Shown here: positions 1 through 64,000 of the stretch, one piece after another
How positions within the stretch are numbered: the stretch's first letter is position 1
How the letters are laid out: the number at the start of each line of letters is the position of its first letter
DNA from: Candidatus Nomurabacteria bacterium
GTDB taxonomy: Bacteria; Patescibacteriota; Minisyncoccia; Phycocordibacterales; UBA9973
Direction of reading: 5' to 3'
Assembly: GCA_023267435.1 (NCBI GenBank)
Contig: JAHFNH010000001.1
Location: 80,253 to 144,252 of the forward strand
Length of the DNA: 64,000 nucleotides
Program-made: the position numbers and the translations under genes
The notes under the pieces: model-generated
Told to the model about the DNA's origin: nothing
What the model saw: only the letters and a program-made list of their open reading frames with translations
Database searches by the model: none

Positions 1-2228
1 AAGACAAGAAAGAAGAAATAATAAAACTGGAAGAAGAACTTGAATATTTTTTTAATTTTATTCCAGATATGCTGTCTATCAGCTCGGCAGACGGATACTT
101 CAAAAAAGTAAACAAAGAATGGGAGCGAGTTTTAGGCTATACGGAAAAAGAATTGTTGGCGAAGCCATTCATAAATTTCATCCACCCAGATGATGTGCAA
201 CCAACACTTGATATTATCGCTAAACAAGCTGTTAAATCAAACGTCCTAAATTTTATAAATCGTTATCGTGCCAAAGATGGATCTTACAAATGGTTTGAAT
301 GGACATCGGCGCCCGCAAAACAAAATGGAACGATATATGCCGTGGCCCGTGATATCACTAGTCGCAAATTAATAGAAATAGAGATCGTTCAAAAGAATCG
401 CATGTTACGAATATTGAGTAACATAAATCAACTATTAATTCATGCTAAAGATGAATCTTCATTATTAACGGAAGCTTGTCGTATTATCAACGAAATTGCA
501 GAATATCGGATGTTGTGGATAGGTTTTAAAGAAAATGACAAGAAAAAATCAATCAAACCGGTCGCTGTTATCGGTTTCGAATCCGGCTTTATTGAGTCTA
601 TACATCCAACATGGGAAGATGATGAAAACGGACATATTCCGGCTGGTATAGCAATACGCACAGGAAAAATGTTCATCTCTCAAGATATTTCTTTAGAATC
701 CTTTCCGGGCCATTGGAAAAATATTGCTTTGGAACACGGATATAACTCCGTCATTTCTTTTCCATTAAAAAACGGCGATCAAACCTTTGGCAGCCTTACT
801 ATCTTTGGCGATAAGAAAAATCATTTTTCTGAAGATGAAATAAAAATTTTGGACGAATTAGCGAATGACTTGGCTTTCGGAATTATTTCTTTACGAACAA
901 TTTCTGAACGCAAAGCACTAGAAACTGAATTACTGAAAGCAAGTGCTGACAGATATAAAGCGCTTTTCCTATCTTCCCGTGATGCTATCATGACGCTTGA
1001 ACCGCCGTCTTGGAAATTCACTTCTGGCAATCCTGCAACTATTAAAATGTTTCAAGCAAAAAATGAAGGTGATTTTCTAAACCACGAACCTTGGATTTTG
1101 TCTCCAGAATTTCAGTTGGACGGAAGCCGTTCAGATGAAAAAGCAAAGGCTATGATAAACCACGCGATGGAAAAAGGAACAAATTTATTTGAATGGACAC
1201 ACAAAAGATTGAACGGCGAAGAATTTCCAGCGGAAGTTTTACTGTCAAAAGTTCAACAAAATGGGAATTCCTATCTTCATGCCGTTGTCAGAGATATAAC
1301 CGAACGTAAAAAAATGGAAGAAAAATTAAAAGAATATGCGGAAGAGAAATTCAAGGCTATTTTTGATAATACATTGGATGGAATTCTCATAGCAGATGTG
1401 AAGACGAAAAGCCTTTACCTCGCTAACCCTGCACTTTGCAAAATGGTCGGCTATTCTCTTGAAGAAATTCAAAAAATGAATATTGCAAATATTCACCCGA
1501 AGGAAAACTTACCATATGTCATGGATAAATTTGAAAAACAAGTACGAGAAGAAATTAAGATGGCAGAAAATATTCAAGTTAAAAAGAAGGATGGTGGTCT
1601 TATTTATTGCGATATTAGTGCATCCCCAATAACACTATATGGGAAGAAATACCTTTTGGGTATTTTTAGGGATATTTCTGAACGCAAAAAAATGGAAGAC
1701 AATCTTCTTAAAAGCGAAAAGCATTACAAAGAAGCTCAACGAATAGGGCGTGTGGGCAGCTGGGAGTGGAACATAGCAACCGATACCATCATTTGGTCTG
1801 AGGAGTATTACGAACTTGTCGGTTTTGATCCAAAAAAATCTCCGCCAAATTACGCAGAGCATTTAAAAGTTTACACTCTCGAGAGCCAAGCACGATTAGA
1901 TGCTGCCGTAAAACACCAAACTAAAACTGGCCAGCCATACGAAGTCGATTTAGAATTTGTTAACCCTAAAAGTCCAACTCGATGGATTACAGCCCGCAGT
2001 GAAACTGTGTATGACGATAAGGGAAAAATTATCGGATTACGCGGAACAGCGCAAGATATTTCTTTGCGCAAAAAGGAAGAAGAAGATTTAAGAAAAACAA
2101 AAGAAAAATTACAACAAGAAATCATTGAATTGGAGAGATTTCAATCACTCGCCGTGCATCGAGAGCTGAAGATGGTTGAATTGAAAAATAAAATTAAAGA
2201 GCTCGAAGAAAAACTATTCGTAAAATAA
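1..2228 (+). CDS. Multi-domain PAS/GAF sensor protein, 5'-partial. The reading frame is open to the window start and there is no kinase or other output domain.
   Basis: Four PAS/PAC-like blocks (e.g. RDITSRK, VVRDITERK, FRDISERK, AQDISLRK) and a GAF-like block, followed by a C-terminal coiled coil. The frame upstream of the first ATG at 69 has no stop codon back to position 3. Confidence 0.7.
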   Translation, partial: DKKEEIIKLEEELEYFFNFIPDMLSISSADGYFKKVNKEWERVLGYTEKELLAKPFINFIHPDDVQPTLDIIAKQAVKSNVLNFINRYRAKDGSYKWFEWTSAPAKQNGTIYAVARDITSRKLIEIEIVQKNRMLRILSNINQLLIHAKDESSLLTEACRIINEIAEYRMLWIGFKENDKKKSIKPVAVIGFESGFIESIHPTWEDDENGHIPAGIAIRTGKMFISQDISLESFPGHWKNIALEHGYNSVISFPLKNGDQTFGSLTIFGDKKNHFSEDEIKILDELANDLAFGIISLRTISERKALETELLKASADRYKALFLSSRDAIMTLEPPSWKFTSGNPATIKMFQAKNEGDFLNHEPWILSPEFQLDGSRSDEKAKAMINHAMEKGTNLFEWTHKRLNGEEFPAEVLLSKVQQNGNSYLHAVVRDITERKKMEEKLKEYAEEKFKAIFDNTLDGILIADVKTKSLYLANPALCKMVGYSLEEIQKMNIANIHPKENLPYVMDKFEKQVREEIKMAENIQVKKKDGGLIYCDISASPITLYGKKYLLGIFRDISERKKMEDNLLKSEKHYKEAQRIGRVGSWEWNIATDTIIWSEEYYELVGFDPKKSPPNYAEHLKVYTLESQARLDAAVKHQTKTGQPYEVDLEFVNPKSPTRWITARSETVYDDKGKIIGLRGTAQDISLRKKEEEDLRKTKEKLQQEIIELERFQSLAVHRELKMVELKNKIKELEEKLFVK

Positions 2229-2234
2229 ATTAAG

Positions 2235-2528
2235 TTATTTCACTGTCTTTTCTTCTCCCCAAATGCCATCTTTTTTATTGTAGATAAACACAATTCTTTT
2301 TTTAATATCAATTCCTATTGGCGCTGGTGCATCACCAGCCTTGAGCCAAACATTTTCATTGCTATCAGTAACTACTGTAACTTTGCCATCTTTAGAAAGA
2401 TTCTCGAAATCATAAATCAACGTCAAACTTTGCGAAGCAGGTTCCTTCCAACCGCTTTCAGTGAAGACAGTTTTCATTTCTTTTTTTGATTTTCTCTGCA
2501 AAATATCTACTAGTTCAAGTCCTGACAT
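2235..2528 (-). CDS. Hypothetical protein
   Basis: 97-aa ORF with no recognisable motif. Confidence 0.3.
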   Translation of the reverse strand: MSGLELVDILQRKSKKEMKTVFTESGWKEPASQSLTLIYDFENLSKDGKVTVVTDSNENVWLKAGDAPAPIGIDIKKRIVFIYNKKDGIWGEEKTVK

Positions 2529-2636
2529 AAAATTTATGTGTTATTAATTAATGCTGAAATTATATCATCAATCTGTGTCTATGTAAAAAATAAGTCTTTT
2601 GTGATATACTCTTTTTTACATAAGTTAAATTAATAT

Positions 2637-3053
2637 ATGAGATCTCTTTTATTTCATTGTAAAGATTTTGGTTCGGTAATAACTGGTCTTTCTACAAGAC
2701 CAGAGAATATTGTTCATGGAGATATTTTAGATGAAAAACAATCATCTCATGATTGCATTCTCGCTTTTGTCACAATTGAAAAAGGTGATACGATAGAAAA
2801 ATCATCAAAACTTACACAAGAAATACTTAAATTTTGTAAAGACACAAACCATAATAATGTTTTTCTTTGTCCTTTCGCTCATCTTTCAAATAATCTCGCT
2901 CCAGCAAAAGAAGCCATAATTGTTTTGGAAAAGATTGTTAGTGAATTAAAAAATTCTGATGTTCATCTGACTGAGGGACACTTTGGCTCAGACAAAGAGT
3001 TACTAATTCACCTCTTTGGTCATCCAGGTAATGCAAGATATCGAGAATTTTAA
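2637..3053 (+). CDS. Free-standing archaeal-type ThrRS editing domain-like protein (tRNA-Thr_ED / DTD-like fold)
   Basis: Blocks MRSLLFHCKDFG, ILAFVTIEKGD, NVFLCPFAHLSNNLA and GHPGNA resemble the archaeal ThrRS N-terminal editing domain as I recall it. At 138 aa the size also fits. Confidence 0.4.
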   Translation: MRSLLFHCKDFGSVITGLSTRPENIVHGDILDEKQSSHDCILAFVTIEKGDTIEKSSKLTQEILKFCKDTNHNNVFLCPFAHLSNNLAPAKEAIIVLEKIVSELKNSDVHLTEGHFGSDKELLIHLFGHPGNARYREF

Positions 3054-3666
3054 AAATTCTTATTCATCAAATTTTGATATAATTAAGCACATGACTTTTA
3101 CAAATTTAGCTATATTAATTTTTGCTTCAGCGTCATACTTAATAGGTTTTTGGGCAATTTTAAAAAAAGGGTATCGTCCAAATCTATTTACGCGTGTTGT
3201 TTTTCTTTGTTTGGCTTTAAATAATCTTGCCAGTGTTATTAAATTAGATAATCAATATTCTACCCTTGTACTCGCATGGGTTACATTTCTTGGTTCATTG
3301 TTAATATTTTTTGGATCAATTTTATTTAAAGGTGAACGCCTTTGGAGTAAAAACGAAACTGTTTCAACAGTTCTTTTAATAATCAGTTTCCTTTTTTGGA
3401 TTTTTACTGATATTCCTTTAATTAATCTCTCAATAGGGTTAATTACACATCTTTTAGGTTCTCTGCCGACAGTTGTTCGTGTGATCAAAAAACCAGAGAG
3501 TGAAAATATTCCATTTTGGCTACTCTTTGCAATCGCAAGTATTATTACATTACTTTCTACACATAGTGGAAATATAAAGGACTATTTGTTTGCAATTTAT
3601 TTCTGTATTTTTGATAGTGCAATGACTATTCTTGCATTTAGAAAATATTTAACTAAAAAAGCTTAG
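3016..3666 (+). CDS. Polytopic membrane protein. The true start may be an internal Met near 3091.
   Basis: About six hydrophobic segments. The 5' end overlaps the upstream ORF. Confidence 0.4.
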   Translation: MVIQVMQDIENFKNSYSSNFDIIKHMTFTNLAILIFASASYLIGFWAILKKGYRPNLFTRVVFLCLALNNLASVIKLDNQYSTLVLAWVTFLGSLLIFFGSILFKGERLWSKNETVSTVLLIISFLFWIFTDIPLINLSIGLITHLLGSLPTVVRVIKKPESENIPFWLLFAIASIITLLSTHSGNIKDYLFAIYFCIFDSAMTILAFRKYLTKKA

Positions 3667-3713
3667 TATTCAAAAAACTAATTCCAACTGTATTTTAAAT
3701 CAGCAGAAGATTT

Positions 3714-4511
3714 TTAAAATTTTAAAACTTCAAAAATATTTTTATCGTAATTCCATTGAACGGTAACATCATCTGATATATCCTTTTCATCGTTACTTAC
3801 CAGATTTACCATAAAAGAATCTTTATCTGTTGTTGAAATTTTATATCCATAAAAATTAGAAGTAACAGGAATTTCTGTGTCTTTGTTAATTTGATTAAAA
3901 AAACCTTTATCGTTTATTTCGTAAAATAAAATGTTTTTTCCGTCAATTTCCTTTACAACATAGATATTAGAAAATATATTTTTACCTATATCCACATAAG
4001 ATACATATATACTTCCAATAAGATCTTTCTCATCAAATAAATTATCTAACCAAACAGCTTCTCTCCCATCTATTATAATTTTAGGGTCTGGTTGCCAAAT
4101 AGACATAATAATCCTATCTTGTGCACATTTTATTAGTTCTGAATTTATTTCTTGTATAAATTTACCACCTTTCTTTATTCTCTTTTCCATTATAAATGGT
4201 CCATAGTTTGCTTGTATATAATTGTGATCCTCGATTACTTCCTGAAGCTTTTTTGCATCTAAATTATTAACAGAAATAGGTATTCCATTTACTTCATTTA
4301 TCTCAACTGCTTCCCACTCGCTTTCAGGAAATAATGATGAATTCACTTGTTCTAATAATCTTAAACATTCCGAAGGTTTGTTTGTGTAACCATCTTCTTT
4401 TACCCTAAGATGTTTATCTTGTAAGATAAAAACAAAAGTAATAATAAAAAGAATTAATACGAAAATCGAAGAAATTATCTTTCCAAGGTCTTTATTTGAA
4501 ATATTTTTCAT
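3714..4511 (-). CDS. N-terminally membrane-anchored hypothetical protein, candidate second immunity/accessory protein for the RHS toxin
   Basis: N-terminal TM (IISSIFVLILFIITFVFIL). Lies downstream and co-directional with the RHS gene. Confidence 0.4.
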   Translation of the reverse strand: MKNISNKDLGKIISSIFVLILFIITFVFILQDKHLRVKEDGYTNKPSECLRLLEQVNSSLFPESEWEAVEINEVNGIPISVNNLDAKKLQEVIEDHNYIQANYGPFIMEKRIKKGGKFIQEINSELIKCAQDRIIMSIWQPDPKIIIDGREAVWLDNLFDEKDLIGSIYVSYVDIGKNIFSNIYVVKEIDGKNILFYEINDKGFFNQINKDTEIPVTSNFYGYKISTTDKDSFMVNLVSNDEKDISDDVTVQWNYDKNIFEVLKF

Positions 4512-4971
4512 ATTCAGATTCTATGACTGTCATATCCACTTTTAGTGGATCTTTTTTTCCATCAAATAAAATCACTCCCCAATCATTCAAATTAATTTTT
4601 TCTCTATCTATTATAATTTTTTCTCCACTATCTTTTGTAAATTCTATATATCTTTTAATAGTAAAAATAGTTTTAATATTTTGTTTATTTAAAAAATTCC
4701 ATGCCAATTTCTGATAATACTGGGAATCAGCGACATATTCTTCGAGCCCTTTTCCATTTTCCTTGTTCATTTTATTAACCTCTGTTTCATTGGGTCCCAA
4801 AAACACTCCAACAATACCGTTTATCTGCAATGTATCATCTAAAGAACTTTGATTTTGAGTTTGATTATTTATAATATTGTTTTTTATATTTGTATTTAAT
4901 AAATAACCGAATAAGATTATTAATAAAATTGGTATAATTATTTTTATTATTTTTTTTGATTCAAGTTTCAT
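4492..4971 (-). CDS. N-terminally membrane-anchored hypothetical protein, candidate immunity protein
   Basis: Start MKLESKKIIKIIIPILLIILFGYLL lies 4 nt after the RHS stop (TAA-TAAT-ATG). Signal/TM anchor followed by a soluble domain. Confidence 0.45.
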   Translation of the reverse strand: MKLESKKIIKIIIPILLIILFGYLLNTNIKNNIINNQTQNQSSLDDTLQINGIVGVFLGPNETEVNKMNKENGKGLEEYVADSQYYQKLAWNFLNKQNIKTIFTIKRYIEFTKDSGEKIIIDREKINLNDWGVILFDGKKDPLKVDMTVIESEYEKYFK

Positions 4972-4975
4972 ATTA

Positions 4976-7900
4976 TTAATTTTGTAAAATATTAAATCTT
5001 CGTAAATATTCATTAGGATTATGTTGATAAAGGCCATTGTCTATATGAACACCATCTACTCTATTAAAATCACCACCCCATCGAAGTCCGGAGTCATTTC
5101 TAACATCTCCAACAAAACCTTGAACTGGGTTTGGTAAAGAATTAAAACCTGAATTTAAACACGAGCTACCACACATAATATCTTTGTTATTATTTTTATA
5201 TTGAATATTTACATCAACAGCAGTACCAACATAATGAGCTGAATTTTCAGTAACTTCACCTTGTTTATGGTAAACATCTCCTGGTATTGGATCTCCTTTA
5301 ATTCTAACTCCAGAACTTTCTATTTGTAATTTTACATCATTTTTACCAGCATATTGATTCAATCTATTGAGATCTTTAGTAAAATCCACAGGTACTTTAT
5401 TTGTTGAATTAAGAAAATTGTTTCCTTTATAATTCACTAATGTAGTGCCAGAATCAGAAGTTGAAGTTTTTTGCCCAGATAAAACAGTTTGAGTCGAACC
5501 CTTACTAAGGAAAGAGTTAATCGAATTCAAAAAAGATTTTATTGCTGAAAGAACTGCTATTTTTCCACTTGGATCTTTCATATTCACCGGATTGTCTCTA
5601 GCATAACTATAACTGTTTTGCTGTTGAGGATCAAGAAGAAGTTCCTGTGGCAATTGCCAAAACATCGAATCTTGACTGATGAATTGCCCAACACCAGCTT
5701 TATAATATCTGGCATTTAGATAATCCAATCCCGTATCGGTATCATAAACCTGCCCGATATATTGCCTCTGAGTATTATATGTTCCTGAAGAAATTCTTTG
5801 ACTGCCGAATGGGAAATAATCCAAAAGCTGAACGCTTGTGCCAGTGGTGTTTGAAACGACATTCGTCGAACCTAAATGATCCGTATGCACATAATACGGA
5901 GTCACCACACCACCGACTGTTTCAACAGTTGCGACAAGCTGATCACCAATATAAATACTTTTAGTTTTTTTAGTTCCGTCCGTATTGTAGAAATTATTTG
6001 GATAATAAGTATTTACACTTCCCTTTTGCATTCTCACGCGATTGCCGGCATTGTCGTATTGATAAACTAGTGTGATTGAATTTTGCACTGGCTGAGCAAT
6101 AGGAGATCTGGAATTCGACAAGTTCACATTCTTTGTCACTTGAACTAACTCATTTTTATAATTCCAAGTATTTATGATAGTTCCGTCAGTTAATAAATTT
6201 CCATTTTTATCATAGGTATTCGTCACGCTATTTATCGAGGTAGCAGCATGAGGGTTCGCATAATTTGTGCCGGTGTTACCCTGATAAAGGTAATTTCCAA
6301 CATCAGATTTATTTAAAATATTTCCAACTGCATTATAAGTGAAATTCTGAGTGTAAGGTGTCTGACCTGCCGGCACACCCGTGGCAAAAGCTACAACTAA
6401 ACGATTCAAGTCATCATAAGCATACACGACATTTTTCGTGGCACTAGTATTTGAAGTATCGATAATTTGAATAATATTATTATCCATATCATACGTGTAA
6501 ACAATATTCTGTAAACTTATTCCATTTCCATTTGTTGTAAACTTATTACTCAAACGATACATTTGTGATGCATTATAAGTATTTGTGGTAGTGGTACCAT
6601 TTGCATAATTAATCACTGCGACCTGATTCATTGGAGAATAATCAATATTAGAAATAACATTCGTGAACGAGCCAGCATTTTCTTTACGCTCGATTTGATT
6701 CAAAAGTCCGGCAGTGTTAAATGTATATCGCACTTGAGCATTATCCGGGTAAGTCATTATAGTTACATTTCCCTGCTCGTCGTATACATAAGAAGTTACA
6801 AAAATATTGCTATTTATCGTCTTGGTTTCGCTGGTAATATTTCCATTTGAGTCATAAGTATATGAAATATTGGCACCGGACGGCATCACAATTCCACAAA
6901 TTTTACTGATACCATTCGTGCAAGAATCATAGAAATAAGAAATTTCTGTGCCTGTCGCACCGGTATAATTTTCTGTCAGCATGCGGTTAAGAACATCAAA
7001 AGTATAATTTGTTGTTTTAGCTTCCGGACTAACAGATTGTGTCATATTCCCCGCATTATCATAAGCATATGTCCATATGCCGAAAGTCGTATCGCCAGGA
7101 GTGTGTAAATCTTCGGCTGTTAATCTGCGTCCAAGTCCATCATAAGTAAAGTTGCGAACATTACTCAATGCATCGGTAATATTTTTTACTTTGCCATTTA
7201 AATTCCAAGAATATGCCGTTGTGTAAGTCGAGCCTGAATTATGTTCATCTACTCGAATTAAATTTCCACGCGCGTCACTGTATGTATCTTTTATTTTTCC
7301 GCGCGGATCAGTCACGGATATTTTCCAGAGATTGTAAACATAACTTGTCGTTCCGACAGAATTTACTGAGTTCAACACACGACCCATTGGATCATATATA
7401 TATATTGTGTAGAGAGAAACATTTGTATTTGGAAAAGTTTTTACTAATCCAGTTCCAGTGTAAGGCAAAGATTGTTTTTGAATCATTCCGAGATTGTTAT
7501 AGACATAATCGCTCACGTTAAAATTGTTTGATGTTTCAGTTTCCTTTCTGTTTTGAATAATTCTTCCCAATCCATCGAAGTATTGATATGTGTCGACAGA
7601 ATTTGAGGCATTCAGATAATCTGTTTTATGAATAGAAACCGCACCGGCAATGTCTGTGTAAACATATGCTGTTTTTGTGACAAGAATTGAAGGTGTGATT
7701 AGGTCAGGAACTTTTTCCACAAGCACTCGGTCGAGTCCGTCATATTCTGTCTTGTAAACAAAACCATTTTGATCAGTTATTTGTTTTGGCTTACCGAGCG
7801 AATAATTATATAAATAATTCACAGAGTGGTTGAGCGCATCAGTGACAGTGGCGGGATATAAATGGTACGAATCATAAGAATAAGAAGTCACATGGCCATT

Positions 7901-10900
7901 CTCATCAGTCAACGAAACGACATTGCCATAAACTCCGTCATAAGATTTTTGCGTGTTTACAAAAGTTATGCCAGTCAGCCATTTTTCTATTTTGGTTTGA
8001 TTGCCCAGGCCGACAGAACCCAGCGCCAGTCTGTCGTAATAATTGCGAGTTTCATTCACTTTCGCCCCATTCTGGTCAAACACTGTATCATCATACGGCA
8101 AGCCAGTGACATTGTTGCCAGTGTTTGCAATATACAAAATATTTTCAATTGATTTATCAGAACCAATATCGGTAAATGAACCATCGGTATTTGCCGTCAC
8201 CTCTCCCCAACTAGTTTTTTGAATTAAATTTCCATAAACGTTGTCGTAAGAATATTCTTCAGCTGTGTCTCGGTGACTACTAGTGCCATCATAAGTCAGC
8301 GCAGTCGTGCTAGTAAGTTTTACAAATTTATTGCCATTGCCTAAATCATAATCATCCCATTTATTTACAACAACCGAATACAAGTTGGTAGAACTGTCAG
8401 TTTTCTCTATCCTGTATGGTTGTCCGATTTTCCATTCGTCATCATTATATTCTCCATGAGAAGAATCTGTGCCGATCCCAGTATGATAATACGTCGCAGT
8501 TGTATTTCCAGCCGGATCTGTTTCAATCACTTTATTAAAACCGGCAAATTTTCTGTCGGTACTGCCGTTGAAAAAATACGATCCTCCTTGATAACTATAT
8601 GTGGTCGTTCCAGTATTTCCGTTTCCATCATTAGTGGTGATTTGATATGTTGTTGGCAAATTAAGCGGTAGACTTGGATTCAAGAGGTTCCCATTTCCAT
8701 CTTTATAGTGATTGCTCATTTTATAAGTAACATTTGTTTGCCCGCCGGTTGGAAGCGTGATAGAGGCAAGCAAGTCTACCGGAAGGGTTGTTTTATTAAA
8801 AAACACATTATTAGTTATATGATTAGTAATACCATCAAAATAATTACCTTGATTTAGAATATCCGCCTGACCATCACCGTTTGCATCAAATAGCAGTCCG
8901 GGATTTAAATCAATATAGTCATTTATTCCCAAGTTAGCACCCGTATTCCAATTAATATCCCAAACCCAGCTATGTCCCTGGTTGATATACACCTTAAGAT
9001 TGGTACAACTTGCGCCACAAGCTCCACCAAGTTGATATGGGTAAAGAATATCAACCAAACCATCGCCATTGATATCTTGAAAAATTTCCCGATTAAAAAC
9101 ATTTCCATTTTGAGTACGAGTTAAAATAATAAAATCTGAAGGAAGAGTGTAACTGGAATCTAAAACCCAACCTGTACCTGTATTTAAATAAACTGACTGA
9201 AACATTCCAGAGGGTTGTGCGGGTGGCACTCCGTAAGTTGATTTGATTATGTCAGCCAAACCATCACCATTCACATCAGCAAACACTTGGTCATTCAAAA
9301 ATTCTGGACTTGCAAAAGTCTGACCTACAGAAGCATTATATGTGCTGAAGTTAGAGCCCGTATCCCATGCAATACTCGTCGTCACAGGTGATGGCCAGAC
9401 AGAAACATCTTTAATATAATCAGAAAAACCATCGCCGTTTAAGTCGGCAACAGCCTGCGGATAACTAAAAGGAGGATTCCAACTTGGGTTCGCAGTCCAG
9501 CCTGAACCATTATTAAGATATGAAGCTTGAGCTCCCCAAGATGAATAAGGGTCGTTACGAACCATATCGTTCAACCCGTCACCATTCACATCTATAACTT
9601 TCGTACTAGCATCTCCCCAACCGTTGTTGTCATGCCGAGCAATCCATATATCGGAAGGAACCGAACGAGAAGTGTCCAATTGCCAGTTGTCAGATGATGG
9701 ATGATATAAATATATTCCCTTTGCAGAATTATAATAATAATCAACATTATTCCATGCTTGAATTAAATCAGTGTAACCATCGCCGTTCACATCGGCTGGG
9801 ATGGTTCCATTATGCGTATCAATAGGGATATATGTTGAACTTTGATTTGAAGGAGTAAAGCCAGAAGTGCCTTGTGTATATGAAAAAGAAGTTGCAGGCA
9901 AAGTCGTCACAGTACCATTAGTGTCTTGACCGGACTCTATTATACTTGAGAGCAAAGAGCGATTGGTATTAGTGCCAGCTATATAATTGAAAACATATTT
10001 CGAAGTCCAAGTGCCATTAACTTTCACATCGATCTCATTGATTAAATAATTGGTGGTACTTGGGAATCCAGCCGCCGCCGACATCATCGCATCAGATCGT
10101 GAAGAACTTCTCAAAAAATCAATTTCAAAAATACCACTACTTGCGGAGTGATTGGAATACGTTATTGTTGCAGGATATATTTGACTGGAATTTTTGTAAT
10201 AAGTGTAAGATATGAAATTTCCATTCGTGTCTTGCACGCTCTCCAGCATCCATTTGTAAACATGAGAAAAATTATTCGGATCATCCTGCCTTGTATTTGT
10301 ATTCGTTCCAAAAGTATAAATCGTTCCTGTCTTATCTGTAACCGTCCACATATTGCTACTAAAACTATATTTCAAAAAATCTCCTTTTTCTATTTTAGAG
10401 GCATAAGTACCGCCAGAAACATTTACCAAGTCCCCTGACAAACTGGAAGAAAAATAATTATCTGTAAATAAAGTGTTGGTGCCTTTTTTATTCACTCTTT
10501 GAATGTAAGGAATATTCATTGACCAGCCATATCCGAAAACACTATCTTGAATTAAATTTTGACTGTTGTACTGAAGAGATAAATTCGGCTGCGTATTATT
10601 GCGACCAGGTGGAACGGCAATAGTATAACTGTAAACCAATGCCCCAGTCGAAGGATCTGTTTGGGCAATACTTTTTTTAACATTAGCATACTCGTTTGTT
10701 TGATTCATTGGGCTGACAGTGGGATTGGGACTTTTATTTTTTTCAACAGTAGGTGTTAGTGTGTCTTCACTGGAAATAGTTCCTCCACTTGGTGCATCTT
10801 TTTTTATTGCAGAAATATTGTCTGTCGCTGTCACTTTTGCATTTATATCTTTCGCTGATAAATCAGGTAGAGCAACATCAGTAGTGTTCGTATCTGAAAC

Positions 10901-11053
10901 ATTACTTGATGGCGCACTTTTAGTACCATCTGTTTTAACAGAAGCATCTTGCGCGAAAGTTATAGGCGTGAGAGAAATAAAAAAACCTAAAACAAGAAAG
11001 AAAACTACAGCTCTAACTAACACTAACGAACATAAAAATTTCTTTATATTCAT
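4976..11053 (-). CDS. Giant secreted SpvB/FG-GAP/RHS-repeat polymorphic toxin (Tc-toxin BC-like) with a C-terminal M15/LAS zinc-peptidase-like toxin domain
   Basis: N-terminal signal peptide and SpvB-like block PNLSLQYNSQ..GYGWSMNIPYIQR. Six DxNGDGxxD FG-GAP/VCBS motifs and many YD/RHS repeats (YTYDGLGRR, YAYDNAGNMT, YQYDNAGNRV). RHS core YYVHTDHLGSTN...YYKAGVGQFISQD and autoproteolysis-type motif NMKDPSGK. The tail has SAHYVGTAVD and LRWGGDF..DGVHID. Confidence 0.85.
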   Translation of the reverse strand: MNIKKFLCSLVLVRAVVFFLVLGFFISLTPITFAQDASVKTDGTKSAPSSNVSDTNTTDVALPDLSAKDINAKVTATDNISAIKKDAPSGGTISSEDTLTPTVEKNKSPNPTVSPMNQTNEYANVKKSIAQTDPSTGALVYSYTIAVPPGRNNTQPNLSLQYNSQNLIQDSVFGYGWSMNIPYIQRVNKKGTNTLFTDNYFSSSLSGDLVNVSGGTYASKIEKGDFLKYSFSSNMWTVTDKTGTIYTFGTNTNTRQDDPNNFSHVYKWMLESVQDTNGNFISYTYYKNSSQIYPATITYSNHSASSGIFEIDFLRSSSRSDAMMSAAAGFPSTTNYLINEIDVKVNGTWTSKYVFNYIAGTNTNRSLLSSIIESGQDTNGTVTTLPATSFSYTQGTSGFTPSNQSSTYIPIDTHNGTIPADVNGDGYTDLIQAWNNVDYYYNSAKGIYLYHPSSDNWQLDTSRSVPSDIWIARHDNNGWGDASTKVIDVNGDGLNDMVRNDPYSSWGAQASYLNNGSGWTANPSWNPPFSYPQAVADLNGDGFSDYIKDVSVWPSPVTTSIAWDTGSNFSTYNASVGQTFASPEFLNDQVFADVNGDGLADIIKSTYGVPPAQPSGMFQSVYLNTGTGWVLDSSYTLPSDFIILTRTQNGNVFNREIFQDINGDGLVDILYPYQLGGACGASCTNLKVYINQGHSWVWDINWNTGANLGINDYIDLNPGLLFDANGDGQADILNQGNYFDGITNHITNNVFFNKTTLPVDLLASITLPTGGQTNVTYKMSNHYKDGNGNLLNPSLPLNLPTTYQITTNDGNGNTGTTTYSYQGGSYFFNGSTDRKFAGFNKVIETDPAGNTTATYYHTGIGTDSSHGEYNDDEWKIGQPYRIEKTDSSTNLYSVVVNKWDDYDLGNGNKFVKLTSTTALTYDGTSSHRDTAEEYSYDNVYGNLIQKTSWGEVTANTDGSFTDIGSDKSIENILYIANTGNNVTGLPYDDTVFDQNGAKVNETRNYYDRLALGSVGLGNQTKIEKWLTGITFVNTQKSYDGVYGNVVSLTDENGHVTSYSYDSYHLYPATVTDALNHSVNYLYNYSLGKPKQITDQNGFVYKTEYDGLDRVLVEKVPDLITPSILVTKTAYVYTDIAGAVSIHKTDYLNASNSVDTYQYFDGLGRIIQNRKETETSNNFNVSDYVYNNLGMIQKQSLPYTGTGLVKTFPNTNVSLYTIYIYDPMGRVLNSVNSVGTTSYVYNLWKISVTDPRGKIKDTYSDARGNLIRVDEHNSGSTYTTAYSWNLNGKVKNITDALSNVRNFTYDGLGRRLTAEDLHTPGDTTFGIWTYAYDNAGNMTQSVSPEAKTTNYTFDVLNRMLTENYTGATGTEISYFYDSCTNGISKICGIVMPSGANISYTYDSNGNITSETKTINSNIFVTSYVYDEQGNVTIMTYPDNAQVRYTFNTAGLLNQIERKENAGSFTNVISNIDYSPMNQVAVINYANGTTTTNTYNASQMYRLSNKFTTNGNGISLQNIVYTYDMDNNIIQIIDTSNTSATKNVVYAYDDLNRLVVAFATGVPAGQTPYTQNFTYNAVGNILNKSDVGNYLYQGNTGTNYANPHAATSINSVTNTYDKNGNLLTDGTIINTWNYKNELVQVTKNVNLSNSRSPIAQPVQNSITLVYQYDNAGNRVRMQKGSVNTYYPNNFYNTDGTKKTKSIYIGDQLVATVETVGGVVTPYYVHTDHLGSTNVVSNTTGTSVQLLDYFPFGSQRISSGTYNTQRQYIGQVYDTDTGLDYLNARYYKAGVGQFISQDSMFWQLPQELLLDPQQQNSYSYARDNPVNMKDPSGKIAVLSAIKSFLNSINSFLSKGSTQTVLSGQKTSTSDSGTTLVNYKGNNFLNSTNKVPVDFTKDLNRLNQYAGKNDVKLQIESSGVRIKGDPIPGDVYHKQGEVTENSAHYVGTAVDVNIQYKNNNKDIMCGSSCLNSGFNSLPNPVQGFVGDVRNDSGLRWGGDFNRVDGVHIDNGLYQHNPNEYLRRFNILQN

Positions 11054-11125
11054 GCAATAAATTATTAGCTATAATAATGTTGTCTTTATTGTAAACAAAC
11101 AAAAAACAAAAAGGAAACATGGGGT

Positions 11126-11764
11126 GTGAATAAACACAAAATATGCCATAATAACTACATGAAAAGCATAGAATCAATTTGTATATTTGGAGACAGCACC
11201 GCTTGGGGAGCCTGGGATTTTGAAAAAGGCGGATGGGTCAATCGCCTATGGCTTCACGTCGGAAAAAGAAATGAGAACTATGTGAAAATTTATAATCAAA
11301 GCATTTCCGGCGGAACAACTGAAACAATCCTCGCTCGTTTTGAAAATGAAGCGAAAATTAGAAATGCTGATGCGATAATATTTCAAACTGGCGGAAATGA
11401 TGCAGCGTATGAACATACTCCTGGAAATTATTTAGTCCAACCAGAAAAATTCAAAGAGAATATAGAAGAGATAATCAAAAGAGCAAAAAATATTACAGAA
11501 AATATAATTTTCATGGATTTGAAAAACTGCGACGAACCAAAAACAACCCCTGTGTCATGGATTGATATATATTACACAAACGACAATATTAAAAAATACA
11601 GCGACATAATGAAAGAAGTTTGTGAGAAAAATAATGTTCCCTTCTTAGATATCGGATTATTAGAAAATTCTGATTTTGATGACGGTCTGCATCCCAACGC
11701 ATCCGGTCACGAGAAAATTTTTGAAAAAGTAAAAGAATTCTTAATTTCTAAAAAATGGATTTAA
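11126..11764 (+). CDS. SGNH/GDSL-family hydrolase (esterase/lipase)
   Basis: ICIFGDSTAWG (GDS block) and DGLHPN (DxxH block). The start may be the Met at 11159. Confidence 0.75.
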   Translation: MNKHKICHNNYMKSIESICIFGDSTAWGAWDFEKGGWVNRLWLHVGKRNENYVKIYNQSISGGTTETILARFENEAKIRNADAIIFQTGGNDAAYEHTPGNYLVQPEKFKENIEEIIKRAKNITENIIFMDLKNCDEPKTTPVSWIDIYYTNDNIKKYSDIMKEVCEKNNVPFLDIGLLENSDFDDGLHPNASGHEKIFEKVKEFLISKKWI

Positions 11765-11772
11765 AATAAAAA

Positions 11773-11805
11773 CACTCGCAAGGATAGTCCTTGCGAGTGT
11801 TTTTT
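11773..11805 (+). terminator. Rho-independent terminator hairpin
   Basis: cactcgcaagga-tagt-ccttgcgagtg followed by a T-run. Confidence 0.55.
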
Positions 11806-11817
11806 ATAGAATAAAAC

Positions 11818-12096
11818 TTATTTAGAATCTTCTTTGAAACACTTGTTCCAGAAGAAAGCCATAAACCAACCAAAAAGATAACCAACAATAAAAGTTACAA
11901 TAATGAGTCCAAGAGCTTTAAATAAATTAAAAGGCAATATTACCATCGGCATACTAATCATGTGTAAATCAAGAATAAAATTCATCAATGCTTGAGCTAC
12001 TCCTAAAGCAACTAAGATACTCCAAACTAAATGAAAAGAACCGATAAGCAAACCAAAAGTCAAAGCTGTTTTATTTTTATTTATTTGCATATTCAT
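11818..12096 (-). CDS. Small membrane protein
   Basis: Three hydrophobic segments, 92 aa. Confidence 0.35.
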   Translation of the reverse strand: MNMQINKNKTALTFGLLIGSFHLVWSILVALGVAQALMNFILDLHMISMPMVILPFNLFKALGLIIVTFIVGYLFGWFMAFFWNKCFKEDSK

Positions 12097-12170
12097 AAAT
12101 TAATTTTTAATTAAGCTTATAATAGTTAAATTATAACATAACAGAAATTACAAGGACCATCCCTGCTGAA

Positions 12171-12602
12171 CTAGTGATTGTAATAACCAATTATAAAAAC
12201 ACCAAATATTACAATAATTCCTCCCACAACAGTCGAAATAGTTATATTATTTCTAAATAAAAGATAACTAAAAAGAGCAATAAATACCGGATATGAAAGC
12301 TCAATAAGACTAGACAGCACGGCATTTTTTGCAACAATAGCAGAACCAATACTAAATTCCGCTATTACAAGAGTTACAATTCCACCTAGGACATAAAGAA
12401 GAGTTCTTTTAGATGAAATTATTTCAATAAAATCAGATTTAATTGAATTATTAAAATAAGCAATCAATAACGATATTAAAAATACAACAAAAGACGCAAT
12501 TGCCAAATAAGAATACAAAGATATTTTTTTATATATCTCTTCATTTAGAACATAACCTATTCCCCAAAACAATGACGCGCTAATCGCAAATAAAATCCAC
12601 AT
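12171..12602 (-). CDS. EamA/DMT-like small transporter
   Basis: Four hydrophobic helices with a WGIGYV-type EamA motif. Confidence 0.45.
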   Translation of the reverse strand: MWILFAISASLFWGIGYVLNEEIYKKISLYSYLAIASFVVFLISLLIAYFNNSIKSDFIEIISSKRTLLYVLGGIVTLVIAEFSIGSAIVAKNAVLSSLIELSYPVFIALFSYLLFRNNITISTVVGGIIVIFGVFIIGYYNH

Positions 12603-12617
12603 AAGAACATACTAACA

Positions 12618-14375
12618 TTAAACTTCTTCTGGTAAAAATCCTCCGGCTTGCATGTGCCACAAATTGGCATACTTTCCATTCTTTTTTAATAATTCCTCAT
12701 GCGTGCCGTCTTCAATAATCTTGCCATTTTCAAGAAAGATAATTCTATCCATGAATTGCAAAGTGGAAAGGCGGTGAGCTATTGCTATCACAGTTTTGTT
12801 TTGCATCAGAACTTTGAGTGCTGTTTGCACTTTTGCCTCACTGTCGCTATCGAGTGCGCTTGTGGCTTCATCGAGAATGAATAACGGACTGTTTTTTAGA
12901 ATTGCCCGAGCAATAGCAACTCTCTGTCTTTGCCCACCAGAAAGCTTCACTCCGCGCTCCCCGACAATGGTGTCATAACCTTTCGGCAATGTCTGAATAA
13001 ATTCATCTGCGTATGCCATTTTTGCCACTTCTATTATTTTTTCTCTCGGAACTTCCAGTGATCCATACTGAATATTTTCTGCGATGGTCGTATGGAAAAG
13101 AGAGGTATCTTGAGAAATAAAAGAAATATGTGAACGAAGAGATTCTTGAGTTATTTCCGAAATATCAAGGCTATTGATAATTATTTTTCCTTCTTGCGGA
13201 TCAAAAAATCTAAGCAGTAAATTTATCAAGGTTGTCTTCCCTACTCCGCTCAAGCCGACAATGCCAATCTTTTGTTTTGGTGGAATAATTAAAGAAAAAT
13301 GATCCAGAATATTTTTGTTTTCATTGTAAGTAAAACTGACATCCTGATAAATAACATCAACTGTGTCCCATTTGTTTACGATATGATTCTTGCCGTCATT
13401 CACGGAAGGTTCAACCAAAAGATCTTTAAGCACTTGGGAACATTCACTATAATTTCTAGTAAATTCTGAAAGGCTGTTTCCTGCATTGTAAACATAACTT
13501 ATTATCTTTAAACCGACGCCCGATATGAGCACCATCTCACCTATACTGATGAGTCCATGATTATATCCTCGAGCGGTTAGAATAATAAAAGCACATCCAA
13601 GCAAAACTGCCGAAACTCCCTGATACAGATAAACTAACACAAACCATTTACCCATGCTCAACTGTGAGTGATATTCTTTGTCGATTTGATTGTATATCCG
13701 CTGTTGATCAAAATCCCTGCTATACACTTTCACGGATGAAATATTAGTATAAATATCTACGAGTGCTCCGGTAGTGTTAGAACTGTCTTCCGCAAACATT
13801 TCTGCATATAAATTTATTTTTTTAATAAATGGACGAATTCCGACAATAAAGACAATCACCCACACAACAATCGCGAGACCAAGAGGTGGATACACGAGAG
13901 TCATTGTAACCATACTGATAACTACCAGCACGATGTTATCAATAAAATTATTCGTGACATTGTTTTTCATCGATTCAAGAGTATCTGCCGCGGTGCTTAT
14001 TTTGTGAGAAATTTGTCCAGCAAATCTATCGGCAAAATAACCAAAGGAAAGCTTCGAAGTATGAGCAAAAAGATATTTTTTAACATTTCGCCTAATACGA
14101 GAACTGACAGTGACTTCCAGCACATGGCCAATGCGATAAGAAAATTCATTGGTAAACAATGTAATAACAAGAAGTATTGTAAGTATTTTTACGTTGCCAT
14201 TGCCGGCATTTAAAGCATCAATAATCTTTCCTAAAAAATACGAAATGCCTATTGAGGTAAAAGTTCCTATGCCGTAAAACAAGCTGTTCAAAAGTATCCA
14301 TTTTATTTCTTTGGAATTAGTGGCTAGAAAAAACTTTAACGGATTATTATAATTTTCAGATTTTATTTTGTTCAT
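12618..14375 (-). CDS. ABC transporter permease/ATPase fusion (MsbA-like exporter)
   Basis: N-terminal 6-TM domain. Walker A GLSGVGKTT, signature LSGGQRQRVAIARA, Walker B ILDEATSALD. Confidence 0.85.
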   Translation of the reverse strand: MNKIKSENYNNPLKFFLATNSKEIKWILLNSLFYGIGTFTSIGISYFLGKIIDALNAGNGNVKILTILLVITLFTNEFSYRIGHVLEVTVSSRIRRNVKKYLFAHTSKLSFGYFADRFAGQISHKISTAADTLESMKNNVTNNFIDNIVLVVISMVTMTLVYPPLGLAIVVWVIVFIVGIRPFIKKINLYAEMFAEDSSNTTGALVDIYTNISSVKVYSRDFDQQRIYNQIDKEYHSQLSMGKWFVLVYLYQGVSAVLLGCAFIILTARGYNHGLISIGEMVLISGVGLKIISYVYNAGNSLSEFTRNYSECSQVLKDLLVEPSVNDGKNHIVNKWDTVDVIYQDVSFTYNENKNILDHFSLIIPPKQKIGIVGLSGVGKTTLINLLLRFFDPQEGKIIINSLDISEITQESLRSHISFISQDTSLFHTTIAENIQYGSLEVPREKIIEVAKMAYADEFIQTLPKGYDTIVGERGVKLSGGQRQRVAIARAILKNSPLFILDEATSALDSDSEAKVQTALKVLMQNKTVIAIAHRLSTLQFMDRIIFLENGKIIEDGTHEELLKKNGKYANLWHMQAGGFLPEEV

Positions 14376-15570
14376 TTTTTTTATTAAAATTAAAATAAAT
14401 TACGGCGAAAATAATGCTGATTACTGCTAATACAGAAAGAGTGATACGCATGCTTGATAAGTCTATCATGATACCTAAAACAATCGGTCCGGTGATTTCT
14501 GCTACTTGCGACACACCTTCAAATGCTCCGCTCAATGTGCCAATGTGTTCTTTCGGAACCGCAAGCGTTATTTCCCTATCAACTGATAGGCCTAACAATT
14601 GAAGACATGAACCAATCAAAAATACTAAAACCAACTGCGCTGGAAATATTGGAATAAAAGCAAGGAGAAATAAGAAAACTGTTAAAAATCCACATGTCCA
14701 AAATATTGTGTGTTTATATTTATCGGCAATTAAACCAAGAGGAGAACTAAATAAAGCCGGAAAAGCTGCAAAACCAGTTAGTAAAACAATTTGCCAAAGA
14801 CTTTGGTGTTGAGTAAAAGCATAAATAGGAATAAAAAACTCTCCGACTGTGGCTGTTATATCAATAAACAAATAAAATACTGCAAGCCAGCGTACGTTCC
14901 TGCCCCAAGAAATAATTGTTTTGAAAAAACTTCCATAAGAACCGAAAACTGAGAGACGAGCTTCTTTGGTAAGAGATGAAGCAGTCAGTCCATCCGGTAG
15001 TTTGCGCACGAAATAAATCGCAATGAGCGAAGTCGGAGCAATCATTAAAAATAAATAATGAATAGGAATATATCGTACAAGTATCGCACTAATGAAAATA
15101 GCCACGAGCCACCAGAAATTTGCCAATGAATCCATATATCCGAATGAAGTAGCAATATTTTCGGGCTTAGCGTGAGTGCGCACATAAGTAGCTCGTCCGA
15201 CACCATCGAGAGCATAAGCAACGCCGTTGATAATACGCGCACAAACAATGAAAGCAATAACCCCAAATACTCCAGCGGAAAAATAACTGATACTGATAAA
15301 TGGATACAACAATAATGAAACAATCAAAAGTTTCTTACTGGCGATATTGTCAGCGAGCCAAGACACCATTGGAAGTGAAAGCAAAAATACAACTCCATAA
15401 ATAGAACGCAATAAACCTGTCTCAGCATAAGTGTGAGCGAAAGAGAAAAGGAAAATAGGCAAAAATGCCTCAGCAAACCCCCAACCGAACCAGCGGATAG
15501 ATGTGGCGATAGATATAAGTCGCACTCCTTCTTCAATATTTGGATTAAAAAGTTTAAAAAATTTCTTCAT
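14356..15570 (-). CDS. MFS transporter
   Basis: About 12 TM segments, 404 aa. Confidence 0.7.
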   Translation of the reverse strand: MKKFFKLFNPNIEEGVRLISIATSIRWFGWGFAEAFLPIFLFSFAHTYAETGLLRSIYGVVFLLSLPMVSWLADNIASKKLLIVSLLLYPFISISYFSAGVFGVIAFIVCARIINGVAYALDGVGRATYVRTHAKPENIATSFGYMDSLANFWWLVAIFISAILVRYIPIHYLFLMIAPTSLIAIYFVRKLPDGLTASSLTKEARLSVFGSYGSFFKTIISWGRNVRWLAVFYLFIDITATVGEFFIPIYAFTQHQSLWQIVLLTGFAAFPALFSSPLGLIADKYKHTIFWTCGFLTVFLFLLAFIPIFPAQLVLVFLIGSCLQLLGLSVDREITLAVPKEHIGTLSGAFEGVSQVAEITGPIVLGIMIDLSSMRITLSVLAVISIIFAVIYFNFNKKNEQNKI

Positions 15571-15603
15571 ATAAATGATTACTCAACTTGGTCATTTTAG
15601 CAT

Positions 15604-15650
15604 ATTTGTGATATTGTTTGGTTAGAAATTCAATTGTTGTCTAACTAAAA
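15604..15650 (+). promoter_or_regulatory. Copy 1 of the shared promoter/operator module (TGTGATATTGTTTGGTTAGA..TCTAACT)
   Basis: -10-like TATTGT with a TTAGA-n13-TCTAA inverted repeat, 15 nt upstream of the ATG at 15661. Confidence 0.5.
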
Positions 15651-15660
15651 ACTTAATAAA

Positions 15661-16149
15661 ATGTTCACATACAAAGAAATCGAAAAATCCTGTAAACGAC
15701 TGGGAATCGATACAGAAAAAAGAGGTAAAAATCCTTTTGCTTTGGCTAAAACAATTTACGCCAAAGATAAATCCGCGAACCTAAAAGAGCTAGGGTTCCC
15801 TGAAAAGGAAAAGGTTCAAATTGAAAAAATTGGCAAACTGATTAATAATTTATTTTCCCAACTCACATTTCCACGTTCTTTTAATTTAACAACCGAAGAA
15901 GGTAAATTAGAAAAAGAGATGGATGATAAAATAAGTAAATTTTTACCAACCGCATGTCTTAGCCAAAAAGAGTGGCTTCAATCTGGAGCTCAAAAAGCTT
16001 CACTAAATGTTTCAGATTTTTCTTTGGATTCAGGTATTGTTTATGAACTAGATAAAGAAAAAGTTAAAGCTATGAAAGATATGCACGATAGTGGTCCACG
16101 ATATGTCCGTCTTAATAGAGGTGGTCACAATAGAAGATTTGGTGGATAA
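15661..16149 (+). CDS. Hypothetical protein
   Basis: 162 aa, preceded by a copy of the shared promoter module. Confidence 0.4.
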   Translation: MFTYKEIEKSCKRLGIDTEKRGKNPFALAKTIYAKDKSANLKELGFPEKEKVQIEKIGKLINNLFSQLTFPRSFNLTTEEGKLEKEMDDKISKFLPTACLSQKEWLQSGAQKASLNVSDFSLDSGIVYELDKEKVKAMKDMHDSGPRYVRLNRGGHNRRFGG

Positions 16150-16217
16150 ATTATTAATAAAAAAGACTGAAAAAATTCAGTCTTTTTATTTTACCTAAAC
16201 TCAAAACGAGATTTGCA

Positions 16218-16688
16218 CTATCTAAGCAATTTATACATATAGTATCTGGGATAATCTAATCCTTTTAATTCGGAAAATAATTTCATCCCTATTTTTTCAT
16301 AAAAAACTTTTGATTCCCCTGTGGCAAGCATAACGACTTTCTTCTTCCATCGTTTTTTAATTTCACAGAACAATCCTTTCATAAAAATTGTTCCCAGACC
16401 TTTCCCTTTATATTCCGGTTTTACCGCAAGGTATTCGATTGATACCACTGAAGAAGTGTATTCATCTTGCTTTATTCGCGCAGATGCAAACAATTTTCCA
16501 TCCTTATACAACCCATAGACAATACCTTTGTCTAAATCCGGAGAAACACTAAGACTGTTAGCAATAAATCCGAGCATTAATTTTTTATAATTTTTCTTAT
16601 TAGACGGACCTGATAAATAGGAAAGTTCAACAATTTCATCTATTGAAGTTGTTGGAGTTATGATTTTAACATCGAATTTTGTTTTCAT
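16218..16688 (-). CDS. GNAT family N-acetyltransferase
   Basis: Motif A-like VSIEYLAVKPEYKGKGLGT. Confidence 0.7.
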   Translation of the reverse strand: MKTKFDVKIITPTTSIDEIVELSYLSGPSNKKNYKKLMLGFIANSLSVSPDLDKGIVYGLYKDGKLFASARIKQDEYTSSVVSIEYLAVKPEYKGKGLGTIFMKGLFCEIKKRWKKKVVMLATGESKVFYEKIGMKLFSELKGLDYPRYYMYKLLR

Positions 16689-16754
16689 TTGTCTATATTT
16701 ATTTAGTTAGAACTATGTTTATTTCTAGTTTCAGACTATCAACAAACCATTTAC

Positions 16755-16836
16755 AAGTCAACATACTTGTGATATTGTTTGGTTAAATAAATTCCTGAAA
16801 AATAATCGAGCAATAGCTCATTAAAAACTTAAAACC
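16755..16836 (+). promoter_or_regulatory. Copy 2 of the shared promoter module, plus the 5'UTR block CGAGCAATAGCTCATTAAAAA
   Basis: AAGTCAAC-n6-GTGATATTGTTTGGTTA. The UTR block recurs at 32966. Confidence 0.45.
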
Positions 16837-17412
16837 ATGCTGATACTTAAAAAATTTCCTGAAATTAAGGATTGGGCACTGGATATAATGTCTAATACCC
16901 TACAATTTGAAACCGAACTTCCATATGAGTTGGGTCTAATCAAACAAACTTCGTTATTTGTTAAAAAAACAATTAGATTAAAAATTATAAGAAACCAATT
17001 TTATTGGGGAACTTTAGGTTACGACAATACAATAACCATTGTAGAGAGATTGGAAGGTTGGCAAAAGCTTCAAACAATTGGGCATGAAGTAGGACATGTT
17101 CTTGTTGATCATCACAACGACTTATACTGCTTGAAAGAACACCGTACAAAAGAATCTTTCCTGATTGATAAGGAAACGGGTAAAGAATTTATCGAAAATT
17201 GGCACGTTGAACTGGAGAAACAGGCGCAGGTATATTATCCTCCAACAGATTTTCGTTCCAGAGAAAATATAGTTGAAATATTATGCGATGAGATAGGAAT
17301 TTATTTTACTCAAAGAGTAAATAAGTTTAATAATCTTGAGTGTTATAGGGAAATTTGTCCTGACCAGCTACTTCTCTTTTCTGATGATGTTTTAAAAGCT
17401 CTTAAAAAATAA
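16837..17412 (+). CDS. HExxH motif protein, possible ImmA/IrrE-like zinc metallopeptidase
   Basis: IGHEVGHVLVDHH. 191 aa. No partner HTH gene seen. Confidence 0.35.
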   Translation: MLILKKFPEIKDWALDIMSNTLQFETELPYELGLIKQTSLFVKKTIRLKIIRNQFYWGTLGYDNTITIVERLEGWQKLQTIGHEVGHVLVDHHNDLYCLKEHRTKESFLIDKETGKEFIENWHVELEKQAQVYYPPTDFRSRENIVEILCDEIGIYFTQRVNKFNNLECYREICPDQLLLFSDDVLKALKK

Positions 17413-17485
17413 TTTAAGAGCTTTTTTATTTCCTTGCCCATTACAACATTCACAAAAATAAAAAAACCTGAATTTACTCAGGTTC

Positions 17486-17641
17486 TTAAATACGCAAATC
17501 AATTATTCCAAAAATTGCTAATAATAACACTGTAAAGGAAAAAACAGCTGAAATTATTGCAAAATAAAAGGAGCTGTTTAAAATAATTCGTTCAACTAAT
17601 GTTTGCTCGTATTCAGTATACTCATTTTTAAAAGTCTTCAT
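17486..17641 (-). CDS. Small (51 aa) single-TM protein, below the ORF-track threshold
   Basis: MKTFKNEYTEYEQTLVERIILNSSFYFAIISAVFSFTVLLLAIFGIIDLRI. A terminator hairpin (aacctgagtaaattcaggtt plus T-run) follows the stop on the minus strand. Confidence 0.3.
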   Translation of the reverse strand: MKTFKNEYTEYEQTLVERIILNSSFYFAIISAVFSFTVLLLAIFGIIDLRI

Positions 17642-17699
17642 TTTATTTAAGTTTTTAATTTTTAGAACTCCGTTTATTATCTATCCCTATACTACTATC

Positions 17700-17781
17700 A
17701 AATCTTTGACCTGTCAACGCATTTATGATATTGTTTGGTTAGAAATTTTGTTATTGTCTAACTCTCTAAATACCTTGAAAA
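17700..17781 (+). promoter_or_regulatory. Copy 3 of the shared promoter/operator module
   Basis: TTGACCTGTCAA palindrome, TGATATTGT, GGTTAGAAATTTTGTTATTGTCTAACT. Confidence 0.5.
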
Positions 17782-18195
17782 ATGAAAAATCTAACTATTT
17801 TATTAGACCCAGCATATACTCTTGACTGGCGCGTGCTATTTATTTTCATAATTTTTTTTATCATTGCAATGTTTCTTATAAAGAGAACAATAGACAAGTC
17901 GTCTAAAACAGTTATCATTGAACCTGACAAAACCCTTCAACTTCAGGAGCTTCTTCTTAAAAGAACTATCATTGTTTTAAGAACAGACAGGAAATTACCA
18001 ATTGTTCAATATATTGAAGATTACCAAGAAGGTCTTAACACGGGAATGTTTGCTAATACATTTTATCTTGATAATTACGGTGAAGATAAATTATTAGAAG
18101 GAAAAACGTACGACATCGAATCAACCGGCAAAGGACAAATTCGATCATTGCGACAAGTTTCAATGTTGATTTGCGAAGATTTTATTGTGCATTAG
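17782..18195 (+). CDS. Hypothetical N-terminal TM protein
   Basis: 137 aa with TM segment WRVLFIFIIFFIIAMFLI. Confidence 0.4.
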   Translation: MKNLTILLDPAYTLDWRVLFIFIIFFIIAMFLIKRTIDKSSKTVIIEPDKTLQLQELLLKRTIIVLRTDRKLPIVQYIEDYQEGLNTGMFANTFYLDNYGEDKLLEGKTYDIESTGKGQIRSLRQVSMLICEDFIVH

Positions 18196-18238
18196 TTAAA
18201 AAATCAAAAAACCAATCACTATATAGTGGTTGGTTTTT

Positions 18239-18454
18239 TTATTTTTCTATAAATCTAAACCTTGGAATTTGTTTTCCTTCAACTTCTACATTTTCTAAAA
18301 ACATTTTCAATGGTCTAACCCATAAATCATTTTCACCATACAAAGCGCGGTAAACAACCAACTCTTCTAGAGTTTCACTGTGTTTAGCCACACCAATGAC
18401 TTCATATTGTTTGCCTTTATAATGTTCGTATTTCCCTAATTTTATTTTAGGCAT
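18239..18454 (-). CDS. DUF1653-family small protein
   Basis: GKYEHYKGKQYEVIGVAKHSETLEELVVYRALYG...WVRPLKMF matches my recollection of the DUF1653 consensus. Confidence 0.55.
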   Translation of the reverse strand: MPKIKLGKYEHYKGKQYEVIGVAKHSETLEELVVYRALYGENDLWVRPLKMFLENVEVEGKQIPRFRFIEK

Positions 18455-18460
18455 AAATTT

Positions 18461-18988
18461 TTATTTTATTTGATCCACCTTTTTTAAAATTCCCACTCGT
18501 TTCAATATCCGCAAAGCACAATCTCTCACTTCTTTATGTTTGCTGGATGAAGCTGTGCATTCCTCTATAACGTAAGTGAAAAATCCAAGATCAAAAGATT
18601 CATAAGCCGTAGCTAAAACACAATCATCTGTATCACACCCGACAATATGAATTTCTTCAATTCCCTTTTCTTTTAAAATTGAAAGTATATTTGGGTTGCC
18701 TTTAAAAACCGACTTGGTTTCTTTTTCTACCTTTACGTAATTCTTGTCTTTTAAAAGCTCAGTGATTTCAGGCACAGTGTAAAAATTTTCGTCTTTAGGA
18801 CAAACCCAATCTGTCTGTTTATTCCAAAGAGAATTTTTCTCTGCATGAAAAAGAGATTCAATATAAAGATCATAAGGAACATTTTTTATAAGTTCCACAA
18901 TAGCAGGAATTACAAAACTACTATTTTCTTTAACAAATGCCGGTTGCACATCCACTATTATCAATGCTTTCTTTTTTATGTTTTCCAT
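18461..18988 (-). CDS. Isochorismatase-family cysteine hydrolase (nicotinamidase-like)
   Basis: ALIIVDVQPAF and IVGCDTDDCVLATA. Confidence 0.8.
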   Translation of the reverse strand: MENIKKKALIIVDVQPAFVKENSSFVIPAIVELIKNVPYDLYIESLFHAEKNSLWNKQTDWVCPKDENFYTVPEITELLKDKNYVKVEKETKSVFKGNPNILSILKEKGIEEIHIVGCDTDDCVLATAYESFDLGFFTYVIEECTASSSKHKEVRDCALRILKRVGILKKVDQIK

Positions 18989-19007
18989 TTTTATATTACT
19001 TCAAATT

Positions 19008-19454
19008 TCATAAATAAAGTTGAAATACCTTACACTCACCACCAGATTCGTCTTTTGTTATTCTACGCAATATCCATCCATTTCTTAAAAGGAATTCCTC
19101 AATTATGGCGTTATCTGTACAAGTTAGAACGATCTTTTCTTTTTGATTTTTAAGAAATTCAATGCGTTTTTCATATAAGGTTTTATAAATACCCTGTTTT
19201 CGATATTCTGGTAAAACAACAGCATCTGCAAGCCATGGTAAACCATTATCAATGTTATCTGGACTTGCAACTCTAGTAATACTTCCAAAACCCACCAGCT
19301 TATCTTTTTCAAAACAACCAATAATATAATCAGCTTTTTTAAGTTCACTCCATGCATCAACTGGATAATCCAAACCCCAAGAATATTCTTGAATCATTTG
19401 AGCGCATTCTTTAGCTTCTGGTTCTGTTGTAGATATTTCCCTGTAATTAAACAT
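19008..19454 (-). CDS. GNAT family acetyltransferase
   Basis: VVLPEYRKQGIYKTLYEKRIEF. Confidence 0.55.
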   Translation of the reverse strand: MFNYREISTTEPEAKECAQMIQEYSWGLDYPVDAWSELKKADYIIGCFEKDKLVGFGSITRVASPDNIDNGLPWLADAVVLPEYRKQGIYKTLYEKRIEFLKNQKEKIVLTCTDNAIIEEFLLRNGWILRRITKDESGGECKVFQLYL

Positions 19455-19459
19455 AATTT

Positions 19460-20734
19460 TTATTTAAACTCCTGAATTTTATTTGATACCAAAGTCACCA
19501 CTCCTTTATCAAACATTGTTGGGACAATATTTTCTGGTGATAAGTCGGTAACATAGTCTGCAAGTGCTTGTGCTATTGCACTGAACATTTCTATTTTAAA
19601 TTGTGGAATATTTGCTTCAAGCATTCCTTTGAAGGCTCCGGGAAAAACAAGAGAATTATTTATCTGATTTGGAAAATCACTACGACCAGTGGCTATAATA
19701 AATGCACCGGCAGATTTCGCAACATCCGGCATTATTTCTGGAGTTGGGTTTGCGAGTCCGAAAATGACCGGCTTCTCTGCCATTGTCTTCACCATCTCTT
19801 GCGTCAGCACTCCGGGTTTTGATAAACCAATAAAAATATTTGCGCCTTTCACAGCATCGGCAAGACTTCCCTCTTTTGCATCTGCGACACTGCCATTTAA
19901 CAATTCTATTTTTTCTGGAGTTAAATCAGCTCTATCTTTATGAATGATTCCTTTACTGTCACAAAAAATAATATTTTTTACTCCGTACACTAAAAGAAGT
20001 CTCGCAGTCGCGACGCCGGCGGCACCAATACCACTGATCACCACTTTTACTTCTTCTTTTGATAAGTTTAGAAGTTTCAAAGAATTAATCACTGCTGAAA
20101 GAGTCACAGTCGCGGCACCCCATTGATCATCATGCATGACTGGAATATTTAATTCTTTGCGTAAACGAGATTCTATTTCAAAACATCTAGGAGCAGAAAT
20201 ATCTTCTAAATTAATTCCCCCGAAAACTGGCGCTATTTGCTTCACAGCTTTGATGATTTCTTCAGTATCTTGAGTGTCTAGGCAGATTGGAAAAGCATCC
20301 ACACCCGCGAATTCTTTAAATATTGCTGCTTTTCCTTCCATGACAGGTATCGCTGCCAAAGCACCAAGGTTTCCAAGCCCTAAAATAGCGGAACCGTCGG
20401 AAACAATAGCGACAGTATTTCTTTTTAATGTGTATTCGCGAGCTAAAGATGGGTCACGAGCGATTTCTCTAGAGACTTCAGCTACCCCGGGGCTATAAGC
20501 CAAAGAAAGAGCCTCTCGAGAATCGAGTTTTACCTTGCTAATTGTCTCTAATTTTCCACGAAATTCTTTGTGTAATTCCAGTGATTTTTTGTATATGTCA
20601 TTATTCATTTTTTCATTATACTCCCAATCTAAATTTGTGTAAAAATTGTCCCGATAAGGCATTACAGAGCTTCGTAAAATGAAGATGGCTTTGACAAAAG
20701 AGTTGACGAATTTTATTTTATCTAAAAATTTCAC
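19460..20734 (-). CDS. maeB: NAD(P)-dependent malic enzyme (short form)
   Basis: LSLAYSPGVAEVSREI, VAIVSDGSAILGLGNLG, PVMEGKAAIFKEFAGVDAFPICLD. Confidence 0.85.
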   Translation of the reverse strand: MKFLDKIKFVNSFVKAIFILRSSVMPYRDNFYTNLDWEYNEKMNNDIYKKSLELHKEFRGKLETISKVKLDSREALSLAYSPGVAEVSREIARDPSLAREYTLKRNTVAIVSDGSAILGLGNLGALAAIPVMEGKAAIFKEFAGVDAFPICLDTQDTEEIIKAVKQIAPVFGGINLEDISAPRCFEIESRLRKELNIPVMHDDQWGAATVTLSAVINSLKLLNLSKEEVKVVISGIGAAGVATARLLLVYGVKNIIFCDSKGIIHKDRADLTPEKIELLNGSVADAKEGSLADAVKGANIFIGLSKPGVLTQEMVKTMAEKPVIFGLANPTPEIMPDVAKSAGAFIIATGRSDFPNQINNSLVFPGAFKGMLEANIPQFKIEMFSAIAQALADYVTDLSPENIVPTMFDKGVVTLVSNKIQEFK

Positions 20735-20843
20735 AAGGCTACTTTTCTAAAGTATAATTAACCAACTGTCGCAAAAAAAATATGAGACAGTTATAAAAAT
20801 TTTTTTAGTTTTCTTAAAATTTATTAATAATATTTTCAATAAC

Positions 20844-23147
20844 ATGGATAAAGAAAAAAAAGGCGCAATTACCAAAAAAAATACCAAGAAATACAAACAA
20901 TTGGATCAAATCCAGAAACGTGATGGCATGATTGTGCCTTTTGATGAGACTCGCATTACCCATGCGATCATGAAAGCTATGAGCATGTCTGACGAAGGCA
21001 GTGAAGCTGATGCGGAGATGGTTATGGATGACGTAGTAGACGCTCTTTTGGCTCTAAAAAAGGAACAAGGAGGTAAAAACTTCGTTCCCCAAGTAGAAAC
21101 CATCCAAGATCTTATTGAAAATAAATTAATTGCCTCAAATTTCGCTAAAACAGCCAAGCATTTCATTCTTTATCGAACAGAACGCACCACTTTGCGCCAG
21201 AAAATAGGTTTTGTTCCAGAAAAAGTCAAAGAACTTGTCACTGAAAGTAAAAAATATTTTAGAAACCCATTAGCTGAATTCGTTTACTACCGATCTTATG
21301 CTCGATGGATCCCTGAAGAAGGACGTCGAGAGACTTGGATCGAGACAGTCGATCGTTATATCGACTTCATGCGTGAAAATATGGGTTCCAAAATAACCGA
21401 AACTGAGTACAAAGAAGTTCGCGAAGCAATACTTAGACAAGAAGCTATGCCTTCAATGCGTTTATTGCAATTCGCGGGTAAAGCAGCCAACAGAACAAAC
21501 GTCTGCGCTTATAACTGTTCATTCATCTCTCCAAAATCTTTCCAAGACTTCGCTGAAATAATGTATATCTCTATGTGCGGTACTGGTGCCGGCTGGTCTG
21601 TCGAAAGTGAAAATATCCAAGCTCTTCCTCAAATCAAAAAACAAACTGGTAAAAAACTTCCTGACTACGTTATTCCTGACAGTAAAGAAGGTTGGGCAGA
21701 TGCTTTCAGCTTCGCATTGAAAACATGGTTCGAAGGTAATGATGTTGTTTTTGATTACTCTCTGATTCGTCCAGCTGGTGCAAGATTAAAAACAATGGGA
21801 GGCAAAAGTTCTGGACCAGAACCGCTTCGTTCATTAATCGACTTTTCTCGTGAGAGAATTATTCGAAAGCAAGGCAGACACTTAACCAACCTAGATGCGC
21901 ACGACATCATCTGCAAGATCGGTGAATGTGTCGTCGCTGGAGGTGTCCGACGCAGTGCGATGATTTCTCTTTCTGATTTAGATGACGATGCTATTCGTGA
22001 TTCTAAAAAAGGAGCTTTTTATGTAAATGAAGGACAAAGAATGCTCGCAAACAATTCTGCTGTTTATAATTCCAAACCATCCACTCAAGAATTTTTGGAT
22101 GAATGGACTGCTCTTGTAAAAAGTGGCAGTGGAGAAAGAGGTATTTTCAACCGTGGTGGACTCGCAAAAACATTACCTAAACGTCGACTAGCTCAATTTA
22201 AAGATGGCCAGTATCCATCTTGGGGAACAAACCCATGTGGAGAAATTATTCTGCAATCAAAACAATTCTGTAACTTGAGTGAAGTTGTCGCCCGAGCCGA
22301 CGATACCGAGGAAACTCTTTTGAAAAAAGTTCGTATTGCGACAATTATCGGAACGTATCAATCATCCCTTACTTATTTCCCTTACCTTTCCAAGGAATGG
22401 AAAAAGAACTGTGAGAAAGAAAGACTACTCGGAGTATCAATCACAGGGCAATGGGATTCTGGCTTGGTTCGAGAAGCAAAAATACTTGAGAAATTAAAAA
22501 ATACATCTATTGAAGTAAATAAAAAATACGCCAAGCGTTTCGGAATCGGACAATCAACCTGTATCACCTGCGTGAAGCCATCTGGAACAGTCTCTCAGAC
22601 TGTTGATTGTGCATCTGGCATGCATCCTCGCCATGCTCCGTACTATATTCGCCGCGTTCGTATTTCTGCTACCGATACTCTTTTTAAAATGTTGAAAGAT
22701 CAAGGCATGCCTTTTTATCCAGAAGTAGGACAGACAGTAGAAAATGCTTCGACCTATGTTTTAGAATTCCCTGTCAAAGCTCCTGAAGGTGCAATCTGCA
22801 AAGATGACATCAGCGCATTGCGACAACTCGAACACTGGAAGGTTGTTAAACAGCATTACACTGAACACAATCCTTCTGTGACTATCTCTGTCGGAGAAGA
22901 TGAATGGATCACTGTTGCCAACTGGGTTTATGAAAATTGGGATCTTGTCGGAGGACTTTCTTTCCTTCCCCGTTCCAACCATGTCTACCAGCTCGCTCCT
23001 TATGAAGCTATCACTAAAGAAAAATATGAAGAGATGCTCATGAAAGTAGATTGTCTCGATTTCTCTAAGATCGTCACTTACGAAACTGTCGACGAAACAG
23101 AATTGAAAAAAGAACTTGCTTGCGTCGGTGGTGTGTGTGAAATTTAA
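20844..23147 (+). CDS. nrdJ: Ribonucleotide reductase, probably class II adenosylcobalamin-dependent (NrdJ-like), with an N-terminal ATP-cone
   Basis: ATP-cone MIVPFDETRITHAIMKAM, active-site region NPCGEII, C-terminal redox pair CVGGVCEI. No nrdB is present and a PduO-type adenosyltransferase lies next door. Confidence 0.65.
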   Translation: MDKEKKGAITKKNTKKYKQLDQIQKRDGMIVPFDETRITHAIMKAMSMSDEGSEADAEMVMDDVVDALLALKKEQGGKNFVPQVETIQDLIENKLIASNFAKTAKHFILYRTERTTLRQKIGFVPEKVKELVTESKKYFRNPLAEFVYYRSYARWIPEEGRRETWIETVDRYIDFMRENMGSKITETEYKEVREAILRQEAMPSMRLLQFAGKAANRTNVCAYNCSFISPKSFQDFAEIMYISMCGTGAGWSVESENIQALPQIKKQTGKKLPDYVIPDSKEGWADAFSFALKTWFEGNDVVFDYSLIRPAGARLKTMGGKSSGPEPLRSLIDFSRERIIRKQGRHLTNLDAHDIICKIGECVVAGGVRRSAMISLSDLDDDAIRDSKKGAFYVNEGQRMLANNSAVYNSKPSTQEFLDEWTALVKSGSGERGIFNRGGLAKTLPKRRLAQFKDGQYPSWGTNPCGEIILQSKQFCNLSEVVARADDTEETLLKKVRIATIIGTYQSSLTYFPYLSKEWKKNCEKERLLGVSITGQWDSGLVREAKILEKLKNTSIEVNKKYAKRFGIGQSTCITCVKPSGTVSQTVDCASGMHPRHAPYYIRRVRISATDTLFKMLKDQGMPFYPEVGQTVENASTYVLEFPVKAPEGAICKDDISALRQLEHWKVVKQHYTEHNPSVTISVGEDEWITVANWVYENWDLVGGLSFLPRSNHVYQLAPYEAITKEKYEEMLMKVDCLDFSKIVTYETVDETELKKELACVGGVCEI

Positions 23148-23170
23148 TAGATATAATCTATAAAATAAAA

Positions 23171-23728
23171 ATGCTATACACTAGAAAAGGAGATGATGGC
23201 ACAACTAAAACATTCGGATGTGATCAAAGAATTTCTAAAAGTGGGGCTATAGCTGAAGCACTAGGATCTCTCGATGAAATAAATTCTTTTCTGGGACTCG
23301 TAAAAATAAAAGCAAATAAAATTTCCTTTGTCTTGCCAACAGGGGAAATTTTGCTTCCAGAAACAATAAACCAAATCCAGCAAGACCTTTTTATTATTCA
23401 AGCCGAGCTGGCTGGCGCAGAAAAAACTATTTCAGAAGAGAAAGTAAAATGGCTGGAAGATATAATAAATGGCATAGAAAAAATACTTCCTCCGATTAAA
23501 ACATTTTTTGTCTCCGGTGGCACTGAACTCGCAACATTATCAGACATCGCTCGCACTATCACCCGCCGAGCTGAAAGACGAGTCGTCGGTGTATCAGAAG
23601 AAAAAATTCAACCTGTCAGCAAAAACACTCTCGCCTATTTAAATCGCCTATCAAGTATTCTCTATGCCTTTGCTCGTGTTTCAAATCACATAGCTGGTAT
23701 TGTAGAAGAATCACCAAAATATTCTTAA
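23171..23728 (+). CDS. PduO-type ATP:cob(I)alamin adenosyltransferase
   Basis: MLYTRKGDDGTT N-terminal signature of the Cob_adeno_trans family. Confidence 0.8.
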   Translation: MLYTRKGDDGTTKTFGCDQRISKSGAIAEALGSLDEINSFLGLVKIKANKISFVLPTGEILLPETINQIQQDLFIIQAELAGAEKTISEEKVKWLEDIINGIEKILPPIKTFFVSGGTELATLSDIARTITRRAERRVVGVSEEKIQPVSKNTLAYLNRLSSILYAFARVSNHIAGIVEESPKYS

Positions 23729-23799
23729 GAATAGAAATTTGATTGAAATTGAAGTTTTTTGTCGCATTTACAATGCAGTTATTGTATAATTTATAATAT

Positions 23800-24252
23800 A
23801 TGAAGATCGAATGGCAGGCACCAGAGTATGAAGATAAAAAGAGAAGCATTGATTGGTTTTGGGCGCTCGGCATCATCGTCGTTGCAGGCTCTATAACCTC
23901 GATTATTTTTGGTGATTATTTTTTTGCCATACTTCTAATCTTGGGTGGATTAATGCTTGGATTTTTCGCAACCCAAAAACCTGGAATGGTCACCTATGAA
24001 ATGACTGAAAAGGGAATAAAAATAAATACGGAATTTTATCCTTTCAAAAATATGAAATCTTTCTGGATTCAGATGGAGCCAAAGTTTATTCTCTTTATAA
24101 AAATAGACCGTTTCTTTATGCCAATTATTTCCATGCCAATAGAAATGGATAAAGCTGAAGAAATAAATAAATTAATGATAGAAAATAACATTCCCGAGGA
24201 AGAAATGAAACCACATATGTCTGAAAACATAATGGACAATCTGGGATTCTAA
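23800..24252 (+). CDS. Hypothetical membrane protein
   Basis: Two TM segments, 150 aa. Confidence 0.4.
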   Translation: MKIEWQAPEYEDKKRSIDWFWALGIIVVAGSITSIIFGDYFFAILLILGGLMLGFFATQKPGMVTYEMTEKGIKINTEFYPFKNMKSFWIQMEPKFILFIKIDRFFMPIISMPIEMDKAEEINKLMIENNIPEEEMKPHMSENIMDNLGF

Positions 24253-24308
24253 ATTTTAGCCTAACTTGGACTTTTTTCAAAAAACTGCTAATGTGTAATT
24301 GTTCGAAT

Positions 24309-24380
24309 GCCCTCATAGTTTAATGGATAGAATGCGAGCTTGCGGAGTTTGCGATCCAGGTTCGATTCCTGGTGAGGGCA
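24309..24380 (+). tRNA. tRNA-Arg, anticodon GCG (manual fold)
   Basis: Acceptor GCCCTCA/TGAGGGC, anticodon stem CGAGC/GTTTG with loop TTGCGGA, T-arm CCAGG-TTCGATT-CCTGG. CCA is not encoded. Confidence 0.75.
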
Positions 24381-24428
24381 CATGTTATAATGGCTTTATT
24401 ATAAAAGTAATTTTAAATACTAATTTTT

Positions 24429-24899
24429 ATGCAAAACAATTCATATAAGAAAAAGCCTCTTTGGCAATGGATAGTGATTTATGTAGTAATTGCCGCAATT
24501 TTATACGGTTTAGTATATTATTTCTTTTTTATGAAAAAAAATACTTATACTCAAACAAACACGCAAGTATACCAGCAAACACAATCAGAAAATAATTCCA
24601 ATTCTCCAACCACCTCAATAAACACACCAAACAACACATCTATATTAAACAATACCTATATACTAATTAAAAATTTTAAATTTTCTCCTAATACAGTCAC
24701 TATTCATAAAGGTGATTCTGTAACCTGGACAAACGATGACTCTATGTCTCACACTGTCACAGGAGACACGAGTGGTCCTGCCAGCTCCGCTATCAGTAGT
24801 GGAAGTGCGTATAGTTATACTTTCACAAAGACAGGCACTTTCCCCTATCATTGCTCAATACACCCCTCAATGAAAGCGACAATTGTCGTAACTGAATAA
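24429..24899 (+). CDS. Membrane-anchored cupredoxin (plastocyanin/amicyanin-like blue copper protein)
   Basis: N-terminal TM and low-complexity linker. Type-1 Cu ligand motif YHCSIHPSMKATIVV. Confidence 0.7.
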   Translation: MQNNSYKKKPLWQWIVIYVVIAAILYGLVYYFFFMKKNTYTQTNTQVYQQTQSENNSNSPTTSINTPNNTSILNNTYILIKNFKFSPNTVTIHKGDSVTWTNDDSMSHTVTGDTSGPASSAISSGSAYSYTFTKTGTFPYHCSIHPSMKATIVVTE

Positions 24900-24900
24900 A

Positions 24901-25620
24901 ATGGAAGAAACTTTTCCAATGCGTATAAATAAATACTTGGCGTGGAAAAAGATTTCCACTCGCCGAGGTGCCGACAAGCTTATTGAAGATAAGCAGGTTT
25001 TTATTAATGGCAAACTAGCTGCTCTGGGCAGTAAAGTAAAAGAAACCGATAAAGTAGAAGTAAAAGGAAATAAGAATCAAAAAACTTATGTTTATTATGC
25101 TTACAATAAACCAATCGACGTCATAACTCATTCCCCTCAGAACGGTGAAGAAGATATTAAAGAAAATATAAGGGGCACCGGTCTGCCAGATGATGTCTTT
25201 CCTATTGGTAGACTCGACAAAGCTTCACATGGATTAATGATCCTGACGAATGACGGCAGAATTACGGATCAATTATTGAATCCAAAATATGTTCACGAAA
25301 AAGAATACGTTGTAAAAACTTCCAATAAACTCCGCTCCAACTTCAAACAAAAAATGGAAGCCGGAGTAAATATCGAAGGATACACTACCAAACCTTGTAA
25401 AGTTACAATCATAAATGATTTCACTTTTAGAATAACTCTAACCGAAGGCAAGAAACATCAAATCCGCAGAATGTGTTCGGCTCTCTTTCAAGAAGTCGCA
25501 GACCTAAAACGCGTTAGGTTTATGAATATCAAACTTGGCACCCTAAAACCAAAAGCATTTAGAAAAATCGAAGGTGAAGAACTAAAATCTTTCTTAGATC
25601 CAATACTAAAACAAAATTAA
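24901..25620 (+). CDS. Pseudouridine synthase, RsuA/RluB family
   Basis: S4-like N-terminus and catalytic GRLDKASHGLMILTNDG. Confidence 0.8.
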   Translation: MEETFPMRINKYLAWKKISTRRGADKLIEDKQVFINGKLAALGSKVKETDKVEVKGNKNQKTYVYYAYNKPIDVITHSPQNGEEDIKENIRGTGLPDDVFPIGRLDKASHGLMILTNDGRITDQLLNPKYVHEKEYVVKTSNKLRSNFKQKMEAGVNIEGYTTKPCKVTIINDFTFRITLTEGKKHQIRRMCSALFQEVADLKRVRFMNIKLGTLKPKAFRKIEGEELKSFLDPILKQN

Positions 25621-25684
25621 AAATAAAAAAGACCTACTAATATATTTATATATCAATAGGTCCGTTATTTTTTAATAAAAAAAT

Positions 25685-26110
25685 TTATTCAAGAAGAAGA
25701 AGCCAATTTGTAGGAAATTCGAGTTCTATCAAAGAGACAAGCGTATGAAATGTGATTGTTTTTTCAATCTCATGACACCATAATTCATGGTGTTGATACT
25801 CAAATCTTTCTTTCCATTCTTTTTTTGACTTAGCAGTTCCTACAATAGCCGAAGATGGAGCATAAGATAATCCAATTATTGATTCTCTTAAATCGAACAA
25901 ATCTTTTTTCATATTAAAAAATATATACCCCATAGGCTTTTTATTGATAGCAACGAACACGGTTACACTATTGCGAGTTTTCCTGTACTGAAGAAGGAGT
26001 TTGTAAGGTCCAAATTCAATTTCAGAAGTAACAATGGGCGTATAATAAATTTGCTTATTGTTAGGCTCAGACTCTTGTCTGTTTTCTAACCAAATAATTT
26101 TTTTATTCAT
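25685..26110 (-). CDS. Hypothetical protein
   Basis: 141 aa, no motif. Confidence 0.35.
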   Translation of the reverse strand: MNKKIIWLENRQESEPNNKQIYYTPIVTSEIEFGPYKLLLQYRKTRNSVTVFVAINKKPMGYIFFNMKKDLFDLRESIIGLSYAPSSAIVGTAKSKKEWKERFEYQHHELWCHEIEKTITFHTLVSLIELEFPTNWLLLLE

Positions 26111-26193
26111 TTTTTTGTTTTTAAAGAAGGGTTTTAATTTTGCGTTTATTTGTCATAACAATAGCAATTATTTTTTAGTTTGTCAACACTGGT

Positions 26194-27681
26194 CTATTTC
26201 TCCAAATCCAATACTTCATCAATTCTAATTTGTTTTACGAATTCGGGGACGTGAGAGACAAGGATCATCGCGCCTTGGTACTTATCTAATGCTTCAGCTA
26301 TTATCGGTAAATGACGGAAATTTATATGGTTGGTCGGCTCGTCTAAAATAAGTAGTCCTGGCTTTTGGAGGACAAGACGAGCAAAGGCTACAAGCCCCTT
26401 CTGCCCTTCAGACAGACTACCGATGCGAGTACGGATAAATTCTCCGGTTATTAAAAATCCCGCAGCTATCGAGCGCATTCTTTCTTCATCTAATTTTTCT
26501 CCACCTTCGAGCATCGCGCTCGCGAGAGATTGATACACAGTGTCATCGAAATTAAGAGTAGAAAAATCTTGTCGGTAATAACCAATTCTGATTCCCTCTT
26601 TCACTGTCTCACCTTCGGATTTACCGGAAGCTAATTTTTCTAGTAATGTGCTTTTACCGATACCATTCGGACCAGTTAAAAGTAAATGCTGATTTTTCTT
26701 CAAAGAAATATATGCCTTCTTTTTTATTATTTTATGTTTCTTTGGATCTGCGATAGAAAAAGAATTAATACTAAATATCTCACCGATCATGTCCGGCTGG
26801 GAAGGAATAGTAAAAGGTCGGATAGTTCTGTCTTCCTTGCGGACTTCCACAATATCTTCTTCGAGTTCTTCCGCCTTCTCACGCATGCGTCGTGCTACCA
26901 AGCGAAGCCGTCCTCCTTTATGCGCGAAGACATTCGCCTGATCTTTCTTGGCTTGGATTTCTTTTGCGAGCTGAGCATTCTTCATATTCTCTTTTTCTAC
27001 TCGCGCAGTAATATCTTTAACCACATTGAAATAGTTACCGACATACTGCTCGATCTTACGAGTATAAACATCAAGATAAAGAACTCCTTCCGTAAAAGCA
27101 TTCAAAAATTCTGCATCGTGAGAAATAACCAAAACTGTTTTTTTGTAATCTACTAGGAATTTAGTTAAGTGCGCAATGCCAGCTTTATCTAAGTTGTTTG
27201 TCGGCTCATCGAGCAAAAGCAAATCTGGATCTTGAATAAGAGCCGAAGCTAAAAGCAAACGTGCCTGCTGACCGCCGGAGAAAGTTTTAATTATTTTGTC
27301 GTGTACTTTTTCATGCCCTTTCAAATTTACCACTTCCAAAATATCATCTATCCTAACATCTATATCATAAACTTTTGCTGATGATTTATTTTGAAAACAT
27401 TTTTCGAAAAATTCTCTTACTGTCAGATCGAGTTCAGCACGCGGAATAACCTGTCGAGCTGAAGCGATTGTTAAACCTTTCACAATATTTATGATTCCAG
27501 ATTCTGGTTTATTTATACCTGAGATAAGCCCGAAGATGGTACTCTTACCGGCGCCGTTCTGGCCCATCAAAGTAAACTTCGCGCCACGGCGAATAGAAAA
27601 ACTAACCTCTTCTAAAATAGGTTTGTTTATACCGAACTCGAACGAGACATCGTCGAATCTGACTATAGTTTCCTGAGACAT
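26194..27681 (-). CDS. ABC-F family ATPase (two tandem ABC domains, EttA/Uup-like)
   Basis: Two Walker A motifs (GQNGAGKST, GPNGIGKST) and two signature motifs (LSGGQQARL, LSEGQKG). Confidence 0.85.
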   Translation of the reverse strand: MSQETIVRFDDVSFEFGINKPILEEVSFSIRRGAKFTLMGQNGAGKSTIFGLISGINKPESGIINIVKGLTIASARQVIPRAELDLTVREFFEKCFQNKSSAKVYDIDVRIDDILEVVNLKGHEKVHDKIIKTFSGGQQARLLLASALIQDPDLLLLDEPTNNLDKAGIAHLTKFLVDYKKTVLVISHDAEFLNAFTEGVLYLDVYTRKIEQYVGNYFNVVKDITARVEKENMKNAQLAKEIQAKKDQANVFAHKGGRLRLVARRMREKAEELEEDIVEVRKEDRTIRPFTIPSQPDMIGEIFSINSFSIADPKKHKIIKKKAYISLKKNQHLLLTGPNGIGKSTLLEKLASGKSEGETVKEGIRIGYYRQDFSTLNFDDTVYQSLASAMLEGGEKLDEERMRSIAAGFLITGEFIRTRIGSLSEGQKGLVAFARLVLQKPGLLILDEPTNHINFRHLPIIAEALDKYQGAMILVSHVPEFVKQIRIDEVLDLEK

Positions 27682-27860
27682 TGTTATAGACTATACTATT
27701 TAGCCTGAAATTGAAAGCTTTATCAAAAAATCTTTGACAAATATCTTGTTATGTACTACACTTGATAAGCAAAATAGGTCGTAACCCTAAAGGGTTCTAT
27801 GGGAGTCGATTTCTCGAAAAATACTTATCTTTGTAATTTAACACTTAACAAAAAAATTCA

Positions 27861-28058
27861 ATGACTGGTACAATCAAAAGATTAACCGATAAGGGATTTG
27901 GATTCATCACAGCAGAAGGACTAGCGAAAGATTTATTCTTTCACAGTAATTCTCTTGTAGGCGTAAGCTTCGATGAATTGCACGAAGGCGACGCTGTTTC
28001 CTTCGAAACAGAAGAATCTCCAAAAGGTTTGAATGCTGTGAACGTTCAACGCGCATAA
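27861..28058 (+). CDS. cspA: Cold-shock protein CspA family
   Basis: GTIKRLTDKGFGFITAEG and DLFFHSNSL RNP motifs. Confidence 0.9.
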   Translation: MTGTIKRLTDKGFGFITAEGLAKDLFFHSNSLVGVSFDELHEGDAVSFETEESPKGLNAVNVQRA

Positions 28059-28073
28059 TATTCAAAAACAAAA

Positions 28074-28100
28074 AACACCCCATCACTGGGGTGTTTTTTG
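28074..28100 (+). terminator. Rho-independent terminator after cspA
   Basis: aacacccca-tcac-tggggtgtt followed by T6. Confidence 0.6.
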
Positions 28101-28107
28101 TTTTAGT

Positions 28108-28371
28108 TTATTTATCTTGCGCCCAATCTTTTAATTCTTGATAATTCGCTTCTCCGCAAATCCATTTGCCTGATTTTGTATTATAAAAAAATGGCACGCC
28201 TCCACAAAATTCTTTGTCTATCTCCTCGAGTCTTTTTGCATTTTCTTCATTATGCCAAACCTCCAAAGCATCAACTTTTATTCCTTCTTCTTTTTCTAAT
28301 TTTTCAACGAGATTATGCATATCCACACAATGCGGACATTCTTCTCCATAAAATTCTAATAAGTGACTCAT
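28108..28371 (-). CDS. Thioredoxin-fold protein (glutaredoxin-like, CPHC active site)
   Basis: YGEECPHCVDM. Confidence 0.55.
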   Translation of the reverse strand: MSHLLEFYGEECPHCVDMHNLVEKLEKEEGIKVDALEVWHNEENAKRLEEIDKEFCGGVPFFYNTKSGKWICGEANYQELKDWAQDK

Positions 28372-28386
28372 AACTTTATTATATAA

Positions 28387-28418
28387 TAAAAAATCCTAAT
28401 TTAAAATTAGGATTTTTT
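28387..28418 (-). terminator. Rho-independent terminator downstream of rpsT
   Basis: aaaatcctaattt-taaa-attaggatttttt. Confidence 0.55.
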
Positions 28419-28424
28419 AAGAAA

Positions 28425-28676
28425 TTATTTTACTAATCTAGTTAAACGAGATTTCTTTCGAGCAGCTGTGTTTTTCTTGATAGCACCCTTTTGAGCGGCT
28501 TTGTCGATAGCTTTGTAAGCTTCTGAAAGCATTTTTTGTGCTCCAGACTTGTCTGTCTTTGAGATTTTATCAATTTTCTTGATAACTTCTTTCATTGTTC
28601 GCTTTCGGCGGTCATTAAAAGCCTTCTTGCGAAGAGAACCGCGGATCGCTTTTTTAGCTGATTGTGTTATAGGCAT
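28425..28676 (-). CDS. rpsT: 30S ribosomal protein S20
   Basis: MPITQSAKKAIRGSLRKKAFNDRRK. The start was moved to the internal Met, which gives a typical 83-aa length. Confidence 0.8.
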   Translation of the reverse strand: MPITQSAKKAIRGSLRKKAFNDRRKRTMKEVIKKIDKISKTDKSGAQKMLSEAYKAIDKAAQKGAIKKNTAARKKSRLTRLVK

Positions 28677-28760
28677 AGATAGACAATACCAAAAATGCTT
28701 AAAAAACGCAACCCGCATCTTCGGCGGACATGCTTGCTTGGTATATGATATGATAAATAT

Positions 28761-29324
28761 ATGATTGGTAGTATAAAAGGAAAAATAATCTTAAAAACAG
28801 ACAAATTTCTAATAATAGAAACGAACGGAGTCGGATATAAAATAAGTGTCTCACCCGACATGTTATTGATGACTTTTAAAACAGGCGAGGAAATTTCCCT
28901 CTGGACTCACCTGCACATACGCGAAGATGCAATGGATCTTTATGGATTCAGAGACAGAAAAGAATTGGAGTTTTTTGAAATGCTTATTAGTGTTTCAGGT
29001 ATTGGACCAAGAAGCGGACTCACTATATTAGGTATAGCTCCAATTGAAACATTAAGAAAAGCGATCAGTACAAGCGACACTTCCTACCTCACAAAAATTT
29101 CTGGCATCGGACGAAAGACAGCTGAAAAAATAGTTATCGAATTGCGCGACAAAATGGGCGAAGATATTTCCGATACTTCCCTACAAGGAGAACTCGACGC
29201 ACTCGAAGCGTTAAAGGCATTGGGCTACTCTCAGTCCGAAGCACGTGAAGCATTAAAGAAAACTAAATCAGAAGACACTAATACAAAAATAAAAGAAGCG
29301 TTAAAAATTCTTGGAGGAAGATAA
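28761..29324 (+). CDS. ruvA: Holliday junction DNA helicase RuvA
   Basis: MIGSIKGKII..ETNGVGYKISV, HhH region GIGPRSGLTILG, C-terminal domain. Confidence 0.85.
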   Translation: MIGSIKGKIILKTDKFLIIETNGVGYKISVSPDMLLMTFKTGEEISLWTHLHIREDAMDLYGFRDRKELEFFEMLISVSGIGPRSGLTILGIAPIETLRKAISTSDTSYLTKISGIGRKTAEKIVIELRDKMGEDISDTSLQGELDALEALKALGYSQSEAREALKKTKSEDTNTKIKEALKILGGR

Positions 29325-30179
29325 TTATTTTCCAAAGAAATAATTTGTAATTCCTTTGGTGGTCAGACCAGCCATCGTTTTATAAGCTTGATGACGCGTG
29401 GAACTTTTGCGAAACATTTTTTCATAAATATAACCATATTCAACAAGAACTGAACTAGTATCAGGATTCAAGGTATCATTTGCCCCGAGGGCAATAAGTT
29501 TCTGATCCGGAACCATTCCACCTATTTCCTCTGGTAAAGTGCTTGATTGGTATTTTTTATGAAGCTGCGAAAAAATACTACCCGCTAATTTGGAGCTTTC
29601 TTTAGAATTAGCAAGTTGTCCGTCTGGCATATAAATAGTGAAACCTTTATATTCCCCTATTTTCCATTTTGTTGGGCGCGGATAATCATTGAAATGAAAA
29701 TGTATCACAGCATCCATTTTGTTTTCATCTACCCATTTATTTATTCCATACAATACGATAGACGTGTCTTTCGTTACTGAATTATGTATTACTGTTTCTT
29801 TTTGAACAAAACTACCAGTGGCAACTTTAGCCTGCATTTCTTGTTTAGCATTCTGCCTGAAAGAAATAATATCTTCTTTATGTTGTGAAAAATAATCGGC
29901 AAATTCTTTCGTGTAACCCGAACTGTCGCGAGTAATGTAAACCTCGAATCTTTTGTCTTTTTTTAGAAGATTATAAACCTGTGTAGCTAAAACTAGAGTC
30001 ATATTAGCCTCTTTTATATTTCCATATTGCGCTCCCCAAACTTCGTTGTCGTGACCTGGTACAAGCAATATTCTAATAGGTTCCACGGGTTTTGAAGTTG
30101 ATTTTGAAACAGGTGAAACTGCCTGTGTAAAAAATACAGGAATTAAAAAAGCTATCAGTATGAATAATATTTTCTTCAT
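29325..30179 (-). CDS. N-acetylmuramoyl-L-alanine amidase (Amidase_3-like) with N-terminal signal/TM
   Basis: ILLVPGHDNEVWGAQ, EVYITRD, MDAVIHFHFND and SSVLVEYGYI follow the Amidase_3 block pattern. Start taken at MKKILFILIAF. Confidence 0.55.
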   Translation of the reverse strand: MKKILFILIAFLIPVFFTQAVSPVSKSTSKPVEPIRILLVPGHDNEVWGAQYGNIKEANMTLVLATQVYNLLKKDKRFEVYITRDSSGYTKEFADYFSQHKEDIISFRQNAKQEMQAKVATGSFVQKETVIHNSVTKDTSIVLYGINKWVDENKMDAVIHFHFNDYPRPTKWKIGEYKGFTIYMPDGQLANSKESSKLAGSIFSQLHKKYQSSTLPEEIGGMVPDQKLIALGANDTLNPDTSSVLVEYGYIYEKMFRKSSTRHQAYKTMAGLTTKGITNYFFGK

Positions 30180-30196
30180 TGTAGTACAATAATACC

Positions 30197-31105
30197 ATGC
30201 CTGAGCTACCAGAAGTAGAGACGACAACCAGAGGCCTTCGCAAAGAAGTTGTCGGCCTTAAAATAAAAGACGTTTGGACGGATTTAAACACCAAAGACAA
30301 ACGTCAACATGATGCGGTTGCCAACCCGAAATATTTCACTATTTTTAAAAAAGAAGTTTTAGATAAAAAAATTATATCTGTCGAGAGGCAGGCTAAAAAT
30401 ATTTTAATAAATCTGACAGGAAACAAGACAATTTTAATCCATTTAAAAATGACTGGACACCTGCTTTATGGAAAGTATAAATATATCCTAAAAGAAAACA
30501 AATGGATTCCGGATGAAACCGGACCATTGCAAGACCCTTACAATAGATTTATACATTTTGTCTTTACCCTATCCGACAAAAAGTTTTTAGCTTTTTCAGA
30601 TGCGCGCAAATTCGGAAAAATAACTTTACTTGATACAAAAACAGCGCACGACTCAAGACACTTAAAAGATTTAGGGCCAGATCCACTGGCGAAAGATTTT
30701 AATTTAGAAAAATTCAAAGAAAGACTTTCGAAAAAGCAAAATGGAAAAATAAAAACAGTTTTAGTAGACCAAAGCGTGCTCTCCGGCATAGGAAATATTT
30801 ATTCTGACGAAATCCTTTGGTATGCTGGCATTCATCCGGAAAGAAAAGTACAAGATATAAAAGAAAATGAATTTAAAAAAATGTTTCAAGCAACAAAAGA
30901 AACTTTAACCAAAGGCATAAATTTCGGAGGAGATTCAATGTCGGACTACCGCAATATTTATGGCCTGCCTGGTAAATTTCAGCTTCATCACGAAGCGTAC
31001 CGACGGACTGGGGAAAAGTGTCGAAGGAAAGGTTGCAAAGGTGTTATAATGAGAAAAGTTATCAATAACCGGAGTGCACATTTTTGCTCCATTCATCAAA
31101 TTTAA
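30197..31105 (+). CDS. mutM: Formamidopyrimidine-DNA glycosylase
   Basis: MPELPEVETTTRGL N-terminus and C-terminal zinc finger CRRKGCKG..CSIHQ. Confidence 0.85.
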   Translation: MPELPEVETTTRGLRKEVVGLKIKDVWTDLNTKDKRQHDAVANPKYFTIFKKEVLDKKIISVERQAKNILINLTGNKTILIHLKMTGHLLYGKYKYILKENKWIPDETGPLQDPYNRFIHFVFTLSDKKFLAFSDARKFGKITLLDTKTAHDSRHLKDLGPDPLAKDFNLEKFKERLSKKQNGKIKTVLVDQSVLSGIGNIYSDEILWYAGIHPERKVQDIKENEFKKMFQATKETLTKGINFGGDSMSDYRNIYGLPGKFQLHHEAYRRTGEKCRRKGCKGVIMRKVINNRSAHFCSIHQI

Positions 31106-31108
31106 ATT

Positions 31109-31267
31109 ATGGCTTGGGATCACTTAAAATGGCTTATCTTTGTACTAATTGGACTTTGGTTCGTCTGGTTCTTTTCTGGCGGACCGCAGAGATTTGAAAA
31201 TAGTCAAAAACCTTTCATTAAACCACCTTCTCCAATAGACACAGGAGAATTTTACGGACCTAAATAA
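31109..31267 (+). CDS. Small (52 aa) single-TM protein, below the ORF-track threshold
   Basis: MAWDHLKWLIFVLIGLWFVWFFSGGPQRF... begins 3 nt after the mutM stop. Confidence 0.3.
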   Translation: MAWDHLKWLIFVLIGLWFVWFFSGGPQRFENSQKPFIKPPSPIDTGEFYGPK

Positions 31268-31374
31268 TATTCAGGATTTGTGATTTAGAAAACATTGCGC
31301 AGCGCGACGGCGCGAGCATAGCAAATTTTCAGCAGAAAATTATGTGTGTTTTATAAAATACAAATTCTGAATAT

Positions 31375-31896
31375 TTAAACACCTAAAATCCTAAACAATG
31401 CAATTCCTAAAGAAACAGAAACATTTAGTGATTCTTTCTTCCCTTTCATTGGTATCTCGGCAACAATGTCGCACTTCTTTAAAACATTTTTTGGTATTCC
31501 GGTAACTTCTGTGCCGACAATAAAGGCATTCCCTCCTCCTCGGCGGGCAGGTTTCTTATTTATTTTTACTTTTTTGTAATCAATAGAATTTTCTGCCTGC
31601 TCGATGGCAATAATTAAAAAACCTTCTCGTTTTAATTTCGTAATAAGTGGGAAAATCATTTTCTTTTGTTCCCAAGGTACGAATTCTTCCGCGCCCAAGG
31701 CAGACTTGGCTATATCTGTGCGCTTTCTACCGAAACGATCAAAGGGTGCGGGTGTATATCCAGTCAAATAAATCTTGGAAATACCAGCCGCGTCCGCTGT
31801 GCGGAACATAGCTCCCACGTTCTCGGTACTTCGAATATCATTTAATATTAAAACGTTTTCTGTGTATTTTTTACTAATGGGTTGATTTTTAGACAT
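31375..31896 (-). CDS. SpoU/TrmH-family RNA 2'-O-methyltransferase
   Basis: NVGAMFRTADAAGISKIYLTGYTP and VGTEVTGIPKNVLKKCDIVAEIPM. Confidence 0.75.
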   Translation of the reverse strand: MSKNQPISKKYTENVLILNDIRSTENVGAMFRTADAAGISKIYLTGYTPAPFDRFGRKRTDIAKSALGAEEFVPWEQKKMIFPLITKLKREGFLIIAIEQAENSIDYKKVKINKKPARRGGGNAFIVGTEVTGIPKNVLKKCDIVAEIPMKGKKESLNVSVSLGIALFRILGV

Positions 31897-31957
31897 ATTT
31901 CTTATACTATCATATACATGTCTGAAGGTCAGGCACTTTGTTTGAAAATATGTATTT

Positions 31958-32030
31958 GCGCCCGTAGCTCAGTCGGTAGAGCAGCTCCCTTTTAAGGAGA
32001 CGGTCGTTGGTTCGATTCCAACCGGGCGCA
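31958..32030 (+). tRNA. tRNA-Lys, anticodon UUU
   Basis: GCGCCCG acceptor, D-arm GCTCAGTCGGTAGAGC, anticodon loop CTTTTAA, T-arm GGTTCGATTCCAACC. Followed by a compound hairpin. Confidence 0.85.
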
Positions 32031-32095
32031 CAAAACGAGAATTTAACAAAAGCACCCTGCGGTGCTTTTGTTCGTTTTGTGCGAGCCACAGTCAT
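32020..32095 (+). terminator. Compound hairpin/terminator overlapping the tRNA-Lys 3' end
   Basis: Outer stem gcacaaaacga/tcgttttgtgc, inner stem aaaagcacc-ctgc-ggtgctttt. Confidence 0.5.
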
Positions 32096-32231
32096 ATTTT
32101 TTCAGCAGAAAAAATAGACGAGGCAGGGTTGTGAAAATTTTCTTTTGACGAAAAGAAAATTATTCCTGACCACAAAAAGATTCTTCCGAGCGACGGCGAG
32201 AAAATATTTGTGACCACAAAATATTTTGAGA

Positions 32232-32262
32232 AATAAAAAACCCCTTGAATTTCAAGGGGTTA
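32232..32262 (-). terminator. Terminator for the minus-strand gene 32275..32856
   Basis: ccccttgaa-ttt-caagggg with a T-run on the minus strand. Confidence 0.5.
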
Positions 32263-32274
32263 AATTAAGTACAA

Positions 32275-32856
32275 TCATGAACCAACATAACATATTTCTT
32301 TTCCAATAGGATGTCGTACACATCTTACAATATGTACACGAGATATTACGTCTTTTGAAAAACCGTTCATTTCCAAAAGTGTTTTCAAAGATTTTTTAGG
32401 AGTAAAAGATATGTCATTTACTTTAACAATGTCTGTTCTTTCTTTCCAATCTACTTCGTGCATCCAATCATAGAAACAATTTCTTACATAATGCTTATAA
32501 GCAAAATAACTTCTTGTGTCATCTCGTTCTCCTGCTTTGTATGGATTAAGAAGAACATTTTCAAGCAAATACATATCACCAGGTTTATAATCATCAAGAC
32601 GTTCTATTTTCCCCTGATATGTAAGTTCAATTTCACGAGTATTATCGTAATTACTCAAAACATCTTTCATGAGTTCCATAAAACTTATATTTCTTAAAAA
32701 AGATTGTTTCTTCTCTAGATCAATCCCGAGTAAAATAAAATAATAAGAAAGTGGTTCTTCGCTAGATGGAATGTGTAATACTTTTACATTTAAAGAATCA
32801 GAAAATAAATCTGTTCTCTCCTTAAGTTGATCTAGAATATTTTTTTCTATATTCAT
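32275..32856 (-). CDS. Hypothetical protein
   Basis: 193 aa, no motif. Confidence 0.4.
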   Translation of the reverse strand: MNIEKNILDQLKERTDLFSDSLNVKVLHIPSSEEPLSYYFILLGIDLEKKQSFLRNISFMELMKDVLSNYDNTREIELTYQGKIERLDDYKPGDMYLLENVLLNPYKAGERDDTRSYFAYKHYVRNCFYDWMHEVDWKERTDIVKVNDISFTPKKSLKTLLEMNGFSKDVISRVHIVRCVRHPIGKEICYVGS

Positions 32857-32904
32857 TTTTCTATAGTATTTGATTGTTTAAGGACTCTGTTTATTTCCTC
32901 AACA

Positions 32905-33001
32905 CAATATCACAAAAACATTGACGAGTCAATAAATATTTGGTATTGTCTGGTTAGACATTTCTGATAACTAACCGAGCCTAGCTCATTAAAAAATAAA
33001 A
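32905..33001 (+). promoter_or_regulatory. Copy 4 of the shared promoter/operator module (TTGACGAGTCAA, TATTGT, GGTTAGACATTTCTGATAACTAACC)
   Basis: 40 of 41 nt identical to the copy at 34432 (ATCACAAAAACATTGACGAGTCAATaAATNTTTGGTA). Confidence 0.55.
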
Positions 33002-33979
33002 ATGGAAACAAAACCTAAACTTAAATTGTATGAGAAATTAACCTCAGCGTTATATTTCTTGCATTATGATGTAACTTCACAGGTTCTTTCTTTTTTCATA
33101 CATAAGTCTTGTGTAGAAAATTTAGAAAAACTAGCTGAAGGTAATAATCTTCTTGAGATTTATAAAAATAAGTATTTTCCTGAACAAACCTCTTACACAA
33201 GTTACCTTAAAACTGTTCATGGTTTTAATGATTGTGGTAAGGTTGAGGGAATATTTGGTAATTTCTTAAAAATTTCTTTTAAACTTTTACCCCTTTACAC
33301 TTTTACTGAAGAAATATGTTCGGAATGTAAAGGAACTGGCAAGCACAATGTTTTTGATTTGAATTGTAATCAATGTCATGGAACAAAAAAAGAATTAGTT
33401 TTCAATAGAGAACCATTACTTGCAATAACCAATACAATTTCTTTATTACTTGCTCTCTTAGATTGTTATATAGCAATCTACGAATCAGATTCGTCTTTTG
33501 AAGAAAAATACACTGAGTCACTATATGTAATACGAACAATTACAGAACGTGACATGAATGGTCATGCAATGGGCGGATCTATGAGTGGTTTTTTTAAAAA
33601 AGCTATTGAGGATTATTTTAATCACAGTGTTTCTGCCGGCAAATCTTATAAATCTATTAGTGGAGAGTCTGTTTGTTGTGAACAAGTTGAAAAAGATATG
33701 GAACAAACATACAAAATGTTAATGGCTAATCCTTTCGCAACTAAATCAGATTTACATTCAATAACAGCTCTTGTAAGAGATGGGGGTTTCTTTTACCTAG
33801 AAACTAATGGGACTAATGGATGTAACTTTTATACATCCAATCAGGGAATGAATACATATTGGTATAAAGGAAAAGATAAAGGTTTACCAATTTCTTGTCA
33901 CAATGTTGATGGTCCTTTACAACAAATCATATTACTGATTGGTTTAGCAAGATTAAGTGAAGATATTATTTTGTCCTAA
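33002..33979 (+). CDS. Hypothetical protein with a DnaJ-type CxxCxGxG zinc-finger pair
   Basis: CSECKGTGK and CNQCHGTKK. Confidence 0.4.
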   Translation: METKPKLKLYEKLTSALYFLHYDVTSQVLSFFIHKSCVENLEKLAEGNNLLEIYKNKYFPEQTSYTSYLKTVHGFNDCGKVEGIFGNFLKISFKLLPLYTFTEEICSECKGTGKHNVFDLNCNQCHGTKKELVFNREPLLAITNTISLLLALLDCYIAIYESDSSFEEKYTESLYVIRTITERDMNGHAMGGSMSGFFKKAIEDYFNHSVSAGKSYKSISGESVCCEQVEKDMEQTYKMLMANPFATKSDLHSITALVRDGGFFYLETNGTNGCNFYTSNQGMNTYWYKGKDKGLPISCHNVDGPLQQIILLIGLARLSEDIILS

Positions 33980-34078
33980 TTTTTAAAGCACTACTTATTG
34001 TAGTGCTTTTTATTTCCCCCCTACATCGCCTTAAAGAAATTAAAACAAAAAAAGAAGTATTTCTACTTCTTTTAATTC

Positions 34079-34384
34079 TTAACTTGTAACTTTTGCCAAA
34101 ACTTCCATTAAAGTATCAAAACTGTAATTTAGACAAACTTCCATATCCTTTATACAATCTTTTTCTTCAGCAGGATTATTAAGAAATTCTTCTTTAAAGT
34201 ACTTTTTTGATGCATAGTTTTTTTCTGTGCCTACAGAATTTCTAATTTCTTTGCAAAAATTTTTGTAAAGTTTTGGTCCAAGTACCTGTGCGATTTCTGT
34301 ATTTATAGAAACAGAATGTATTAATTTTCTATTATAATGAAAATGTATCTTTCCAGCGAGTTTAAAAGCTTCTTTAGTTAACAT
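34079..34384 (-). CDS. Hypothetical protein
   Basis: 101 aa. Terminator aagaagta-tttc-tacttctt downstream. Confidence 0.35.
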   Translation of the reverse strand: MLTKEAFKLAGKIHFHYNRKLIHSVSINTEIAQVLGPKLYKNFCKEIRNSVGTEKNYASKKYFKEEFLNNPAEEKDCIKDMEVCLNYSFDTLMEVLAKVTS

Positions 34385-34429
34385 GTTTTTATTTTTTAGA
34401 GTTAAACAACAATTATATTTTCAAATAAA

Positions 34430-34524
34430 CCATATCACAAAAACATTGACGAGTCAATGAATGTTTGGTAATGTAACAACAGAACATCGCTATTTAAAAT
34501 AAAATCTCACTAAAAATAAAACAA
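34430..34524 (+). promoter_or_regulatory. Copy 5 of the shared promoter module plus a conserved 5'UTR (..TCTCACTAAAA..)
   Basis: ATCACAAAAACATTGACGAGTCAATGAATGTTTGGTAATGT. Confidence 0.55.
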
Positions 34525-34872
34525 ATGAAAAATAAGTATATTTGGTTAGTTGTCCACAAATGGGGCAAAAACCTAGAAAAAATAACCGGTAGTTTAGTTC
34601 TTACAGAGACTACCGACATTTCAGAATTAAAGAAGGTCTATTCAAGTGGAAATGCCCCTACTGCATATATGGAAGGCGATAAAACATTTGTAAAACTTCT
34701 AAATGAAAAAAGAGAATTAAACAAAAAGGGAGATATTCTTTTCAATGAAAACATACTGGAACTAGATTCACTAAATATCTTGTCTGAAGCTCTTGTAAAA
34801 TTTTTGAATCCAAAAAAGGAATGGGTATTAGTACACCAAAAAACAATTGTTCTAAGAAAAAACAAAAAATAG
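34525..34872 (+). CDS. Hypothetical protein
   Basis: 115 aa. Terminator aaacgttgcat-aaaa-tgcaacgtttt follows at 34884..34912. Confidence 0.4.
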   Translation: MKNKYIWLVVHKWGKNLEKITGSLVLTETTDISELKKVYSSGNAPTAYMEGDKTFVKLLNEKRELNKKGDILFNENILELDSLNILSEALVKFLNPKKEWVLVHQKTIVLRKNKK

Positions 34873-34929
34873 AACTTTATCAAAAAACGTTGCATAAAAT
34901 GCAACGTTTTTTATTTTTTATTTCGGTGT

Positions 34930-35454
34930 TTACCTCATCACCTCTCCAACAGCTTCATCTTCAAGATCTTTATCCGCATCTGCTTTAGTGATGTGTATGC
35001 GTCCGTCGATATGATTTGGCGGAGCGTAGACTGTATATATTTTCAGTGAACTCGTGCCTGTATTTATAAAATTATGTTTTGTACCCGGTGGCACCACGAC
35101 GACATCCCCTGCGCTGATAGGACTTTCCTTTCCATCTAAAACTGCTTTACCGACACCACTTAAAAAGAACAAGGTCTGTTCGGTGTATTTATGCGTTTCT
35201 TCGCCGACTTCCCCACCTGGCGGAATATCCATGACGACGAGCTGGCTTCTCGTGCCGGTAAAAAGAACTTTTCTAAAATATGTATTTTTCTCTACTTCAT
35301 TCACTATGTTTGTTGTATAAGGCATATGAGCTTTGCTACTTATTAATAATAATTCACTATTTTGTTTATTTTGATAAAAGTAAATTGTTCCAACTAAGGC
35401 AGCAATCAAAACCAGTACAACTAAAATCAAATGCCATTTTTTAAGTTTTTCCAT
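34930..35454 (-). CDS. Membrane-anchored cupin-domain protein
   Basis: N-terminal TM. Cupin_2-like GEETHKY..FFLSG.G......ISAGDVVVVPPGTKHNF. Confidence 0.65.
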   Translation of the reverse strand: MEKLKKWHLILVVLVLIAALVGTIYFYQNKQNSELLLISSKAHMPYTTNIVNEVEKNTYFRKVLFTGTRSQLVVMDIPPGGEVGEETHKYTEQTLFFLSGVGKAVLDGKESPISAGDVVVVPPGTKHNFINTGTSSLKIYTVYAPPNHIDGRIHITKADADKDLEDEAVGEVMR

Positions 35455-35499
35455 AATATGTTTATTATAACACTATCACCTAAAGTTTGGTGATATAAC

Positions 35500-35610
35500 T
35501 TTTACAAAAACATTGACGGGTCAACAAATCTTTGGTAAAGTAACAAAAAGATTGCGTTGTTTGAAAAATTAACAAATTCACTGAATATTCTCACTAAAAC
35601 AATAAATAAA
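35500..35610 (+). promoter_or_regulatory. Copy 6 of the shared promoter module plus 5'UTR
   Basis: TTACAAAAACATTGACGGGTCAACAAATCTTTGGTAAAGT. UTR homologous to copy 5. Confidence 0.55.
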
Positions 35611-36015
35611 ATGAAAAAGAAAATTGAAATTTGGAAAAGACAAAGAATTATATTCTTGATCTTGGGTATTATTATCACAGTAGTATCACTGTATTTTTTA
35701 CTCAAAAGTGAAACTGGATTGCCCTTATATCCTATTTCAGGAATGATTTTAGGGGCTATTATTGCTTTTGGCTGTGCTGTACATCTTGTCTTAGGATATC
35801 CTGTCCTACAACGAAAAGGCTTCAATACCAACCAGGAAATAAAAACATTGTCTTTGTTTAAAAAAGAGGAAATAGGAGGAGTAACTTTGTATGTTTATGA
35901 AATAGAAATCAAAATCCTCAATAAGGAAGAAACTTTCTTGCTTGAAGATACTGTTTGTTTAAAAATCGGTGATTCATATATACTGACAGTAGATAAAAAA
36001 TGGGCTCAAAAATAA
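35611..36015 (+). CDS. Hypothetical membrane protein. The start is taken at MKKKIEIWKRQ rather than the ORF-track start at 35557.
   Basis: Two TM segments. Terminator ccttgca-gaaa-tgcaggg plus T-run follows at 36023..36046. Confidence 0.4.
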   Translation: MKKKIEIWKRQRIIFLILGIIITVVSLYFLLKSETGLPLYPISGMILGAIIAFGCAVHLVLGYPVLQRKGFNTNQEIKTLSLFKKEEIGGVTLYVYEIEIKILNKEETFLLEDTVCLKIGDSYILTVDKKWAQK

Positions 36016-36052
36016 AAAATGTCCTTGCAGAAATGCAGGGATTTTTTATTTC

Positions 36053-36700
36053 CTAAAAAGCCTTTAGTAAAAACTGCTCAAAAGCAGATTCGTCGTCCAA
36101 GCCAGCCTTGCGAGACTCTGGTAAAAGATATGATATTTTTGAAGCAAAGTTTTTTAACTCTTCTTCTTTGAATTTTCTGAAGTTCTTTTTCAAAATCATG
36201 TCTTTTGCTTTCCAAAAAAGAATACCAATAAGCTCTTCCATTCCTACCCCTTTATCCATCGCTTGTCTGAAATAAATCCAAAGATTTAATTTGTCTCTGT
36301 CTTCAAAAGCATACGCCAAAAGAAAACTATTAAACTTCTCTTTTTTCTCTTTTGGTAATTCAAAAATATTTAATTCAGCTCGAGCCTTCTTGAAAGCGTC
36401 TAGTACCGGCTTATTTAACTTACCTTCTAAAAAGATAAAGGAGTTACCAGATTTTTCCATAAATTCTAATTTTTCCAAAACTAAATCTAAGGTTTCTTCT
36501 CGTTCAAAAATATTTGTATACACCACCGCACACTTAGTAAAAAAAAGTCCCGCACCAGAATAAAAGCTCTCCATCTGCATCGGATTGAAATCGTTTTTGC
36601 CAATAAAAAAAGTCTCTATGCCTTTTGGCAGAGACTTTAAAAATTTCTCATAAGAAGCATGCTTGGTCTTAGCATCATCACCAGCAAAAAGATAAATCAT
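36053..36700 (-). CDS. Possible short DNA polymerase III delta subunit (HolA-like)
   Basis: N-terminus IYLFAGDDAKTKHASYEKFLKSLP resembles the HolA N-terminus. Weak. Confidence 0.35.
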   Translation of the reverse strand: MIYLFAGDDAKTKHASYEKFLKSLPKGIETFFIGKNDFNPMQMESFYSGAGLFFTKCAVVYTNIFEREETLDLVLEKLEFMEKSGNSFIFLEGKLNKPVLDAFKKARAELNIFELPKEKKEKFNSFLLAYAFEDRDKLNLWIYFRQAMDKGVGMEELIGILFWKAKDMILKKNFRKFKEEELKNFASKISYLLPESRKAGLDDESAFEQFLLKAF

Positions 36701-36703
36701 AAA

Positions 36704-37231
36704 TTAGAATCGGACTGATTTTTTATATTCTAGGTACGGAGCGCCGTATTTATCAGCTAGCATAACTTCTTCCATTTTAGTAAAAATTAGTTTCGTAACT
36801 AGAAAAGAAAGCACAGTAAATAAAATTATAAAAGTGGCATTCATCACAAGTCCAAAACCTAACATCAAAAGGAAAAGGCCTAAGTGAGTCGGAATTCTAG
36901 TAAAACAATAAGGACCGCTGCAAAAAGATTCCTTAGTTAATGTTTCTTTCTTTAAATTTCTAGAAGTTGTCTGAGCCCAAAAAATCAAACAAGTAGACAA
37001 AACAATAATCACAGCACCGACAGGCACTAAAGTGGACTGTTCAAATAACTTTCGTGGAAAAAGAAAATCAAAAAATATGCCGAACAAAAGTGCTAAGAAA
37101 TAAATAGTATATGATTGCGCAAGTATCGTGTGAACACTTGTTTTTTGGGCAACTTTCGCACCCATTGAGTGTCCCTCTGCTTCTTCTTGTTTAGTTGAAT
37201 GCATACGAGTCCTATTATACCATACAAACAA
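36704..37231 (-). CDS. ICMT/PEMT-family membrane methyltransferase-like protein
   Basis: Multi-TM with C-terminal EEVMLADKYGAPYLEYKKSV matching the EExxLxxxFGxxYxxYxxxV family motif. Confidence 0.5.
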   Translation of the reverse strand: MFVWYNRTRMHSTKQEEAEGHSMGAKVAQKTSVHTILAQSYTIYFLALLFGIFFDFLFPRKLFEQSTLVPVGAVIIVLSTCLIFWAQTTSRNLKKETLTKESFCSGPYCFTRIPTHLGLFLLMLGFGLVMNATFIILFTVLSFLVTKLIFTKMEEVMLADKYGAPYLEYKKSVRF

Positions 37232-37242
37232 GGCAAAGTGAA

Positions 37243-39666
37243 CTATTTAACTTCCCCAAAGTTATCCCCAGCTCCAGAATGCACTTCCAGAGGAACGTCA
37301 GTTTTAAAATGCAAATATGACCTTGATAATACTGATTCCATTGCGTTTAATATGATTTTTTCAGCTTTAACCAGAACATTTTCTTCTATCTCATACACAA
37401 GCTCATCGTGGATTTGCAGAACTAGATGCACTTTATCCAATAAACCAGCTTCTTTTAAGTCTTCATAACTATAACGAATAGCTAATTTAATGAGATCGGC
37501 AGCAGTCCCCTGCAGAGGCGCATTAGTCGCAGTGCGTTCTGCCATCTTTTGTAAAAAAGGAATTCTGGATTTAATATTTGGAAAATATCTTTTTCTGCCA
37601 AACAAAGTCTCAGTGTATGCATTTTTTGTCGCGATAGACTTCACTTCTTCTAGATAATCCCGCACGCCAGAAAATTGATTGAAATAATTATCATAAAACT
37701 TCTGAGCCTCGGCAAGTGTGCTATTTAAATTTTTCCTTAAACTAGTAACGCCCATGCCGTAAATAATACCGAAGTTTATCACCTTCGCTCGGCGACGCAT
37801 TTCATGATCAACTTTTTCTATTGGCACACCAAACACAAACGAAGCGACACCCGCATGAATATCTTTTTTCTCACGAAAAATCTGTGTCATTTTTTTATCA
37901 CCTGAAAGAATCGCTGCAACACGAAGCTCAATCTGACTATAATCAAAAGCTGCGAGCTTGTATCCTTTTTGTGCAACAAATCCTCCGCGAATTCTCCTGC
38001 CGAGCTCTGATTTGATCGGTAAGTTTTGTAAGTTTGGATCCTGAGAAGAAAATCTTCCAGTTGTCGTGCCGTTCTGCAAAAACTTTGCGTGAAGCCTGTT
38101 GTCTTCAGTAGTCATTTTCGGAATCACATCAATGTAAGTCGAAAGAAGTTTTTGCAATTCTCGATAAGCCATTATTTCTTTTATAATTGGGTTATCTTCT
38201 TCCAGTTCTTCTAGAACAGAAATCTTCGTAGAGAAAGATCCGCTCGCGCCTTTTTTCTTATTTGTCTTTATTCCCATTTTTTCAAATAGCACTTCGGCTA
38301 ATTGTTTCGGGGAGTTTATATTAAATTCTGTGCCCGCCATTTCATATATTTTTTTTGTTAACTTATCTAATTCAACATGATATTCAGCTGAGAGTTTTTC
38401 AAAATATTTTTTATCTACCAATATTCCATGATCCTGCATTTCTTTCACTATCGGCATTATGGGTTTTTCAACCTCTTCAAAAACAAGTGAAAGTTTTTCA
38501 TCGTGCAGTTTCTTAAAAATATATTCATGCGCCTCTTTAAAAGAGCTCGTCTTGGCATAAAACAAAATATCATCCAATGACGGATTGGTCATATCAGAAT
38601 TGATCAACCATAGAGCAATAGAAGCTTCTTGGAGCTGTTCTGGGTCTACATTCTCATTATTCTCCGGTAAAGGATTCTTAGAGTCGTGGGTCCCCTGTCC
38701 TAGGTCTCCGAGGGCGAAGGCTCCGGAATCCTTTACCGGAGAATTATTAACATTAAAAAAACTTCTCAATCTTGCCAGTAAACTCCTAAATTCAAATTCA
38801 GAAAACATAACTTCTACTTTTTTCAAATCTGCTGATTCCCAAAAAGTTTTTTCTGGAAGTTTAAAATCTACCGGAGCGTCAGTTCGAATCTTGGCTAACA
38901 CTTTTGAAAACTCCGCTTCTTCTTCATTGTTTTTTATTAGTTCAATAATTCTCGGTTTGATGCCGGCTTTAATAAAAGCTTCTGGTTCCTTTTTAATTTT
39001 TTTATAAATTTCTTCAATGCTTCCAAAGTTTACAATCAAATCAGTCGCAGTCTTTTCACCAATGCCTTTGATGCCGATAATATTGTCAGAAGTATCACCG
39101 CGCAGACCTTTGTAATCCGGCAAAAGTTTCGGCTCAAAACCAAACCTCTCTTTCATTTTTTCTTCGTCGTATAGGATAGTGTCATTAATTCCTTTCTTTA
39201 AAGTAAACACCTGCACTTTTTTACCGTCGACAAGTTGCATTGTATCCATATCACCGGATGCAATAATTATATTTATACTTTTATCATTTTTTAATTTTTC
39301 AACAATCGTTCCCAATACATCGTCTGCTTCGAAACCCGGCGCATCGTAAATAGGAATATTAAAAGCTTCGAAAATATTACGGGAACTTTTTAACTGTGAA
39401 ACTAATCCTTCATCTGTTTTCGCTCGGCCGGCTTTGTATGCATCGTAAGCTTCATGTCGAAAAGTTTTTTGTGGCAAATCATAACAAGCCACAATATAAT
39501 CCGGCTTCAAGTCAGTAATTATTTTCATCAACATTGTCGACAATCCATAAAGTGCACCAGTCGGTTCACCCTTGGAAGACATAAACTCTGGCAAAGCATG
39601 ATATGCACGATGAATTATCGCATGAGAATCGAGCAACACTAATGTTTTAGGTTTTATACTTGCCAT
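37243..39666 (-). CDS. polA: DNA polymerase I
   Basis: 5'-3' exonuclease N-terminus (LVLLDSHAIIHRAYHA). Polymerase motifs DYSQIELR and QIHDELVYE. Confidence 0.9.
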   Translation of the reverse strand: MASIKPKTLVLLDSHAIIHRAYHALPEFMSSKGEPTGALYGLSTMLMKIITDLKPDYIVACYDLPQKTFRHEAYDAYKAGRAKTDEGLVSQLKSSRNIFEAFNIPIYDAPGFEADDVLGTIVEKLKNDKSINIIIASGDMDTMQLVDGKKVQVFTLKKGINDTILYDEEKMKERFGFEPKLLPDYKGLRGDTSDNIIGIKGIGEKTATDLIVNFGSIEEIYKKIKKEPEAFIKAGIKPRIIELIKNNEEEAEFSKVLAKIRTDAPVDFKLPEKTFWESADLKKVEVMFSEFEFRSLLARLRSFFNVNNSPVKDSGAFALGDLGQGTHDSKNPLPENNENVDPEQLQEASIALWLINSDMTNPSLDDILFYAKTSSFKEAHEYIFKKLHDEKLSLVFEEVEKPIMPIVKEMQDHGILVDKKYFEKLSAEYHVELDKLTKKIYEMAGTEFNINSPKQLAEVLFEKMGIKTNKKKGASGSFSTKISVLEELEEDNPIIKEIMAYRELQKLLSTYIDVIPKMTTEDNRLHAKFLQNGTTTGRFSSQDPNLQNLPIKSELGRRIRGGFVAQKGYKLAAFDYSQIELRVAAILSGDKKMTQIFREKKDIHAGVASFVFGVPIEKVDHEMRRRAKVINFGIIYGMGVTSLRKNLNSTLAEAQKFYDNYFNQFSGVRDYLEEVKSIATKNAYTETLFGRKRYFPNIKSRIPFLQKMAERTATNAPLQGTAADLIKLAIRYSYEDLKEAGLLDKVHLVLQIHDELVYEIEENVLVKAEKIILNAMESVLSRSYLHFKTDVPLEVHSGAGDNFGEVK

Positions 39667-39738
39667 AAAATTGATTATACTCCCAATTTCTTAGATTGTA
39701 ATCAATCTGTAGAAATTGCAGTCCCTTTAGGGGGCATT

Positions 39739-40191
39739 TTATATATGCTTTATTTTAAAGCTTCGATGCCCTTCTTTGGTGTGTTTAATTGAAATTTTGT
39801 GATGCTTTTTCGGCATAGCTTTTTTAACATTCTCTGGCCATTCGATAAAAACCAAATGTTCCGGATTTGAAATAATTTCTTTCCAGCCTAAATTTAAAAG
39901 TTCTTGTGCATTTTTTAATCTGTAAGCATCTAGGTGAAACATGTTTTTAAAAATTTTATGTTTCAAAGAGTAGCGCTTCATAATCACAAAAGTCGGACTG
40001 TTTACTTTTCTTTTTATTTTTAAAATCTTTGAAATAGCTTGGGTAAACGTCGTCTTGCCCGTGCCTAAATCCCCAGACAAACCAACTACACACGCAGATT
40101 TTGAAACCTTAGATCCTAAAATTTTTTCCAGAAATTCCTTCGCTATTTTTTCTGTCTCTTTTTGACTTTTTGAAACTATTTTATTTATCAT
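39739..40191 (-). CDS. tsaE: tRNA t6A biosynthesis ATPase TsaE (YjeE)
   Basis: VGLSGDLGTGKTTFTQ P-loop. Start chosen at the internal Met (MINKIV) so that it does not overlap the upstream terminator at 40211..40250. Confidence 0.7.
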   Translation of the reverse strand: MINKIVSKSQKETEKIAKEFLEKILGSKVSKSACVVGLSGDLGTGKTTFTQAISKILKIKRKVNSPTFVIMKRYSLKHKIFKNMFHLDAYRLKNAQELLNLGWKEIISNPEHLVFIEWPENVKKAMPKKHHKISIKHTKEGHRSFKIKHI

Positions 40192-40210
40192 ATATTTTAA
40201 TTTTAACACA

Positions 40211-40250
40211 AAAAAAATAGCCCCAGAATTTTCTAGGGCTATTTCGATCA
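40211..40250 (-). terminator. Rho-independent terminator for the gene 40259..41239
   Basis: Minus strand atagccctag-aaaattc-tggggctat followed by T8. Confidence 0.55.
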
Positions 40251-40258
40251 ATTTATCA

Positions 40259-41239
40259 CTATCTTCCTCTACCAGGATTACAAGGTGCTGGTCTGTCACA
40301 ATGAGGTGCTTTAAATGTTCCACTGCCTACTGTGTAAGGGCCGTAACCTCTATACATCATAGGATCATGATTCCATCCAGAGTGTAAAATTAAAATTCTG
40401 GGTTGAAAGTGGTTAAATCTATAAACATCTTCATTAACAGTTCCGCTTCCTGCAAAATAACCGCCGTGAGGTTTAGATTCTGATTTAGGTTCTGGTTCAG
40501 ACTGTTTGATTTTAGACGCATAGTCCGGCAAAGTATTTGGAAAATAAACTGTGTCATTCCGGACATAAAATTTATTAATGGTTGTGTCGGTGTGAATAGT
40601 CACAGAAGAACTTCTTATAGTGTCAGGCTTTGCAAAGTTAGGCTTAACAGCAACAGGTTTGATTGCCGGAATAGAATCTTCCGGAATAGAAGTATTTTTC
40701 ACAGGAACAAATTTCGGATTACGGTGATCAATTAAAGTATTGCAACAACGTCTGGCAATGATCGATCTTTTTGGAAACGGATTTCCATTTTTATCAGTCC
40801 ATCCTAAATATTTAGTTACATCTAAAATAAGAACTGGTTCATCACCGAGAACTTTTCCAATACGAACTTTATAAGAAGGACGTTCTAAATAAATAACAGT
40901 ACGATCTTTGGTAATGTAAGCCACTGATACTTCTCCTGTTGACCAATTATCACAACCTATTTCAGTTGCATTTTTTAAAAGGAAAACCATGTAACCTAAA
41001 GTAATTTTTCCATCAGGGATAAATACATTCCAACCATCTTGGTCGGCAGTACCCTGAAGATCAGACAAAACTGCATTTGGTATTGCCATACCTCTTGTTG
41101 TATTAGTAACAGTGTCAATTATTTCTTTTTTAGAATATCCGCAGTCCTTGTGTTGTGCGGCAAATGGAAGCTTTCCGCTTTGAGCGAAGCAACCAATCCC
41201 CACACACAGTGTGAGTAGAAGTGATATTATTTTTTTCAT
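40259..41239 (-). CDS. Secreted/lipoprotein-like hypothetical protein
   Basis: Signal peptide MKKIISLLLTLCVGIGC, Cys-containing, Pro/Lys-rich C-terminal half. Confidence 0.45.
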   Translation of the reverse strand: MKKIISLLLTLCVGIGCFAQSGKLPFAAQHKDCGYSKKEIIDTVTNTTRGMAIPNAVLSDLQGTADQDGWNVFIPDGKITLGYMVFLLKNATEIGCDNWSTGEVSVAYITKDRTVIYLERPSYKVRIGKVLGDEPVLILDVTKYLGWTDKNGNPFPKRSIIARRCCNTLIDHRNPKFVPVKNTSIPEDSIPAIKPVAVKPNFAKPDTIRSSSVTIHTDTTINKFYVRNDTVYFPNTLPDYASKIKQSEPEPKSESKPHGGYFAGSGTVNEDVYRFNHFQPRILILHSGWNHDPMMYRGYGPYTVGSGTFKAPHCDRPAPCNPGRGR

Positions 41240-41392
41240 ATGTCAAAGAGTTTTAGAGTTTATATTATATGATTTTCTGTATATTCTGTTCTGCACCAAG
41301 TATATCACCTTTTGATATAAAAGTCAACCCCTACCCTATATACCTATATAGCAAAGAATCCTTTGTTTTAAAGACAAAATGAGGTATGATTC

Positions 41393-43096
41393 TTGGTAAT
41401 GGCATTATTTGATGAAGAAAAACAAAATAAACAGCTGGATGACTTGCACAAGCAAGAAGAAGAACAGTTGGTGGCAGTTTTAGCCGAATCAAAATATGGA
41501 TTGCCTTATGTGGATTTATCCCGTATTGGCGTAGACAATGAAGCACTCCGAGCTATAGACGAACAAGGTGCGCGTGAAATGAAAGTCGCACCCTTTAAAC
41601 TTTCCGGAAAAAATATTTTTATAGCCGTCCGCGCGCCCTCAGAAGAACTTTTAGGAAGTTTGAAAGAAGACATGGAAAGAAAAGATTTAATTCCTACTTT
41701 TTACATGGCGTCATTAGCCAGCTTAAATAAAGTTTGGGACAGATATAAGGAAATTTCACTAGCTGAAAGCTCAAAAATCGGAGGAATAGATATTTCCGGA
41801 GAAATTTTAGCAGAGACGGCAAAAGACATACAGAAAATGCAGGATATTGAAAAACTAATAACCGAAGCATTAGAAGGAAAACAAATCCATAAAATATCTC
41901 ACATTCTTGAAATAATACTCGCGGGTGCTATCGCAATCAAAGCTTCTGACATACACATCGAACCAGAAGAAGACCGCGGAAGACTCCGACTCAGGCTCGA
42001 TGGTGTTCTCCAAGATGTAATGTTTTTCGGAATGGATATCTATCACCTTCTCAACTCTCGTATTAAACTTCTTTCTGGAATGAAGCTGACTTCAAAAATA
42101 GCACAAGACGGACGCTTTAGTATTATGGAAAAAAACGAAGAAATAAGTATTCGTACTTCGCTTATTCCAGGTTCATACGGTGAATCAATCGTTATGCGTA
42201 TCTTGGATCCGAAATCCATTCAGCATGAATTAGAAGAAATGGGAATTGAACCATTCCTTTTTTCAATAATTCAGCAAGAAATAGCCAAGCCAAACGGTTT
42301 GATCTTGGTGACTGGTCCGACTGGTTCCGGAAAAACGACGACTCTTTATGCCTTTCTGCGCAAGATATATTCTTCGGAAATAAAGATAATCACCATTGAA
42401 GATCCTGTCGAATATCATTTAGCCGGTATAACTCAGACCCAAACAGATTCAAAAAAGGGATACACTTTCTTAGAAGGTTTACGCTCAGCTCTTCGCCAGG
42501 ACCCAGACGTGGTGATGGTCGGAGAAATCCGCGACGCGGAAACAGCCAAGATCGCAGTGGAATCTGCTTTGACGGGTCACTTGGTTTTCTCAACACTTCA
42601 CACCAACAATGCCGCTGGTGTTATTCCCCGTCTGATCGACCTTGAAGTTAATCCAAAAATAATGGTCTCAGCTTTATCTCTCTCAATAGCTCAGCGTCTC
42701 GTGCGTAAATTGTGCGAATTTTGCAAAAAAGAAAAAACTCCCACTGAAATGGAAGCTAAGAGTTTAAAACTTGTATTGGATAGTATAAAAGAAGAAGGAA
42801 AAGATTTATCGAAATATAATATAGATCCAAATGCGACATTTAAAATATTTGTAGCTGTCGGTTGTGAAAAATGTAACATGACAGGTTACCACGGCAGAGT
42901 TGGTATCTTTGAAGCTATTAAAACAGACGAAGCAATCGAAAAAATAATTCCATTAAATCCCAGCGAGCGCGAAATAAAAAAAGTTGCGCGAACACAAGGA
43001 ATACTTTCTATGCGCCAAGACGGCGTAGTGAAAATCTTAAATGGTGTTACTTCAATAGAAGAAGTGCAAAGTGTTGTTGATTTGAACGAAGAATAA
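41393..43096 (+). CDS. pilB: Type IV pilus/type II secretion assembly ATPase (PilB/GspE family)
   Basis: GSPII_E N-domain, Walker A GPTGSGKTTT, Asp/His boxes, tetracysteine CEKCNMTGYHGRVG. Confidence 0.85.
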   Translation: MVMALFDEEKQNKQLDDLHKQEEEQLVAVLAESKYGLPYVDLSRIGVDNEALRAIDEQGAREMKVAPFKLSGKNIFIAVRAPSEELLGSLKEDMERKDLIPTFYMASLASLNKVWDRYKEISLAESSKIGGIDISGEILAETAKDIQKMQDIEKLITEALEGKQIHKISHILEIILAGAIAIKASDIHIEPEEDRGRLRLRLDGVLQDVMFFGMDIYHLLNSRIKLLSGMKLTSKIAQDGRFSIMEKNEEISIRTSLIPGSYGESIVMRILDPKSIQHELEEMGIEPFLFSIIQQEIAKPNGLILVTGPTGSGKTTTLYAFLRKIYSSEIKIITIEDPVEYHLAGITQTQTDSKKGYTFLEGLRSALRQDPDVVMVGEIRDAETAKIAVESALTGHLVFSTLHTNNAAGVIPRLIDLEVNPKIMVSALSLSIAQRLVRKLCEFCKKEKTPTEMEAKSLKLVLDSIKEEGKDLSKYNIDPNATFKIFVAVGCEKCNMTGYHGRVGIFEAIKTDEAIEKIIPLNPSEREIKKVARTQGILSMRQDGVVKILNGVTSIEEVQSVVDLNEE

Positions 43097-43425
43097 AAAC
43101 TCAAAGATTTATAATTTATGTTTTTGAAAAATTGGCAATAAAAAAAGCACTAATCTCTAAACAATCCTTTCAAAGCTAAGCTTCGAAAGTAACAACTTCT
43201 TGAAGGATGGCCCCCGCGAACTAATAAAAGTGCCGAAACGTCCTACGCAAAATTGTATAACCGATGGCTGATTGCTTAGAGATTAATGCCTTCTTAAAAA
43301 GTAAACATCAAACTCACAAAAACTATTATACTATATTCAAAACCAAGTAAATGTTACAATGTGGATATAACAGTGGATACTGTGTTAACAATGTAACGAT
43401 TAGAGTATAGCATACTACTAAACCA

Positions 43426-44436
43426 ATGTCAAGTGAAAAAGATAAAGAAATAAAGGATATCCCTGAAGAATCTTACCTAGACAAGACCTTGCGTCCTTCA
43501 CGCTGGGAGGATTATATTGGCCAAAAACATATAAAAGACAACGTAAAAATACTTTTAAGGGCAGCTCTAGAACGTGGTCACACTCCTGAACATCTACTTT
43601 TTTATGGACCTCCAGGCTTAGGAAAAACTACACTGGCGCACCTTATAGCGAAAGAAACCGGCCGACAAATGAAGATAACTTCTGGTCCTGCCATTGAAAA
43701 AGTTGGGGATTTGGCTTCTATTTTAACCAACCTTGCCCCTGGGGATATTATCTTTATCGATGAAATTCACCGCTTAAATAAAATGGTGGAAGAAGTTCTT
43801 TATCCAGCCATGGAATCCGGTGTGCTTGATATCATCATCGGAAAGGGTCCATCAGCTCGCACTATTCAGCTTGATCTACCACCCTTCACACTTATCGCAG
43901 CTACCACCCGTGTAGCCATGGTGTCTTCCCCTCTTCGTTCACGTTTCTCTGGAGGAGTATTTAGGTTGGAATTTTATACAAATGAAGAGATCGCAGAAAT
44001 CATCCGACGCTCCAGTAAACTTTTAGAAACAGAACTTGAAGAAGAAGCTTTAGCGGAAATAGCAAAAAGAAGTAGATTCACACCCCGTACTGCGAATTAC
44101 TTTTTAAAAAGAGCCCGCGATTATGCTCAAGTAAATAAAAAAAGTTTAGATAAAGAAACAGTCAAAAGAGCTTTAGACATGCTTTCGATCGACGAGATCG
44201 GACTCAATGCTTCAGATAGAAAATTCTTGGAAGTGTTAATTGAAAAATTTAATGGTGGACCAGTCGGCTTGAAAACAATCGCAGCCGCACTCTCCGAAGA
44301 AGAAGCTACTGTCGAAGAAGTTATCGAACCATATCTAATCCAACTCGGACTTATCGAACGCACACCTAAAGGCAGAACTGCCAATAAAAAAGCTTACGAA
44401 CATATGGGTTTTGATTTTATCGACAAACAGGATTAA
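43426..44436 (+). CDS. ruvB: Holliday junction helicase RuvB
   Basis: GPPGLGKTTLAHLIA and DEIHRL. Confidence 0.9.
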   Translation: MSSEKDKEIKDIPEESYLDKTLRPSRWEDYIGQKHIKDNVKILLRAALERGHTPEHLLFYGPPGLGKTTLAHLIAKETGRQMKITSGPAIEKVGDLASILTNLAPGDIIFIDEIHRLNKMVEEVLYPAMESGVLDIIIGKGPSARTIQLDLPPFTLIAATTRVAMVSSPLRSRFSGGVFRLEFYTNEEIAEIIRRSSKLLETELEEEALAEIAKRSRFTPRTANYFLKRARDYAQVNKKSLDKETVKRALDMLSIDEIGLNASDRKFLEVLIEKFNGGPVGLKTIAAALSEEEATVEEVIEPYLIQLGLIERTPKGRTANKKAYEHMGFDFIDKQD

Positions 44437-44479
44437 ATTAAAATTATATTAGAGTTAGTTTTTATAATTTCAAATATTT

Positions 44480-45016
44480 ATGAGTCATTCACAATGGGAA
44501 AAGAAAAAACTAAAAAAAGCAGCCAACGGCAAAGATACACATAAAATCTTTACAAAGATGGTGCGTTTAATAATGTCTGAAGCAAAAAAATGTAATGGAG
44601 ACCGAAACTCTGACGGACTCAAAGCGGCCATAGTAAAAGCAAAAGGAGTGAGCCTTCCGTCTGATAATATTGATCGAGCGATAAAAAAAGCGAGTGAACC
44701 ATCTCTACAAATGGACAATATTACCTATGAAGCTTACGGTCCAGGCGGAGTTGGAATTATCATCGAAACACTAACAGACAGTAAAAACAGAACAGCTCAA
44801 AACATAAAACATATTCTTTCTGAGAAAGGTTCTAGTTTGGCTGGTATCGGTTCAGTCGTCTGGGCTTTTCAAAAAGAAATCTCACCTGAAGGAGTCGTCT
44901 GGAAACCGACTACCACCGTCTCACCTTCTCTAGAAGAACTGGAACTTCTGGAAAAGTTAATAGACAACTTAGAAGAAAATGATGATGTGCAAGAAGTGTA
45001 TACTAATGCGGAATAA
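44480..45016 (+). CDS. yebC: YebC/PmpR-family regulator (shortened form)
   Basis: MSHSQWEKKKLKKAANGKDTHKIFTKMVRLI corresponds to the canonical HSKWANIKHRK..FTKL N-terminus. Confidence 0.75.
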   Translation: MSHSQWEKKKLKKAANGKDTHKIFTKMVRLIMSEAKKCNGDRNSDGLKAAIVKAKGVSLPSDNIDRAIKKASEPSLQMDNITYEAYGPGGVGIIIETLTDSKNRTAQNIKHILSEKGSSLAGIGSVVWAFQKEISPEGVVWKPTTTVSPSLEELELLEKLIDNLEENDDVQEVYTNAE

Positions 45017-45031
45017 TGTTAAAATTCTCTT

Positions 45032-45508
45032 ATGCGTATTTTAGGAATTGATCCAGGATTTGAGAGACTCGGCGTCGCAGTGCTTGAGAAAAATAAAGGT
45101 GATAAAAAAGAGAAAGTGCTTTTTTCGGAATGCTTCAAAACTTCCGCTAGTTTAGAATTTTCAAAAAGACTTCTTTTAATCGGAAAAGAAGTTCGAAGAG
45201 TAATAAAAGAATATAAGCCGGAAGTTTTATCTATCGAGACTTTATTTTTAACTACCAACCATAAAACAGTTATGTATGTCGCCGAAGCGCGCGGAGTCGT
45301 CATTTATGAATCCGTTGATGCGGGCCTAAAAATATTCGAAGCTTCCCCACCCCAAATTAAAATAGCCACCACTGGATACGGAAAAGCAGATAAAGACCAG
45401 GTAATGAAGATGGTTAAAATACTCGTTGATATAGACAAATCAAAACATTCAGACGATGAATTAGATGCTATTGCTATAGCTCTCACAGCTTTCGCGCATA
45501 TTAGATAA
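45032..45508 (+). CDS. ruvC: Holliday junction resolvase RuvC
   Basis: MRILGIDPGFERLGVAV. Confidence 0.85.
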   Translation: MRILGIDPGFERLGVAVLEKNKGDKKEKVLFSECFKTSASLEFSKRLLLIGKEVRRVIKEYKPEVLSIETLFLTTNHKTVMYVAEARGVVIYESVDAGLKIFEASPPQIKIATTGYGKADKDQVMKMVKILVDIDKSKHSDDELDAIAIALTAFAHIR

Positions 45509-45633
45509 AAACTTATCCACAGCTTTATTTTTTGAGTATTGCCAAAGTTTTTGATATTTGGTACAAAATATAAATCTAAAAAATAGTTTGTTTATTAATA
45601 GGTCGGTTTTAAAAATTTAAAAAATAAAAAAAG

Positions 45634-45783
45634 ATGGACGACGAAGAATCAATAGAAGAAAAGAGTTTCAGAACCAGTGATCTTGATGATGAAACCTTTA
45701 GTGATGATATAGATCCACTAGAGCCATTAGAAGGAGTTACTGATTTTGGTCTGGACGAAGAAGAAACAGAAAAAGATATGTAA
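45634..45783 (+). CDS. Small acidic protein (49 aa), below the ORF-track threshold
   Basis: MDDEESIEEKSFRTSDLDDETFSDDIDPLEPLEGVTDFGLDEEETEKDM, immediately followed by a strong terminator. Confidence 0.3.
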   Translation: MDDEESIEEKSFRTSDLDDETFSDDIDPLEPLEGVTDFGLDEEETEKDM

Positions 45784-45787
45784 TTAA

Positions 45788-45822
45788 AAAAATCCCCCGA
45801 CTCAGGTCGGGGGATTTTTGTT
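45788..45822. terminator. Bidirectional rho-independent terminator (small acidic ORF on +, tyrS on -)
   Basis: aaatcccccgac-tcag-gtcgggggattt flanked by A/T runs. Confidence 0.6.
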
Positions 45823-47022
45823 TTATATTATCTTTATAAATCTTCTCTTACCTATCTTGTACACTCCGGGAATCGCCATTATTTTAAAATCAGTAATTTT
45901 CTCTTCACTATGTTCAATTAATCTTTTAACTGCACCTTCATCAACAAGCCTGCGCCATTCACTCTTTGATGCTACGATTTTATTTTCAAATAAAACATCC
46001 ACCATTAATTCTCCTGTTTTATGTTTTACTTCTTCTATATCATCTGGAATTTCTTTTTTTTGAAAAGTATTAACGAAATTTTCTTGGGCTTCTTTTGCTT
46101 TTTTCTCTCCGTGATAAATTTTTACAATTTCTTCAGCTAGTTTCATTTTAAAATCTTTTGGATTTACACCATCTTGCATTTGTTTTTCAAAATCTTTTAT
46201 TTGTTCCAAGGAAACATCAGTACAGAGTTCAAAGCCTTTCAGAATTAAAGAATCGGTCCAGCTCATAACTTTACCAAACATTTCATTTGGCTTATCTTCA
46301 AAAGAAACCATATTGCCTTCTGTCTTGCCCATCTTTTTTCCAGAATTATCTTCTAGAAGTTTCATGGCTACGACAGATTTGTCTTTTTTTAATATTTCAG
46401 AAACTAACTCTCTTCCCATTAACATATTAAATGTTTGATCATTTCCACCCACCTCAACATCAACATTCATCGCGACACTGTCATAGCCTTGCATCAATGG
46501 ATACATAAACTCATGAATAAAGATTGGCTTGCCTTCTTGATTTCTACGGGCAAACATATCTCGTTTTAACATCTGATCGACTGTAACTCTTGAGGCAAGA
46601 TTTAAAACATCTTCAAAATTCATTTTCGCAAGCCATTTAGAATTAAATTTAAATTGCGCTTTATTTACACCAGTAAATTTTAAAAATTTTGAAGCTTGTT
46701 TTTTATATTTTTTTAAATTTCCCAGAACTTCTTTTTTTGTGAGCTGTTTTCGTGCTGCCATTTTATCAGTCGGGTCTCCAATCATTGCTGTAAAATCTCC
46801 CATCAATAAAATAACTTCATGACCTAAATCTTGAAATTGCTTTAATTTCATTAAGGGAATAGCGTGACCCATATGCAGAGTCGGACCAGTCGGATCTATT
46901 CCTAAATAAACTTTAAGCTTCTTACCTGAAAGAAGCTTTTGTTCCAAAGTCTCTTTGACGAAGATATTTTCAACTCCTCTCTCGAGTACGTTTTGAATTT
47001 TTTCATCCTTGCTTATTTTCAT
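45823..47022 (-). CDS. tyrS: Tyrosyl-tRNA synthetase
   Basis: HIGH-type LHMGHA, KMSKS-type KMGKT, C-terminal S4-like domain, about 400 aa. Confidence 0.8.
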   Translation of the reverse strand: MKISKDEKIQNVLERGVENIFVKETLEQKLLSGKKLKVYLGIDPTGPTLHMGHAIPLMKLKQFQDLGHEVILLMGDFTAMIGDPTDKMAARKQLTKKEVLGNLKKYKKQASKFLKFTGVNKAQFKFNSKWLAKMNFEDVLNLASRVTVDQMLKRDMFARRNQEGKPIFIHEFMYPLMQGYDSVAMNVDVEVGGNDQTFNMLMGRELVSEILKKDKSVVAMKLLEDNSGKKMGKTEGNMVSFEDKPNEMFGKVMSWTDSLILKGFELCTDVSLEQIKDFEKQMQDGVNPKDFKMKLAEEIVKIYHGEKKAKEAQENFVNTFQKKEIPDDIEEVKHKTGELMVDVLFENKIVASKSEWRRLVDEGAVKRLIEHSEEKITDFKIMAIPGVYKIGKRRFIKII

Positions 47023-47061
47023 ATAATGGATTATAACATGTTTTCTGCTATGATTAATATC

Positions 47062-49578
47062 ATGAAGAAAATATTAAAAAATAAGCATTTAATGAAGAAC
47101 TTGGCATTATTTTTCGCTGGGGGTTTCATTATTTTGACCGGTGCATTGATTATCTTTATTTCTACCATCAGAATCCCTGATTTTCATTCTTTTGAAGATA
47201 GAAAAGTTATAAATTCTACTAAAATATACGATCACACTGGAGAAATTCTTTTGTACGATATTCACCAAGATGTGAAAAGAACAAATATACCATTCGAACA
47301 AATGGGTTCCAATATAAAAAATGCTACTGTCGCGATTGAAGATTCTGAATTTTATACTCATGGTGGAATACGAGTTACTTCCATTATCCGAGCGCTTCTT
47401 TCAAAATTATTTCATGTTGGAATAGGAGGCGGAGGTTCGACAATAACCCAACAGTTGGTAAAAAATACTCTTCTAACACAAAAAGTTAGCTATATTCGAA
47501 AAATCAAAGAATGGGTTTTGGCGATCAAAATAGATCGATCTATGCCTAAAGAAAAAATATTGGAATATTATTTAAATGAAATTCCTTATGGTGGAAATAT
47601 TTATGGAATAGAAGCAGCTAGTAAAACTTATTTCAATAAAGACGCTCAAGATCTGACATTAGCAGAATCAGCGTATCTAGCTTCTATCCCCCAATCTCCA
47701 ACCACACTTTCTCCTTATGGAAAAAATAAAGACAAACTAGAGAATCGAAAAAATTTAGTATTGTCTAGAATGAAAGATCTTAAATTCATCACAGTAGATG
47801 AATACAATAAAGCAAAAAGTGAAGTTGTGACTTTTCAACCACAAGCAACTGGTGGTATTAAAGCTCCTCATTTCATATTTTTTATAAAAGATTATTTAGA
47901 AAATAAATACGGCGCAGATATGGTGGAACAAGGTGGCTTAAAAGTGACCACCACTCTAAATTATGACTTACAACAAAAAGCAGAACAAATCGTAAAAGAA
48001 GGAGCTCTTCAAAATGAAAAAGATTGGAATGGTAGCAATGCTGGATTGGTAGCGATCGACCCTAAAACAGGACAAATTTTAACCATGGTCGGCTCACGAG
48101 ATTATTTCGATAAAAATATCGATGGAAATTTTAATATCGCGACAGCCACCCGACAGCCAGGTTCCTCTTTCAAGCCTTTTATTTACGCTACAGCCTTCAA
48201 CAAAGGCTTTACACCTAACTCTGTGCTCTTTGACTTACCAACAGAGTTTCAAACTACCTGTGACGCTTATGGCAAAGCATTACCAGGACATAATCAAAAA
48301 GATTGTTACAAACCAGATGACTATGATGGAAAATTCCGTGGACCGATGACCTTGCGTGATGCACTTGGACAATCAATCAACATTCCGGCTGTAAAACTAT
48401 TTTATCTAGTGGGACTGAAAGACGCATTAAAAACTGCCGAAGATATGGGCATCAGTACTCTTGGTGACTCAAGTCGTTATGGACTGACTTTGGTTATCGG
48501 AGGCGGAGAAGTAGAACTCTTAGATATAACTTCTGCTTATGGAGTTTTTGCTAATGAAGGTATTCGAAACCCAGCGACAGGAATTTTAAAAGTTGAAGAT
48601 TCAACTGGAAAAATTTTAGAAGAATTTACCCCAAACCCTCGAGAGGTTTTGCCAAAAAATACTGCTTTAACTATTTCTGATGTCTTGTCTGACAACACTG
48701 CACGCACGCCGACTTTCGGAGCGCATTCTGTATTACAAATCCCTGGCAAAGATGTCGCAGTGAAAACAGGAACCACTAACAGCAACAAAGACGCGTGGAC
48801 TGTCGGCTACACACCATCAATCGCCGTCGGTGTCTGGGCTGGAAACAATGACAATAAGCCAATGAAAAAAGGAGGTTCCGCCGTCGCAGGGCCTATTTGG
48901 AATAAATTCTTAATCGAAGCTATGAAAATATTACCAGATGAAAAATTTGAAAAACCAAACTTAGAAACAGATCCTCATGTGGTGAAACCAGTAATTCGTG
49001 GATTCTGGCAAGGAAATGAAAATTTCTTTATTGATAAAATTTCTGGAAAATTGGCGACTGCTAATACTCCTAAGGAAACAAAAGTAGAAAAAGTAATAAC
49101 GAACGTGCATTCAATTCTTTACTGGGTGGATAAAAAAGATATCATGGGTCCACCTCCAACCGACCCAACTAATGATTCTCAATTTAGTCATTGGGAAATT
49201 CCAGTGCAAAATTGGTGGGCAAAAAATAGTGCTAATTATCCAAAGATAACTTTGGCTGATAAACCAACTGCCTTAGACGATGCGCATACTGACGCCAATA
49301 AACCTGTCGTGGCAATCACAATACCAGACACAACCACTACCTACCCTGCTAATCAAAAAATAACATTGGGACTTTCCAGTACTGGACATTTCCCATTGCA
49401 AAAAATAGATATCTTTATTAATGATGTTTATTTAGGAACTTCTAAAACACCAATTAATTTCTCTTTCACTCCATCCGAACTCGACAACCTAAAAGAAACA
49501 AATGAAATAAAAATTATCTCCTACGACACTGCGTATAACAGCAGTGAAACTACTTCTACTTTTAATGTAAGTCAATAA
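47062..49578 (+). CDS. Class A penicillin-binding protein (glycosyltransferase plus transpeptidase, PBP1A-like)
   Basis: GT51 motifs EDSEFYTHGGI and GGSTITQQL. TPase SxxK in ATRQPGSSFKP, and KTGT. The start is moved to MKKILKNK so that it does not overlap tyrS. Confidence 0.85.
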   Translation: MKKILKNKHLMKNLALFFAGGFIILTGALIIFISTIRIPDFHSFEDRKVINSTKIYDHTGEILLYDIHQDVKRTNIPFEQMGSNIKNATVAIEDSEFYTHGGIRVTSIIRALLSKLFHVGIGGGGSTITQQLVKNTLLTQKVSYIRKIKEWVLAIKIDRSMPKEKILEYYLNEIPYGGNIYGIEAASKTYFNKDAQDLTLAESAYLASIPQSPTTLSPYGKNKDKLENRKNLVLSRMKDLKFITVDEYNKAKSEVVTFQPQATGGIKAPHFIFFIKDYLENKYGADMVEQGGLKVTTTLNYDLQQKAEQIVKEGALQNEKDWNGSNAGLVAIDPKTGQILTMVGSRDYFDKNIDGNFNIATATRQPGSSFKPFIYATAFNKGFTPNSVLFDLPTEFQTTCDAYGKALPGHNQKDCYKPDDYDGKFRGPMTLRDALGQSINIPAVKLFYLVGLKDALKTAEDMGISTLGDSSRYGLTLVIGGGEVELLDITSAYGVFANEGIRNPATGILKVEDSTGKILEEFTPNPREVLPKNTALTISDVLSDNTARTPTFGAHSVLQIPGKDVAVKTGTTNSNKDAWTVGYTPSIAVGVWAGNNDNKPMKKGGSAVAGPIWNKFLIEAMKILPDEKFEKPNLETDPHVVKPVIRGFWQGNENFFIDKISGKLATANTPKETKVEKVITNVHSILYWVDKKDIMGPPPTDPTNDSQFSHWEIPVQNWWAKNSANYPKITLADKPTALDDAHTDANKPVVAITIPDTTTTYPANQKITLGLSSTGHFPLQKIDIFINDVYLGTSKTPINFSFTPSELDNLKETNEIKIISYDTAYNSSETTSTFNVSQ

Positions 49579-49651
49579 AAAAGACCCTTCAAAACTTTTT
49601 AAGTTTCAAAGGGTCAAAGATTCAAAGTATCTAAAACAAAAGTGAAAAATT

Positions 49652-50293
49652 TCAGTTGCGGAAGAAGGACCTACCGCCAGCATCCCACTCACCCACAGGA
49701 TCGAAGTCATACACGTCCACGTGCCAACCGTCATCACGCAGGCGCACGTGCACCTTGCAAAGGCCGCCTTTCTTATTTCTAACCCAGAAAAGATTTGCTT
49801 GGCCATTATCTTTAAGAAGTTTTTCTCCTTTAACAATATGGCGTTCACAAATTTGTTTTATATGGGCGAAATCAACTTCTTTATAAATACCACCGGTTTT
49901 TGCATCACCAACAATATTTTCTTCTTTAATGTCTTCGGTGAATTCATAACTCGCCAACTCTACTTCTGGAGAATTTTTTACTTCACTGTCAAACCAGTTG
50001 AAAATATCACCATCAACATAACCAAAGATTCCACCTTTATCTTTGGTTTTGAAAAAATCTTTAATGTTGAAAGAAGCAGTAGCTTCTAAAGAAACACTAG
50101 AGACAACTTTTTTCAATCTTCCAAATAAGGTTTGTGCTTCGCCCAAGAATTTTTGCAAAGCGCCTTCATTCATGTTCACAAGTTTTTTGAGAGCCTTGCG
50201 AAGTAATTCACTCTTGTCGGCCTTATGGCCAATGTCTGCGATAAGTCTCCAACCACTTTCGATCGAAACTTTTTCGGTGTTGTTTGTTTTCAT
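49652..50293 (-). CDS. Hypothetical protein
   Basis: 213 aa, no motif. A hairpin follows at 49584..49620. Confidence 0.4.
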   Translation of the reverse strand: MKTNNTEKVSIESGWRLIADIGHKADKSELLRKALKKLVNMNEGALQKFLGEAQTLFGRLKKVVSSVSLEATASFNIKDFFKTKDKGGIFGYVDGDIFNWFDSEVKNSPEVELASYEFTEDIKEENIVGDAKTGGIYKEVDFAHIKQICERHIVKGEKLLKDNGQANLFWVRNKKGGLCKVHVRLRDDGWHVDVYDFDPVGEWDAGGRSFFRN

Positions 50294-50471
50294 TTTGCAC
50301 CAAGTATTTAATTATTAAATAACAAATTTGAGTTTCTTTGGGTAAGGCAGACTCATAATCCCTATTTACATATTATATACCCTTTTAAGCAAAAAGTCAA
50401 GGTTAATAAATCTTTATTTATAAGGTTATTTTACACACACGAAAGCAATTCCTCCGTATGCTATATGTTTA

Positions 50472-50729
50472 TTATCTAAAACCCTGCGGAGATTTTTTGC
50501 CCAACAATTCTTCTAGTTTATTAAAGATTTTTTCTTTCTTTAACAGAATCTCGTTTTTGTAGACTGGTTTGATATTTAAATATATCGTGCCGTTTTTTAT
50601 GGTTATATCTTCAGATTTTATTTGCACTCCGATTGCTTCCGAAATAACACTGCGAATCGTATCTTTTTGTGCCTCACCTAAGGACAGAAGATTTTGAAAC
50701 TTTAAAAGTAAATCTTTAATCTCAATCAT
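50472..50729 (-). CDS. DUF721 (DciA/RemB-like) small protein
   Basis: IKNGTIYLNIKPVYKNEILLKKEKIFNKLEEL fits the DUF721 pattern (DGTLyv.v.s..w.qEL......I..kLN). Located next to dnaN/dnaA. Confidence 0.45.
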   Translation of the reverse strand: MIEIKDLLLKFQNLLSLGEAQKDTIRSVISEAIGVQIKSEDITIKNGTIYLNIKPVYKNEILLKKEKIFNKLEELLGKKSPQGFR

Positions 50730-50761
50730 ACATTTTACCCTGAGGCCTTGCCTAAGGCATT

Positions 50762-51859
50762 TTAACGATTCATCGGCATTATAAGGTAAAGGAATGAAGG
50801 ATCAGAAACTCCAGAAACAACTATCGGACTGGAAGCTTGATTAAATTTAATAGAAACGCTATCGGTGGTGATTGATTGAAAACAATCCAGGAAATATTTG
50901 TAATTAAAACCAAGTTCTACTTCTTCTCCAGTCAGTGCGGCGTCGAGTAAAGTTTTATTCTCTCCCACGTCGTTGTTTTGGGACGACAATTCAAAAATTT
51001 TCTCTTTTGGTCTGATACTCAAGTTCACTTGATTAAACTTGTCTGAGAAGATATTTGAGAGCTTAAGGGCATTCAGCAAATCTTGCTTCAACACCACTGC
51101 TTCAGTCTTTGATTCTTTAGGAAGGATCTGTCGATAATCAGGAAAAACTCCATCAATCACTCGAGAAGTTAAATAAGTATTATTAGAAGAAAATGAAATT
51201 TGATTTTTATTAAAACAAACCTTTATTTCACCAGAAATTTCTCCGAAAACTCTTAATATTTCAGGAACATTTTTAAAAGGAATAAGAATGCCTGGAATTT
51301 CTTCTAAATTTTTAATTTTTACTTTCTTTTCGGCGAGACGGAAAGAATCTGTTGAAACAAAAACTAAATTATCTTCATTGGAATATATATAAACACTGGA
51401 TATTTCAGGCTTTATATCGGAAACAGAGGAGCTATAATAAACAGATTTTATGCCGTCGATTAATTTTTTAGCGTCTATTTCAAATTCCTTACCAGAAACT
51501 AGTGGGATAGTTGGAAAATCATCATGCAGCTGACCTTTTAATTTAATCTTACTTTTCTTTGTTTTAATAATTATATTTCCTTCTTCTCCTTGAATAGAAA
51601 CATTTTCATTTTGAATAACATTTGAAAAAATACCGGATAATACTGATCCATGAATAGCAGCTACGCCTTCCTCTTCTATTTTCGCTGGGATTTCTATTTC
51701 AATACCGAGGCTTAAATTCGTCGCACGAAGTTTTAAAGACTTACCTGTTGCTGTAAAAAGAATTGAACTTAAAACAGGCAGAGTTAAATTCTTTCCAGTT
51801 ATTCTTTCAACTTGATTAATTGCATTTTTTATTTTTTCTATTTCGCATTCTAGTCTCAT
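50762..51859 (-). CDS. dnaN: DNA polymerase III beta sliding clamp
   Basis: 365 aa with three-domain clamp features. Immediately downstream of dnaA. Confidence 0.85.
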   Translation of the reverse strand: MRLECEIEKIKNAINQVERITGKNLTLPVLSSILFTATGKSLKLRATNLSLGIEIEIPAKIEEEGVAAIHGSVLSGIFSNVIQNENVSIQGEEGNIIIKTKKSKIKLKGQLHDDFPTIPLVSGKEFEIDAKKLIDGIKSVYYSSSVSDIKPEISSVYIYSNEDNLVFVSTDSFRLAEKKVKIKNLEEIPGILIPFKNVPEILRVFGEISGEIKVCFNKNQISFSSNNTYLTSRVIDGVFPDYRQILPKESKTEAVVLKQDLLNALKLSNIFSDKFNQVNLSIRPKEKIFELSSQNNDVGENKTLLDAALTGEEVELGFNYKYFLDCFQSITTDSVSIKFNQASSPIVVSGVSDPSFLYLIMPMNR

Positions 51860-52128
51860 ATGTTTATATCTTATATATTTAATTTATTAATACTATTAGT
51901 AGTGTTGATAAGTGTATAAGTATATTAAATGTTTATTTATATAATTATTTTTAATATTTTATTTTTACTTTATCCTGATAACTTTTTAACTTATTAACAT
52001 ACTTATTTAACATCTATTTTTATTACAATATTTATTCTTTATTTTTCCTTAACTTATTATCTACTTATAATTTTTTTATTAACAGTTTTATTTTATTTAT
52101 TATTTGTTTTTCACCTACTTATCAACAA
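51860..52128. promoter_or_regulatory. Putative oriC (AT-rich DUE flanked by inverted DnaA-box variants)
   Basis: TGTTGATAA at 51902..51910 and its reverse complement TTATCAACA at 52119..52127 bracket a roughly 200-nt spacer of over 80% AT. A third TGTTGATAA lies at 53541..53549 upstream of dnaA. Confidence 0.5.
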
Positions 52129-53472
52129 CTATTTAAACATAACTCGTATTTGTTCCAACTCTTGTACTAATTGCTGATCATTTTTTAAATCTTCTTTTAT
52201 CTTTAAATAAGAATGAATAACAGTCGTATGATCTTTTCCTCCTAATTTTTGCCCAATCAAAGGATATGAAACATTAAAATCTTCTCGAAGAATATACATC
52301 ACCACTTGTCGCGCTTTTACTATTTCTTTTCTTCTAGTTTTTTCATAAACTGATGCTTCTTCTAAGTTGTAATGGTTGGTAACTATCTTAACCACATCTT
52401 TTATGGCGACATTTTTCTTGGGTCGAATATTATTTTTAAGTAGATTTTTAACTTCTGGTAGTGTTAAAGGCCTATTTTTAAGGCGATATTGGCAAACAAT
52501 CGTATTAAGACTACCTTCAAGTTCTCTGATATTTCCTTGAATAGCTGAGGAAATATATTCCAAAATATCTTGATCTAAACCAATACCAAGCTCTCTTAAT
52601 TTAACTTTTAAAATTGCCAAACGAGACTCGTACTCTGGTTCAGAGACATCTACTATCATTCCTGCCGCAAAACGCGACTTGAGACGGTCTGCGAGCTCTG
52701 GGATGTGGTTTGGGTGCTTATCGGAAGAAAATATAATCTGCTTGTTACTTTCATAAAAAGTATTGAATGTATGAAAGAGTTCTTCTTGAATTTTTTCCAT
52801 CTTGCCGATGAATTGAATATCATCGATGATTAGAAGATCATACTTGCGATACTTTTCTTTAAAAGAATTTGCTTTGTTTCCTTGGAGAGAGTTAATAAAA
52901 TCAGTCGCAAATTTTTCCAATGTCATGTAATGCGCTTTTTTATTTGGATATTTTTCTTTAATAGAGTTTCCAACAGCCTGAATCAAGTGTGTCTTACCGA
53001 GTCCAGTGCTTCCATAAACAAAAAATGGATTATATTTTGTTCCTGGGTTTTCAATAATCGCCTGGGATGCGGCATAAGCGAGCTCATTGAAAGTACCGAC
53101 AATAAAAGAATCAAAGCGATAGCGTGGGTTTAAATTGTCTTCAGGGCTGATATATAAATCTTTTAGAGGTAATTCTTTGTTTATTTGAACTTCGTTTGTT
53201 TTAGGTGATTCTTGTCTGTCAGGTTCTATTTTAGTTATTACATATTCTACTGCACGCATTGTCTCATAACCGTCGGCGATGGTTTTTGAAATAAGTTTAT
53301 GGTATTTGGTTTTTAACCAATCGCGCACGAATTCATTTGGCACGGCGACATAAATAACACCTTCTTCTTCTTTTAATATAGATGTATTTTTAAACCAAGT
53401 GCTGAAGTTTGCCTTTGAAACGCCAGCTTCAATCTCCACTAAACAATTCTTCCAAAGTTGTTTTATATCCAT
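52129..53472 (-). CDS. dnaA: Chromosomal replication initiator DnaA
   Basis: AAA+ GSTGLGKTHL, Walker B LLIIDDIQF, C-terminal DNA-binding helix-turn-helix. Confidence 0.9.
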   Translation of the reverse strand: MDIKQLWKNCLVEIEAGVSKANFSTWFKNTSILKEEEGVIYVAVPNEFVRDWLKTKYHKLISKTIADGYETMRAVEYVITKIEPDRQESPKTNEVQINKELPLKDLYISPEDNLNPRYRFDSFIVGTFNELAYAASQAIIENPGTKYNPFFVYGSTGLGKTHLIQAVGNSIKEKYPNKKAHYMTLEKFATDFINSLQGNKANSFKEKYRKYDLLIIDDIQFIGKMEKIQEELFHTFNTFYESNKQIIFSSDKHPNHIPELADRLKSRFAAGMIVDVSEPEYESRLAILKVKLRELGIGLDQDILEYISSAIQGNIRELEGSLNTIVCQYRLKNRPLTLPEVKNLLKNNIRPKKNVAIKDVVKIVTNHYNLEEASVYEKTRRKEIVKARQVVMYILREDFNVSYPLIGQKLGGKDHTTVIHSYLKIKEDLKNDQQLVQELEQIRVMFK

Positions 53473-53603
53473 TGCTTCACATTATACTACCCCGTAAAGT
53501 TTAGGGAACTTCCAAAAACTTATTAACTATGTTTATAAACTGTTGATAAGTCTAAAACTTTTTATAAGTTGATTTATTTAAAATAATATTATAGAATGCC
53601 TTT

Positions 53604-53741
53604 ATGTCACAGACGTACCAACCCAACAAGAGAAAAAGAGCTAAATCTCATGGTTTTTTAGTTAGATCCAAGATCAAGACTGGCCAGAAGGTTCTTTTAC
53701 GCAGAAGAAGAAAAGGACGCGCACAGCTTTCCACTGTTTAA
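53604..53741 (+). CDS. rpmH: 50S ribosomal protein L34
   Basis: [45 protein letters not shown]. This ORF is not in the supplied track. Confidence 0.85.
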
Positions 53742-53747
53742 TTTTTT

Positions 53748-54068
53748 ATGCTTCCTAAAAAGAATAGAGCCGACAGAAAGGCAGTTGAGAAAATCTTCAA
53801 GGAAGGTAAGTTTATTAATTCTCAAAATTTAACGCTCAAATTTATAAAAAGTGATTCTGCTGTTCCGCAGATTTCCTTTATTGTGCCTAAAAGCGTTGCT
53901 AAGCTGGCTGTTAAAAGAAATTATTTAAGGCGATTAGGATATTCTGTCCTAGAAAAACACCTAAAAGAACTGCCACCCATTACAGGCGCGTTTGTTTTTA
54001 AAAAGTATCAAGATGATATTTCAATACTAGAAAATGAAATTAAAAACATTTTTAATAAACTTAATTAA
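53748..54068 (+). CDS. rnpA: RNase P protein component
   Basis: Follows rpmH. Basic N-terminus MLPKKNRADRK. Confidence 0.8.
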   Translation: MLPKKNRADRKAVEKIFKEGKFINSQNLTLKFIKSDSAVPQISFIVPKSVAKLAVKRNYLRRLGYSVLEKHLKELPPITGAFVFKKYQDDISILENEIKNIFNKLN

Positions 54069-54249
54069 TATTTACCAAAAATACATAGGTCCCATTAAAA
54101 GGCCCAGTTGTGTGTTTTATCCTACTTGTTCAGAATATACCAAAAAAGCTATAGAAAAATATGGTGGTTTAAAAGGTATATATTTAGCTTTTCGACGCAT
54201 TTTGCGTTGTCACCCTTGGCAAAAAAACAGGATTGATCCTGTGAAATAG
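54034..54249 (+). CDS. yidD: Membrane protein insertion efficiency factor YidD
   Basis: YQKYIGPIKRPSCVFYPTCSEY. Confidence 0.8.
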   Translation: MKLKTFLINLINIYQKYIGPIKRPSCVFYPTCSEYTKKAIEKYGGLKGIYLAFRRILRCHPWQKNRIDPVK

Positions 54250-54366
54250 TTTTAGCCCAGCCCTAAAGGTTTTCGCCTGCGGGCACTGGCTTCGTTTTGT
54301 CCGCCAGAAAATTTTTAGGGCTGGGCTTTCCTTTGCATTTCCTGGCTTTTCGTATAGAATGGGAGG

Positions 54367-55095
54367 ATGCATTACCTTTGGGACACTATTTTATATAAGC
54401 CTTTTGTAAATATCTTAGCGCTTTTGGTTTCATTTATACCTGGAGGAGACGTTGGGTTTGCGGTTATTATCCTTACTTTACTTGTTAAAACAGCTCTCAT
54501 TCCCCTTTCCCAGCGTTCTATTGAAAGTCAGGCTAAAATGAAACTCTTGGAGCCTGAAATGAAGAAAATAAAGACCGGTGGCGCTACTAAAGAAGAACAA
54601 GCCAAGCAAACAATGGAGCTTTATAAAAAATATAAAACAAACCCTTTTTCCGGGTGTCTCTTGGTTTTAATTCAAATACCGATAATTTTAGCTCTTTATT
54701 ACGCTTTTTATAAAGGTATAAAATTTGACGGAGGCCTGCTTTACTCATTTGTTCATATTCCAGCAAAAATAAATATGGTTTTCATTGGATTGGTAGATCT
54801 GGGGCAAAAAAGCTTAGTGCTAGCTATACTCGCTGGTGTCTCTCAATTCTTACAAGCACACTATATGCCAAAATCTTTACCATCTTCTTCATCTGACAAA
54901 AGTTCTTTCCAGGAAAGTTTCGCTCAAAGTATGCAGATGCAGATGAAATATTTTCTTCCGATTCTAATTGTTTTCATTGCTTACAGAATTTCTGGAGTAG
55001 TTGCATTATATTGGATTACCAGTAATATGTTTACTGTGGTTCAGCAGATTTATGCCAGTAAAAAGAAAGGTCATTTAGAATTAATGATTCAATAA
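54367..55095 (+). CDS. yidC: YidC/Oxa1-family membrane insertase (short form)
   Basis: Five TM segments. PLSQRSIESQAKMKLLEPEMKKI and YWITSNMFTVVQQ. Confidence 0.8.
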   Translation: MHYLWDTILYKPFVNILALLVSFIPGGDVGFAVIILTLLVKTALIPLSQRSIESQAKMKLLEPEMKKIKTGGATKEEQAKQTMELYKKYKTNPFSGCLLVLIQIPIILALYYAFYKGIKFDGGLLYSFVHIPAKINMVFIGLVDLGQKSLVLAILAGVSQFLQAHYMPKSLPSSSSDKSSFQESFAQSMQMQMKYFLPILIVFIAYRISGVVALYWITSNMFTVVQQIYASKKKGHLELMIQ

Positions 55096-55110
55096 TAAAA
55101 ACATAAAAAT

Positions 55111-55593
55111 ATGAACAAAACAGAAATACAAAATTTAATTAAAGAATTGATCGAAAATATGAATGTTTCCGTGAAGGAAATTACAGTCTCCCAAGAAGAT
55201 GGTTCCAATACTGTTTGGTACTCAGTGAGTGTTTCTGAACCGCATCTTTTTACTTCACGAGAAGGTGAAGCTCTTTCTTCTTTGAATCATTTGGTCAGGA
55301 GAATTATTGAATCTAAGACGCTAGTAGAGGCAGGAGTGGAAAGTGTGAACACACCTATTTTAATTGATATTGGGGATTTTCAGAAAAAGAGAGTGGATAA
55401 TATTAAAGCAGTTGCTCATATGATGGCTGAACGCGCTAGGTATTTCAAATCAAATATAGAGATAGATCCAATGTCTGCTTTTGATCGACGTATTGTGCAT
55501 GATTTTCTATCAAGTTCTACAGATCTAAAAACAGAATCCACTGGTTTCGGTCCTTCTCGCCGAGTGGTTATAAAATATATTGGAGGAATATAA
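55111..55593 (+). CDS. jag: Jag/KhpB RNA-binding protein (KH plus R3H)
   Basis: R3H-like FDRRIVHDFL. Its position after yidC is canonical. Confidence 0.7.
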   Translation: MNKTEIQNLIKELIENMNVSVKEITVSQEDGSNTVWYSVSVSEPHLFTSREGEALSSLNHLVRRIIESKTLVEAGVESVNTPILIDIGDFQKKRVDNIKAVAHMMAERARYFKSNIEIDPMSAFDRRIVHDFLSSSTDLKTESTGFGPSRRVVIKYIGGI

Positions 55594-55600
55594 AAATTTT

Positions 55601-57448
55601 TTATTTATCTTGGGCGACACATTGATCGTATAAACTCTTTCTTAGAGGAGCTTCTTTTTGTGTAAATGCATCATTGCCATTACAGCTTCCGGATGTATAC
55701 ATTCTAAAAGTTCCTTCTATACTTCCGCATAGTTTATAGACTTTAGTCATATATTCTGATGCTACTAAAATATCTGTTGTATTATTATTTAATAAGTCTT
55801 TTGGAAAAATGGTGGTTGTGTTGGGTACAGTTGTAACTGTAATACCTTTATTATAATTAGCTCCTTTAGTTGAACCACTTGGGAAAAATGTAACACCAAA
55901 AAGTCCGACTGAATGAGAAAATCTCCAGTCTAAACCAAGATCATTCGCACTTGAGTTTAATTGATCGTTGTTTAGGAAAGAATGGTCCGTAATTTTTGGA
56001 TCAGTGCTATTTCCTGCTGGAAAACTTGTGCCATCGAATTTTTTACCTGACGCAATAAAATCTTTTCTAGATGGAACACCTGCAGATGGAACATTTTCAT
56101 CATGGCCAATGAGCCCTGTGACACCTCTAGATTCTCTTTGAATTGCCACTTGCAATAGACAGTGTGGAATATTGTATTCTTGTTTTACTGCGATAGTTTT
56201 TATTTGATCATAAAAGCTTGTTCTTTGGAAAGCTGTATCTGTTCCTTGTGTTTGAGAGAGGTTGTAATTATTTCCAGATGAATCAAATACCACTGACGCA
56301 TCATTTATCCCACTCAAACTCACATCTAGTAGTTGAGGATTAATAGTATTCAATAAAACATAAGAACCAAGTGCAATCAAAAGTCCAAAGATAGCATTAC
56401 CAATCCTTTTTCTACCTTCTTCTTTAGAAGTCATTAATTCACTAGTCACATACTCTATTCCACCTATTACTATCATTACAAAAGATAATACAGCACATAA
56501 TCCGATGAATATTCGAATCATTGTATTAAAATACTTACCAAAAACATTACCTTGAGTAGAATCAATGATTGTTATAGTATTTCCTCCTCCTGTTCCCTCA
56601 CCTGCCTTTGTTGGTAGTGGAGCAAGGAGTTGATATGTAGTGTCTGAATTGGGTGGAGGTAGAGTAACGGGTGTTATTTCAACTTGTACTTTTTTAGGGC
56701 TGAAGGTTTTAACAGTAGTGCTACAAACTTTATCAAAAGTATTTTCAGCACAGGCTGTATAGTAATACATTGTGCCTTCCACCATATTCTGCCCCTTATA
56801 TTTTTCTATAGAATTTTTGAAATCTATAGAAGCTTGGTTGTAATTTTCATCTCCATATAAACTATTTAGAGTCTTATGTGTTGTTTCAGCATCTAAATTA
56901 GCACTACTCAATCCATATTTAAACCACACAGTCACAGGATTCTTATTATTCTGCACCGTTCCTACCAACGTAGCACCTAAACCAGTTAGATTAATTATAT
57001 CTTTTGTATATACAGTCGGTGGTCTGCTTTCACTGATGACATGAGTTCCACCACCACTCGTATCAAAATCATCTTGAAACAATCGAACAACTTTATTATC
57101 GGGATACACACCTTCTATTCTATAAGTAAATAAATGCATGGATGCGGTGTATGGAAAAAGGTTTGTTGAATATGCAAAAGTAAGAGGCGCTGTACTTGCT
57201 GGGTCATATGATATATCAAGTTGTTTTGAAAATAATGCTGTTGTGTGATCTTTCTGATATATATATAGATAATAATAAACTGGTACTGGTTCTGTTAAAG
57301 AATCAATAACAACATGACCATTAACAGAGAAGGTTGTTCCCGTTATATCTGTTTTGTCGACTATTACATGCGCAGCCGCCTTAGCCTGAGATGCAATAAA
57401 AAAAGCAGAGATGATGAGCGTTAAGAATATGTATTTTAGGGTTTTCAT
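55601..57448 (-). CDS. Secreted single-TM cell-wall hydrolase paralog A, with a C-terminal lysozyme/SLT-like domain (T4SS-associated, VirB1/CwlT-like)
   Basis: Signal peptide and internal TM (IRIFIGLCAVLSFVMIVIGGI). C-terminal VAIQRES... and ..EYMTKVYKLCG..RMYTSGS resemble SLT blocks. The central 758 bp is identical to paralog B. Confidence 0.5.
   Translation of the reverse strand: MKTLKYIFLTLIISAFFIASQAKAAAHVIVDKTDITGTTFSVNGHVVIDSLTEPVPVYYYLYIYQKDHTTALFSKQLDISYDPASTAPLTFAYSTNLFPYTASMHLFTYRIEGVYPDNKVVRLFQDDFDTSGGGTHVISESRPPTVYTKDIINLTGLGATLVGTVQNNKNPVTVWFKYGLSSANLDAETTHKTLNSLYGDENYNQASIDFKNSIEKYKGQNMVEGTMYYYTACAENTFDKVCSTTVKTFSPKKVQVEITPVTLPPPNSDTTYQLLAPLPTKAGEGTGGGNTITIIDSTQGNVFGKYFNTMIRIFIGLCAVLSFVMIVIGGIEYVTSELMTSKEEGRKRIGNAIFGLLIALGSYVLLNTINPQLLDVSLSGINDASVVFDSSGNNYNLSQTQGTDTAFQRTSFYDQIKTIAVKQEYNIPHCLLQVAIQRESRGVTGLIGHDENVPSAGVPSRKDFIASGKKFDGTSFPAGNSTDPKITDHSFLNNDQLNSSANDLGLDWRFSHSVGLFGVTFFPSGSTKGANYNKGITVTTVPNTTTIFPKDLLNNNTTDILVASEYMTKVYKLCGSIEGTFRMYTSGSCNGNDAFTQKEAPLRKSLYDQCVAQDK
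56295..57052. repeat. 758-bp perfect direct repeat, copy 1
   Basis: Base-for-base identical to 59448..60205 on visual alignment. Coding in both copies. Confidence 0.8.
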
Positions 57449-57485
57449 CTTTCTTGCTATGTACTTTTTTAAAACACAAATAGAA

Positions 57486-58844
57486 CTATTTTAAATTCAA
57501 CTTCCAAAGATAAGAATCTTTTTTGTTTACAAAAAATAAATAATTTTCACCATCATCCAAAGCAAGTTTAGTACCGTCCATATCTTCCCCGCCTACTACT
57601 GCAGCTGGATCAGAAATCATTGTTGCATTATTATTTGTCGCCTCTATTTTCCAAAGTTCATCTGAGAACGAAACTTGTCCTTGATACCAATCATCTGGAT
57701 ATTGTCCCTGGTCAACAAATTTTGGTACGGAACAATATACAATATCGCTATTTTTACCCCAAACGCATTTTTCTGGAAGAGTTTTTAAACCAAGAAGGCT
57801 AGAACTTTTAGTATCTACATTGTAAATATAAAGAGATAAGTTGTTGTTGTTATAAAGGATTAATTTCCCATTTGGACTGGTGAGGGTAGTGAGTCCGTTT
57901 ATACCACCGAGAATTTTATTAAAATCTTTTTTATCTGGGTTGATCGCATACATATAACCGGGAACATTAGCAGAAGGTTTAGTGGTAAGAGTGATCATTT
58001 TGTCGTTTGGCCATTGAGACAACCATTCTGTGAAAGGAGAATTAAATATTTGGGATTTTTTGTCACCCAATGAACCGGAAGTTATGCCTACTGTGCCATC
58101 TCCAACTTTAAAGAGATAGAATATTTTTGAAGCATCTGGAGAAACGCTCAAGTCTGAAATATTTTCCGGCAAGAAAGATCCTTTTATTTCAGTATCTGTC
58201 GTAGTGTCTCCGCCTAATATCTGTTTTGGCAAGCTACCAATAAAAGTTTCTATTGTTTTGTCGTCTGTTTTTAAATAGCGCATTACCACAGACTCTCCTT
58301 TAGCTCCAAAAAATGCTTCATGCACTATTGGAATAACTGTTGTGGTGAAATTACGCTCGTCTATTTTATCGGCAAGTGTTTGGTAAATATTTCCTGTTGC
58401 TCTGTCTACATATCTGACAGCCGGTATAAATTCAGTTGGAGGTGGTGTTGGTTTTACCGGAGCCGTTTTTCCTTTTTTGGTTGTTGTAGTAGTGGTTGCA
58501 GTATCAGGCGCGGCGGTGACAGTTATTGATGCTTCTTTAAATCTTTCTTGCATAAATACTCCAAAGCCTGCGATCGGCATAGTTGAAACCTTAACCATAT
58601 TTGCCTTAGATGCTTCTATTATTGGTGCTTTTTCAAATCCTGAAATATTGGCTGGGGCTGTCGGTTCAGCTGTTTTTGGAGCTGTACTTTTTAGAAATGG
58701 AAAAAATTGAGAGACAAAATTTATCCCCTGTGTGCCTGTTGTTGGGGCTGGTGTACTACTTTTGAAAAAATAGGAAAATCCAAAACTAATGGCTAGTATA
58801 GCTACAATGATAATTATTAAAAGTGTTAAATTTCTTTTTGTCAT
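57486..58844 (-). CDS. Membrane-anchored protein with a Thr/Pro-rich linker and a beta-propeller-like (TolB/PD40-like) domain
   Basis: N-terminal TM, TATTTTTKKGKTAPVKPTPPPT linker, repeated S.DG.K/L.Y.. strands. Confidence 0.4.
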   Translation of the reverse strand: MTKRNLTLLIIIIVAILAISFGFSYFFKSSTPAPTTGTQGINFVSQFFPFLKSTAPKTAEPTAPANISGFEKAPIIEASKANMVKVSTMPIAGFGVFMQERFKEASITVTAAPDTATTTTTTKKGKTAPVKPTPPPTEFIPAVRYVDRATGNIYQTLADKIDERNFTTTVIPIVHEAFFGAKGESVVMRYLKTDDKTIETFIGSLPKQILGGDTTTDTEIKGSFLPENISDLSVSPDASKIFYLFKVGDGTVGITSGSLGDKKSQIFNSPFTEWLSQWPNDKMITLTTKPSANVPGYMYAINPDKKDFNKILGGINGLTTLTSPNGKLILYNNNNLSLYIYNVDTKSSSLLGLKTLPEKCVWGKNSDIVYCSVPKFVDQGQYPDDWYQGQVSFSDELWKIEATNNNATMISDPAAVVGGEDMDGTKLALDDGENYLFFVNKKDSYLWKLNLK

Positions 58845-58852
58845 ATTTTTTT

Positions 58853-60601
58853 TTAAATTCTCTTAAAATGGTTTATTATTTTTCCATATTTACTAATGAT
58901 ATTAAAAATAGTGAATGCTTGTCCAGAGCTTCTGCCGTTGTGAGCTGCTGTTGATTCAGCAGCTTTTCCACCTCCAATATAAACAAAAGCATGACCTACA
59001 GATGTTCCAGGTGTGCCTGTGGTCCAACCAACAACATCTCCTGGTTTAAGTGCTTGTCCATTTAAAACAGTTTCACCATTTGCTTCAGTTTGCGTTGTGA
59101 TTGTTTCTAATCCTGTGCCTGTGCTGAATGCCATACCAGAACTTCCTCCAGGAGGATTTAATCCGGCGCATTCCAAAACATAATCAACAAAACCAGTGCA
59201 ATCAAGACATATTGTGCCAGTCGGACAAAAACTACTGCAGGCTATATTATTATCACACATTTTTGTGTCTGAAGGGTAAGGAGCTGGACCGCCCTTGCCG
59301 CCAAAACGATAAGTCACCTTGCCGTTTAGACTATTTACAATCTCAGCTATTCTAGCTGATCCACCAGCTTTGGGACAAACGATTCCTGTCGGAGGAGTAA
59401 AATTTAATGACACAGGCGAATTCGTGAATCCACCACTGTTAGTTATCGACGCATCATTTATCCCACTCAAACTCACATCTAGTAGTTGAGGATTAATAGT
59501 ATTCAATAAAACATAAGAACCAAGTGCAATCAAAAGTCCAAAGATAGCATTACCAATCCTTTTTCTACCTTCTTCTTTAGAAGTCATTAATTCACTAGTC
59601 ACATACTCTATTCCACCTATTACTATCATTACAAAAGATAATACAGCACATAATCCGATGAATATTCGAATCATTGTATTAAAATACTTACCAAAAACAT
59701 TACCTTGAGTAGAATCAATGATTGTTATAGTATTTCCTCCTCCTGTTCCCTCACCTGCCTTTGTTGGTAGTGGAGCAAGGAGTTGATATGTAGTGTCTGA
59801 ATTGGGTGGAGGTAGAGTAACGGGTGTTATTTCAACTTGTACTTTTTTAGGGCTGAAGGTTTTAACAGTAGTGCTACAAACTTTATCAAAAGTATTTTCA
59901 GCACAGGCTGTATAGTAATACATTGTGCCTTCCACCATATTCTGCCCCTTATATTTTTCTATAGAATTTTTGAAATCTATAGAAGCTTGGTTGTAATTTT
60001 CATCTCCATATAAACTATTTAGAGTCTTATGTGTTGTTTCAGCATCTAAATTAGCACTACTCAATCCATATTTAAACCACACAGTCACAGGATTCTTATT
60101 ATTCTGCACCGTTCCTACCAACGTAGCACCTAAACCAGTTAGATTAATTATATCTTTTGTATATACAGTCGGTGGTCTGCTTTCACTGATGACATGAGTT
60201 CCACCTGTGACACTTGTATCAAAATTATTACCCGGAGAGTTTAAGAAAACAGGAGGCGGAGTGTTGTTGTAGTAAACCCCTATTATTTTATAAGTAAATA
60301 AATGTTTTGTTGAAGTAAACTGGCTTATGTTTATTGAGTAATGAAACGTAAGAGTTTGAGGATCAATAGTAATCGGACTGCTTTGTATTAATGGTGCTGA
60401 TTTTCCTTGTTCATACAGAAAAAAAAAGTAATTCATTGGCATTTGCTGTATTGGGAAAGCCATAACCTTACCATCTATTGCTATAGTTGTGCCAGTTATG
60501 TCTTGTTTAGTTATGTCTATAGCGATTGTGGCTTTAGCCGGAGATGCAATAAAAAAAGCAGAGATGATGAGCGTTAAGAATATGTATTTTAGGTTTTTCA
60601 T
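58853..60601 (-). CDS. Secreted single-TM cell-wall hydrolase paralog B with a C-terminal NlpC/P60 endopeptidase domain
   Basis: LDCTGFVDYVLECAG (Cys nucleophile block) and GDVVGWTTG..GHAFVYIGG (His block). Shares the identical middle region and a near-identical signal peptide with paralog A. Confidence 0.6.
   Translation of the reverse strand: MKNLKYIFLTLIISAFFIASPAKATIAIDITKQDITGTTIAIDGKVMAFPIQQMPMNYFFFLYEQGKSAPLIQSSPITIDPQTLTFHYSINISQFTSTKHLFTYKIIGVYYNNTPPPVFLNSPGNNFDTSVTGGTHVISESRPPTVYTKDIINLTGLGATLVGTVQNNKNPVTVWFKYGLSSANLDAETTHKTLNSLYGDENYNQASIDFKNSIEKYKGQNMVEGTMYYYTACAENTFDKVCSTTVKTFSPKKVQVEITPVTLPPPNSDTTYQLLAPLPTKAGEGTGGGNTITIIDSTQGNVFGKYFNTMIRIFIGLCAVLSFVMIVIGGIEYVTSELMTSKEEGRKRIGNAIFGLLIALGSYVLLNTINPQLLDVSLSGINDASITNSGGFTNSPVSLNFTPPTGIVCPKAGGSARIAEIVNSLNGKVTYRFGGKGGPAPYPSDTKMCDNNIACSSFCPTGTICLDCTGFVDYVLECAGLNPPGGSSGMAFSTGTGLETITTQTEANGETVLNGQALKPGDVVGWTTGTPGTSVGHAFVYIGGGKAAESTAAHNGRSSGQAFTIFNIISKYGKIINHFKRI
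59448..60205. repeat. 758-bp perfect direct repeat, copy 2
   Basis: See copy 1. The offset is 3153 bp. Confidence 0.8.
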
Positions 60602-60602
60602 A

Positions 60603-61589
60603 CTAGAAATTCATATTGATTTCTTTCTCTAAACTCTGAAAAAGAGTTTGGATATTTTTGACAGAGATATTTATTTTAGCTGATCCGGATTTTCCACTTT
60701 CTGGTTTGATTGATAGGATATTTTTTGGATCTGGTGTTTGGAGTGGTGCTCCGTTTAAGGACCAGTCAAAAACAAGATTGTCTGAAGTTATATCTTTGGG
60801 TGAAAAGAAATATGGTTCGGCGACAAGTATCTCACCATTTGGATTTATTGTGAAAAAATTACCTAATGAATTTTCCCATTTTGTGCCGAGAGACAAGTCT
60901 TTTTCATAAAATATTATTTTTGGAATTGAAGTGCGTAGATTTATACTACCGGAAACACTTGTGTTGCCAGTGATATCTGATATAGCTACTTCAATGTTAT
61001 TACTCTTTTCTAAGTAGTTATTTTTGAAAATAAAATAACTCTTTCCCCATCCGGAAGAATTAGGCTGGCCATTCCCGTCTTTAGTCCAGGTATAAGACAG
61101 ATTACTGGCACTTGATTTTCCAATTGAAGTCATTAAGTTTGGCATTGCTACTACTTTGAAAGTTCCCTGGCTTGGAACCAATGCTTTTCCTTTGTAAAAA
61201 GGTGGAACATATGAATCTGGAGCTTCCCATAACATATCTACTTCTGTGGGTGTTATGGTTATTGTTTTTACAATATTTTGTCCATCCAATGTATTCATTC
61301 TCACACTCAAAACTGAAGATGAGCCCACATCACCTGTATTGAAAGAAAAAGTTTTTTTACCGATTCCTGAAAGGGTTTCTTTGTTGTTCATTGACCAAGA
61401 AATATTTGCTTTATCTAGATTAACTGCGAAGCTACTCAAGGTGGCATTTACGCTTTGATTGGGAGCTGGATAGGTCGGATTTATGGTTAAAGCGACATCG
61501 GTATTCTGCACTTGCGCAAAAGCTGTTCCATAAAAAGCACCGAATAAAATTACTGTAACGATTATTGATTTTTTAATCAAATTTATCAT
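60603..61589 (-). CDS. Secreted beta-rich hypothetical protein (T4SS cluster)
   Basis: Signal peptide IIVTVILFGAFYGTAFA. 328 aa. Confidence 0.4.
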   Translation of the reverse strand: MINLIKKSIIVTVILFGAFYGTAFAQVQNTDVALTINPTYPAPNQSVNATLSSFAVNLDKANISWSMNNKETLSGIGKKTFSFNTGDVGSSSVLSVRMNTLDGQNIVKTITITPTEVDMLWEAPDSYVPPFYKGKALVPSQGTFKVVAMPNLMTSIGKSSASNLSYTWTKDGNGQPNSSGWGKSYFIFKNNYLEKSNNIEVAISDITGNTSVSGSINLRTSIPKIIFYEKDLSLGTKWENSLGNFFTINPNGEILVAEPYFFSPKDITSDNLVFDWSLNGAPLQTPDPKNILSIKPESGKSGSAKINISVKNIQTLFQSLEKEINMNF

Positions 61590-61629
61590 AAGGTTACTTA
61601 TATTGTAACATTTTATAATTTTTTTATCC

Positions 61630-63471
61630 TTAGTGGGATATTTCTTTTTCTGCTTCCAAGTCTTGCTTAGCTTTTTTGATAGATAGGATTTGAGAAGGGT
61701 CGGAAGTAATGATCTGGTCTTCGGTATATGAGGAGATTATTTTAATCGCCACATGCTTTAAACCCGCAAAGAAGATACCTTCTCCTACTCCAGATTCTAG
61801 AAGTAGGTATTTTTCTTCGTCTGTCAGGTTGAATGTCTTTTGCAAGACATCGATAGTAGATGGAGATTGTTTTAAGAGAAGTTGAATAGAAGAGTTGGTA
61901 ACGATCGGTACGCCGTAGGGGGACTTCATAAAGTCAGCCGCGTCTTGAGTGATCGTCGAAAGTCCAAGATAATATTTTCTACCTCTTTTAGCAATAGAAT
62001 AAAGGAATGAAGCGGTGTCTTCTGATTTCATCATCCACCATGCCTCATCCACGACCAATAAGCGCTTTTTTAAATTTTTACGCACAGCATTCCAGATATA
62101 GTGTGTGACGATATACATCGCGATCGGCTTCAATTCATCTTCCATGTCGCGTACAGAAAACACAACGAACTTTTTATTGATATCAACATTCGAAGGTTTG
62201 TTTAAGAATGTAGACCAAGAACCTCGAGTGTATTTTATAAGTCTTTGCACCACTGAATCACTTCCGTCCATTCCAGAAAGAACCATTTCAAAATCTGAAA
62301 GAAGTGGAGGTTCGATATTTGAGAAGTCTGAGTCTGGTGTGATGTCTTTTATGGCGTAAGTTTCTGAAATAGCGCGGTCCACCATTGAATCTTCTTCAGG
62401 AGTTAGCCCACCCAACATCAATCGGAAAAGCCCGACGAGGTTGATGATATTTGAACGAAGAACATCCTCAGCAGTTTCGTCTTCACGCGGTATCGGCAAG
62501 TCAAAAGGATTGATATGGTGATCTGAAGAAAGAGAAATATTAAAATATCTTCCGCCGACAGCTTCAGCGAGGTACTCGTATTCCCTTTCCGGATCGATCA
62601 CAATGACATCTATGTCAAACATCAAAGATCTTAGGATTTCCAATTTTGTCGCATAAGATTTTCCTGAACCAGACTTTGCGAAAGTTACAGAGTTATAATT
62701 TTCAAGCGAGAAACGATCAAAGATAACCAAACTAGAATTGTGTCTGTTTACGCCATAAAGTATTCCTTTGTCTGAAGTTAAGTCGAAAGAAACGAATGGA
62801 AAAATACTGGAAAGCGGTTCGGAATTTAATTTCTGGTGGACCGACAAGATATCATTTCCGATCGGAATAACGCTTTTAAATCCATCGTCCTGCTGGAAAA
62901 GAGCCGGCTTAATATAAATAAGTTTTGATTCCAGCATTGATTTGATTTCATTTTCAACTTTAAAGAGCTCTAATTCGTTGTCGGCATAAACTGTAATATA
63001 AACTCCAACATCAAACATTTTTTCCTGTGCTTGCATCAAATTATCGCGAAGACCCTCCAAATCTTGAAAGGCTGTGTCGAGCATTGGGTCGCGCACCATA
63101 CCTTTCGATTCTCGAGCAGAAATCTGACTTTGCACTTCTGCTACTTTTTTCTGGAATTGCCTCAAAGCGAGCGAAGTATCTATCGGATGGATAAAAATAG
63201 AAACATCAAATATTTTATCCAAATTTATGATGGGTGAAAACCAATTGTCTGTCAGAAATCTCGGATAAGATATTATAAAAAATGTTCGAGCAATTTTATC
63301 TCCTAAATTTATAGATTTAGGCTCTATTTTTAAGGCTGACGGCGCGATGACATCTTGGAGTTCTAGGGTCGCTGACTCGTAAATTTCTTCAGGAAGAACA
63401 GCTAAAACAGAAGCACTAGCGGTGCTTTCTGAAGTTTTCTTTTTTCCGAATAATGTATCAAAAAAAGCCAT
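61630..63471 (-). CDS. VirB4-family type IV secretion/conjugation ATPase (Gram-positive TcpF/PrgJ/ConE-like)
   Basis: Walker A AKSGSGKSYATK and Walker B with the family-typical LLVVDEAWWMM. 613 aa. Confidence 0.65.
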   Translation of the reverse strand: MAFFDTLFGKKKTSESTASASVLAVLPEEIYESATLELQDVIAPSALKIEPKSINLGDKIARTFFIISYPRFLTDNWFSPIINLDKIFDVSIFIHPIDTSLALRQFQKKVAEVQSQISARESKGMVRDPMLDTAFQDLEGLRDNLMQAQEKMFDVGVYITVYADNELELFKVENEIKSMLESKLIYIKPALFQQDDGFKSVIPIGNDILSVHQKLNSEPLSSIFPFVSFDLTSDKGILYGVNRHNSSLVIFDRFSLENYNSVTFAKSGSGKSYATKLEILRSLMFDIDVIVIDPEREYEYLAEAVGGRYFNISLSSDHHINPFDLPIPREDETAEDVLRSNIINLVGLFRLMLGGLTPEEDSMVDRAISETYAIKDITPDSDFSNIEPPLLSDFEMVLSGMDGSDSVVQRLIKYTRGSWSTFLNKPSNVDINKKFVVFSVRDMEDELKPIAMYIVTHYIWNAVRKNLKKRLLVVDEAWWMMKSEDTASFLYSIAKRGRKYYLGLSTITQDAADFMKSPYGVPIVTNSSIQLLLKQSPSTIDVLQKTFNLTDEEKYLLLESGVGEGIFFAGLKHVAIKIISSYTEDQIITSDPSQILSIKKAKQDLEAEKEISH

Positions 63472-63522
63472 TCTTATTAGTTTATTATAACTTAAAAATC
63501 AAAAAGCTGAAAGCTAAAATCA

Positions 63523-63927
63523 TTAGTTAGTTTTTTCCAGCTCTATTTTACCCTCTATTTCTCCGGGGTTGAACACTTTATAGAAGACTTCCACGACTTC
63601 TTCTGTTCCCAATTGGACGGATTTTATACCGCAACGGGAAAGCCCTTGCTGGATGACACTGACTCTCTGCTCCAACTGAGATCTTTTTTCTTCAAAATCA
63701 GTCTGTTCTGCAGCTTTTATTTCCTCTCTGCTTCTTTTTGAAAAAAATCCTTTAAATATCCCCGAGTCTGTTTTAAAAGATACGGGAGTGTAAGGCACGA
63801 CCACAAAAAAACTTTTAGTCATTATACTGACTGATTCAGTGAAGTTTTTAATAAAGTCTATATACTCTCTTGTTTGAAGTTTGAGTAAGGGTTCTGTCTG
63901 CACTTTCATTCTGTTTTCTAAAAGCAA
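63523..63927 (-). CDS. Hypothetical protein upstream of the VirB4-like gene
   Basis: 134 aa. The operon on the minus strand presumably continues beyond the window end. Confidence 0.35.
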   Translation of the reverse strand: MLLENRMKVQTEPLLKLQTREYIDFIKNFTESVSIMTKSFFVVVPYTPVSFKTDSGIFKGFFSKRSREEIKAAEQTDFEEKRSQLEQRVSVIQQGLSRCGIKSVQLGTEEVVEVFYKVFNPGEIEGKIELEKTN

Positions 63928-64000
63928 AAGATAAGGCCTGATGTCGAGCTTTCTGGATTGGACGGATATTTGAATAGAAAAATCTATAGTATTTAAAAAT

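Follow-up and report, generated by a model that had tools for sequence, protein, structure and literature searches.

The locus examined here is an ordinary toxin–immunity locus with one unusual gene, ORF2, and lies within a window of 64,000 nucleotides (the whole stretch of DNA that was analysed). The reading that appears reasonably probable is that of a Sec-secreted RHS cassette in the order RHS shell, Peptidase_M15_4 tip, ORF1 and ORF2, in which ORF1 would encode the cognate immunity protein of the tip and ORF2 would consist of fused modules. The features on which this reading relies are the following.

4976..11053, minus strand: RHS polymorphic toxin gene, 2025 aa, stop codon at 4976-4978
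4979..5563, minus strand: toxin tip (residues 1831-2025), a Peptidase_M15_4/LAS-type zinc peptidase domain
4492..4971, minus strand: ORF1, 159 aa, ATG at 4971, 4 nt past the RHS stop
4894..4950, minus strand: ORF1 membrane anchor (residues ~8-26), its sole strongly hydrophobic segment, mean Kyte-Doolittle 2.5
4495..4833, minus strand: ORF1 conserved ectodomain (residues 47-159), 76% identical to its homologue P0002 over 113 aa
4492..4511, minus strand: 20-nt stretch shared by the stop region of ORF1 and the start of ORF2
3714..4511, minus strand: ORF2, 265 aa, a mosaic of anchor, modA and modB
4422..4478, minus strand: ORF2 membrane anchor (residues ~12-30), its sole strongly hydrophobic segment, mean Kyte-Doolittle 3.2
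4089..4427, minus strand: modA (ORF2 residues 29-141), a degenerate LAS-peptidase-like domain
3717..4088, minus strand: modB (ORF2 residues 142-265), a single copy of a ~115-aa domain of an uncurated family

The RHS toxin and its peptidase tip

The RHS protein comprises a Sec-type signal peptide, SpvB, FG-GAP, RHS repeats, a Rhs-associated core and a variable tip. Profile matches were obtained for RHS_repeat (E 5.9e-22, nine stretches), SpvB (2.5e-17) and, in the core, TIGR03696 Rhs_assc_core (E 1.1e-16, 61 bits; cutoff 32.5). The core terminates in ...YSYARDNPVNMKDPSG, with its DPSG motif, and is followed by the 195-aa tip; this gene is the single RHS element of the 64-kb window. The tip matches Pfam Peptidase_M15_4 with 32.3-33.2 bits (gathering cutoff 25), and the metal-ligand motifs SxHxxGxAxD and DxxH are present as SAHYVGTAVD and DGVH, both invariant across a four-sequence tip alignment. 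These results bear out the wall-acting cargo proposed by an earlier sequence-only reading, and the predicted cleavage target is peptidoglycan stem peptides. The tip is 63% identical to the orphan tip of locus L001 and 38% identical to the tip of L010, and a word-index search returned only a fragment as its homologue. GC content falls from 0.375 in the RHS shell to 0.304 in the tip, 0.235 in ORF1 and 0.263 in ORF2, a drop typical of exchangeable tip cassettes.

The host, judged from related loci, is a Patescibacteria (CPR) bacterium whose envelope probably has a single membrane. The window locus and its 80 relatives include many Sec-secreted RHS toxins with exchangeable tips; in the minority of tips that match Pfam, the types are M15 peptidases, CHAP domains, lipase-like hydrolases and nucleases. 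Orphan tips often follow RHS genes in this clade, and related loci (L001, L099 and others) frequently contain orphan tips with next-ORFs of their own.

ORF1 and the covariation of tips with downstream genes

The start and end of both small ORFs, the 4-nt spacing and the 20-nt overlap are as the sequence-only reading had given them, and both ORFs are N-terminally anchored, as it had also proposed, each with exactly one strongly hydrophobic segment by Kyte-Doolittle analysis. A public gene call (P0001) places the ORF1 start further upstream in frame, at 5037, giving a protein of 181 aa and a 62-nt overlap with the RHS gene; this start finds no support in P0002, a homologue with an N-terminus that aligns to MKLESKK. 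The ATG of ORF2 is the first start codon past an upstream stop. The two anchors are likely uncleaved and oriented N-in/C-out, since each is preceded by a Lys-rich stretch and has neither an Ala-x-Ala site nor a lipobox Cys. The overlap makes translational coupling possible. In a promoter and terminator scan of 3300-5300, matches were no more numerous than in shuffled controls, with no minus-strand terminator-like site between ORF1 and ORF2 and no minus-strand terminator after ORF2. Both ORFs are taken to be more than chance reading frames because intact homologues exist in other genomes.

The homologue of ORF1 found by word-index search is P0002 only, the same protein on six metagenome contigs (L001-L006) and hence one independent homologous lineage. 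Unlike the ectodomain, the anchor and linker are unconserved between the two proteins. P0002 begins 2 nt downstream of a tip that is 63% identical to the window tip and belongs to a 331-aa orphan RHS fragment, in a neighbourhood unlike that of the window; the tip and ORF1 are regarded as one unit because the pair recurs in this different setting. ORF1 has no significant match in Pfam, NCBIfam, PHROGs or PDB sequences (sub-threshold chance matches only), and an AF2 model from the two-sequence alignment is poor, with a pLDDT of 52 overall and of 80-85 in the anchor helix.

The broader comparison covers the RHS clade. A same-strand ORF lies directly downstream of the RHS stop in 64 of 68 related tips, mostly at gaps of 1-15 nt. 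Among the 2080 pairs formed by 65 RHS tips, the tips are similar in 67 and the next-ORFs in 19; every one of these 19 belongs to the 67, where chance alone would predict ~0.6, and none of the 2080 combines similar next-ORFs with dissimilar tips. The window and L001 form one of the 19. The downstream gene of the clade is thereby shown to co-vary strictly with the tip, rather than with the RHS shell, with the caveat that L010 and L104 carry related M15_4 tips yet different next-ORFs. The next-ORF of L010 (tip 38% identical to that of the window) is anchored though it has no similarity to ORF1, and that of L104 (tip 67% identical) has the anchor alone in common with ORF1 over the 79 aa visible.

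ORF1 is probably the immunity protein cognate to the M15_4 tip, because next-ORFs co-vary with tips and the window/L001 pair is among the co-varying pairs; the comparison is the one that the sequence-only reading had proposed for its immunity candidates, and it upholds the candidacy of ORF1. In the proposed mechanism, ORF1 would be tethered by its uncleaved N-terminal anchor to the outside of the cytoplasmic membrane, and its ~115-aa ectodomain would bind and block the M15_4 tip of the producer or of a sibling before stem peptides are cut; the linkage of the two genes is observed, and the blocking is inferred. Extracytoplasmic anchoring as a sign of immunity to a wall-acting cargo is an argument that holds in part: it is consistent with the M15_4 tip, but it is unspecific, as an N-terminal hydrophobic segment is found in 46 of the 64 next-ORFs of the clade (72%), whatever the tip type.

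Patescibacteria very often carry small anchored ORFs whose function is unknown, and neither ORF1 nor ORF2 matches a known immunity family, so that the two could be ordinary small membrane proteins, mere neighbours of the RHS gene with no neutralising role. This seems highly improbable in view of the 4-nt spacing and 20-nt overlap, the recurrence of the tip and ORF1 pair in an unrelated neighbourhood, the strict covariation of next-ORF and tip across the clade, and the modB relatives that abut NlpC/P60 tips (see below).

ORF2, a mosaic of two modules

ORF2 has one homologue by word-index search, and its architecture is known from a single contig of a metagenome-assembled genome. Neither ORF2, nor modA or modB taken separately, nor the N-terminal domain of P0004, a protein whose C-terminus is 62% identical to modA, gave anything significant in Pfam, NCBIfam, PHROGs or PDB sequences, and a single-sequence AF2 model is likewise poor, with a pLDDT of 45 overall and 84-94 in the anchor helix. 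The alignments place a fusion junction at WQP|DPKIII, and stand-alone anchor-plus-modA genes (P0008 and L011:9608-10063) end in ...WQP, where ORF2 runs on. Read in this way, ORF2 fuses two modules that elsewhere each have a gene of their own; it would have arisen by the joining of two once-separate anchored genes, one contributing a complete anchor plus modA and the other modB minus its own anchor.

The family of modA is small (P0006, P0007, P0008, P0011 and P0036). modA and the C-terminal ~70 aa of the RHS tip of L007 and L033 are homologous (hhalign 96.8%, E 2.9e-10; 38% identity to the L007 tip over 73 aa, pairwise E 1e-9). Relative to that tip, the metal ligands of modA are replaced, AGD by AVE and QDHLH by QDRII, and the upstream SWH...AGD spacing is shorter, this part of the alignment having been made by eye. 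These substitutions make modA a predicted dead enzyme related to the tip of another RHS toxin. It was also considered as a copy of the M15_4 tip of the window itself, and this was rejected, as no relation was detected (hhalign 0.2%). As for the L007 and L033 tips, the former has no Pfam match and the latter matches M15_4 with 18 bits (E 0.0044), below the cutoff; hhalign gives only 11.7% between them and window-type tips, with the SxH...AxD motifs aligned, and both are picked up from a 68-sequence database by an iterative profile search that starts from the window tip.

At four loci (the window, L011, L007/L024 and L099) modA is the second gene after the RHS gene, and the tips there are of M15_4, M15_4/VanY, L007 and M23 type, all taken as zinc peptidases. 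It is found near 3 of 11 LAS-type tips and 0 of 57 other tips, with one extra locus, in counts uncorrected for shared ancestry. Between genomes modA is 56-63% identical, and the RHS shells of the same loci 41-48%. In the favoured reading, modA would be a catalytically dead LAS-type tip derivative kept in second place after the RHS gene in these four M15/M23-tipped loci.

The role of modA is the least certain part of the analysis; it is most likely an extra immunity or decoy module and less likely an accessory factor. In a specific form of the decoy idea, judged unlikely, the anchored dead toxin copy would occupy the substrate (peptidoglycan stem peptides or lipid II) or associate with the toxin tips that arrive, and cells would thereby be broadly shielded from M15/M23 toxins, irrespective of the cognate immunity gene; ORF2 would then be a two-headed shield on one anchor, with modA directed against LAS-type and modB against NlpC/P60 toxins. 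As accessory factors of LAS-type RHS toxins, modA proteins (the N-terminal half of ORF2 among them) could for example be surface-anchored partners that dock, fold or activate the released tip. The constant second place of modA, never the first, its shared ancestry with the tip domain and its presence with four different zinc-peptidase tips (no covariation with the tip, unlike the first ORF) agree with such a role. Its absence near 8 of the 11 sampled M15-type tips indicates, however, that it is not required, and the known Rhs accessory proteins, of the EagR/DUF1795 type, are cytoplasmic and encoded upstream, whereas the modA gene is downstream and its product extracytoplasmic; the accessory role is distinctly improbable.

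Residues 145-262 of ORF2 match the modB family HMM with E 4e-40, a model built with ORF2 included. modB of ORF2 is 30-46% identical to 11 members and 22% identical to a divergent L001 copy, and it keeps the invariant columns of the family pattern G...YV.Y...F...Y...FYGY...SDD.T..WN..K..FE. A metagenome scan with a four-sequence modB alignment returned three short loci only, and a Tli3 match in one modB relative was set aside as sub-threshold (25 bits, 17 residues only). Three relatives, P0009, P0013 and P0014, consist of an anchor and two modB copies and start 0-6 nt past RHS tips scoring 24-35 bits for Pfam NLPC_P60 (cutoff 23). Identity among these tips is 48-52%, and among the partner proteins 27-40%. 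The relatives P0010, P0012 and L092 are not adjacent to an NlpC/P60-tipped RHS gene.

modB would therefore, on the evidence of these neighbours, be an immunity-type domain against NlpC/P60-tipped RHS toxins. Because the window holds no NlpC/P60 tip (nor is there one in L001-L089), the module looks like an orphan in ORF2, and because the locus encodes no toxin of that kind, it may provide orphan protection from the toxins of neighbouring cells. The sequence-only reading had suggested an immunity gene orphaned by the displacement of its tip; this agrees with the orphan-like modB and with its relatives behind NlpC/P60 tips, but not with ORF2 as a whole, which is a fusion whose modA part is a presumably dead toxin-tip relative. 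It had also held that homologues lacking an adjacent RHS gene would speak against immunity. For modB such homologues exist: L101 lies in a stretch free of RHS genes for 6 kb upstream and 9 kb downstream, L097 has none in the 1.9 kb upstream of it, and L092 none in ~2 kb to either side; that expectation was too strict, since free-standing orphan immunity genes are well known (PMC10539506).

The structure of ORF2 could also be explained by a functionless recombination scar from tip replacement at this RHS locus, in which a fragment of an old tip (modA) and one of an old immunity gene (modB) were joined in frame behind an anchor and only ORF1 matters. The mosaic occurs on one contig only, modA has a toxin tip as its homologue and stops at exactly the same point as that tip, modB is in single copy as against two copies in the RHS-linked relatives, and orphan tips are frequent downstream of RHS genes in the clade, all of which would fit. 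Against this, the 265 codons form an unbroken frame, and its overlap with ORF1 fits coupling; anchor plus modA is a complete separate gene elsewhere and better conserved than the RHS shells; and the junction falls exactly at domain boundaries, with the whole of modB retained, including the invariant G, D, W and F. A scar is on balance unlikely.

Relation to known toxin–immunity systems

Rhs-CT/RhsI of Enterobacteria and the Sec-dependent WapA/WapI of Bacillus subtilis exemplify polymorphic toxin–immunity modules of the Rhs/WapA type, which were reportedly treated by Koskiniemi et al. in 2013 and Zhang et al. in 2012. The window locus shares with them the RHS/YD shell, the core ending in a DPxG motif, the variable C-terminal tip, the small downstream gene that co-varies with it and the AT-rich exchangeable tip cassette and, with WapA in particular, a Sec signal peptide in place of T6SS delivery. 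It differs in that their tips are mostly nucleases, NADases and ADP-ribosyltransferases with cytoplasmic immunity, whereas the tip of the window is a predicted peptidoglycan peptidase acting outside the membrane and the immunity candidates are membrane-anchored ectoproteins of no described immunity family. A similar gene pair has been noted in Saccharibacteria (PMC6031116).

The T6SS and T7SS wall effectors (Tae/Tai, Tge/Tgi, Tae5/Tai5 and TelC/TipC) likewise attack the envelope from outside the cytoplasm and, in these systems as in the window, the immunity protein or candidate resides in the compartment of the toxin, exported or anchored, with its gene adjoining that of the toxin. In contrast to these effectors, the toxin of the window would be delivered by a Sec-secreted RHS cage, and ORF1, modA and modB do not resemble Tai, Tgi or TipC in sequence. 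The Tae5/Tai5 pair involves an L,D-carboxypeptidase (bioRxiv 10.1101/2020.02.18.954545).

Knowledge of RHS cassettes is good for Proteobacteria and Bacillus but scant for Patescibacteria, organisms that live attached to other cells. The ORF1 type, modA and modB are three uncurated modules that now have a testable role, and the toxin-derived pseudo-peptidase domain modA may represent a different route to immunity; if it does not, the locus is a routine instance of a known system. A dead toxin-tip relative fused to an orphan immunity module was not found described for Rhs loci in the literature searched. Orphan immunity is documented in the Rhs loci of Serratia (PMC10539506), and acquired interbacterial defence clusters in Bacteroidales (PMC10470768). 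modB resembles orphan immunity genes in that its usual partner, the NlpC/P60 tip, is absent from the locus and that its relatives also occur alone in housekeeping neighbourhoods; unlike orphan rhs-CT/rhsI modules, modB of the window is fused in frame to modA and shares the anchor of modA.

The RHS gene and the anchored ORFs behind it

Three ORFs follow one another on the minus strand within 3714..11053 of the window:

4976..11053, minus strand: RHS gene, 2025 aa
4492..4971, minus strand: ORF1, 159 aa, with its ATG 4 nt past the RHS stop codon
3714..4511, minus strand: ORF2, 265 aa, overlapping ORF1 by 20 nt

The RHS protein is composed of a signal peptide, SpvB, FG-GAP, RHS repeats and an Rhs-associated core terminating in DPSG, after which comes the variable C-terminal toxin domain, or 'tip' (195 aa). 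ORF1 and ORF2 each have one strongly hydrophobic N-terminal segment preceded by lysines; a signal-peptidase or lipobox motif is absent from both, and these segments would be uncleaved N-in/C-out anchors. The sequence-only reading described the three genes correctly (coordinates, 4-nt gap, 20-nt overlap and N-terminal anchors), and its proposal of a wall-acting cargo is borne out by the tip, which passes the Pfam cutoff for Peptidase_M15_4 and contains the motifs SAHYVGTAVD ... DGVH. At a GC of 0.349 the window is AT-rich, which is usual for Patescibacteria/CPR genomes, and over 3700..5563 GC drops stepwise from the RHS shell (0.375) to the tip (0.304) and to the ORFs (ORF1, 0.235; ORF2, 0.263), which supports the view of an exchangeable cassette and fits horizontal exchange of the tip.

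ORF1 matches no curated family or solved structure, and a search of 5.8 billion proteins returned a single homologue, P0002 (155 aa), with an ectodomain 76% identical over 113 aa and an unconserved anchor and linker. P0002 is present in six activated-sludge contigs (L001-L006) that represent one independent lineage, which limits the comparison. It lies invariably 2 nt after a 331-aa ORF, an orphan RHS tip consisting of an RHS core end and a tip 63% identical to that of the window. The neighbourhood of this orphan tip is unlike the window, with an anchored protein of the modB family (see below) upstream and a membrane-fusion protein and ribosomal genes downstream; because the pair recurs among different neighbours, tip and ORF1 travel as one unit. 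In the public annotation ORF1 (P0001, 181 aa) begins at an alternative in-frame ATG at 5037 and would overlap the RHS gene by 62 nt (window 4972..5037); since the N-terminus of P0002 aligns with the ATG at 4971, start 5037 is unsupported and the public call probably includes 22 codons too many.

Tips and next ORFs across the clade

Related loci were collected with the RHS core end, one genome per species, and the best 80 (L010-L089) were used, mostly from Patescibacteria/CPR, including Nomurabacteria, Paceibacterota and Saccharibacteria. They contain 68 tips, in full genes or as orphan C-terminal fragments, most of them without a Pfam match; the others include M15_4 (6 tips), M15_3 (3), Ntox44 (3), CHAP (2), about five alpha/beta-hydrolase or lipase-like tips and several nucleases. 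A next ORF of at least 60 aa starts within 200 nt of the stop codon for 64 of the 68 tips, mostly after gaps of 1-15 nt, and 46 of these 64 (72%) have an N-terminal hydrophobic segment. An anchored small ORF behind the RHS tip is the rule in this clade.

For covariation, 65 tips with a next ORF were compared as 2080 pairs, tip similarity being defined by phmmer E <= 1e-5. Similar tips occur in 67 pairs and similar next ORFs in 19, all of which fall within the 67 (chance expectation ~0.6); similar next ORFs with dissimilar tips occur in none of the 2080. The window/L001 pair is among the 19, so that the covariation across related genomes expected under the sequence-only reading of ORF1 as an immunity candidate is observed. 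Such strict covariation is the classical signature of cognate immunity genes, and it speaks against an unlikely rival reading, that ORF1 and ORF2 are unrelated membrane proteins.

Two further relatives of the window tip are followed by other anchored proteins: in L010 (tip 38% identical) the next ORF is a Cys-rich protein of 187 aa that is not ORF1-like, and in L104 (tip 67% identical) it resembles ORF1 in the anchor only (79 residues visible). The window tip family therefore has more than one partner family. In L104 (147-942) the 185-aa M15_4 tip stands alone, with stop codons in place of the RHS core; the anchored ORF begins 1 nt after it, and its likeness to ORF1 covers the anchor and juxtamembrane residues (FGYL..NIK).

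ORF2, a mosaic of two modules

The sole word-index homologue of ORF2, P0004 (292 aa), matches residues 29-141 with its C-terminal 110 residues (62% identity). A profile of both proteins, run against 1.84 billion representative proteins (E <= 1e-3), gave 386 hits in three separate families: modA, the part common to ORF2 and P0004, with few members; modB (ORF2 residues 142-265), with ~20 representatives, frequently in two tandem copies; and a large family whose similarity is confined to the N-terminal half of P0004. Searches of Pfam, NCBIfam and PDB sequences gave no match for any of them. Stand-alone anchor-plus-modA proteins (P0008, 136 aa; L011:9608-10063, 151 aa) terminate at ...SIWQP, exactly where ORF2 runs on (WQP|DPKIIIDG...); its sequence beyond this junction aligns to the stretch of modB proteins immediately behind their anchor. 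The likeliest origin of ORF2 is the fusion of two neighbouring anchored genes, the second losing its anchor. The third, uncurated family (P0004 residues 1-185) has well over 100 cluster representatives, typically of ~175 aa, with an anchor or signal peptide and conserved TDGGGQLTGYF...GLSYG...YYF; its members (L048:9767-10738, L033:10221-11183 and, as a weak match, L011:8959-9534) are the first (L011), second, third or fourth gene past RHS in several loci.

Diverged two-copy modB proteins, P0009 (L093), P0013 (L095/L096) and P0014 (L103), start 0-6 nt past RHS tips scoring 24-35 bits for NLPC_P60 (Pfam threshold 23), the RHS core end (...DPxxQNxYSYAxNNP...DPSG) being visible in L095 and L103. 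Identity is 48-52% among these tips and 27-40% among their modB partners, so here too tip and partner travel together. Other modB proteins stand alone: P0010 (L101) in a setting of ribosomal and tRNA synthetase genes, where 6 kb upstream and 9 kb downstream are free of RHS; P0012 (L097) after a Mur ligase; and a version with a signal peptide in a higher-GC contig (L092). Because neither the window nor L001-L089 contains an NlpC/P60 tip of the modB-partner type, the modB part of ORF2 looks like an orphan immunity-type module. The earlier suggestion that one ORF might be an orphan immunity gene left by a displaced tip seems to fit modB and not ORF2 as a whole, which also contains modA.

The final ~70 residues of another RHS tip, found in L007/L024 and L033, are homologous to modA (BLASTP against the L007-type tip, 38% over 73 aa, pairwise E 1e-9; HMM, E 1e-8 to 2e-7 in a small database; hhalign, 96.8% probability, E 2.9e-10, 68 columns reaching the tip C-terminus). 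By its motifs (SWHxxxLAGD ... HQDHxH) this tip family appears LAS-like; it scores below threshold against M15_4 (18 bits), is picked up by an iterative profile that starts from the window tip, and gives no significant hhalign match to window-type tips (11.7%). The ligands are lost in modA (AGD to AVE, QDHLH to QDRII). A copy of the window's own tip was also considered as the source of modA, and no relation was found.

Wherever the flanking DNA is long enough to tell (four contexts), modA comes second after the RHS gene, behind a first small ORF:

Window: M15_4 tip
L011: M15_4/VanY tip
L007/L024: L007-type tip
L099: Peptidase_M23 tip; a further orphan RHS tip comes after modA

M15-type tips number 11 of the 68 and include all three modA-positive sampled loci (hypergeometric probability 165/50116 = 0.003, shared ancestry ignored); L099 is a fourth case beyond this sample. 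An accessory role of modA for LAS-type tips is an unlikely alternative. ORF2 could also be a recombination scar; modA is, however, better kept between genomes (56-63% identity) than their RHS shells (41-48%), which argues for selection rather than decay.

Proposed mechanism, known systems and neighbouring arrays

The RHS protein would be Sec-secreted and its tip would cut peptidoglycan stem peptides from outside the membrane, the ORF1 ectodomain blocking it at the producer's surface; modB may guard against NlpC/P60 tips of neighbours, and modA may be an additional immunity or decoy module, the decoy role being rather unlikely. On every computable membership test the locus comes out as an Rhs polymorphic toxin-immunity module. 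It resembles WapA/WapI in the Sec-dependent RHS proposed here too, and Tae/Tai and TelC/TipC in the logic of a wall-degrading effector with an extracytoplasmic immunity protein. Orphan immunity genes beside Rhs loci are established (PMC10539506), and a large RHS-type toxin with an adjacent immunity gene has been mentioned in passing for Saccharibacteria (PMC6031116). Literature searches on Patescibacteria/CPR RHS toxins and on orphan or inactive-homologue immunity turned up no account of the three modules or of a fusion like that in ORF2; what is new is the membership of three uncurated modules, in a little-studied phylum, and the joining of a dead homologue of a toxin tip to an immunity-type domain that is an orphan.

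Large serine recombinase genes adjoin two RHS loci, one ~120 nt upstream of the RHS gene (L011:2-802) and one directly after, and convergent with, the modB gene (L093:1280-2128), which hints that some cassettes lie on, or beside, mobile elements. One to three orphan tips stand in series at several loci (e.g. L026, L027, L044, L050 and L057). In L001 (1511-7978), five same-strand ORFs in a row precede the orphan M15_4 tip and the ORF1 homologue: a 641-aa PG_binding_1 protein with a weak Pyocin_S match (E 0.023), three ORFs without a family match (one with a weak CAP_assoc_N/BamE-like hit) and, just upstream of the tip, a TM-anchored single-copy modB protein; the row could represent a further toxin accompanied by an immunity islet. 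L099 (9-5058) packs tip and immunity modules closely together: the RHS M23-type tip, a 183-aa anchored ORF, P0007 (anchor, CAP_assoc_N/BamE-like region and modA), a 343-aa orphan RHS tip, a 231-aa anchored ORF and two further small membrane ORFs.

Follow-up and report, generated by a model that had tools for sequence, protein, structure and literature searches.

The window analysed here, a 64-kb stretch of DNA, carries at 4976..11053 on the minus strand an intact ORF with an ATG start that encodes a protein of 2025 aa, and two shorter ORFs follow it on the same strand. The first-pass annotation had described this protein as a secreted toxin with an SpvB-like block, FG-GAP motifs and an RHS/YD shell. 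The ORF, Pfam and NCBIfam analyses bore out this description, and the strings PNLSLQYNS, GYGWSMNIPYIQR and NMKDPSGK that it quoted are all present in the translation. An HMM check gave significant matches to SpvB and RHS_repeat in Pfam and to Rhs_assc_core in NCBIfam. All parts of the toxin given below lie on the minus strand.

At the N-terminus, hydropathy and the family consensus predict a Sec-type signal peptide at aa 1-34 (10952..11053), which begins MNIKKF, continues with a hydrophobic core and ends in PITFA before QD. Its segment aa 6-28 forms the highest hydropathy peak in the entire toxin, and the relatives likewise start with a hydrophobic stretch, after which comes a P...V.A.E consensus. 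By composition, aa 35-130 (10664..10951) form a low-complexity linker rich in Ser, Thr, Ala and Lys (S13, T13, A10 and K10 in 95 residues). This linker has no Pfam match, and the part of it that was modelled, from aa 120, is of very low confidence (model residues 1-8, pLDDT <50). The SpvB/TcB N-terminal domain occupies aa ~131-404 (9842..10663); it is supported by Pfam SpvB at aa 134-216 (E 2.5e-17, 63.5 bits, cutoff 22), by a model pLDDT >90 and by a Foldseek match to the SpvB N-domain 6p0x (TMt 0.59). A six-bladed FG-GAP beta-propeller follows at aa ~405-760 (8774..9841). The first-pass annotation had reported six DxNGDGxxD motifs, and we counted exactly six, at aa 421, 488, 537, 593, 660 and 723 (span 421-731), with Pfam matches to FG-GAP (E 2.9e-9) and FG-GAP_3. 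These motifs are nearly invariant across 50 relatives, and the propeller region falls within the TcB-like fold match. From its position between SpvB and the RHS shell, the propeller appears equivalent to the TcB "gate".

The RHS/YD-repeat shell spans aa ~761-1745 (5819..8773) and matches RHS_repeat (E 5.9e-22) and DUF6443 in Pfam and YD_repeat_2x in NCBIfam. No match to PF12256, which we take to be TcdB_toxin_midN, a signature of the TcdB middle region, was found in the toxin by Pfam search (E up to 0.01); this family is precomputed for many of the relatives. The same type of search detected no PAAR, VgrG or LXG domain in the toxin. The Rhs-associated core (5561..5818; TIGR03696, aa 1746-1830, E 1.7e-15) carries P-x4-DPSGK, followed by I1832. 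The shell had been said to end in a DPxG-type motif; DPSGK is indeed present at aa 1827, but the protein continues for 194 residues, which form the payload. We predict the core to be an aspartyl autoprotease with D1795 and D1827, two residues that are nearly invariant in 50 relatives (alignment columns D970 and D1002). Functions for both Asp residues and for the PxxxxDxxG motif were assigned after D651 and D674 of TccC3, and both the motif of the toxin and its positively charged P-1 residue fit the TccC rules (PMC7861908).

We then examined the fold in two overlapping AlphaFold models of 1200 aa each, which cover the two halves separately (aa 120-1319 and aa 826-2025). The aa 120-1319 model reached a pLDDT of 87 and a pTM of 0.88, while the aa 826-2025 model had a pLDDT of 78, with the payload part at ~25. 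The shell was modelled as all-beta (pLDDT ~90), and its best fold match was the TcdB2-TccC3 cocoon. For both halves the best matches were TcdB2-TccC3 and YenB/YenC (TMq 0.70-0.80, E 1e-48 to 1e-54); with the aa 120-1319 model, TcdB2-TccC3 and YenB gave a TMq of 0.69-0.80 and E values as low as 8e-54. The aa 826-2025 model gave a TMq of 0.70 against 4o9x and of 0.44-0.55 against T6SS Rhs proteins, and the N-terminal-half model gave a TMq of only ~0.2 against T6SS Rhs proteins and teneurins. On the basis of the two half-models and the domains, the toxin is modelled as a Tc-type cocoon. The proposed architecture of a TcB-TcC fusion is thus supported both by sequence and by fold.

The Tc BC cocoons (TcdB2-TccC3 of Photorhabdus luminescens, 4O9X and 6H6E; YenB-YenC of Yersinia entomophaga, 4IGL) come closest in fold to either half. 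They share with the toxin the order SpvB, FG-GAP propeller, RHS shell, Rhs core (two Asp, PxxxxDxxG) and a hypervariable tip of ~200 aa. Sequence identity to them is only ~15%, and a PDB sequence search with the toxin (E <1e-3) did not find TcB or TcC; T6SS Rhs proteins were the sole PDB matches by sequence. The cocoon part of the toxin is ~1700 aa, whereas TcdB2 and the core of TccC3 together come to ~2150 aa. Unlike the Tc BC cocoons, the toxin has a predicted Sec signal peptide, a Ser/Thr linker and a candidate immunity gene, with no TcA gene nearby, and its predicted payload is a peptidoglycan peptidase, whereas theirs modify eukaryotic targets. It is also a single polypeptide, although such fusions do occur in nature, B. 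pseudomallei being one case (PMC7861908).

The search for relatives returned 605 homologues of the toxin, with E = 0 among the matches listed. Together with the two confident half-models, these homologues place the domain architecture far beyond chance. Relatives of the scaffold occur in 297 species genomes, and among the best 80, 64 are labelled Patescibacteria. On the strength of these labels the producer is placed in the Patescibacteria (CPR) and would be a tiny, probably parasitic cell. Scaffold identity is 40-63% across 50 relatives, while the tips, of 160-230 aa, show a mean column identity of 8% over 78 relatives and fall into 21 Pfam families, including Ntox44, Tox-REase-7, Tox-GHH, T6SS_Tse3, GIY-YIG and ribonuclease. 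The low identity and the many toxin families support the first-pass claim of a polymorphic toxin. Of the 80 related loci, 28 have orphan core-plus-tip cassettes downstream of the RHS gene; the 64-kb window has a single RHS copy and no such cassette. In the literature library searched, no paper was found to describe this family in Patescibacteria, and the closest source was PMC6031116, which mentions in one line a Saccharibacterium RHS/YD toxin with an immunity gene. The first-pass annotation did not cover the Patescibacteria context, the identity of the payload (M15) or the downstream candidate immunity gene.

The C-terminal payload (aa 1832-2025; 4979..5560) consists, according to profile matches, of a short linker and an M15/LAS zinc peptidoglycan peptidase domain. 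Pfam Peptidase_M15_4 matched aa 1935-2004 of the toxin (29.3 bits, cutoff 25), and the tip alone gave an E of 7.8e-8. The payload family carries the motifs SxH-x2-G-x-A-x-D and WGGD...D-x-x-H with an Arg upstream, and R1917, H1940, D1947, D2000 and H2003 are invariant columns in 60 aligned tip relatives. We assume from VanX and Ply500 that H-x6-D and the C-terminal His are the zinc ligands, accompanied by a catalytic acid that precedes this His and by the conserved Arg. The M15 tip has 302 relatives in the representatives library, while close sequence relatives are rare, with two found in a word-indexed search. All 60 aligned tip relatives belong to Peptidase_M15_4, with PG_binding, SH3 or LysM as partner domains. 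The tip family profile matched the L-Ala-D-Glu peptidase Ply500 (2VO9, E 1.4e-3) of Listeria phage A500, and the motifs and upstream Arg are shared with this enzyme and those of VanX/VanY type. In contrast to Ply500-type enzymes, which are endolysins or autolysins with a wall-binding domain, the peptidase here forms the cargo at the C-terminal end of an RHS cocoon. Judged by its sequence, the 194-aa tip is predicted to be an M15/LAS zinc peptidoglycan peptidase with intact catalytic-motif residues.

Downstream of the toxin, a 159-aa ORF (4492..4971, minus strand) starts 5 nt past the stop codon. It encodes an N-terminal membrane anchor (hydrophobic segment aa 8-26) and a predicted acidic outward-facing domain; the pI is 5.3 for the ectodomain and 8.5 for the payload. 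Locus L004, which is unrelated, contains an orphan copy of the same payload (61% identical to the toxin tip), and the gene after that tip encodes a protein 71% identical (E 2e-68) to the 159-aa protein. Because it co-occurs with the same tip in L004, we regard this gene as the immunity candidate, and its product is probably the cognate immunity protein. A second membrane-anchored ORF of 265 aa (3714..4511, minus strand) follows, also with an N-terminal hydrophobic segment. Its aa 45-141 match ORFs that lie after the RHS genes of L031 and L026 (61-68% identity), and its aa 164-261 are 47% identical to the post-cassette ORF in L028; we take it to be a probable immunity-like gene, either orphan or composite. 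Neither ORF belongs to a Pfam family.

Among the related loci, 72 of 78 tips have an adjacent small downstream ORF. This ORF has an N-terminal hydrophobic segment in 8/8 tagged cases with envelope-acting tips (CHAP, SLT, VanY/M15 and alpha/beta-hydrolase), and lacks one in 4/4 tagged cases with Tox-REase-7 and ribonuclease tips. Exceptions to this match between payload type and immunity location are the Ntox44- and HNH-tagged tips, whose downstream ORFs have hydrophobic N-termini. The window also encodes a PBP1A (46939-49578, 879 aa), indicating that the producer makes its own peptidoglycan, so self-protection would be needed.

An alternative is that the protein acts chiefly in adhesion or recognition at the cell surface, as teneurins do, with the peptidase serving housekeeping or remodelling of the producer's wall. 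The YD shell fold is common to teneurins and a teneurin-like protein, longer relatives carry Pfam accessions that we take to be of LamG, carbohydrate-binding, Ig-like and SLH types, and M15 is also found next to PG_binding, SH3 or LysM in proteins built like autolysins. However, with a TMq of 0.1-0.4 teneurins matched both halves much worse than the Tc BC proteins did. The autoprotease motif is conserved, and the hypervariable tips comprise dedicated toxin families such as Ntox44, Tox-REase-7, Tox-GHH and T6SS_Tse3. Moreover, the tip and the downstream gene travel as a unit and exist as an orphan cassette. We therefore consider an adhesin very improbable.

We further examined how the toxin could be delivered. 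The first-pass annotation had seen no TcA-like translocator in the window, and this was confirmed: there is no TcA-sized gene in the 64 kb, the largest other ORFs being PBP1A (879 aa) and PolA (807 aa), and none that resembles TcA in the 10 kb on each flank of 80 related loci. Large flanking ORFs scanned at these loci encode RNA polymerase subunits, a helicase or PG-/carbohydrate-binding proteins, or belong to no family. Genes for TcA, VgrG/PAAR, LXG and CdiB were found neither in the window nor in the neighbourhood of the 80 relatives. The toxin could still be the BC component of a tripartite Tc (ABC) toxin, in which a TcA pentamer encoded elsewhere would dock the propeller and inject a eukaryotic cell. 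Genuine Tc BC cocoons, holotoxin entries among them, head the structural matches, and the part of the genome inspected was 64 kb of a 242-kb contig; TcC genes at "orphan" loci apart from TcA are also known (PMC11067744). Nevertheless, we consider this assignment very unlikely, as no TcA-like gene was found in the window or around the 80 relatives, and peptidoglycan, the predicted target of the payload, is absent from eukaryotic cells. Interbacterial systems are characteristically marked by a cognate immunity gene and by orphan cassettes, and the predicted Sec signal peptide sets the toxin apart from characterised TcB proteins, which to our knowledge lack one. Patescibacteria genomes are small, and a TcA gene of ~7.5 kb would be conspicuous.

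The toxin also resembles the Rhs toxin-immunity systems (T6SS RhsA, RhsP, Tse5, Tre23 and Tse15), with which it shares the RHS shell, the core autoprotease, a variable toxin and a putative immunity gene directly downstream, while related loci share the orphan tip-immunity cassettes. Unlike the T6SS Rhs proteins, the toxin has no PAAR, VgrG or chaperone module, is not accompanied by T6SS or T7SS genes, and has an SpvB-plus-propeller half, which they lack; the fold match of its N-terminal half to them is low (TMq ~0.2). WapA of Bacillus subtilis, to which the protein had been likened, is Sec-exported and combines an RHS shell with a toxin and an immunity gene. In these respects the comparison is apt, and the producer, like that of WapA, presumably has no outer membrane; WapA, however, lacks the SpvB and propeller module and is only a loose analogue.

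Sister tips on the same scaffold include nucleases, which need the target cytoplasm. Because of these tips, the scaffold family must, on this reasoning, have some membrane-crossing route outside a wall-cutting model. One explanation is delivery by a cell-to-cell apparatus of the producer, such as a type IV pilus or a type IV secretion-like system; in that case the M15 tip would be a single cargo among many and would not account for TcA independence. In favour of this, Tox-GHH and GIY-YIG tips occur among the sisters along with Tox-REase-7 and ribonuclease tips, and where the latter two are tagged, the ORF that follows has no hydrophobic N-terminus. In the window, 41393-43096 encodes a pilus-type ATPase and 58853-63471 a VirB4/TraG-like ATPase together with an NlpC/P60 hydrolase, and a T4SS coupling-protein-like gene lies near the relatives in 6 of 80 loci. 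Yet no consistent linkage of the toxin to any secretion apparatus was found across the 80 loci, a Sec signal peptide points to the general export route, and a folded cocoon of ~200 kDa exceeds the T4SS and T4P channels known to us. Delivery by such an apparatus is therefore unlikely.

We consider it fairly probable that the protein is a polymorphic antibacterial toxin of the BC-type Rhs kind, a single chain that a Patescibacteria-like bacterium exports by Sec and that acts without TcA. A peptidoglycan payload, an antidote gene and no injector gene nearby would together argue for an antibacterial weapon and not an insect toxin. The toxin would be exported by Sec and fold outside the cell, where D1795 and D1827 would cut the payload free within the shell, after K1831. 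The cocoon would hold the lytic enzyme inert during passage through the producer's own wall. Upon contact with a neighbouring bacterium, either host or competitor, the propeller end would open and the peptidase be freed to cut peptidoglycan stem peptides. As this cut would be made from outside the target membrane, this payload would need no membrane translocator. Enzyme reaching the producer or its siblings would be neutralised by the outward-facing immunity protein.

In the current view, Tc cocoons are capsules that need the TcA syringe, and Rhs cocoons are mostly T6SS cargo. The Tc-type (SpvB plus propeller) cocoon found here is stand-alone, bears a predicted Sec signal and is accompanied by a candidate immunity gene. 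Its scaffold occurs in hundreds of mostly Patescibacteria species, with envelope-degrading payloads prominent among the annotatable tips. If the proposed mechanism is true, a Tc-type cocoon would open independently of TcA, and the toxin would be a candidate for how ultrasmall epibionts damage or open the walls of host or competitor bacteria. To the engineering of protein delivery it would offer a BC scaffold that is compact and naturally a single chain. A broader idea, which we regard as possible but doubtful, is that in Patescibacteria, and in some other phyla, a BC cocoon that is exported by Sec and independent of TcA serves as a general weapon on contact or as a means of breaching the host. 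Its gate would be opened by a target surface cue, the M15 cargo would open the host wall for epibiotic feeding, and the sister nucleases would cross the membrane by a cocoon-intrinsic or a pilus- or T4SS-assisted route. If true, this would represent a new delivery mode for Tc/Rhs cocoons and provide a molecular handle on how epibionts attack their hosts.

The toxin was encoded by a single unbroken ORF of 2025 codons (window 4976-11053, minus strand). The profile search proposed in the first-pass annotation returned Pfam matches to SpvB (aa 134-216, E 2.5e-17), RHS_repeat (E 5.9e-22), FG-GAP, FG-GAP_3 and DUF6443, and to Peptidase_M15_4 at aa 1935-2004, where the score exceeded the curated cutoff. 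NCBIfam models matched were Rhs_assc_core (aa 1746-1830, E 1.7e-15) and YD_repeat_2x. By regular-expression count, the D.NGDG..D motif occurred exactly six times, at aa 421, 488, 537, 593, 660 and 723. The SpvB block, the six FG-GAP motifs and the RHS shell with its DPSGK that had been read from the sequence were therefore all present. The shell had also been described as ending in the DPxG motif; it does end at DPSGK (aa 1827), but the protein runs 194 residues further.

From the N-terminus, the protein comprised a predicted Sec-type signal (aa 1-34), which held the peak hydrophobicity of the whole toxin and ended in PITFA, followed by QD; a Ser/Thr/Ala/Lys-rich linker without family match (aa 35-130); the SpvB domain (aa ~131-404); a six-bladed FG-GAP propeller (aa ~405-760); the RHS/YD shell (aa ~761-1745); the Rhs core (aa 1746-1831); and the tip (aa 1832-2025). 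Lipoprotein anchoring was ruled out by sequence inspection, as a lipobox is absent and Cys8 lies too near the N-terminus. A promoter and terminator scan was uninformative, with 49 promoter-like sites where 37 would be expected from shuffled sequence.

We then modelled the toxin from family alignments as two overlapping 1200-residue halves, aa 120-1319 and aa 826-2025. The first model had a mean pLDDT of 87 and a pTM of 0.88, and its top PDB matches were all BC cocoons, the TcB-TcC shells of Tc toxins (6h6e_F, 6suf_F, 4o9x, 6l7i_F, 5kis_A and 4igl; E 8e-54 to 1e-48, TMq 0.69-0.80), whereas T6SS Rhs proteins and teneurins reached a TMq of only 0.13-0.25. The second had a mean pLDDT of 78, with the shell near 90 and the last 195 residues near 25. 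Its best match was TcdB2-TccC3 (TMq 0.70, despite 16% of the query being disordered), compared with 0.44-0.55 for T6SS Rhs proteins. A PDB sequence search with the whole toxin found T6SS Rhs proteins only and did not find TcB/TcC, so the Tc relationship is visible at the fold level and not by PDB sequence search. Because Tc BC cocoons were the best fold matches of both half-models, which bears out the TcB-TcC fusion architecture put forward in the first-pass annotation, the models identify the toxin as a TcB-TcC-type cocoon, more than a generic RHS protein. The same matches of the two modelled halves imply that the cage would be closed.

Alignments with 50 relatives showed scaffold identities of 40-63% over the whole length. 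The core consensus was ARYYxxxxGRFxSQDP...LNSYSYARNNPxxxxDPxG, and both of its Asp residues (D1795 and D1827 in the toxin) were nearly invariant. Autocleavage of TccC3 needs D651, D674 and PxxxxDxxG, and the P-1 residue is often positively charged (PMC7861908). By analogy, we infer that D1795 and D1827 would be the equivalents of D651 and D674, with cleavage after K1831.

To characterise the payload, we searched with the tip alone, which matched Peptidase_M15_4 at E 7.8e-8. Among 1.84 billion representative proteins, an exhaustive HMMER search detected 302 relatives of this module of ~150 aa; most are C-terminal in proteins of 200-700 aa, and a few occur in giants of 1100-2200 aa. In an alignment of 60 relatives, all 60 carried Peptidase_M15_4, and the invariant tip columns were R86, H109, G112, D116, D169, H172 and D174 (R1917, H1940, G1943, D1947, D2000, H2003 and D2005 in the full toxin). 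Partner domains were PG_binding_1, PG_binding_3, SH3_3, LysM, GH108 and eCIS_core. A PDB sequence search with the tip alone gave only an insignificant match to Sonic hedgehog, which has the LAS fold, and the family profile was needed: it matched Ply500, the L-alanyl-D-glutamate peptidase endolysin of Listeria phage A500 (2VO9), at E 1.4e-3, in an alignment spanning the SNH-x2-G-x-A-x-D and WGGD...D-x-x-H motifs. We conclude from these sequence matches that the cargo is a predicted zinc peptidoglycan stem-peptide peptidase of LAS/M15 type. A seed HMM of the tip missed the other VanY/M15-tipped relatives, P0016 and P0037, so their tips belong to a different M15 subfamily. Separately, eCIS_core, of the extracellular contractile injection system, was fused to the M15 domain in 6 of the 60 relatives (among P0131-P0190), and on account of these fusions the wall-cutting module seems to be reused as a cargo or component of phage-tail-like injection systems.

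A 159-aa ORF (window 4492-4971, minus strand) starts five bases past the toxin stop codon. Its product combines a membrane anchor at the N-terminus with an acidic domain that faces outward, the pI of which is 5.3 versus 8.5 for the tip. Word-indexed homologue searches returned two proteins for this candidate immunity protein and two for the tip, P0121 and P0122, which has no other close relatives. P0121 is a 320-aa orphan cassette, that is, a truncated Rhs core with the same tip (61% identity), in the unrelated contig L004, and directly after it lies a 155-aa gene 71% identical (E 2e-68) to the 159-aa ORF. Because L004 pairs a 61%-identical tip with a 71%-identical downstream gene, tip and neighbour move together, the signature of a toxin-immunity pair. 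The genes downstream of P0016 and P0037 were only 17-29% identical to that of the window and were not counted in the same immunity family.

Across related loci, an adjacent small downstream ORF was present for 72 of 78 tips, and 43 of these ORFs had an N-terminal hydrophobic segment. Among tips with a family tag, the segment occurred downstream of all eight tagged as envelope-acting (CHAP, SLT, three VanY/M15 and three alpha/beta-hydrolases) and was lacking downstream of all four tagged Tox-REase-7 or ribonuclease; those tagged Ntox44, HNH or GHH were mixed. This pattern fits a payload that would act, and be neutralised, outside the membrane. Next to the candidate immunity gene lies orf265 (window 3714-4511, minus strand), a membrane-anchored, 265-aa composite: one half matches ORFs downstream of RHS genes in two Patescibacteria loci, L031 and L026, and the other half matches such an ORF in a third, L028. 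It is probably an orphan (or fused) immunity gene, and no matching toxin was found in the window.

The search for homologues of the toxin gave 605 scored proteins, the best non-self one being 56% identical, and 13 of the 16 with a source name came from Patescibacteria lineages. When one genome per species was scanned, relatives turned up in 297. Of the best 80, 64 were labelled Patescibacteria (Nomura-, Gracili-, Sacchari-, Staskawicz-, Wolfe-, Ryan-, Kaiser-, Uhr-, Magasanik-, Doudna-, Falkow-, Lipton-, Sung-, Adlerbacteria and others); the other labels were Terriglobia, Bryobacteraceae, Bacteroidota, Methylocystis, 'Gammaproteobacteria' MAGs, one unclassified bacterium and one Methanoperedens contig. 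Going by these labels of homologues, we treat the toxin's producer as Patescibacteria-like. After DPxG, the relatives' tips were 160-230 aa long with a mean column identity of 8%. Most had no Pfam family match; those recognised included wall-degrading and other peptidases (Peptidase_M15_4/VanY, M23, NlpC/P60, CHAP, SLT, T6SS_Tse3 and a reprolysin-like peptidase), nucleases and dedicated toxins (Ntox44, Tox-REase-7, Tox-GHH, ribonuclease and GIY-YIG) and alpha/beta-hydrolases. The commonest neighbour in the 80 loci was an orphan cassette, downstream on the same strand, that joins a core fragment to an alternative tip; 28 loci contained 44 such ORFs, frequently in series with small ORFs between them. 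The family is a polymorphic toxin system.

Arrays of at least three orphan cassettes, each followed by a small ORF, lay downstream of the main gene in L030 (9851-23396), L044 (14035-22548) and L078 (9527-21136). Serine recombinases flanked 12 loci and IS200-type transposases 7. A Candidatus Sulfotelmatobacter MAG (L049, 7439-19654) encoded a relative of 4071 aa, roughly double the usual length, that shared the core motif and had a tip of 221 aa. The archaeon-assigned contig NZ_FZMP01000168.1, labelled Candidatus Methanoperedens nitroreducens (L009, 6948-13907), encoded a relative of 2319 aa that was 43% identical over the N-terminal 1200 aa and had a tip of 189 aa, next to a 110-aa ORF without hydrophobic N-terminus; this is either a binning contaminant or a case in which an archaeon acquired a BC-type Rhs toxin horizontally.

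The window itself is chromosomal bacterial DNA of ~35% G+C, with dnaA-dnaN (50762-53472), PolA, class II ribonucleotide reductase, RuvB/RuvC, TyrRS or TrpRS, PBP1A, a pilus-type ATPase and a VirB4/TraG-like ATPase. In this otherwise bacterial segment, a stand-alone 138-aa protein (2637-3053, plus strand) matched the Pfam 'Archaea-specific editing domain of threonyl-tRNA synthetase' (E 1.8e-20) and may be a free-standing trans-editing factor; the archaeal contig that this domain might suggest was ruled out by dnaA-dnaN, PolA, PBP1A, RuvABC-type genes and the pilus ATPase. A multi-PAS/GAF sensor (69-2228, plus strand; 719 aa here, 756 aa as called on the longer contig) is encoded on the strand opposite to the toxin-immunity gene run, ~2.7 kb past the end of that run; the scan, which covered part of the sensor, recognised no output domain. 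In a same-strand run at 55601-63471 (minus), a P-loop ATPase of VirB4/TraG type (61630-63471) and a 582-aa protein whose C-terminal domain is an NlpC/P60 hydrolase (58853-60601) were encoded together with three large ORFs without Pfam family (55601-57448, 57486-58844 and 60603-61589). The run is similar to the monoderm-conjugation-like type IV secretion system that has been reported for Patescibacteria (PMC12102498).

No TcA-like gene, the injector partner of Tc toxins, was found in the window, in agreement with the first-pass annotation, and no large neighbour was conserved across the 80 related loci. ORFs of at least 1000 aa scanned near relatives encoded RNA polymerase subunits, an AddA-type helicase, PG-binding/carbohydrate-binding proteins, or no family. 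The recurrent smaller neighbours were serine recombinases, histidine kinases, LexA, a DNA methylase, an IS200 transposase, a T4SS coupling-protein-like gene and MreB, and the toxin's profile matches included no PAAR, VgrG, LXG or CdiB-type module. In the simplest reading, the toxin would be exported by Sec, fold outside the cell and then autoproteolyse, the cocoon serving as a safety capsule until the cargo is released near the wall of a target, which may be either the host bacterium or a competitor. Our main mechanistic inference is that a wall-cutting cargo would need no membrane translocator if the target wall is exposed. We consider this whole chain, from Sec export to release at the wall, somewhat probable. 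It does not account for how nuclease-tipped sisters would reach the target cytoplasm. Delivery assisted by an apparatus is the main rival, though an unlikely one; a distant TcA acting with the toxin and a non-weapon role as an adhesin are both very improbable.

In how it works, the toxin resembles Rhs polymorphic toxin-immunity systems; in its build, it resembles a Tc BC cocoon. Because the linked TcA, a defining feature of Tc toxins, is missing from its locus and the PF12256 signature was not detected by profile search, we do not class it among the components of Tc holotoxins. PMC7861908 notes that BC fusions occur naturally and that some TcC homologues are 'possibly delivered by other means', and one sentence of PMC6031116 mentions an RHS/YD toxin of Saccharibacteria that has an immunity gene; our literature searches found no dedicated study of this family. 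The protein itself is unsurprising, since its domain architecture is already annotated in databases. No characterised system covers the combination, which is what is unusual: a Tc-type cocoon with a Sec signal, an immunity gene, orphan cassettes and a peptidoglycan-hydrolase cargo, in the absence of TcA, across many Patescibacteria.

Follow-up and report, generated by a model that had tools for sequence, protein, structure and literature searches.

A predicted LAS/M15 zinc peptidase as the tip of an RHS polymorphic toxin, with a candidate membrane-anchored immunity protein, in a probable Patescibacteria genome

INTRODUCTION

Tox-LD-peptidase is a wall-directed tip on RHS proteins (Zhang et al. 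2012, PMC3482391), and Burroughs and Aravind 2025 (PMC12419801) describe a polymorphic toxin system that has a VanY-like tip. The first 300,000 characters of Zhang et al. 2012 contain no mention of VanY or of a carboxypeptidase. The locus described here was found in a 64-kb stretch of DNA, referred to as the window. It follows the logic of both systems: the delivery shell is conserved, the wall-active enzyme at its C-terminus can be exchanged, and an immunity gene, here a candidate, is linked to them. However, Tox-LD-peptidase has a thiol beta-barrel fold unrelated to the predicted LAS/M15 tail of the window, and the VanY-like tip sits in a Cystatin-domain system, whereas the tail described here sits on an RHS protein.

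RHS/YD toxins of the WapA type are Sec-exported, wall-associated proteins of monoderms (Bacillus subtilis; Streptococcus suis, PMC12704120). The window's protein resembles this type: it is an RHS/YD protein with a signal peptide, its lineage is probably monoderm, it carries a polymorphic toxin at the C-terminus, and a candidate immunity gene lies downstream. To our knowledge, characterised WapA tips are nucleases that require entry into the cytoplasm, and the SpvB and FG-GAP module is missing from WapA proteins. That module is found in the TcB-TcC cocoon of ABC (Tc) toxins, with which, as with the teneurin YD shell, the layout is shared (SpvB, FG-GAP propeller, RHS/YD shell, core and C-terminal cargo). 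In contrast to TcB-TcC, the window's protein is a single fused polypeptide with a signal peptide, and its cargo is antibacterial in type, whereas Tc cargo is an insecticidal ADP-ribosyltransferase. The TcB-like module and the TcC-like cocoon are both present, but neither a TcA-like translocator nor another delivery partner was found in the 64-kb window.

Acinetobacter baumannii Tpe14 is a predicted T6SS effector with a Peptidase_M15_3 domain (PMC6833914). T6SS peptidoglycan-hydrolase effectors, which have periplasmic immunity proteins, share with our locus a wall-active antibacterial enzyme, which in Tpe14 belongs to the LAS clan, and an immunity protein, a candidate in our case, in the envelope compartment. 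Tpe14 is nevertheless an M15_3 protein that is delivered by the T6SS and not RHS-borne, whereas the window's tail is an M15_4 domain on an RHS protein; among the genes of the window we saw none of a T6SS. We found no direct report in the literature of an RHS protein with an M15 domain, or of RHS toxins in CPR/Patescibacteria.

RESULTS

Layout of the RHS protein

The window contains a single RHS gene and a single M15 domain, both at 4976..11053, and no other open reading frame of more than 900 aa. Pfam matches in the 2025-aa product were SpvB, FG-GAP, DUF6443, RHS_repeat and Peptidase_M15_4. The last of these had already been flagged by automatic Pfam annotation.

4976..11053, minus strand: RHS polymorphic toxin gene, 2025 aa, stop codon included (open reading frame list and translation)
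10952..11053, minus strand: N-terminal signal peptide or anchor, residues ~1-34, ending ...TFA/QD, the cleavage site being predicted from sequence
10406..10654, minus strand: SpvB/TcB-type N-terminal domain, best stretch residues 134-216 (Pfam PF03534, E = 2.5e-17)
8849..9796, minus strand: FG-GAP beta-propeller region, residues ~420-735 (Pfam FG-GAP and FG-GAP_3; approximate boundaries)
5819..8776, minus strand: RHS/YD-repeat shell, residues ~760-1745 (Pfam RHS_repeat and DUF6443; approximate boundaries)
5564..5818, minus strand: Rhs-associated core domain, residues 1746-1830, ending in NSYSYARDNPVNMKDPSG (TIGR03696)
5441..5560, minus strand: linker after the putative cleavage motif, residues 1832-1871 (translation)
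4979..5440, minus strand: predicted LAS/M15 zinc peptidase domain, the toxin proper, residues 1872-2025 (HMMER homology extent, Pfam, AF2 model and LAS-fold matches)

Strong hydrophobicity is confined to residues 10-28 (Kyte-Doolittle 2.73). Within this single polypeptide, SpvB and FG-GAP precede the RHS repeats; repeated xDxNGDGxxD motifs are visible in the translation of the FG-GAP region (Pfam FG-GAP, E = 2.9e-9). The shell was matched by RHS_repeat in nine stretches (Pfam, E = 5.9e-22), by TIGR01643 YD_repeat and by a precomputed TEN_YD-shell hit. The Rhs core scored 57.3 bits against TIGR03696 (cutoff 32.5), covering profile positions 1-75 of 76, and its terminal motif, NSYSYARDNPVNMKDPSG, was present in 94 of 120 proteins among the matches listed, including the window's own. 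This conserved end of the core is the presumed site of autoproteolysis. The order of RHS/YD repeats, Rhs core ending in a DPxG motif and C-terminal domain directly after it is that of Rhs-CT proteins. The linker consists of a short amphipathic helix-like stretch followed by Ser/Thr-rich sequence and holds no hydrophobic segment of transmembrane grade, the maximum Kyte-Doolittle value of the C-terminal tail being 1.23. The linkers of P0001 and P0003 resemble it.

A predicted zinc peptidase in the C-terminal tail

An earlier note on this DNA had placed behind DPSGK a 194-aa tail containing SAHYVGTAVD and a second signature, LRWGGDFNRVDGVHID. Both readings agree with the translation: ...NPVNMKDPSGK ends at residue 1831, 194 residues remain, and positions 4979-5575 comprise the tail and the DPSGK codons, with SAHYVGTAVD encoded at 5213-5242 and LRWGGDFNRVDGVHID at 5039-5086, both on the minus strand. 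The note had read these motifs as an M15/LAS signature and proposed a Pfam search. When this search was run, the tail exceeded the cutoff for Peptidase_M15_4 (PF13539; 33.2 bits against 25, E = 8.2e-8). The whole RHS protein gave 29.3 bits, with the core of the match at residues 1935-2004.

An exhaustive HMMER search of 1.84 billion representatives yielded 301 relatives of the tail at E ≤ 1e-3, of which 105 reached E ≤ 1e-10, with homology spanning query positions ~40-198, and each of the 69 relatives scanned also matched Peptidase_M15_4. A word-indexed protein search returned only two tail relatives and one relative of the candidate immunity protein described below. NCBIfam and PADLOC gave no match to the tail. 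Five residues stand out in the alignment of 138 relatives.

5303..5305, minus strand: codon of R1917, the conserved Arg of the SS-x-R motif (Arg in 136/138 relatives)
5234..5236, minus strand: codon of H1940, predicted Zn ligand 1 (S-x-H; 138/138 relatives), aligned with the SNH His of Ply500
5213..5215, minus strand: codon of D1947, predicted Zn ligand 2 (H-x6-D; 138/138 relatives), aligned with the AVD Asp of Ply500
5054..5056, minus strand: codon of D2000, predicted catalytic base (D-x-x-H; 136/138 relatives), aligned with the DYPH Asp of Ply500
5045..5047, minus strand: codon of H2003, predicted Zn ligand 3 (136/138 relatives), aligned with the DYPH His of Ply500

The earlier note had let its proposal depend on conservation of the His and Asp positions in homologs, and these held up (H1940 and D1947, 100%; H2003, 99%). 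H1940-x6-D1947 and D2000-x-x-H2003 conform to the LAS/M15 triad, H-x(3-6)-D...H with an acidic residue at -3 of the last His; the catalytic role predicted for D2000 is carried over from M15C enzymes. Judged by sequence, a chance match of the peptidase motif is ruled out, because the tail lies above the Peptidase_M15_4 cutoff, has 301 relatives and conserves the ligands. The AF2 model of the domain (pLDDT 93.2) has a LAS fold.

A phmmer search of PDB sequences with the tail alone gave no more than a weak Sonic hedgehog match (E = 0.25) and chance matches to TRPM7. The link to solved LAS peptidases was seen with a 67-sequence profile and with structure searches. The best matches in both were L-Ala-D-Glu endopeptidases, namely Ply500, LysB4, ChiX and Bacillus phage lysins. 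The closest known enzymes are the phage L-alanoyl-D-glutamate endopeptidases of MEROPS M15C, namely Ply500 (2vo9), LysB4 (6akv) and the T5 and RB49 endolysins, together with Serratia ChiX (5opz), at 14-21% identity; the domain may belong to this Ply500/T5 type. Unlike M15C lysins, the window's domain has an extra insert with a Cys pair, C1961 and C1965 (both Cys in ~37% of relatives), and is the cargo of an RHS protein with a candidate immunity gene. Because identity to solved LAS enzymes is 14-21% and the TM-score 0.4-0.5, bond specificity is not transferable from them. At several non-ligand positions that are highly conserved in the family, the window's subclade also differs from the consensus residue (N1939A, H1944T, V1928Y, P1930K and D2006N), and its substrate may therefore differ from that of the family.

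A VanY/LdcB-like D,D- or L,D-carboxypeptidase, or a VanX-like dipeptidase, would keep the wall as target with a different chemistry: terminal D-Ala would be trimmed from stem peptides or lipid II, which would leave transpeptidases without donor pentapeptides and make no internal cut in the stem. VanX, VanY and LdcB carry an E-x-x-H motif, whereas the tail has D-x-x-H as in Ply500 (DYPH). In addition, VanY, VanX, VanXY and LdcB (M15B and M15D) matched the tail more weakly than the endolysins, which supplied the top profile and structural matches, and the tail gave no VanY Pfam match. These enzymes serve housekeeping or resistance, whereas the window's tail is a putative toxin. We regard carboxypeptidase or dipeptidase activity as possible but doubtful.

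The LAS fold might instead act on a substrate other than peptidoglycan or serve as a non-catalytic binding module. The N-terminal domain of Hedgehog, for example, retains the LAS fold and zinc site and is no wall hydrolase. However, bacterial wall enzymes outscored Hedgehog in every search, the tail retains its three metal ligands together with the catalytic Asp and the conserved Arg, and relatives of the tail are repeatedly fused to peptidoglycan-binding domains such as PG_binding_1. On this evidence a function away from the wall appears very improbable.

Sibling shells carry unrelated tips

The tails of 93 shell homologues fell into 36 sequence clusters, and close homologues of the shell bear unrelated C-terminal tips, as is typical of Rhs-CT proteins. 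Eight tips could be named with Pfam: M15_4/VanY, CHAP, SLT, HNH (two), Tox-GHH, Ntox21 and Ntox44. A hydrophobic pre-toxin segment was absent from all five wall-acting tips, an outcome that chance would produce about 6% of the time. Because 53 of the 93 tails overall also lack such a segment, its absence is a weak sign of a wall-acting tip. The branch of M15_4 to which the tail belongs is common to eCIS cargo, RHS cargo and enzymes with peptidoglycan-binding domains.

A co-conserved membrane-anchored downstream gene

Two genes for membrane-anchored proteins follow the RHS gene.

4492..4971, minus strand: candidate cognate immunity gene, 159 aa from the ATG at 4971, stop included
3714..4511, minus strand: second membrane-anchored gene, 265 aa, overlapping the immunity gene by 20 nt

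The ATG of the candidate immunity gene lies 4 nt past the RHS stop codon, and its product has an N-terminal membrane anchor (a single hydrophobic helix) and a soluble domain of ~130 aa. In L001/L002/L163-166 the gene that immediately follows the homologous toxin shares 71% identity with it, and L083 35-589, the neighbour of another toxin of the same subclade, shares 53%. Homologues were seen only beside the window's toxin subclade, in three lineages: a neighbourhood search around 80 distant toxin relatives found no member of the family beyond L001/L002, and the genes 3' of distant relatives are heterogeneous. The downstream gene thus co-varies with the tip, as in Rhs-CT systems, and the protective role of the 159-aa protein is putative. 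Its AF2 model, built from two sequences, had a pLDDT of 52 and was left out of the fold search.

The 265-aa protein has one N-terminal hydrophobic helix and is weakly similar (E = 2e-6) to the 144-aa product of the gene that immediately precedes the orphan toxin of L001; its own gene is possibly an orphan immunity or accessory gene. Searches of Pfam, NCBIfam and PADLOC assigned neither downstream protein to a known family. Nfu_N and Fimbrial_CS1 matches on these two genes were below the Pfam cutoff and were therefore treated as noise.

Peptidases of this kind need not be weapons. In secretion clusters, M15 peptidases act as accessory enzymes of wall remodelling (PMC11872809), and many PG_binding_1 relatives of the tail could be housekeeping hydrolases; the tail might open the producer's own peptidoglycan for passage of the large RHS protein or another surface structure, a role proposed for TagX/TagY in T6SS clusters. 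Its position argues otherwise, since it lies directly after the Rhs core, the exact site of exchangeable RHS toxins, where sibling shells carry nucleases and other toxins. The co-conserved partner gene, the orphan Rhs-CT and toxin-immunity cassettes among relatives and a GC drop at the tip likewise speak against remodelling of the producer's own wall, to which we give hardly any weight. We conclude that the RHS protein and the downstream gene are well supported as a bacterial toxin/immunity pair, and a fairly ordinary example of one.

Lineage and likely target

The named closest relatives of the RHS shell are mostly Patescibacteria, and on this basis the RHS protein is probably encoded by a member of the Patescibacteria (CPR), in whose MAGs such shells are abundant. 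The neighbour genes scanned in the window are unrelated housekeeping genes.

This lineage raises the alternative that the main target is the host bacterium of an episymbiotic Patescibacterium, its wall being opened for attachment or feeding, rather than competing relatives. The affinity of the shell would fit such a target, as would the origin of the closest toxin relatives, L083 and L167, from 0.1 um groundwater filtrates; a wall hydrolase works from outside and needs no import, and CHAP and SLT tips occur in the same RHS clade. However, kin-directed polymorphic toxin systems are recognised by their cognate immunity genes and by orphan cassettes of toxin and immunity (Zhang et al. 2012, PMC3482391), and we consider the host an unlikely main target. 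In its broadest form, which we rate as similarly unlikely, ultra-small host-dependent Patescibacteria would breach host peptidoglycan with Sec-exported RHS cocoons carrying wall hydrolases (the M15 peptidase described here, and CHAP, SLT and M15C tips on sibling shells). Such a cocoon would be a 'can-opener' that works on contact and serves episymbiotic feeding, while the symbiont's own thin wall would be shielded by the membrane-anchored immunity protein; this is speculative to the same degree.

DISCUSSION

The most likely explanation, which we hold with considerable confidence, is that the gene encodes a Sec-exported, TcB/TcC-like 'cocoon' RHS polymorphic toxin whose cargo (~1872-2025) is predicted to be a zinc-dependent LAS/M15 peptidase hydrolysing the peptide stems of peptidoglycan. 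Sequence and modelling thereby favour the peptidoglycan-targeting RHS toxin that the earlier note had suggested. This explanation draws on the architecture, the core ending in DPSG, Peptidase_M15_4 membership, the conserved residues and the LAS-fold model, together with the peptidoglycan-binding fusions of relatives, the variable sibling tips and the tightly coupled, co-conserved membrane-anchored downstream gene.

In the mechanism that we propose, the tail would be enclosed by the RHS shell, cut free at the DPSG motif and released at the wall of a neighbouring cell. Zinc bound to H1940, D1947 and H2003 would support cleavage of stem peptides, in which D2000 would serve as the general base, most likely at the L-Ala-D-iGlu bond as in the closest solved relatives, and this cleavage would weaken the sacculus. 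The 159-aa protein (4492..4971) would protect the producer and its kin, its soluble domain being predicted to lie on the outer side of the membrane, at the toxin's presumed site of action.

This locus leaves current understanding in place: LAS peptidases are well established, as are the exchange of RHS tips and the pairing of wall-active effectors with immunity proteins of the envelope. Were the unlikely breach of a host wall to prove true, it would represent a delivery route without injection machinery and a molecular handle on CPR parasitism of hosts. As a toxin/immunity pair, the locus is a clean example from a lineage with almost no experimental knowledge of cell-cell antagonism. Because wall-hydrolase tips work outside the membrane, they are attractive cargo, and expression in the periplasm of ordinary hosts would allow the pair to be tested. 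With 301 cluster representatives, the M15_4 branch that the toxin domain defines is also sizeable; it is mostly unstudied and could yield new lytic enzymes.

An RHS protein carrying a C-terminal M15 peptidase domain

One minus-strand gene encodes an RHS protein whose shell and C-terminal tail were delimited as follows.

4976..11053, minus strand: RHS gene, a single long ORF of 2025 aa (ORF list, translation)
Residues ~1-34: single N-terminal hydrophobic segment, putative signal peptide (hydrophobicity)
Residues 134-216: SpvB (Pfam)
Residues ~420-735: FG-GAP repeats (Pfam)
Up to residue ~1745: DUF6443 and RHS/YD repeats (Pfam/NCBIfam)
Residues 1746-1830: Rhs-associated core TIGR03696 (57.3 bits versus a cutoff of 32.5)

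The Rhs-associated core ends exactly at DPSG. The translation up to the tail closes with NSYSYARDNPVNMKDPSGK (residues 1814-1831) and is followed by 194 more residues. More than 546 relatives of the shell were found at E <= 1e-20; those named were mostly from Patescibacteria, Paceibacterota, Doudnabacteria, Falkowbacteria and Parcubacteria, with a few from Bacteroidales and Acidobacteria, which points indirectly to a Patescibacteria source. A search of the 64-kb window for a TcA-like gene or other large partner found none.

The earlier note had read the tail as an M15/LAS zinc peptidase. The motifs on which this reading relied are present on the minus strand, SAHYVGTAVD at 5213-5242 and LRWGGDFNRVDGVHID at 5039-5086, and the interval assigned to the tail, 4979-5575, comprises the tail plus the DPSGK codons. 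The Pfam search proposed there returned Peptidase_M15_4 (PF13539; E = 8.2e-8, 33.2 bits, curated cutoff 25) and no other significant family. Exhaustive HMMER searching of 1.84 billion cluster representatives identified 301 tail relatives at E <= 1e-3, of which 105 also passed E <= 1e-10, with homology spanning ~155 residues (query 40-198), about twice the 70-position Pfam core. The predicted zinc ligands are kept in these homologs: all 138 aligned relatives have H1940 and D1947, and 136 have H2003. R1917 (136), S1938 (134), W1992 (137), D2000 (136) and D2005 (135) are also conserved in this set.

An AlphaFold2 model of the tail built from a 67-sequence alignment had a mean pLDDT of 93.2 and a pTM of 0.88. 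Foldseek ranks 1-16 against the PDB were all LAS-fold proteins, nearly all of them M15 wall peptidases (Ply500, ChiX, LysECD7, VanX, LysB4, VanY, Hedgehog-N, T5 endolysin and LdcB), and the top matches in a viral structure library were Bacillus phage L-alanoyl-D-glutamate peptidases and endolysins. The family sequence profile also found Ply500 (E = 0.0036), aligning SNH with SNH, AID with AVD and D-p-V-H with D-Y-P-H. Although the tail is distant from every solved LAS enzyme (TM-score 0.4-0.5, identity 14-21%), the confidence of the model together with these matches makes the predicted LAS fold secure. Two cysteines, C1961 and C1965, are invariant in P0003 (a relative described below) and in the subclade formed by the window toxin and its closest relatives, and both occur in ~37% of the family; the pair would fit a disulfide of an exported enzyme.

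Predicted substrate of the tail

Peptidase_M15_4 is well known from endolysins, and it was matched by all 69 full-length relatives scanned. PG_binding_1 was also present in 17 of the 69, and others carried PG_binding_3, LysM, SH3_3 or a GH108 lysozyme domain; the eCIS_core cargo domain occurred in nine and Tlde1 in two. P0003 (2188 aa, from a Patescibacteria MAG) is another SpvB/FG-GAP/RHS protein with the toxin domain. Judging by these partners, the module is joined to wall-binding domains in some proteins and carried as delivery-system cargo in others. Family membership, the wall-binding fusions and the conserved ligands support the suggestion that the toxin targets peptidoglycan. Cleavage of the L-Ala-D-iGlu bond by an endopeptidase is favoured, judging by the D-x-x-H motif and the closest solved relatives; VanY, VanX and LdcB, which would speak for another specificity, score only slightly below the endopeptidases. 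The subclade departs from the family consensus (n = 138) at N1939A, H1944T, V1928Y, P1930K and D2006N.

Polymorphic tips on related shells

Of the 120 shell matches listed, 94, the window protein among them, carry the terminal motif N-x-Y-x-Y-...-NP-x4-DP-x-G. It is followed by a tail of at least 60 aa in 93 of these 94, most being ~145-235 aa, and the tails form 36 sequence clusters. Pfam named eight sampled tips: M15_4/VanY, CHAP, SLT, HNH (two), Tox-GHH, Ntox21 and Ntox44. The sibling M15_4/VanY tip belongs to a different, classic M15C-like subfamily rather than to that of the window tail. The shell relatives fit the usual pattern of a polymorphic toxin family.

The window tail lacks a transmembrane-grade hydrophobic segment (maximum Kyte-Doolittle 1.23), as do the other four wall-enzyme tips (two M15C, CHAP and SLT), whereas the two HNH tails and the Ntox21 tail each open with a long hydrophobic, glycine-rich stretch. 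In tips acting in the cytoplasm this segment may be a membrane-translocation element. Lack of a transmembrane-grade segment would suit a toxin with no membrane to cross, albeit weakly, because one occurs in 40 of the 93 sibling tails and is missing from 53. One similarity cluster takes in 34 of the 93 (P0164, P0167, P0188, P0230, P0260 and others), and several of its members have a Gly/Ala-rich hydrophobic segment right after DPxG, e.g. PYVPAIAGAYPLAIVMSGG.

GC content falls at the junction of RHS core and tip (window 3600-5700): the shell has 0.375 and the tail 0.306, while the first gene downstream has 0.237 and the second 0.264, compared with a window-wide value of 0.349. Exchanged tip/immunity cassettes usually show a step of this kind, which suggests that the cassette was acquired separately.

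The window protein and its kin are already tagged PF13539 in public annotation. Our literature search found no paper on RHS-borne M15 toxins or on RHS toxins in Patescibacteria. In the portion of Zhang et al. 2012 available to us (PMC3482391), Tox-LD-peptidase on RHS proteins is listed as a wall-directed tip, with no mention of VanY or carboxypeptidase. Burroughs and Aravind 2025 mention a VanY-like tip (PMC12419801), but in a polymorphic toxin system other than RHS, and an A. baumannii T6SS effector with Peptidase_M15_3 has been predicted (PMC6833914).

A candidate immunity gene

The mechanical ORF following the RHS gene (4492..5037) begins inside the 3' end of that gene. Four bases past the RHS stop, the ATG at 4971 opens MKLESKKIIKIIIPILLIILFGYLL, and P0153, a homologue, has its start at the corresponding Met; we therefore take the partner gene as 4495..4971 (159 aa). 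These starts indicate that the 181-aa call in public data, which begins inside the RHS gene, is over-extended. A single hydrophobic helix with lysines ahead of it lies at the N-terminus of the protein, and from this the soluble domain probably faces outward. It matched no family in Pfam, NCBIfam or PADLOC.

Partner homologues were found only beside toxins of the window subclade, and the family was absent from the neighbourhoods of 80 distant toxin relatives. At loci L001/L002/L163-166 an orphan Rhs C-terminal fragment carries a toxin 59-67% identical to the window tail, and a 155-aa partner homologue (71% identical) begins 2 nt past the stop of this fragment. At L083 a 184-aa homologue (53% identical) lies directly upstream of an orphan Rhs-CT of the same subclade. 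A third subclade toxin, P0002 on L167, is a stand-alone ORF followed 1 nt on by a different membrane-anchored gene. Tight coupling, co-occurrence with one subclade and predicted envelope location are as expected of an immunity protein for a wall-active toxin, and the partner is a candidate for this role.

A second gene (3714-4511, minus strand; 265 aa, membrane-anchored) has a 20-nt overlap with the candidate immunity gene. Over its C-terminal half it shows weak similarity (E = 2e-6) to a 144-aa gene that immediately precedes the orphan toxin in L001 (4416-4850), L002 and L163. By this similarity and the partner homology, the window and L001-type loci share two small envelope genes in different order. 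The 265-aa gene may be an orphan immunity or accessory gene.

Subclade toxins are also found apart from a full RHS gene, either behind a core remnant in an orphan Rhs C-terminal fragment or as a 185-aa stand-alone ORF. These orphan and stand-alone loci are:

L083: 35-589 (homologue of the candidate immunity protein) and 591-1255
L001: 4929-5924
L167: 147-704

The partner homologue at L083 bears a further hydrophobic helix at its C-terminus. Both L083 and L167 were recovered from Hainich groundwater (0.1 um filtrates). Farther afield, the same toxin family supplies the terminal domain of an ORF of at least 1493 codons (L008, 2-4480, open at the locus start). Its contig bears the label Candidatus Woesearchaeota archaeon (DPANN); genuine transfer or a binning error may lie behind this. 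In the cyanobacterial loci L019, L025, L051 and L068 (Nostoc and relatives), a conserved 263-aa gene comes next after a distant M15 relative in all four; by eye only it resembles N-acetylmuramoyl-L-alanine amidase, which would point to paired wall-hydrolase cassettes.

Other genes in the window

A minus-strand gene run at 55601-63471, including three large ORFs without a Pfam match, resembles a type IV secretion/conjugation-like module with its own wall hydrolase. A sensor and its neighbour are unrelated to the RHS finding.

61630-63471, minus strand: TraG/VirB4-like P-loop ATPase
58853-60601, minus strand: 582-aa NlpC/P60 protein
69-2228, plus strand: 719-aa multi-PAS/GAF sensor
2637-3053, plus strand: small protein adjoining the sensor, tagged tRNA-Thr editing domain (PF08915) in public annotation

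Proposed mechanism and role

The proposed mechanism starts from what the analysis shows: the domain architecture, the family and fold, the conserved residues, the polymorphic tips and the linkage to the partner gene. By analogy with Tc toxins and RHS effectors, the RHS protein would be exported by Sec; the ~21-kDa tail would likewise be enclosed in the shell, freed by aspartyl autoproteolysis at the core motif and released at a neighbouring cell. Following LAS enzymology, H1940, D1947 and H2003 would bind Zn, D2000 would act as general base, R1917 would stabilise the intermediate and the tail would hydrolyse stem peptides. The window encodes a class A PBP at 46939..49578; the producer therefore makes peptidoglycan of its own, which accounts for its need of an immunity protein. 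The earlier note raised competition or attack on host cell walls as the use of the toxin; the candidate immunity gene and the orphan cassettes point to kin competition.
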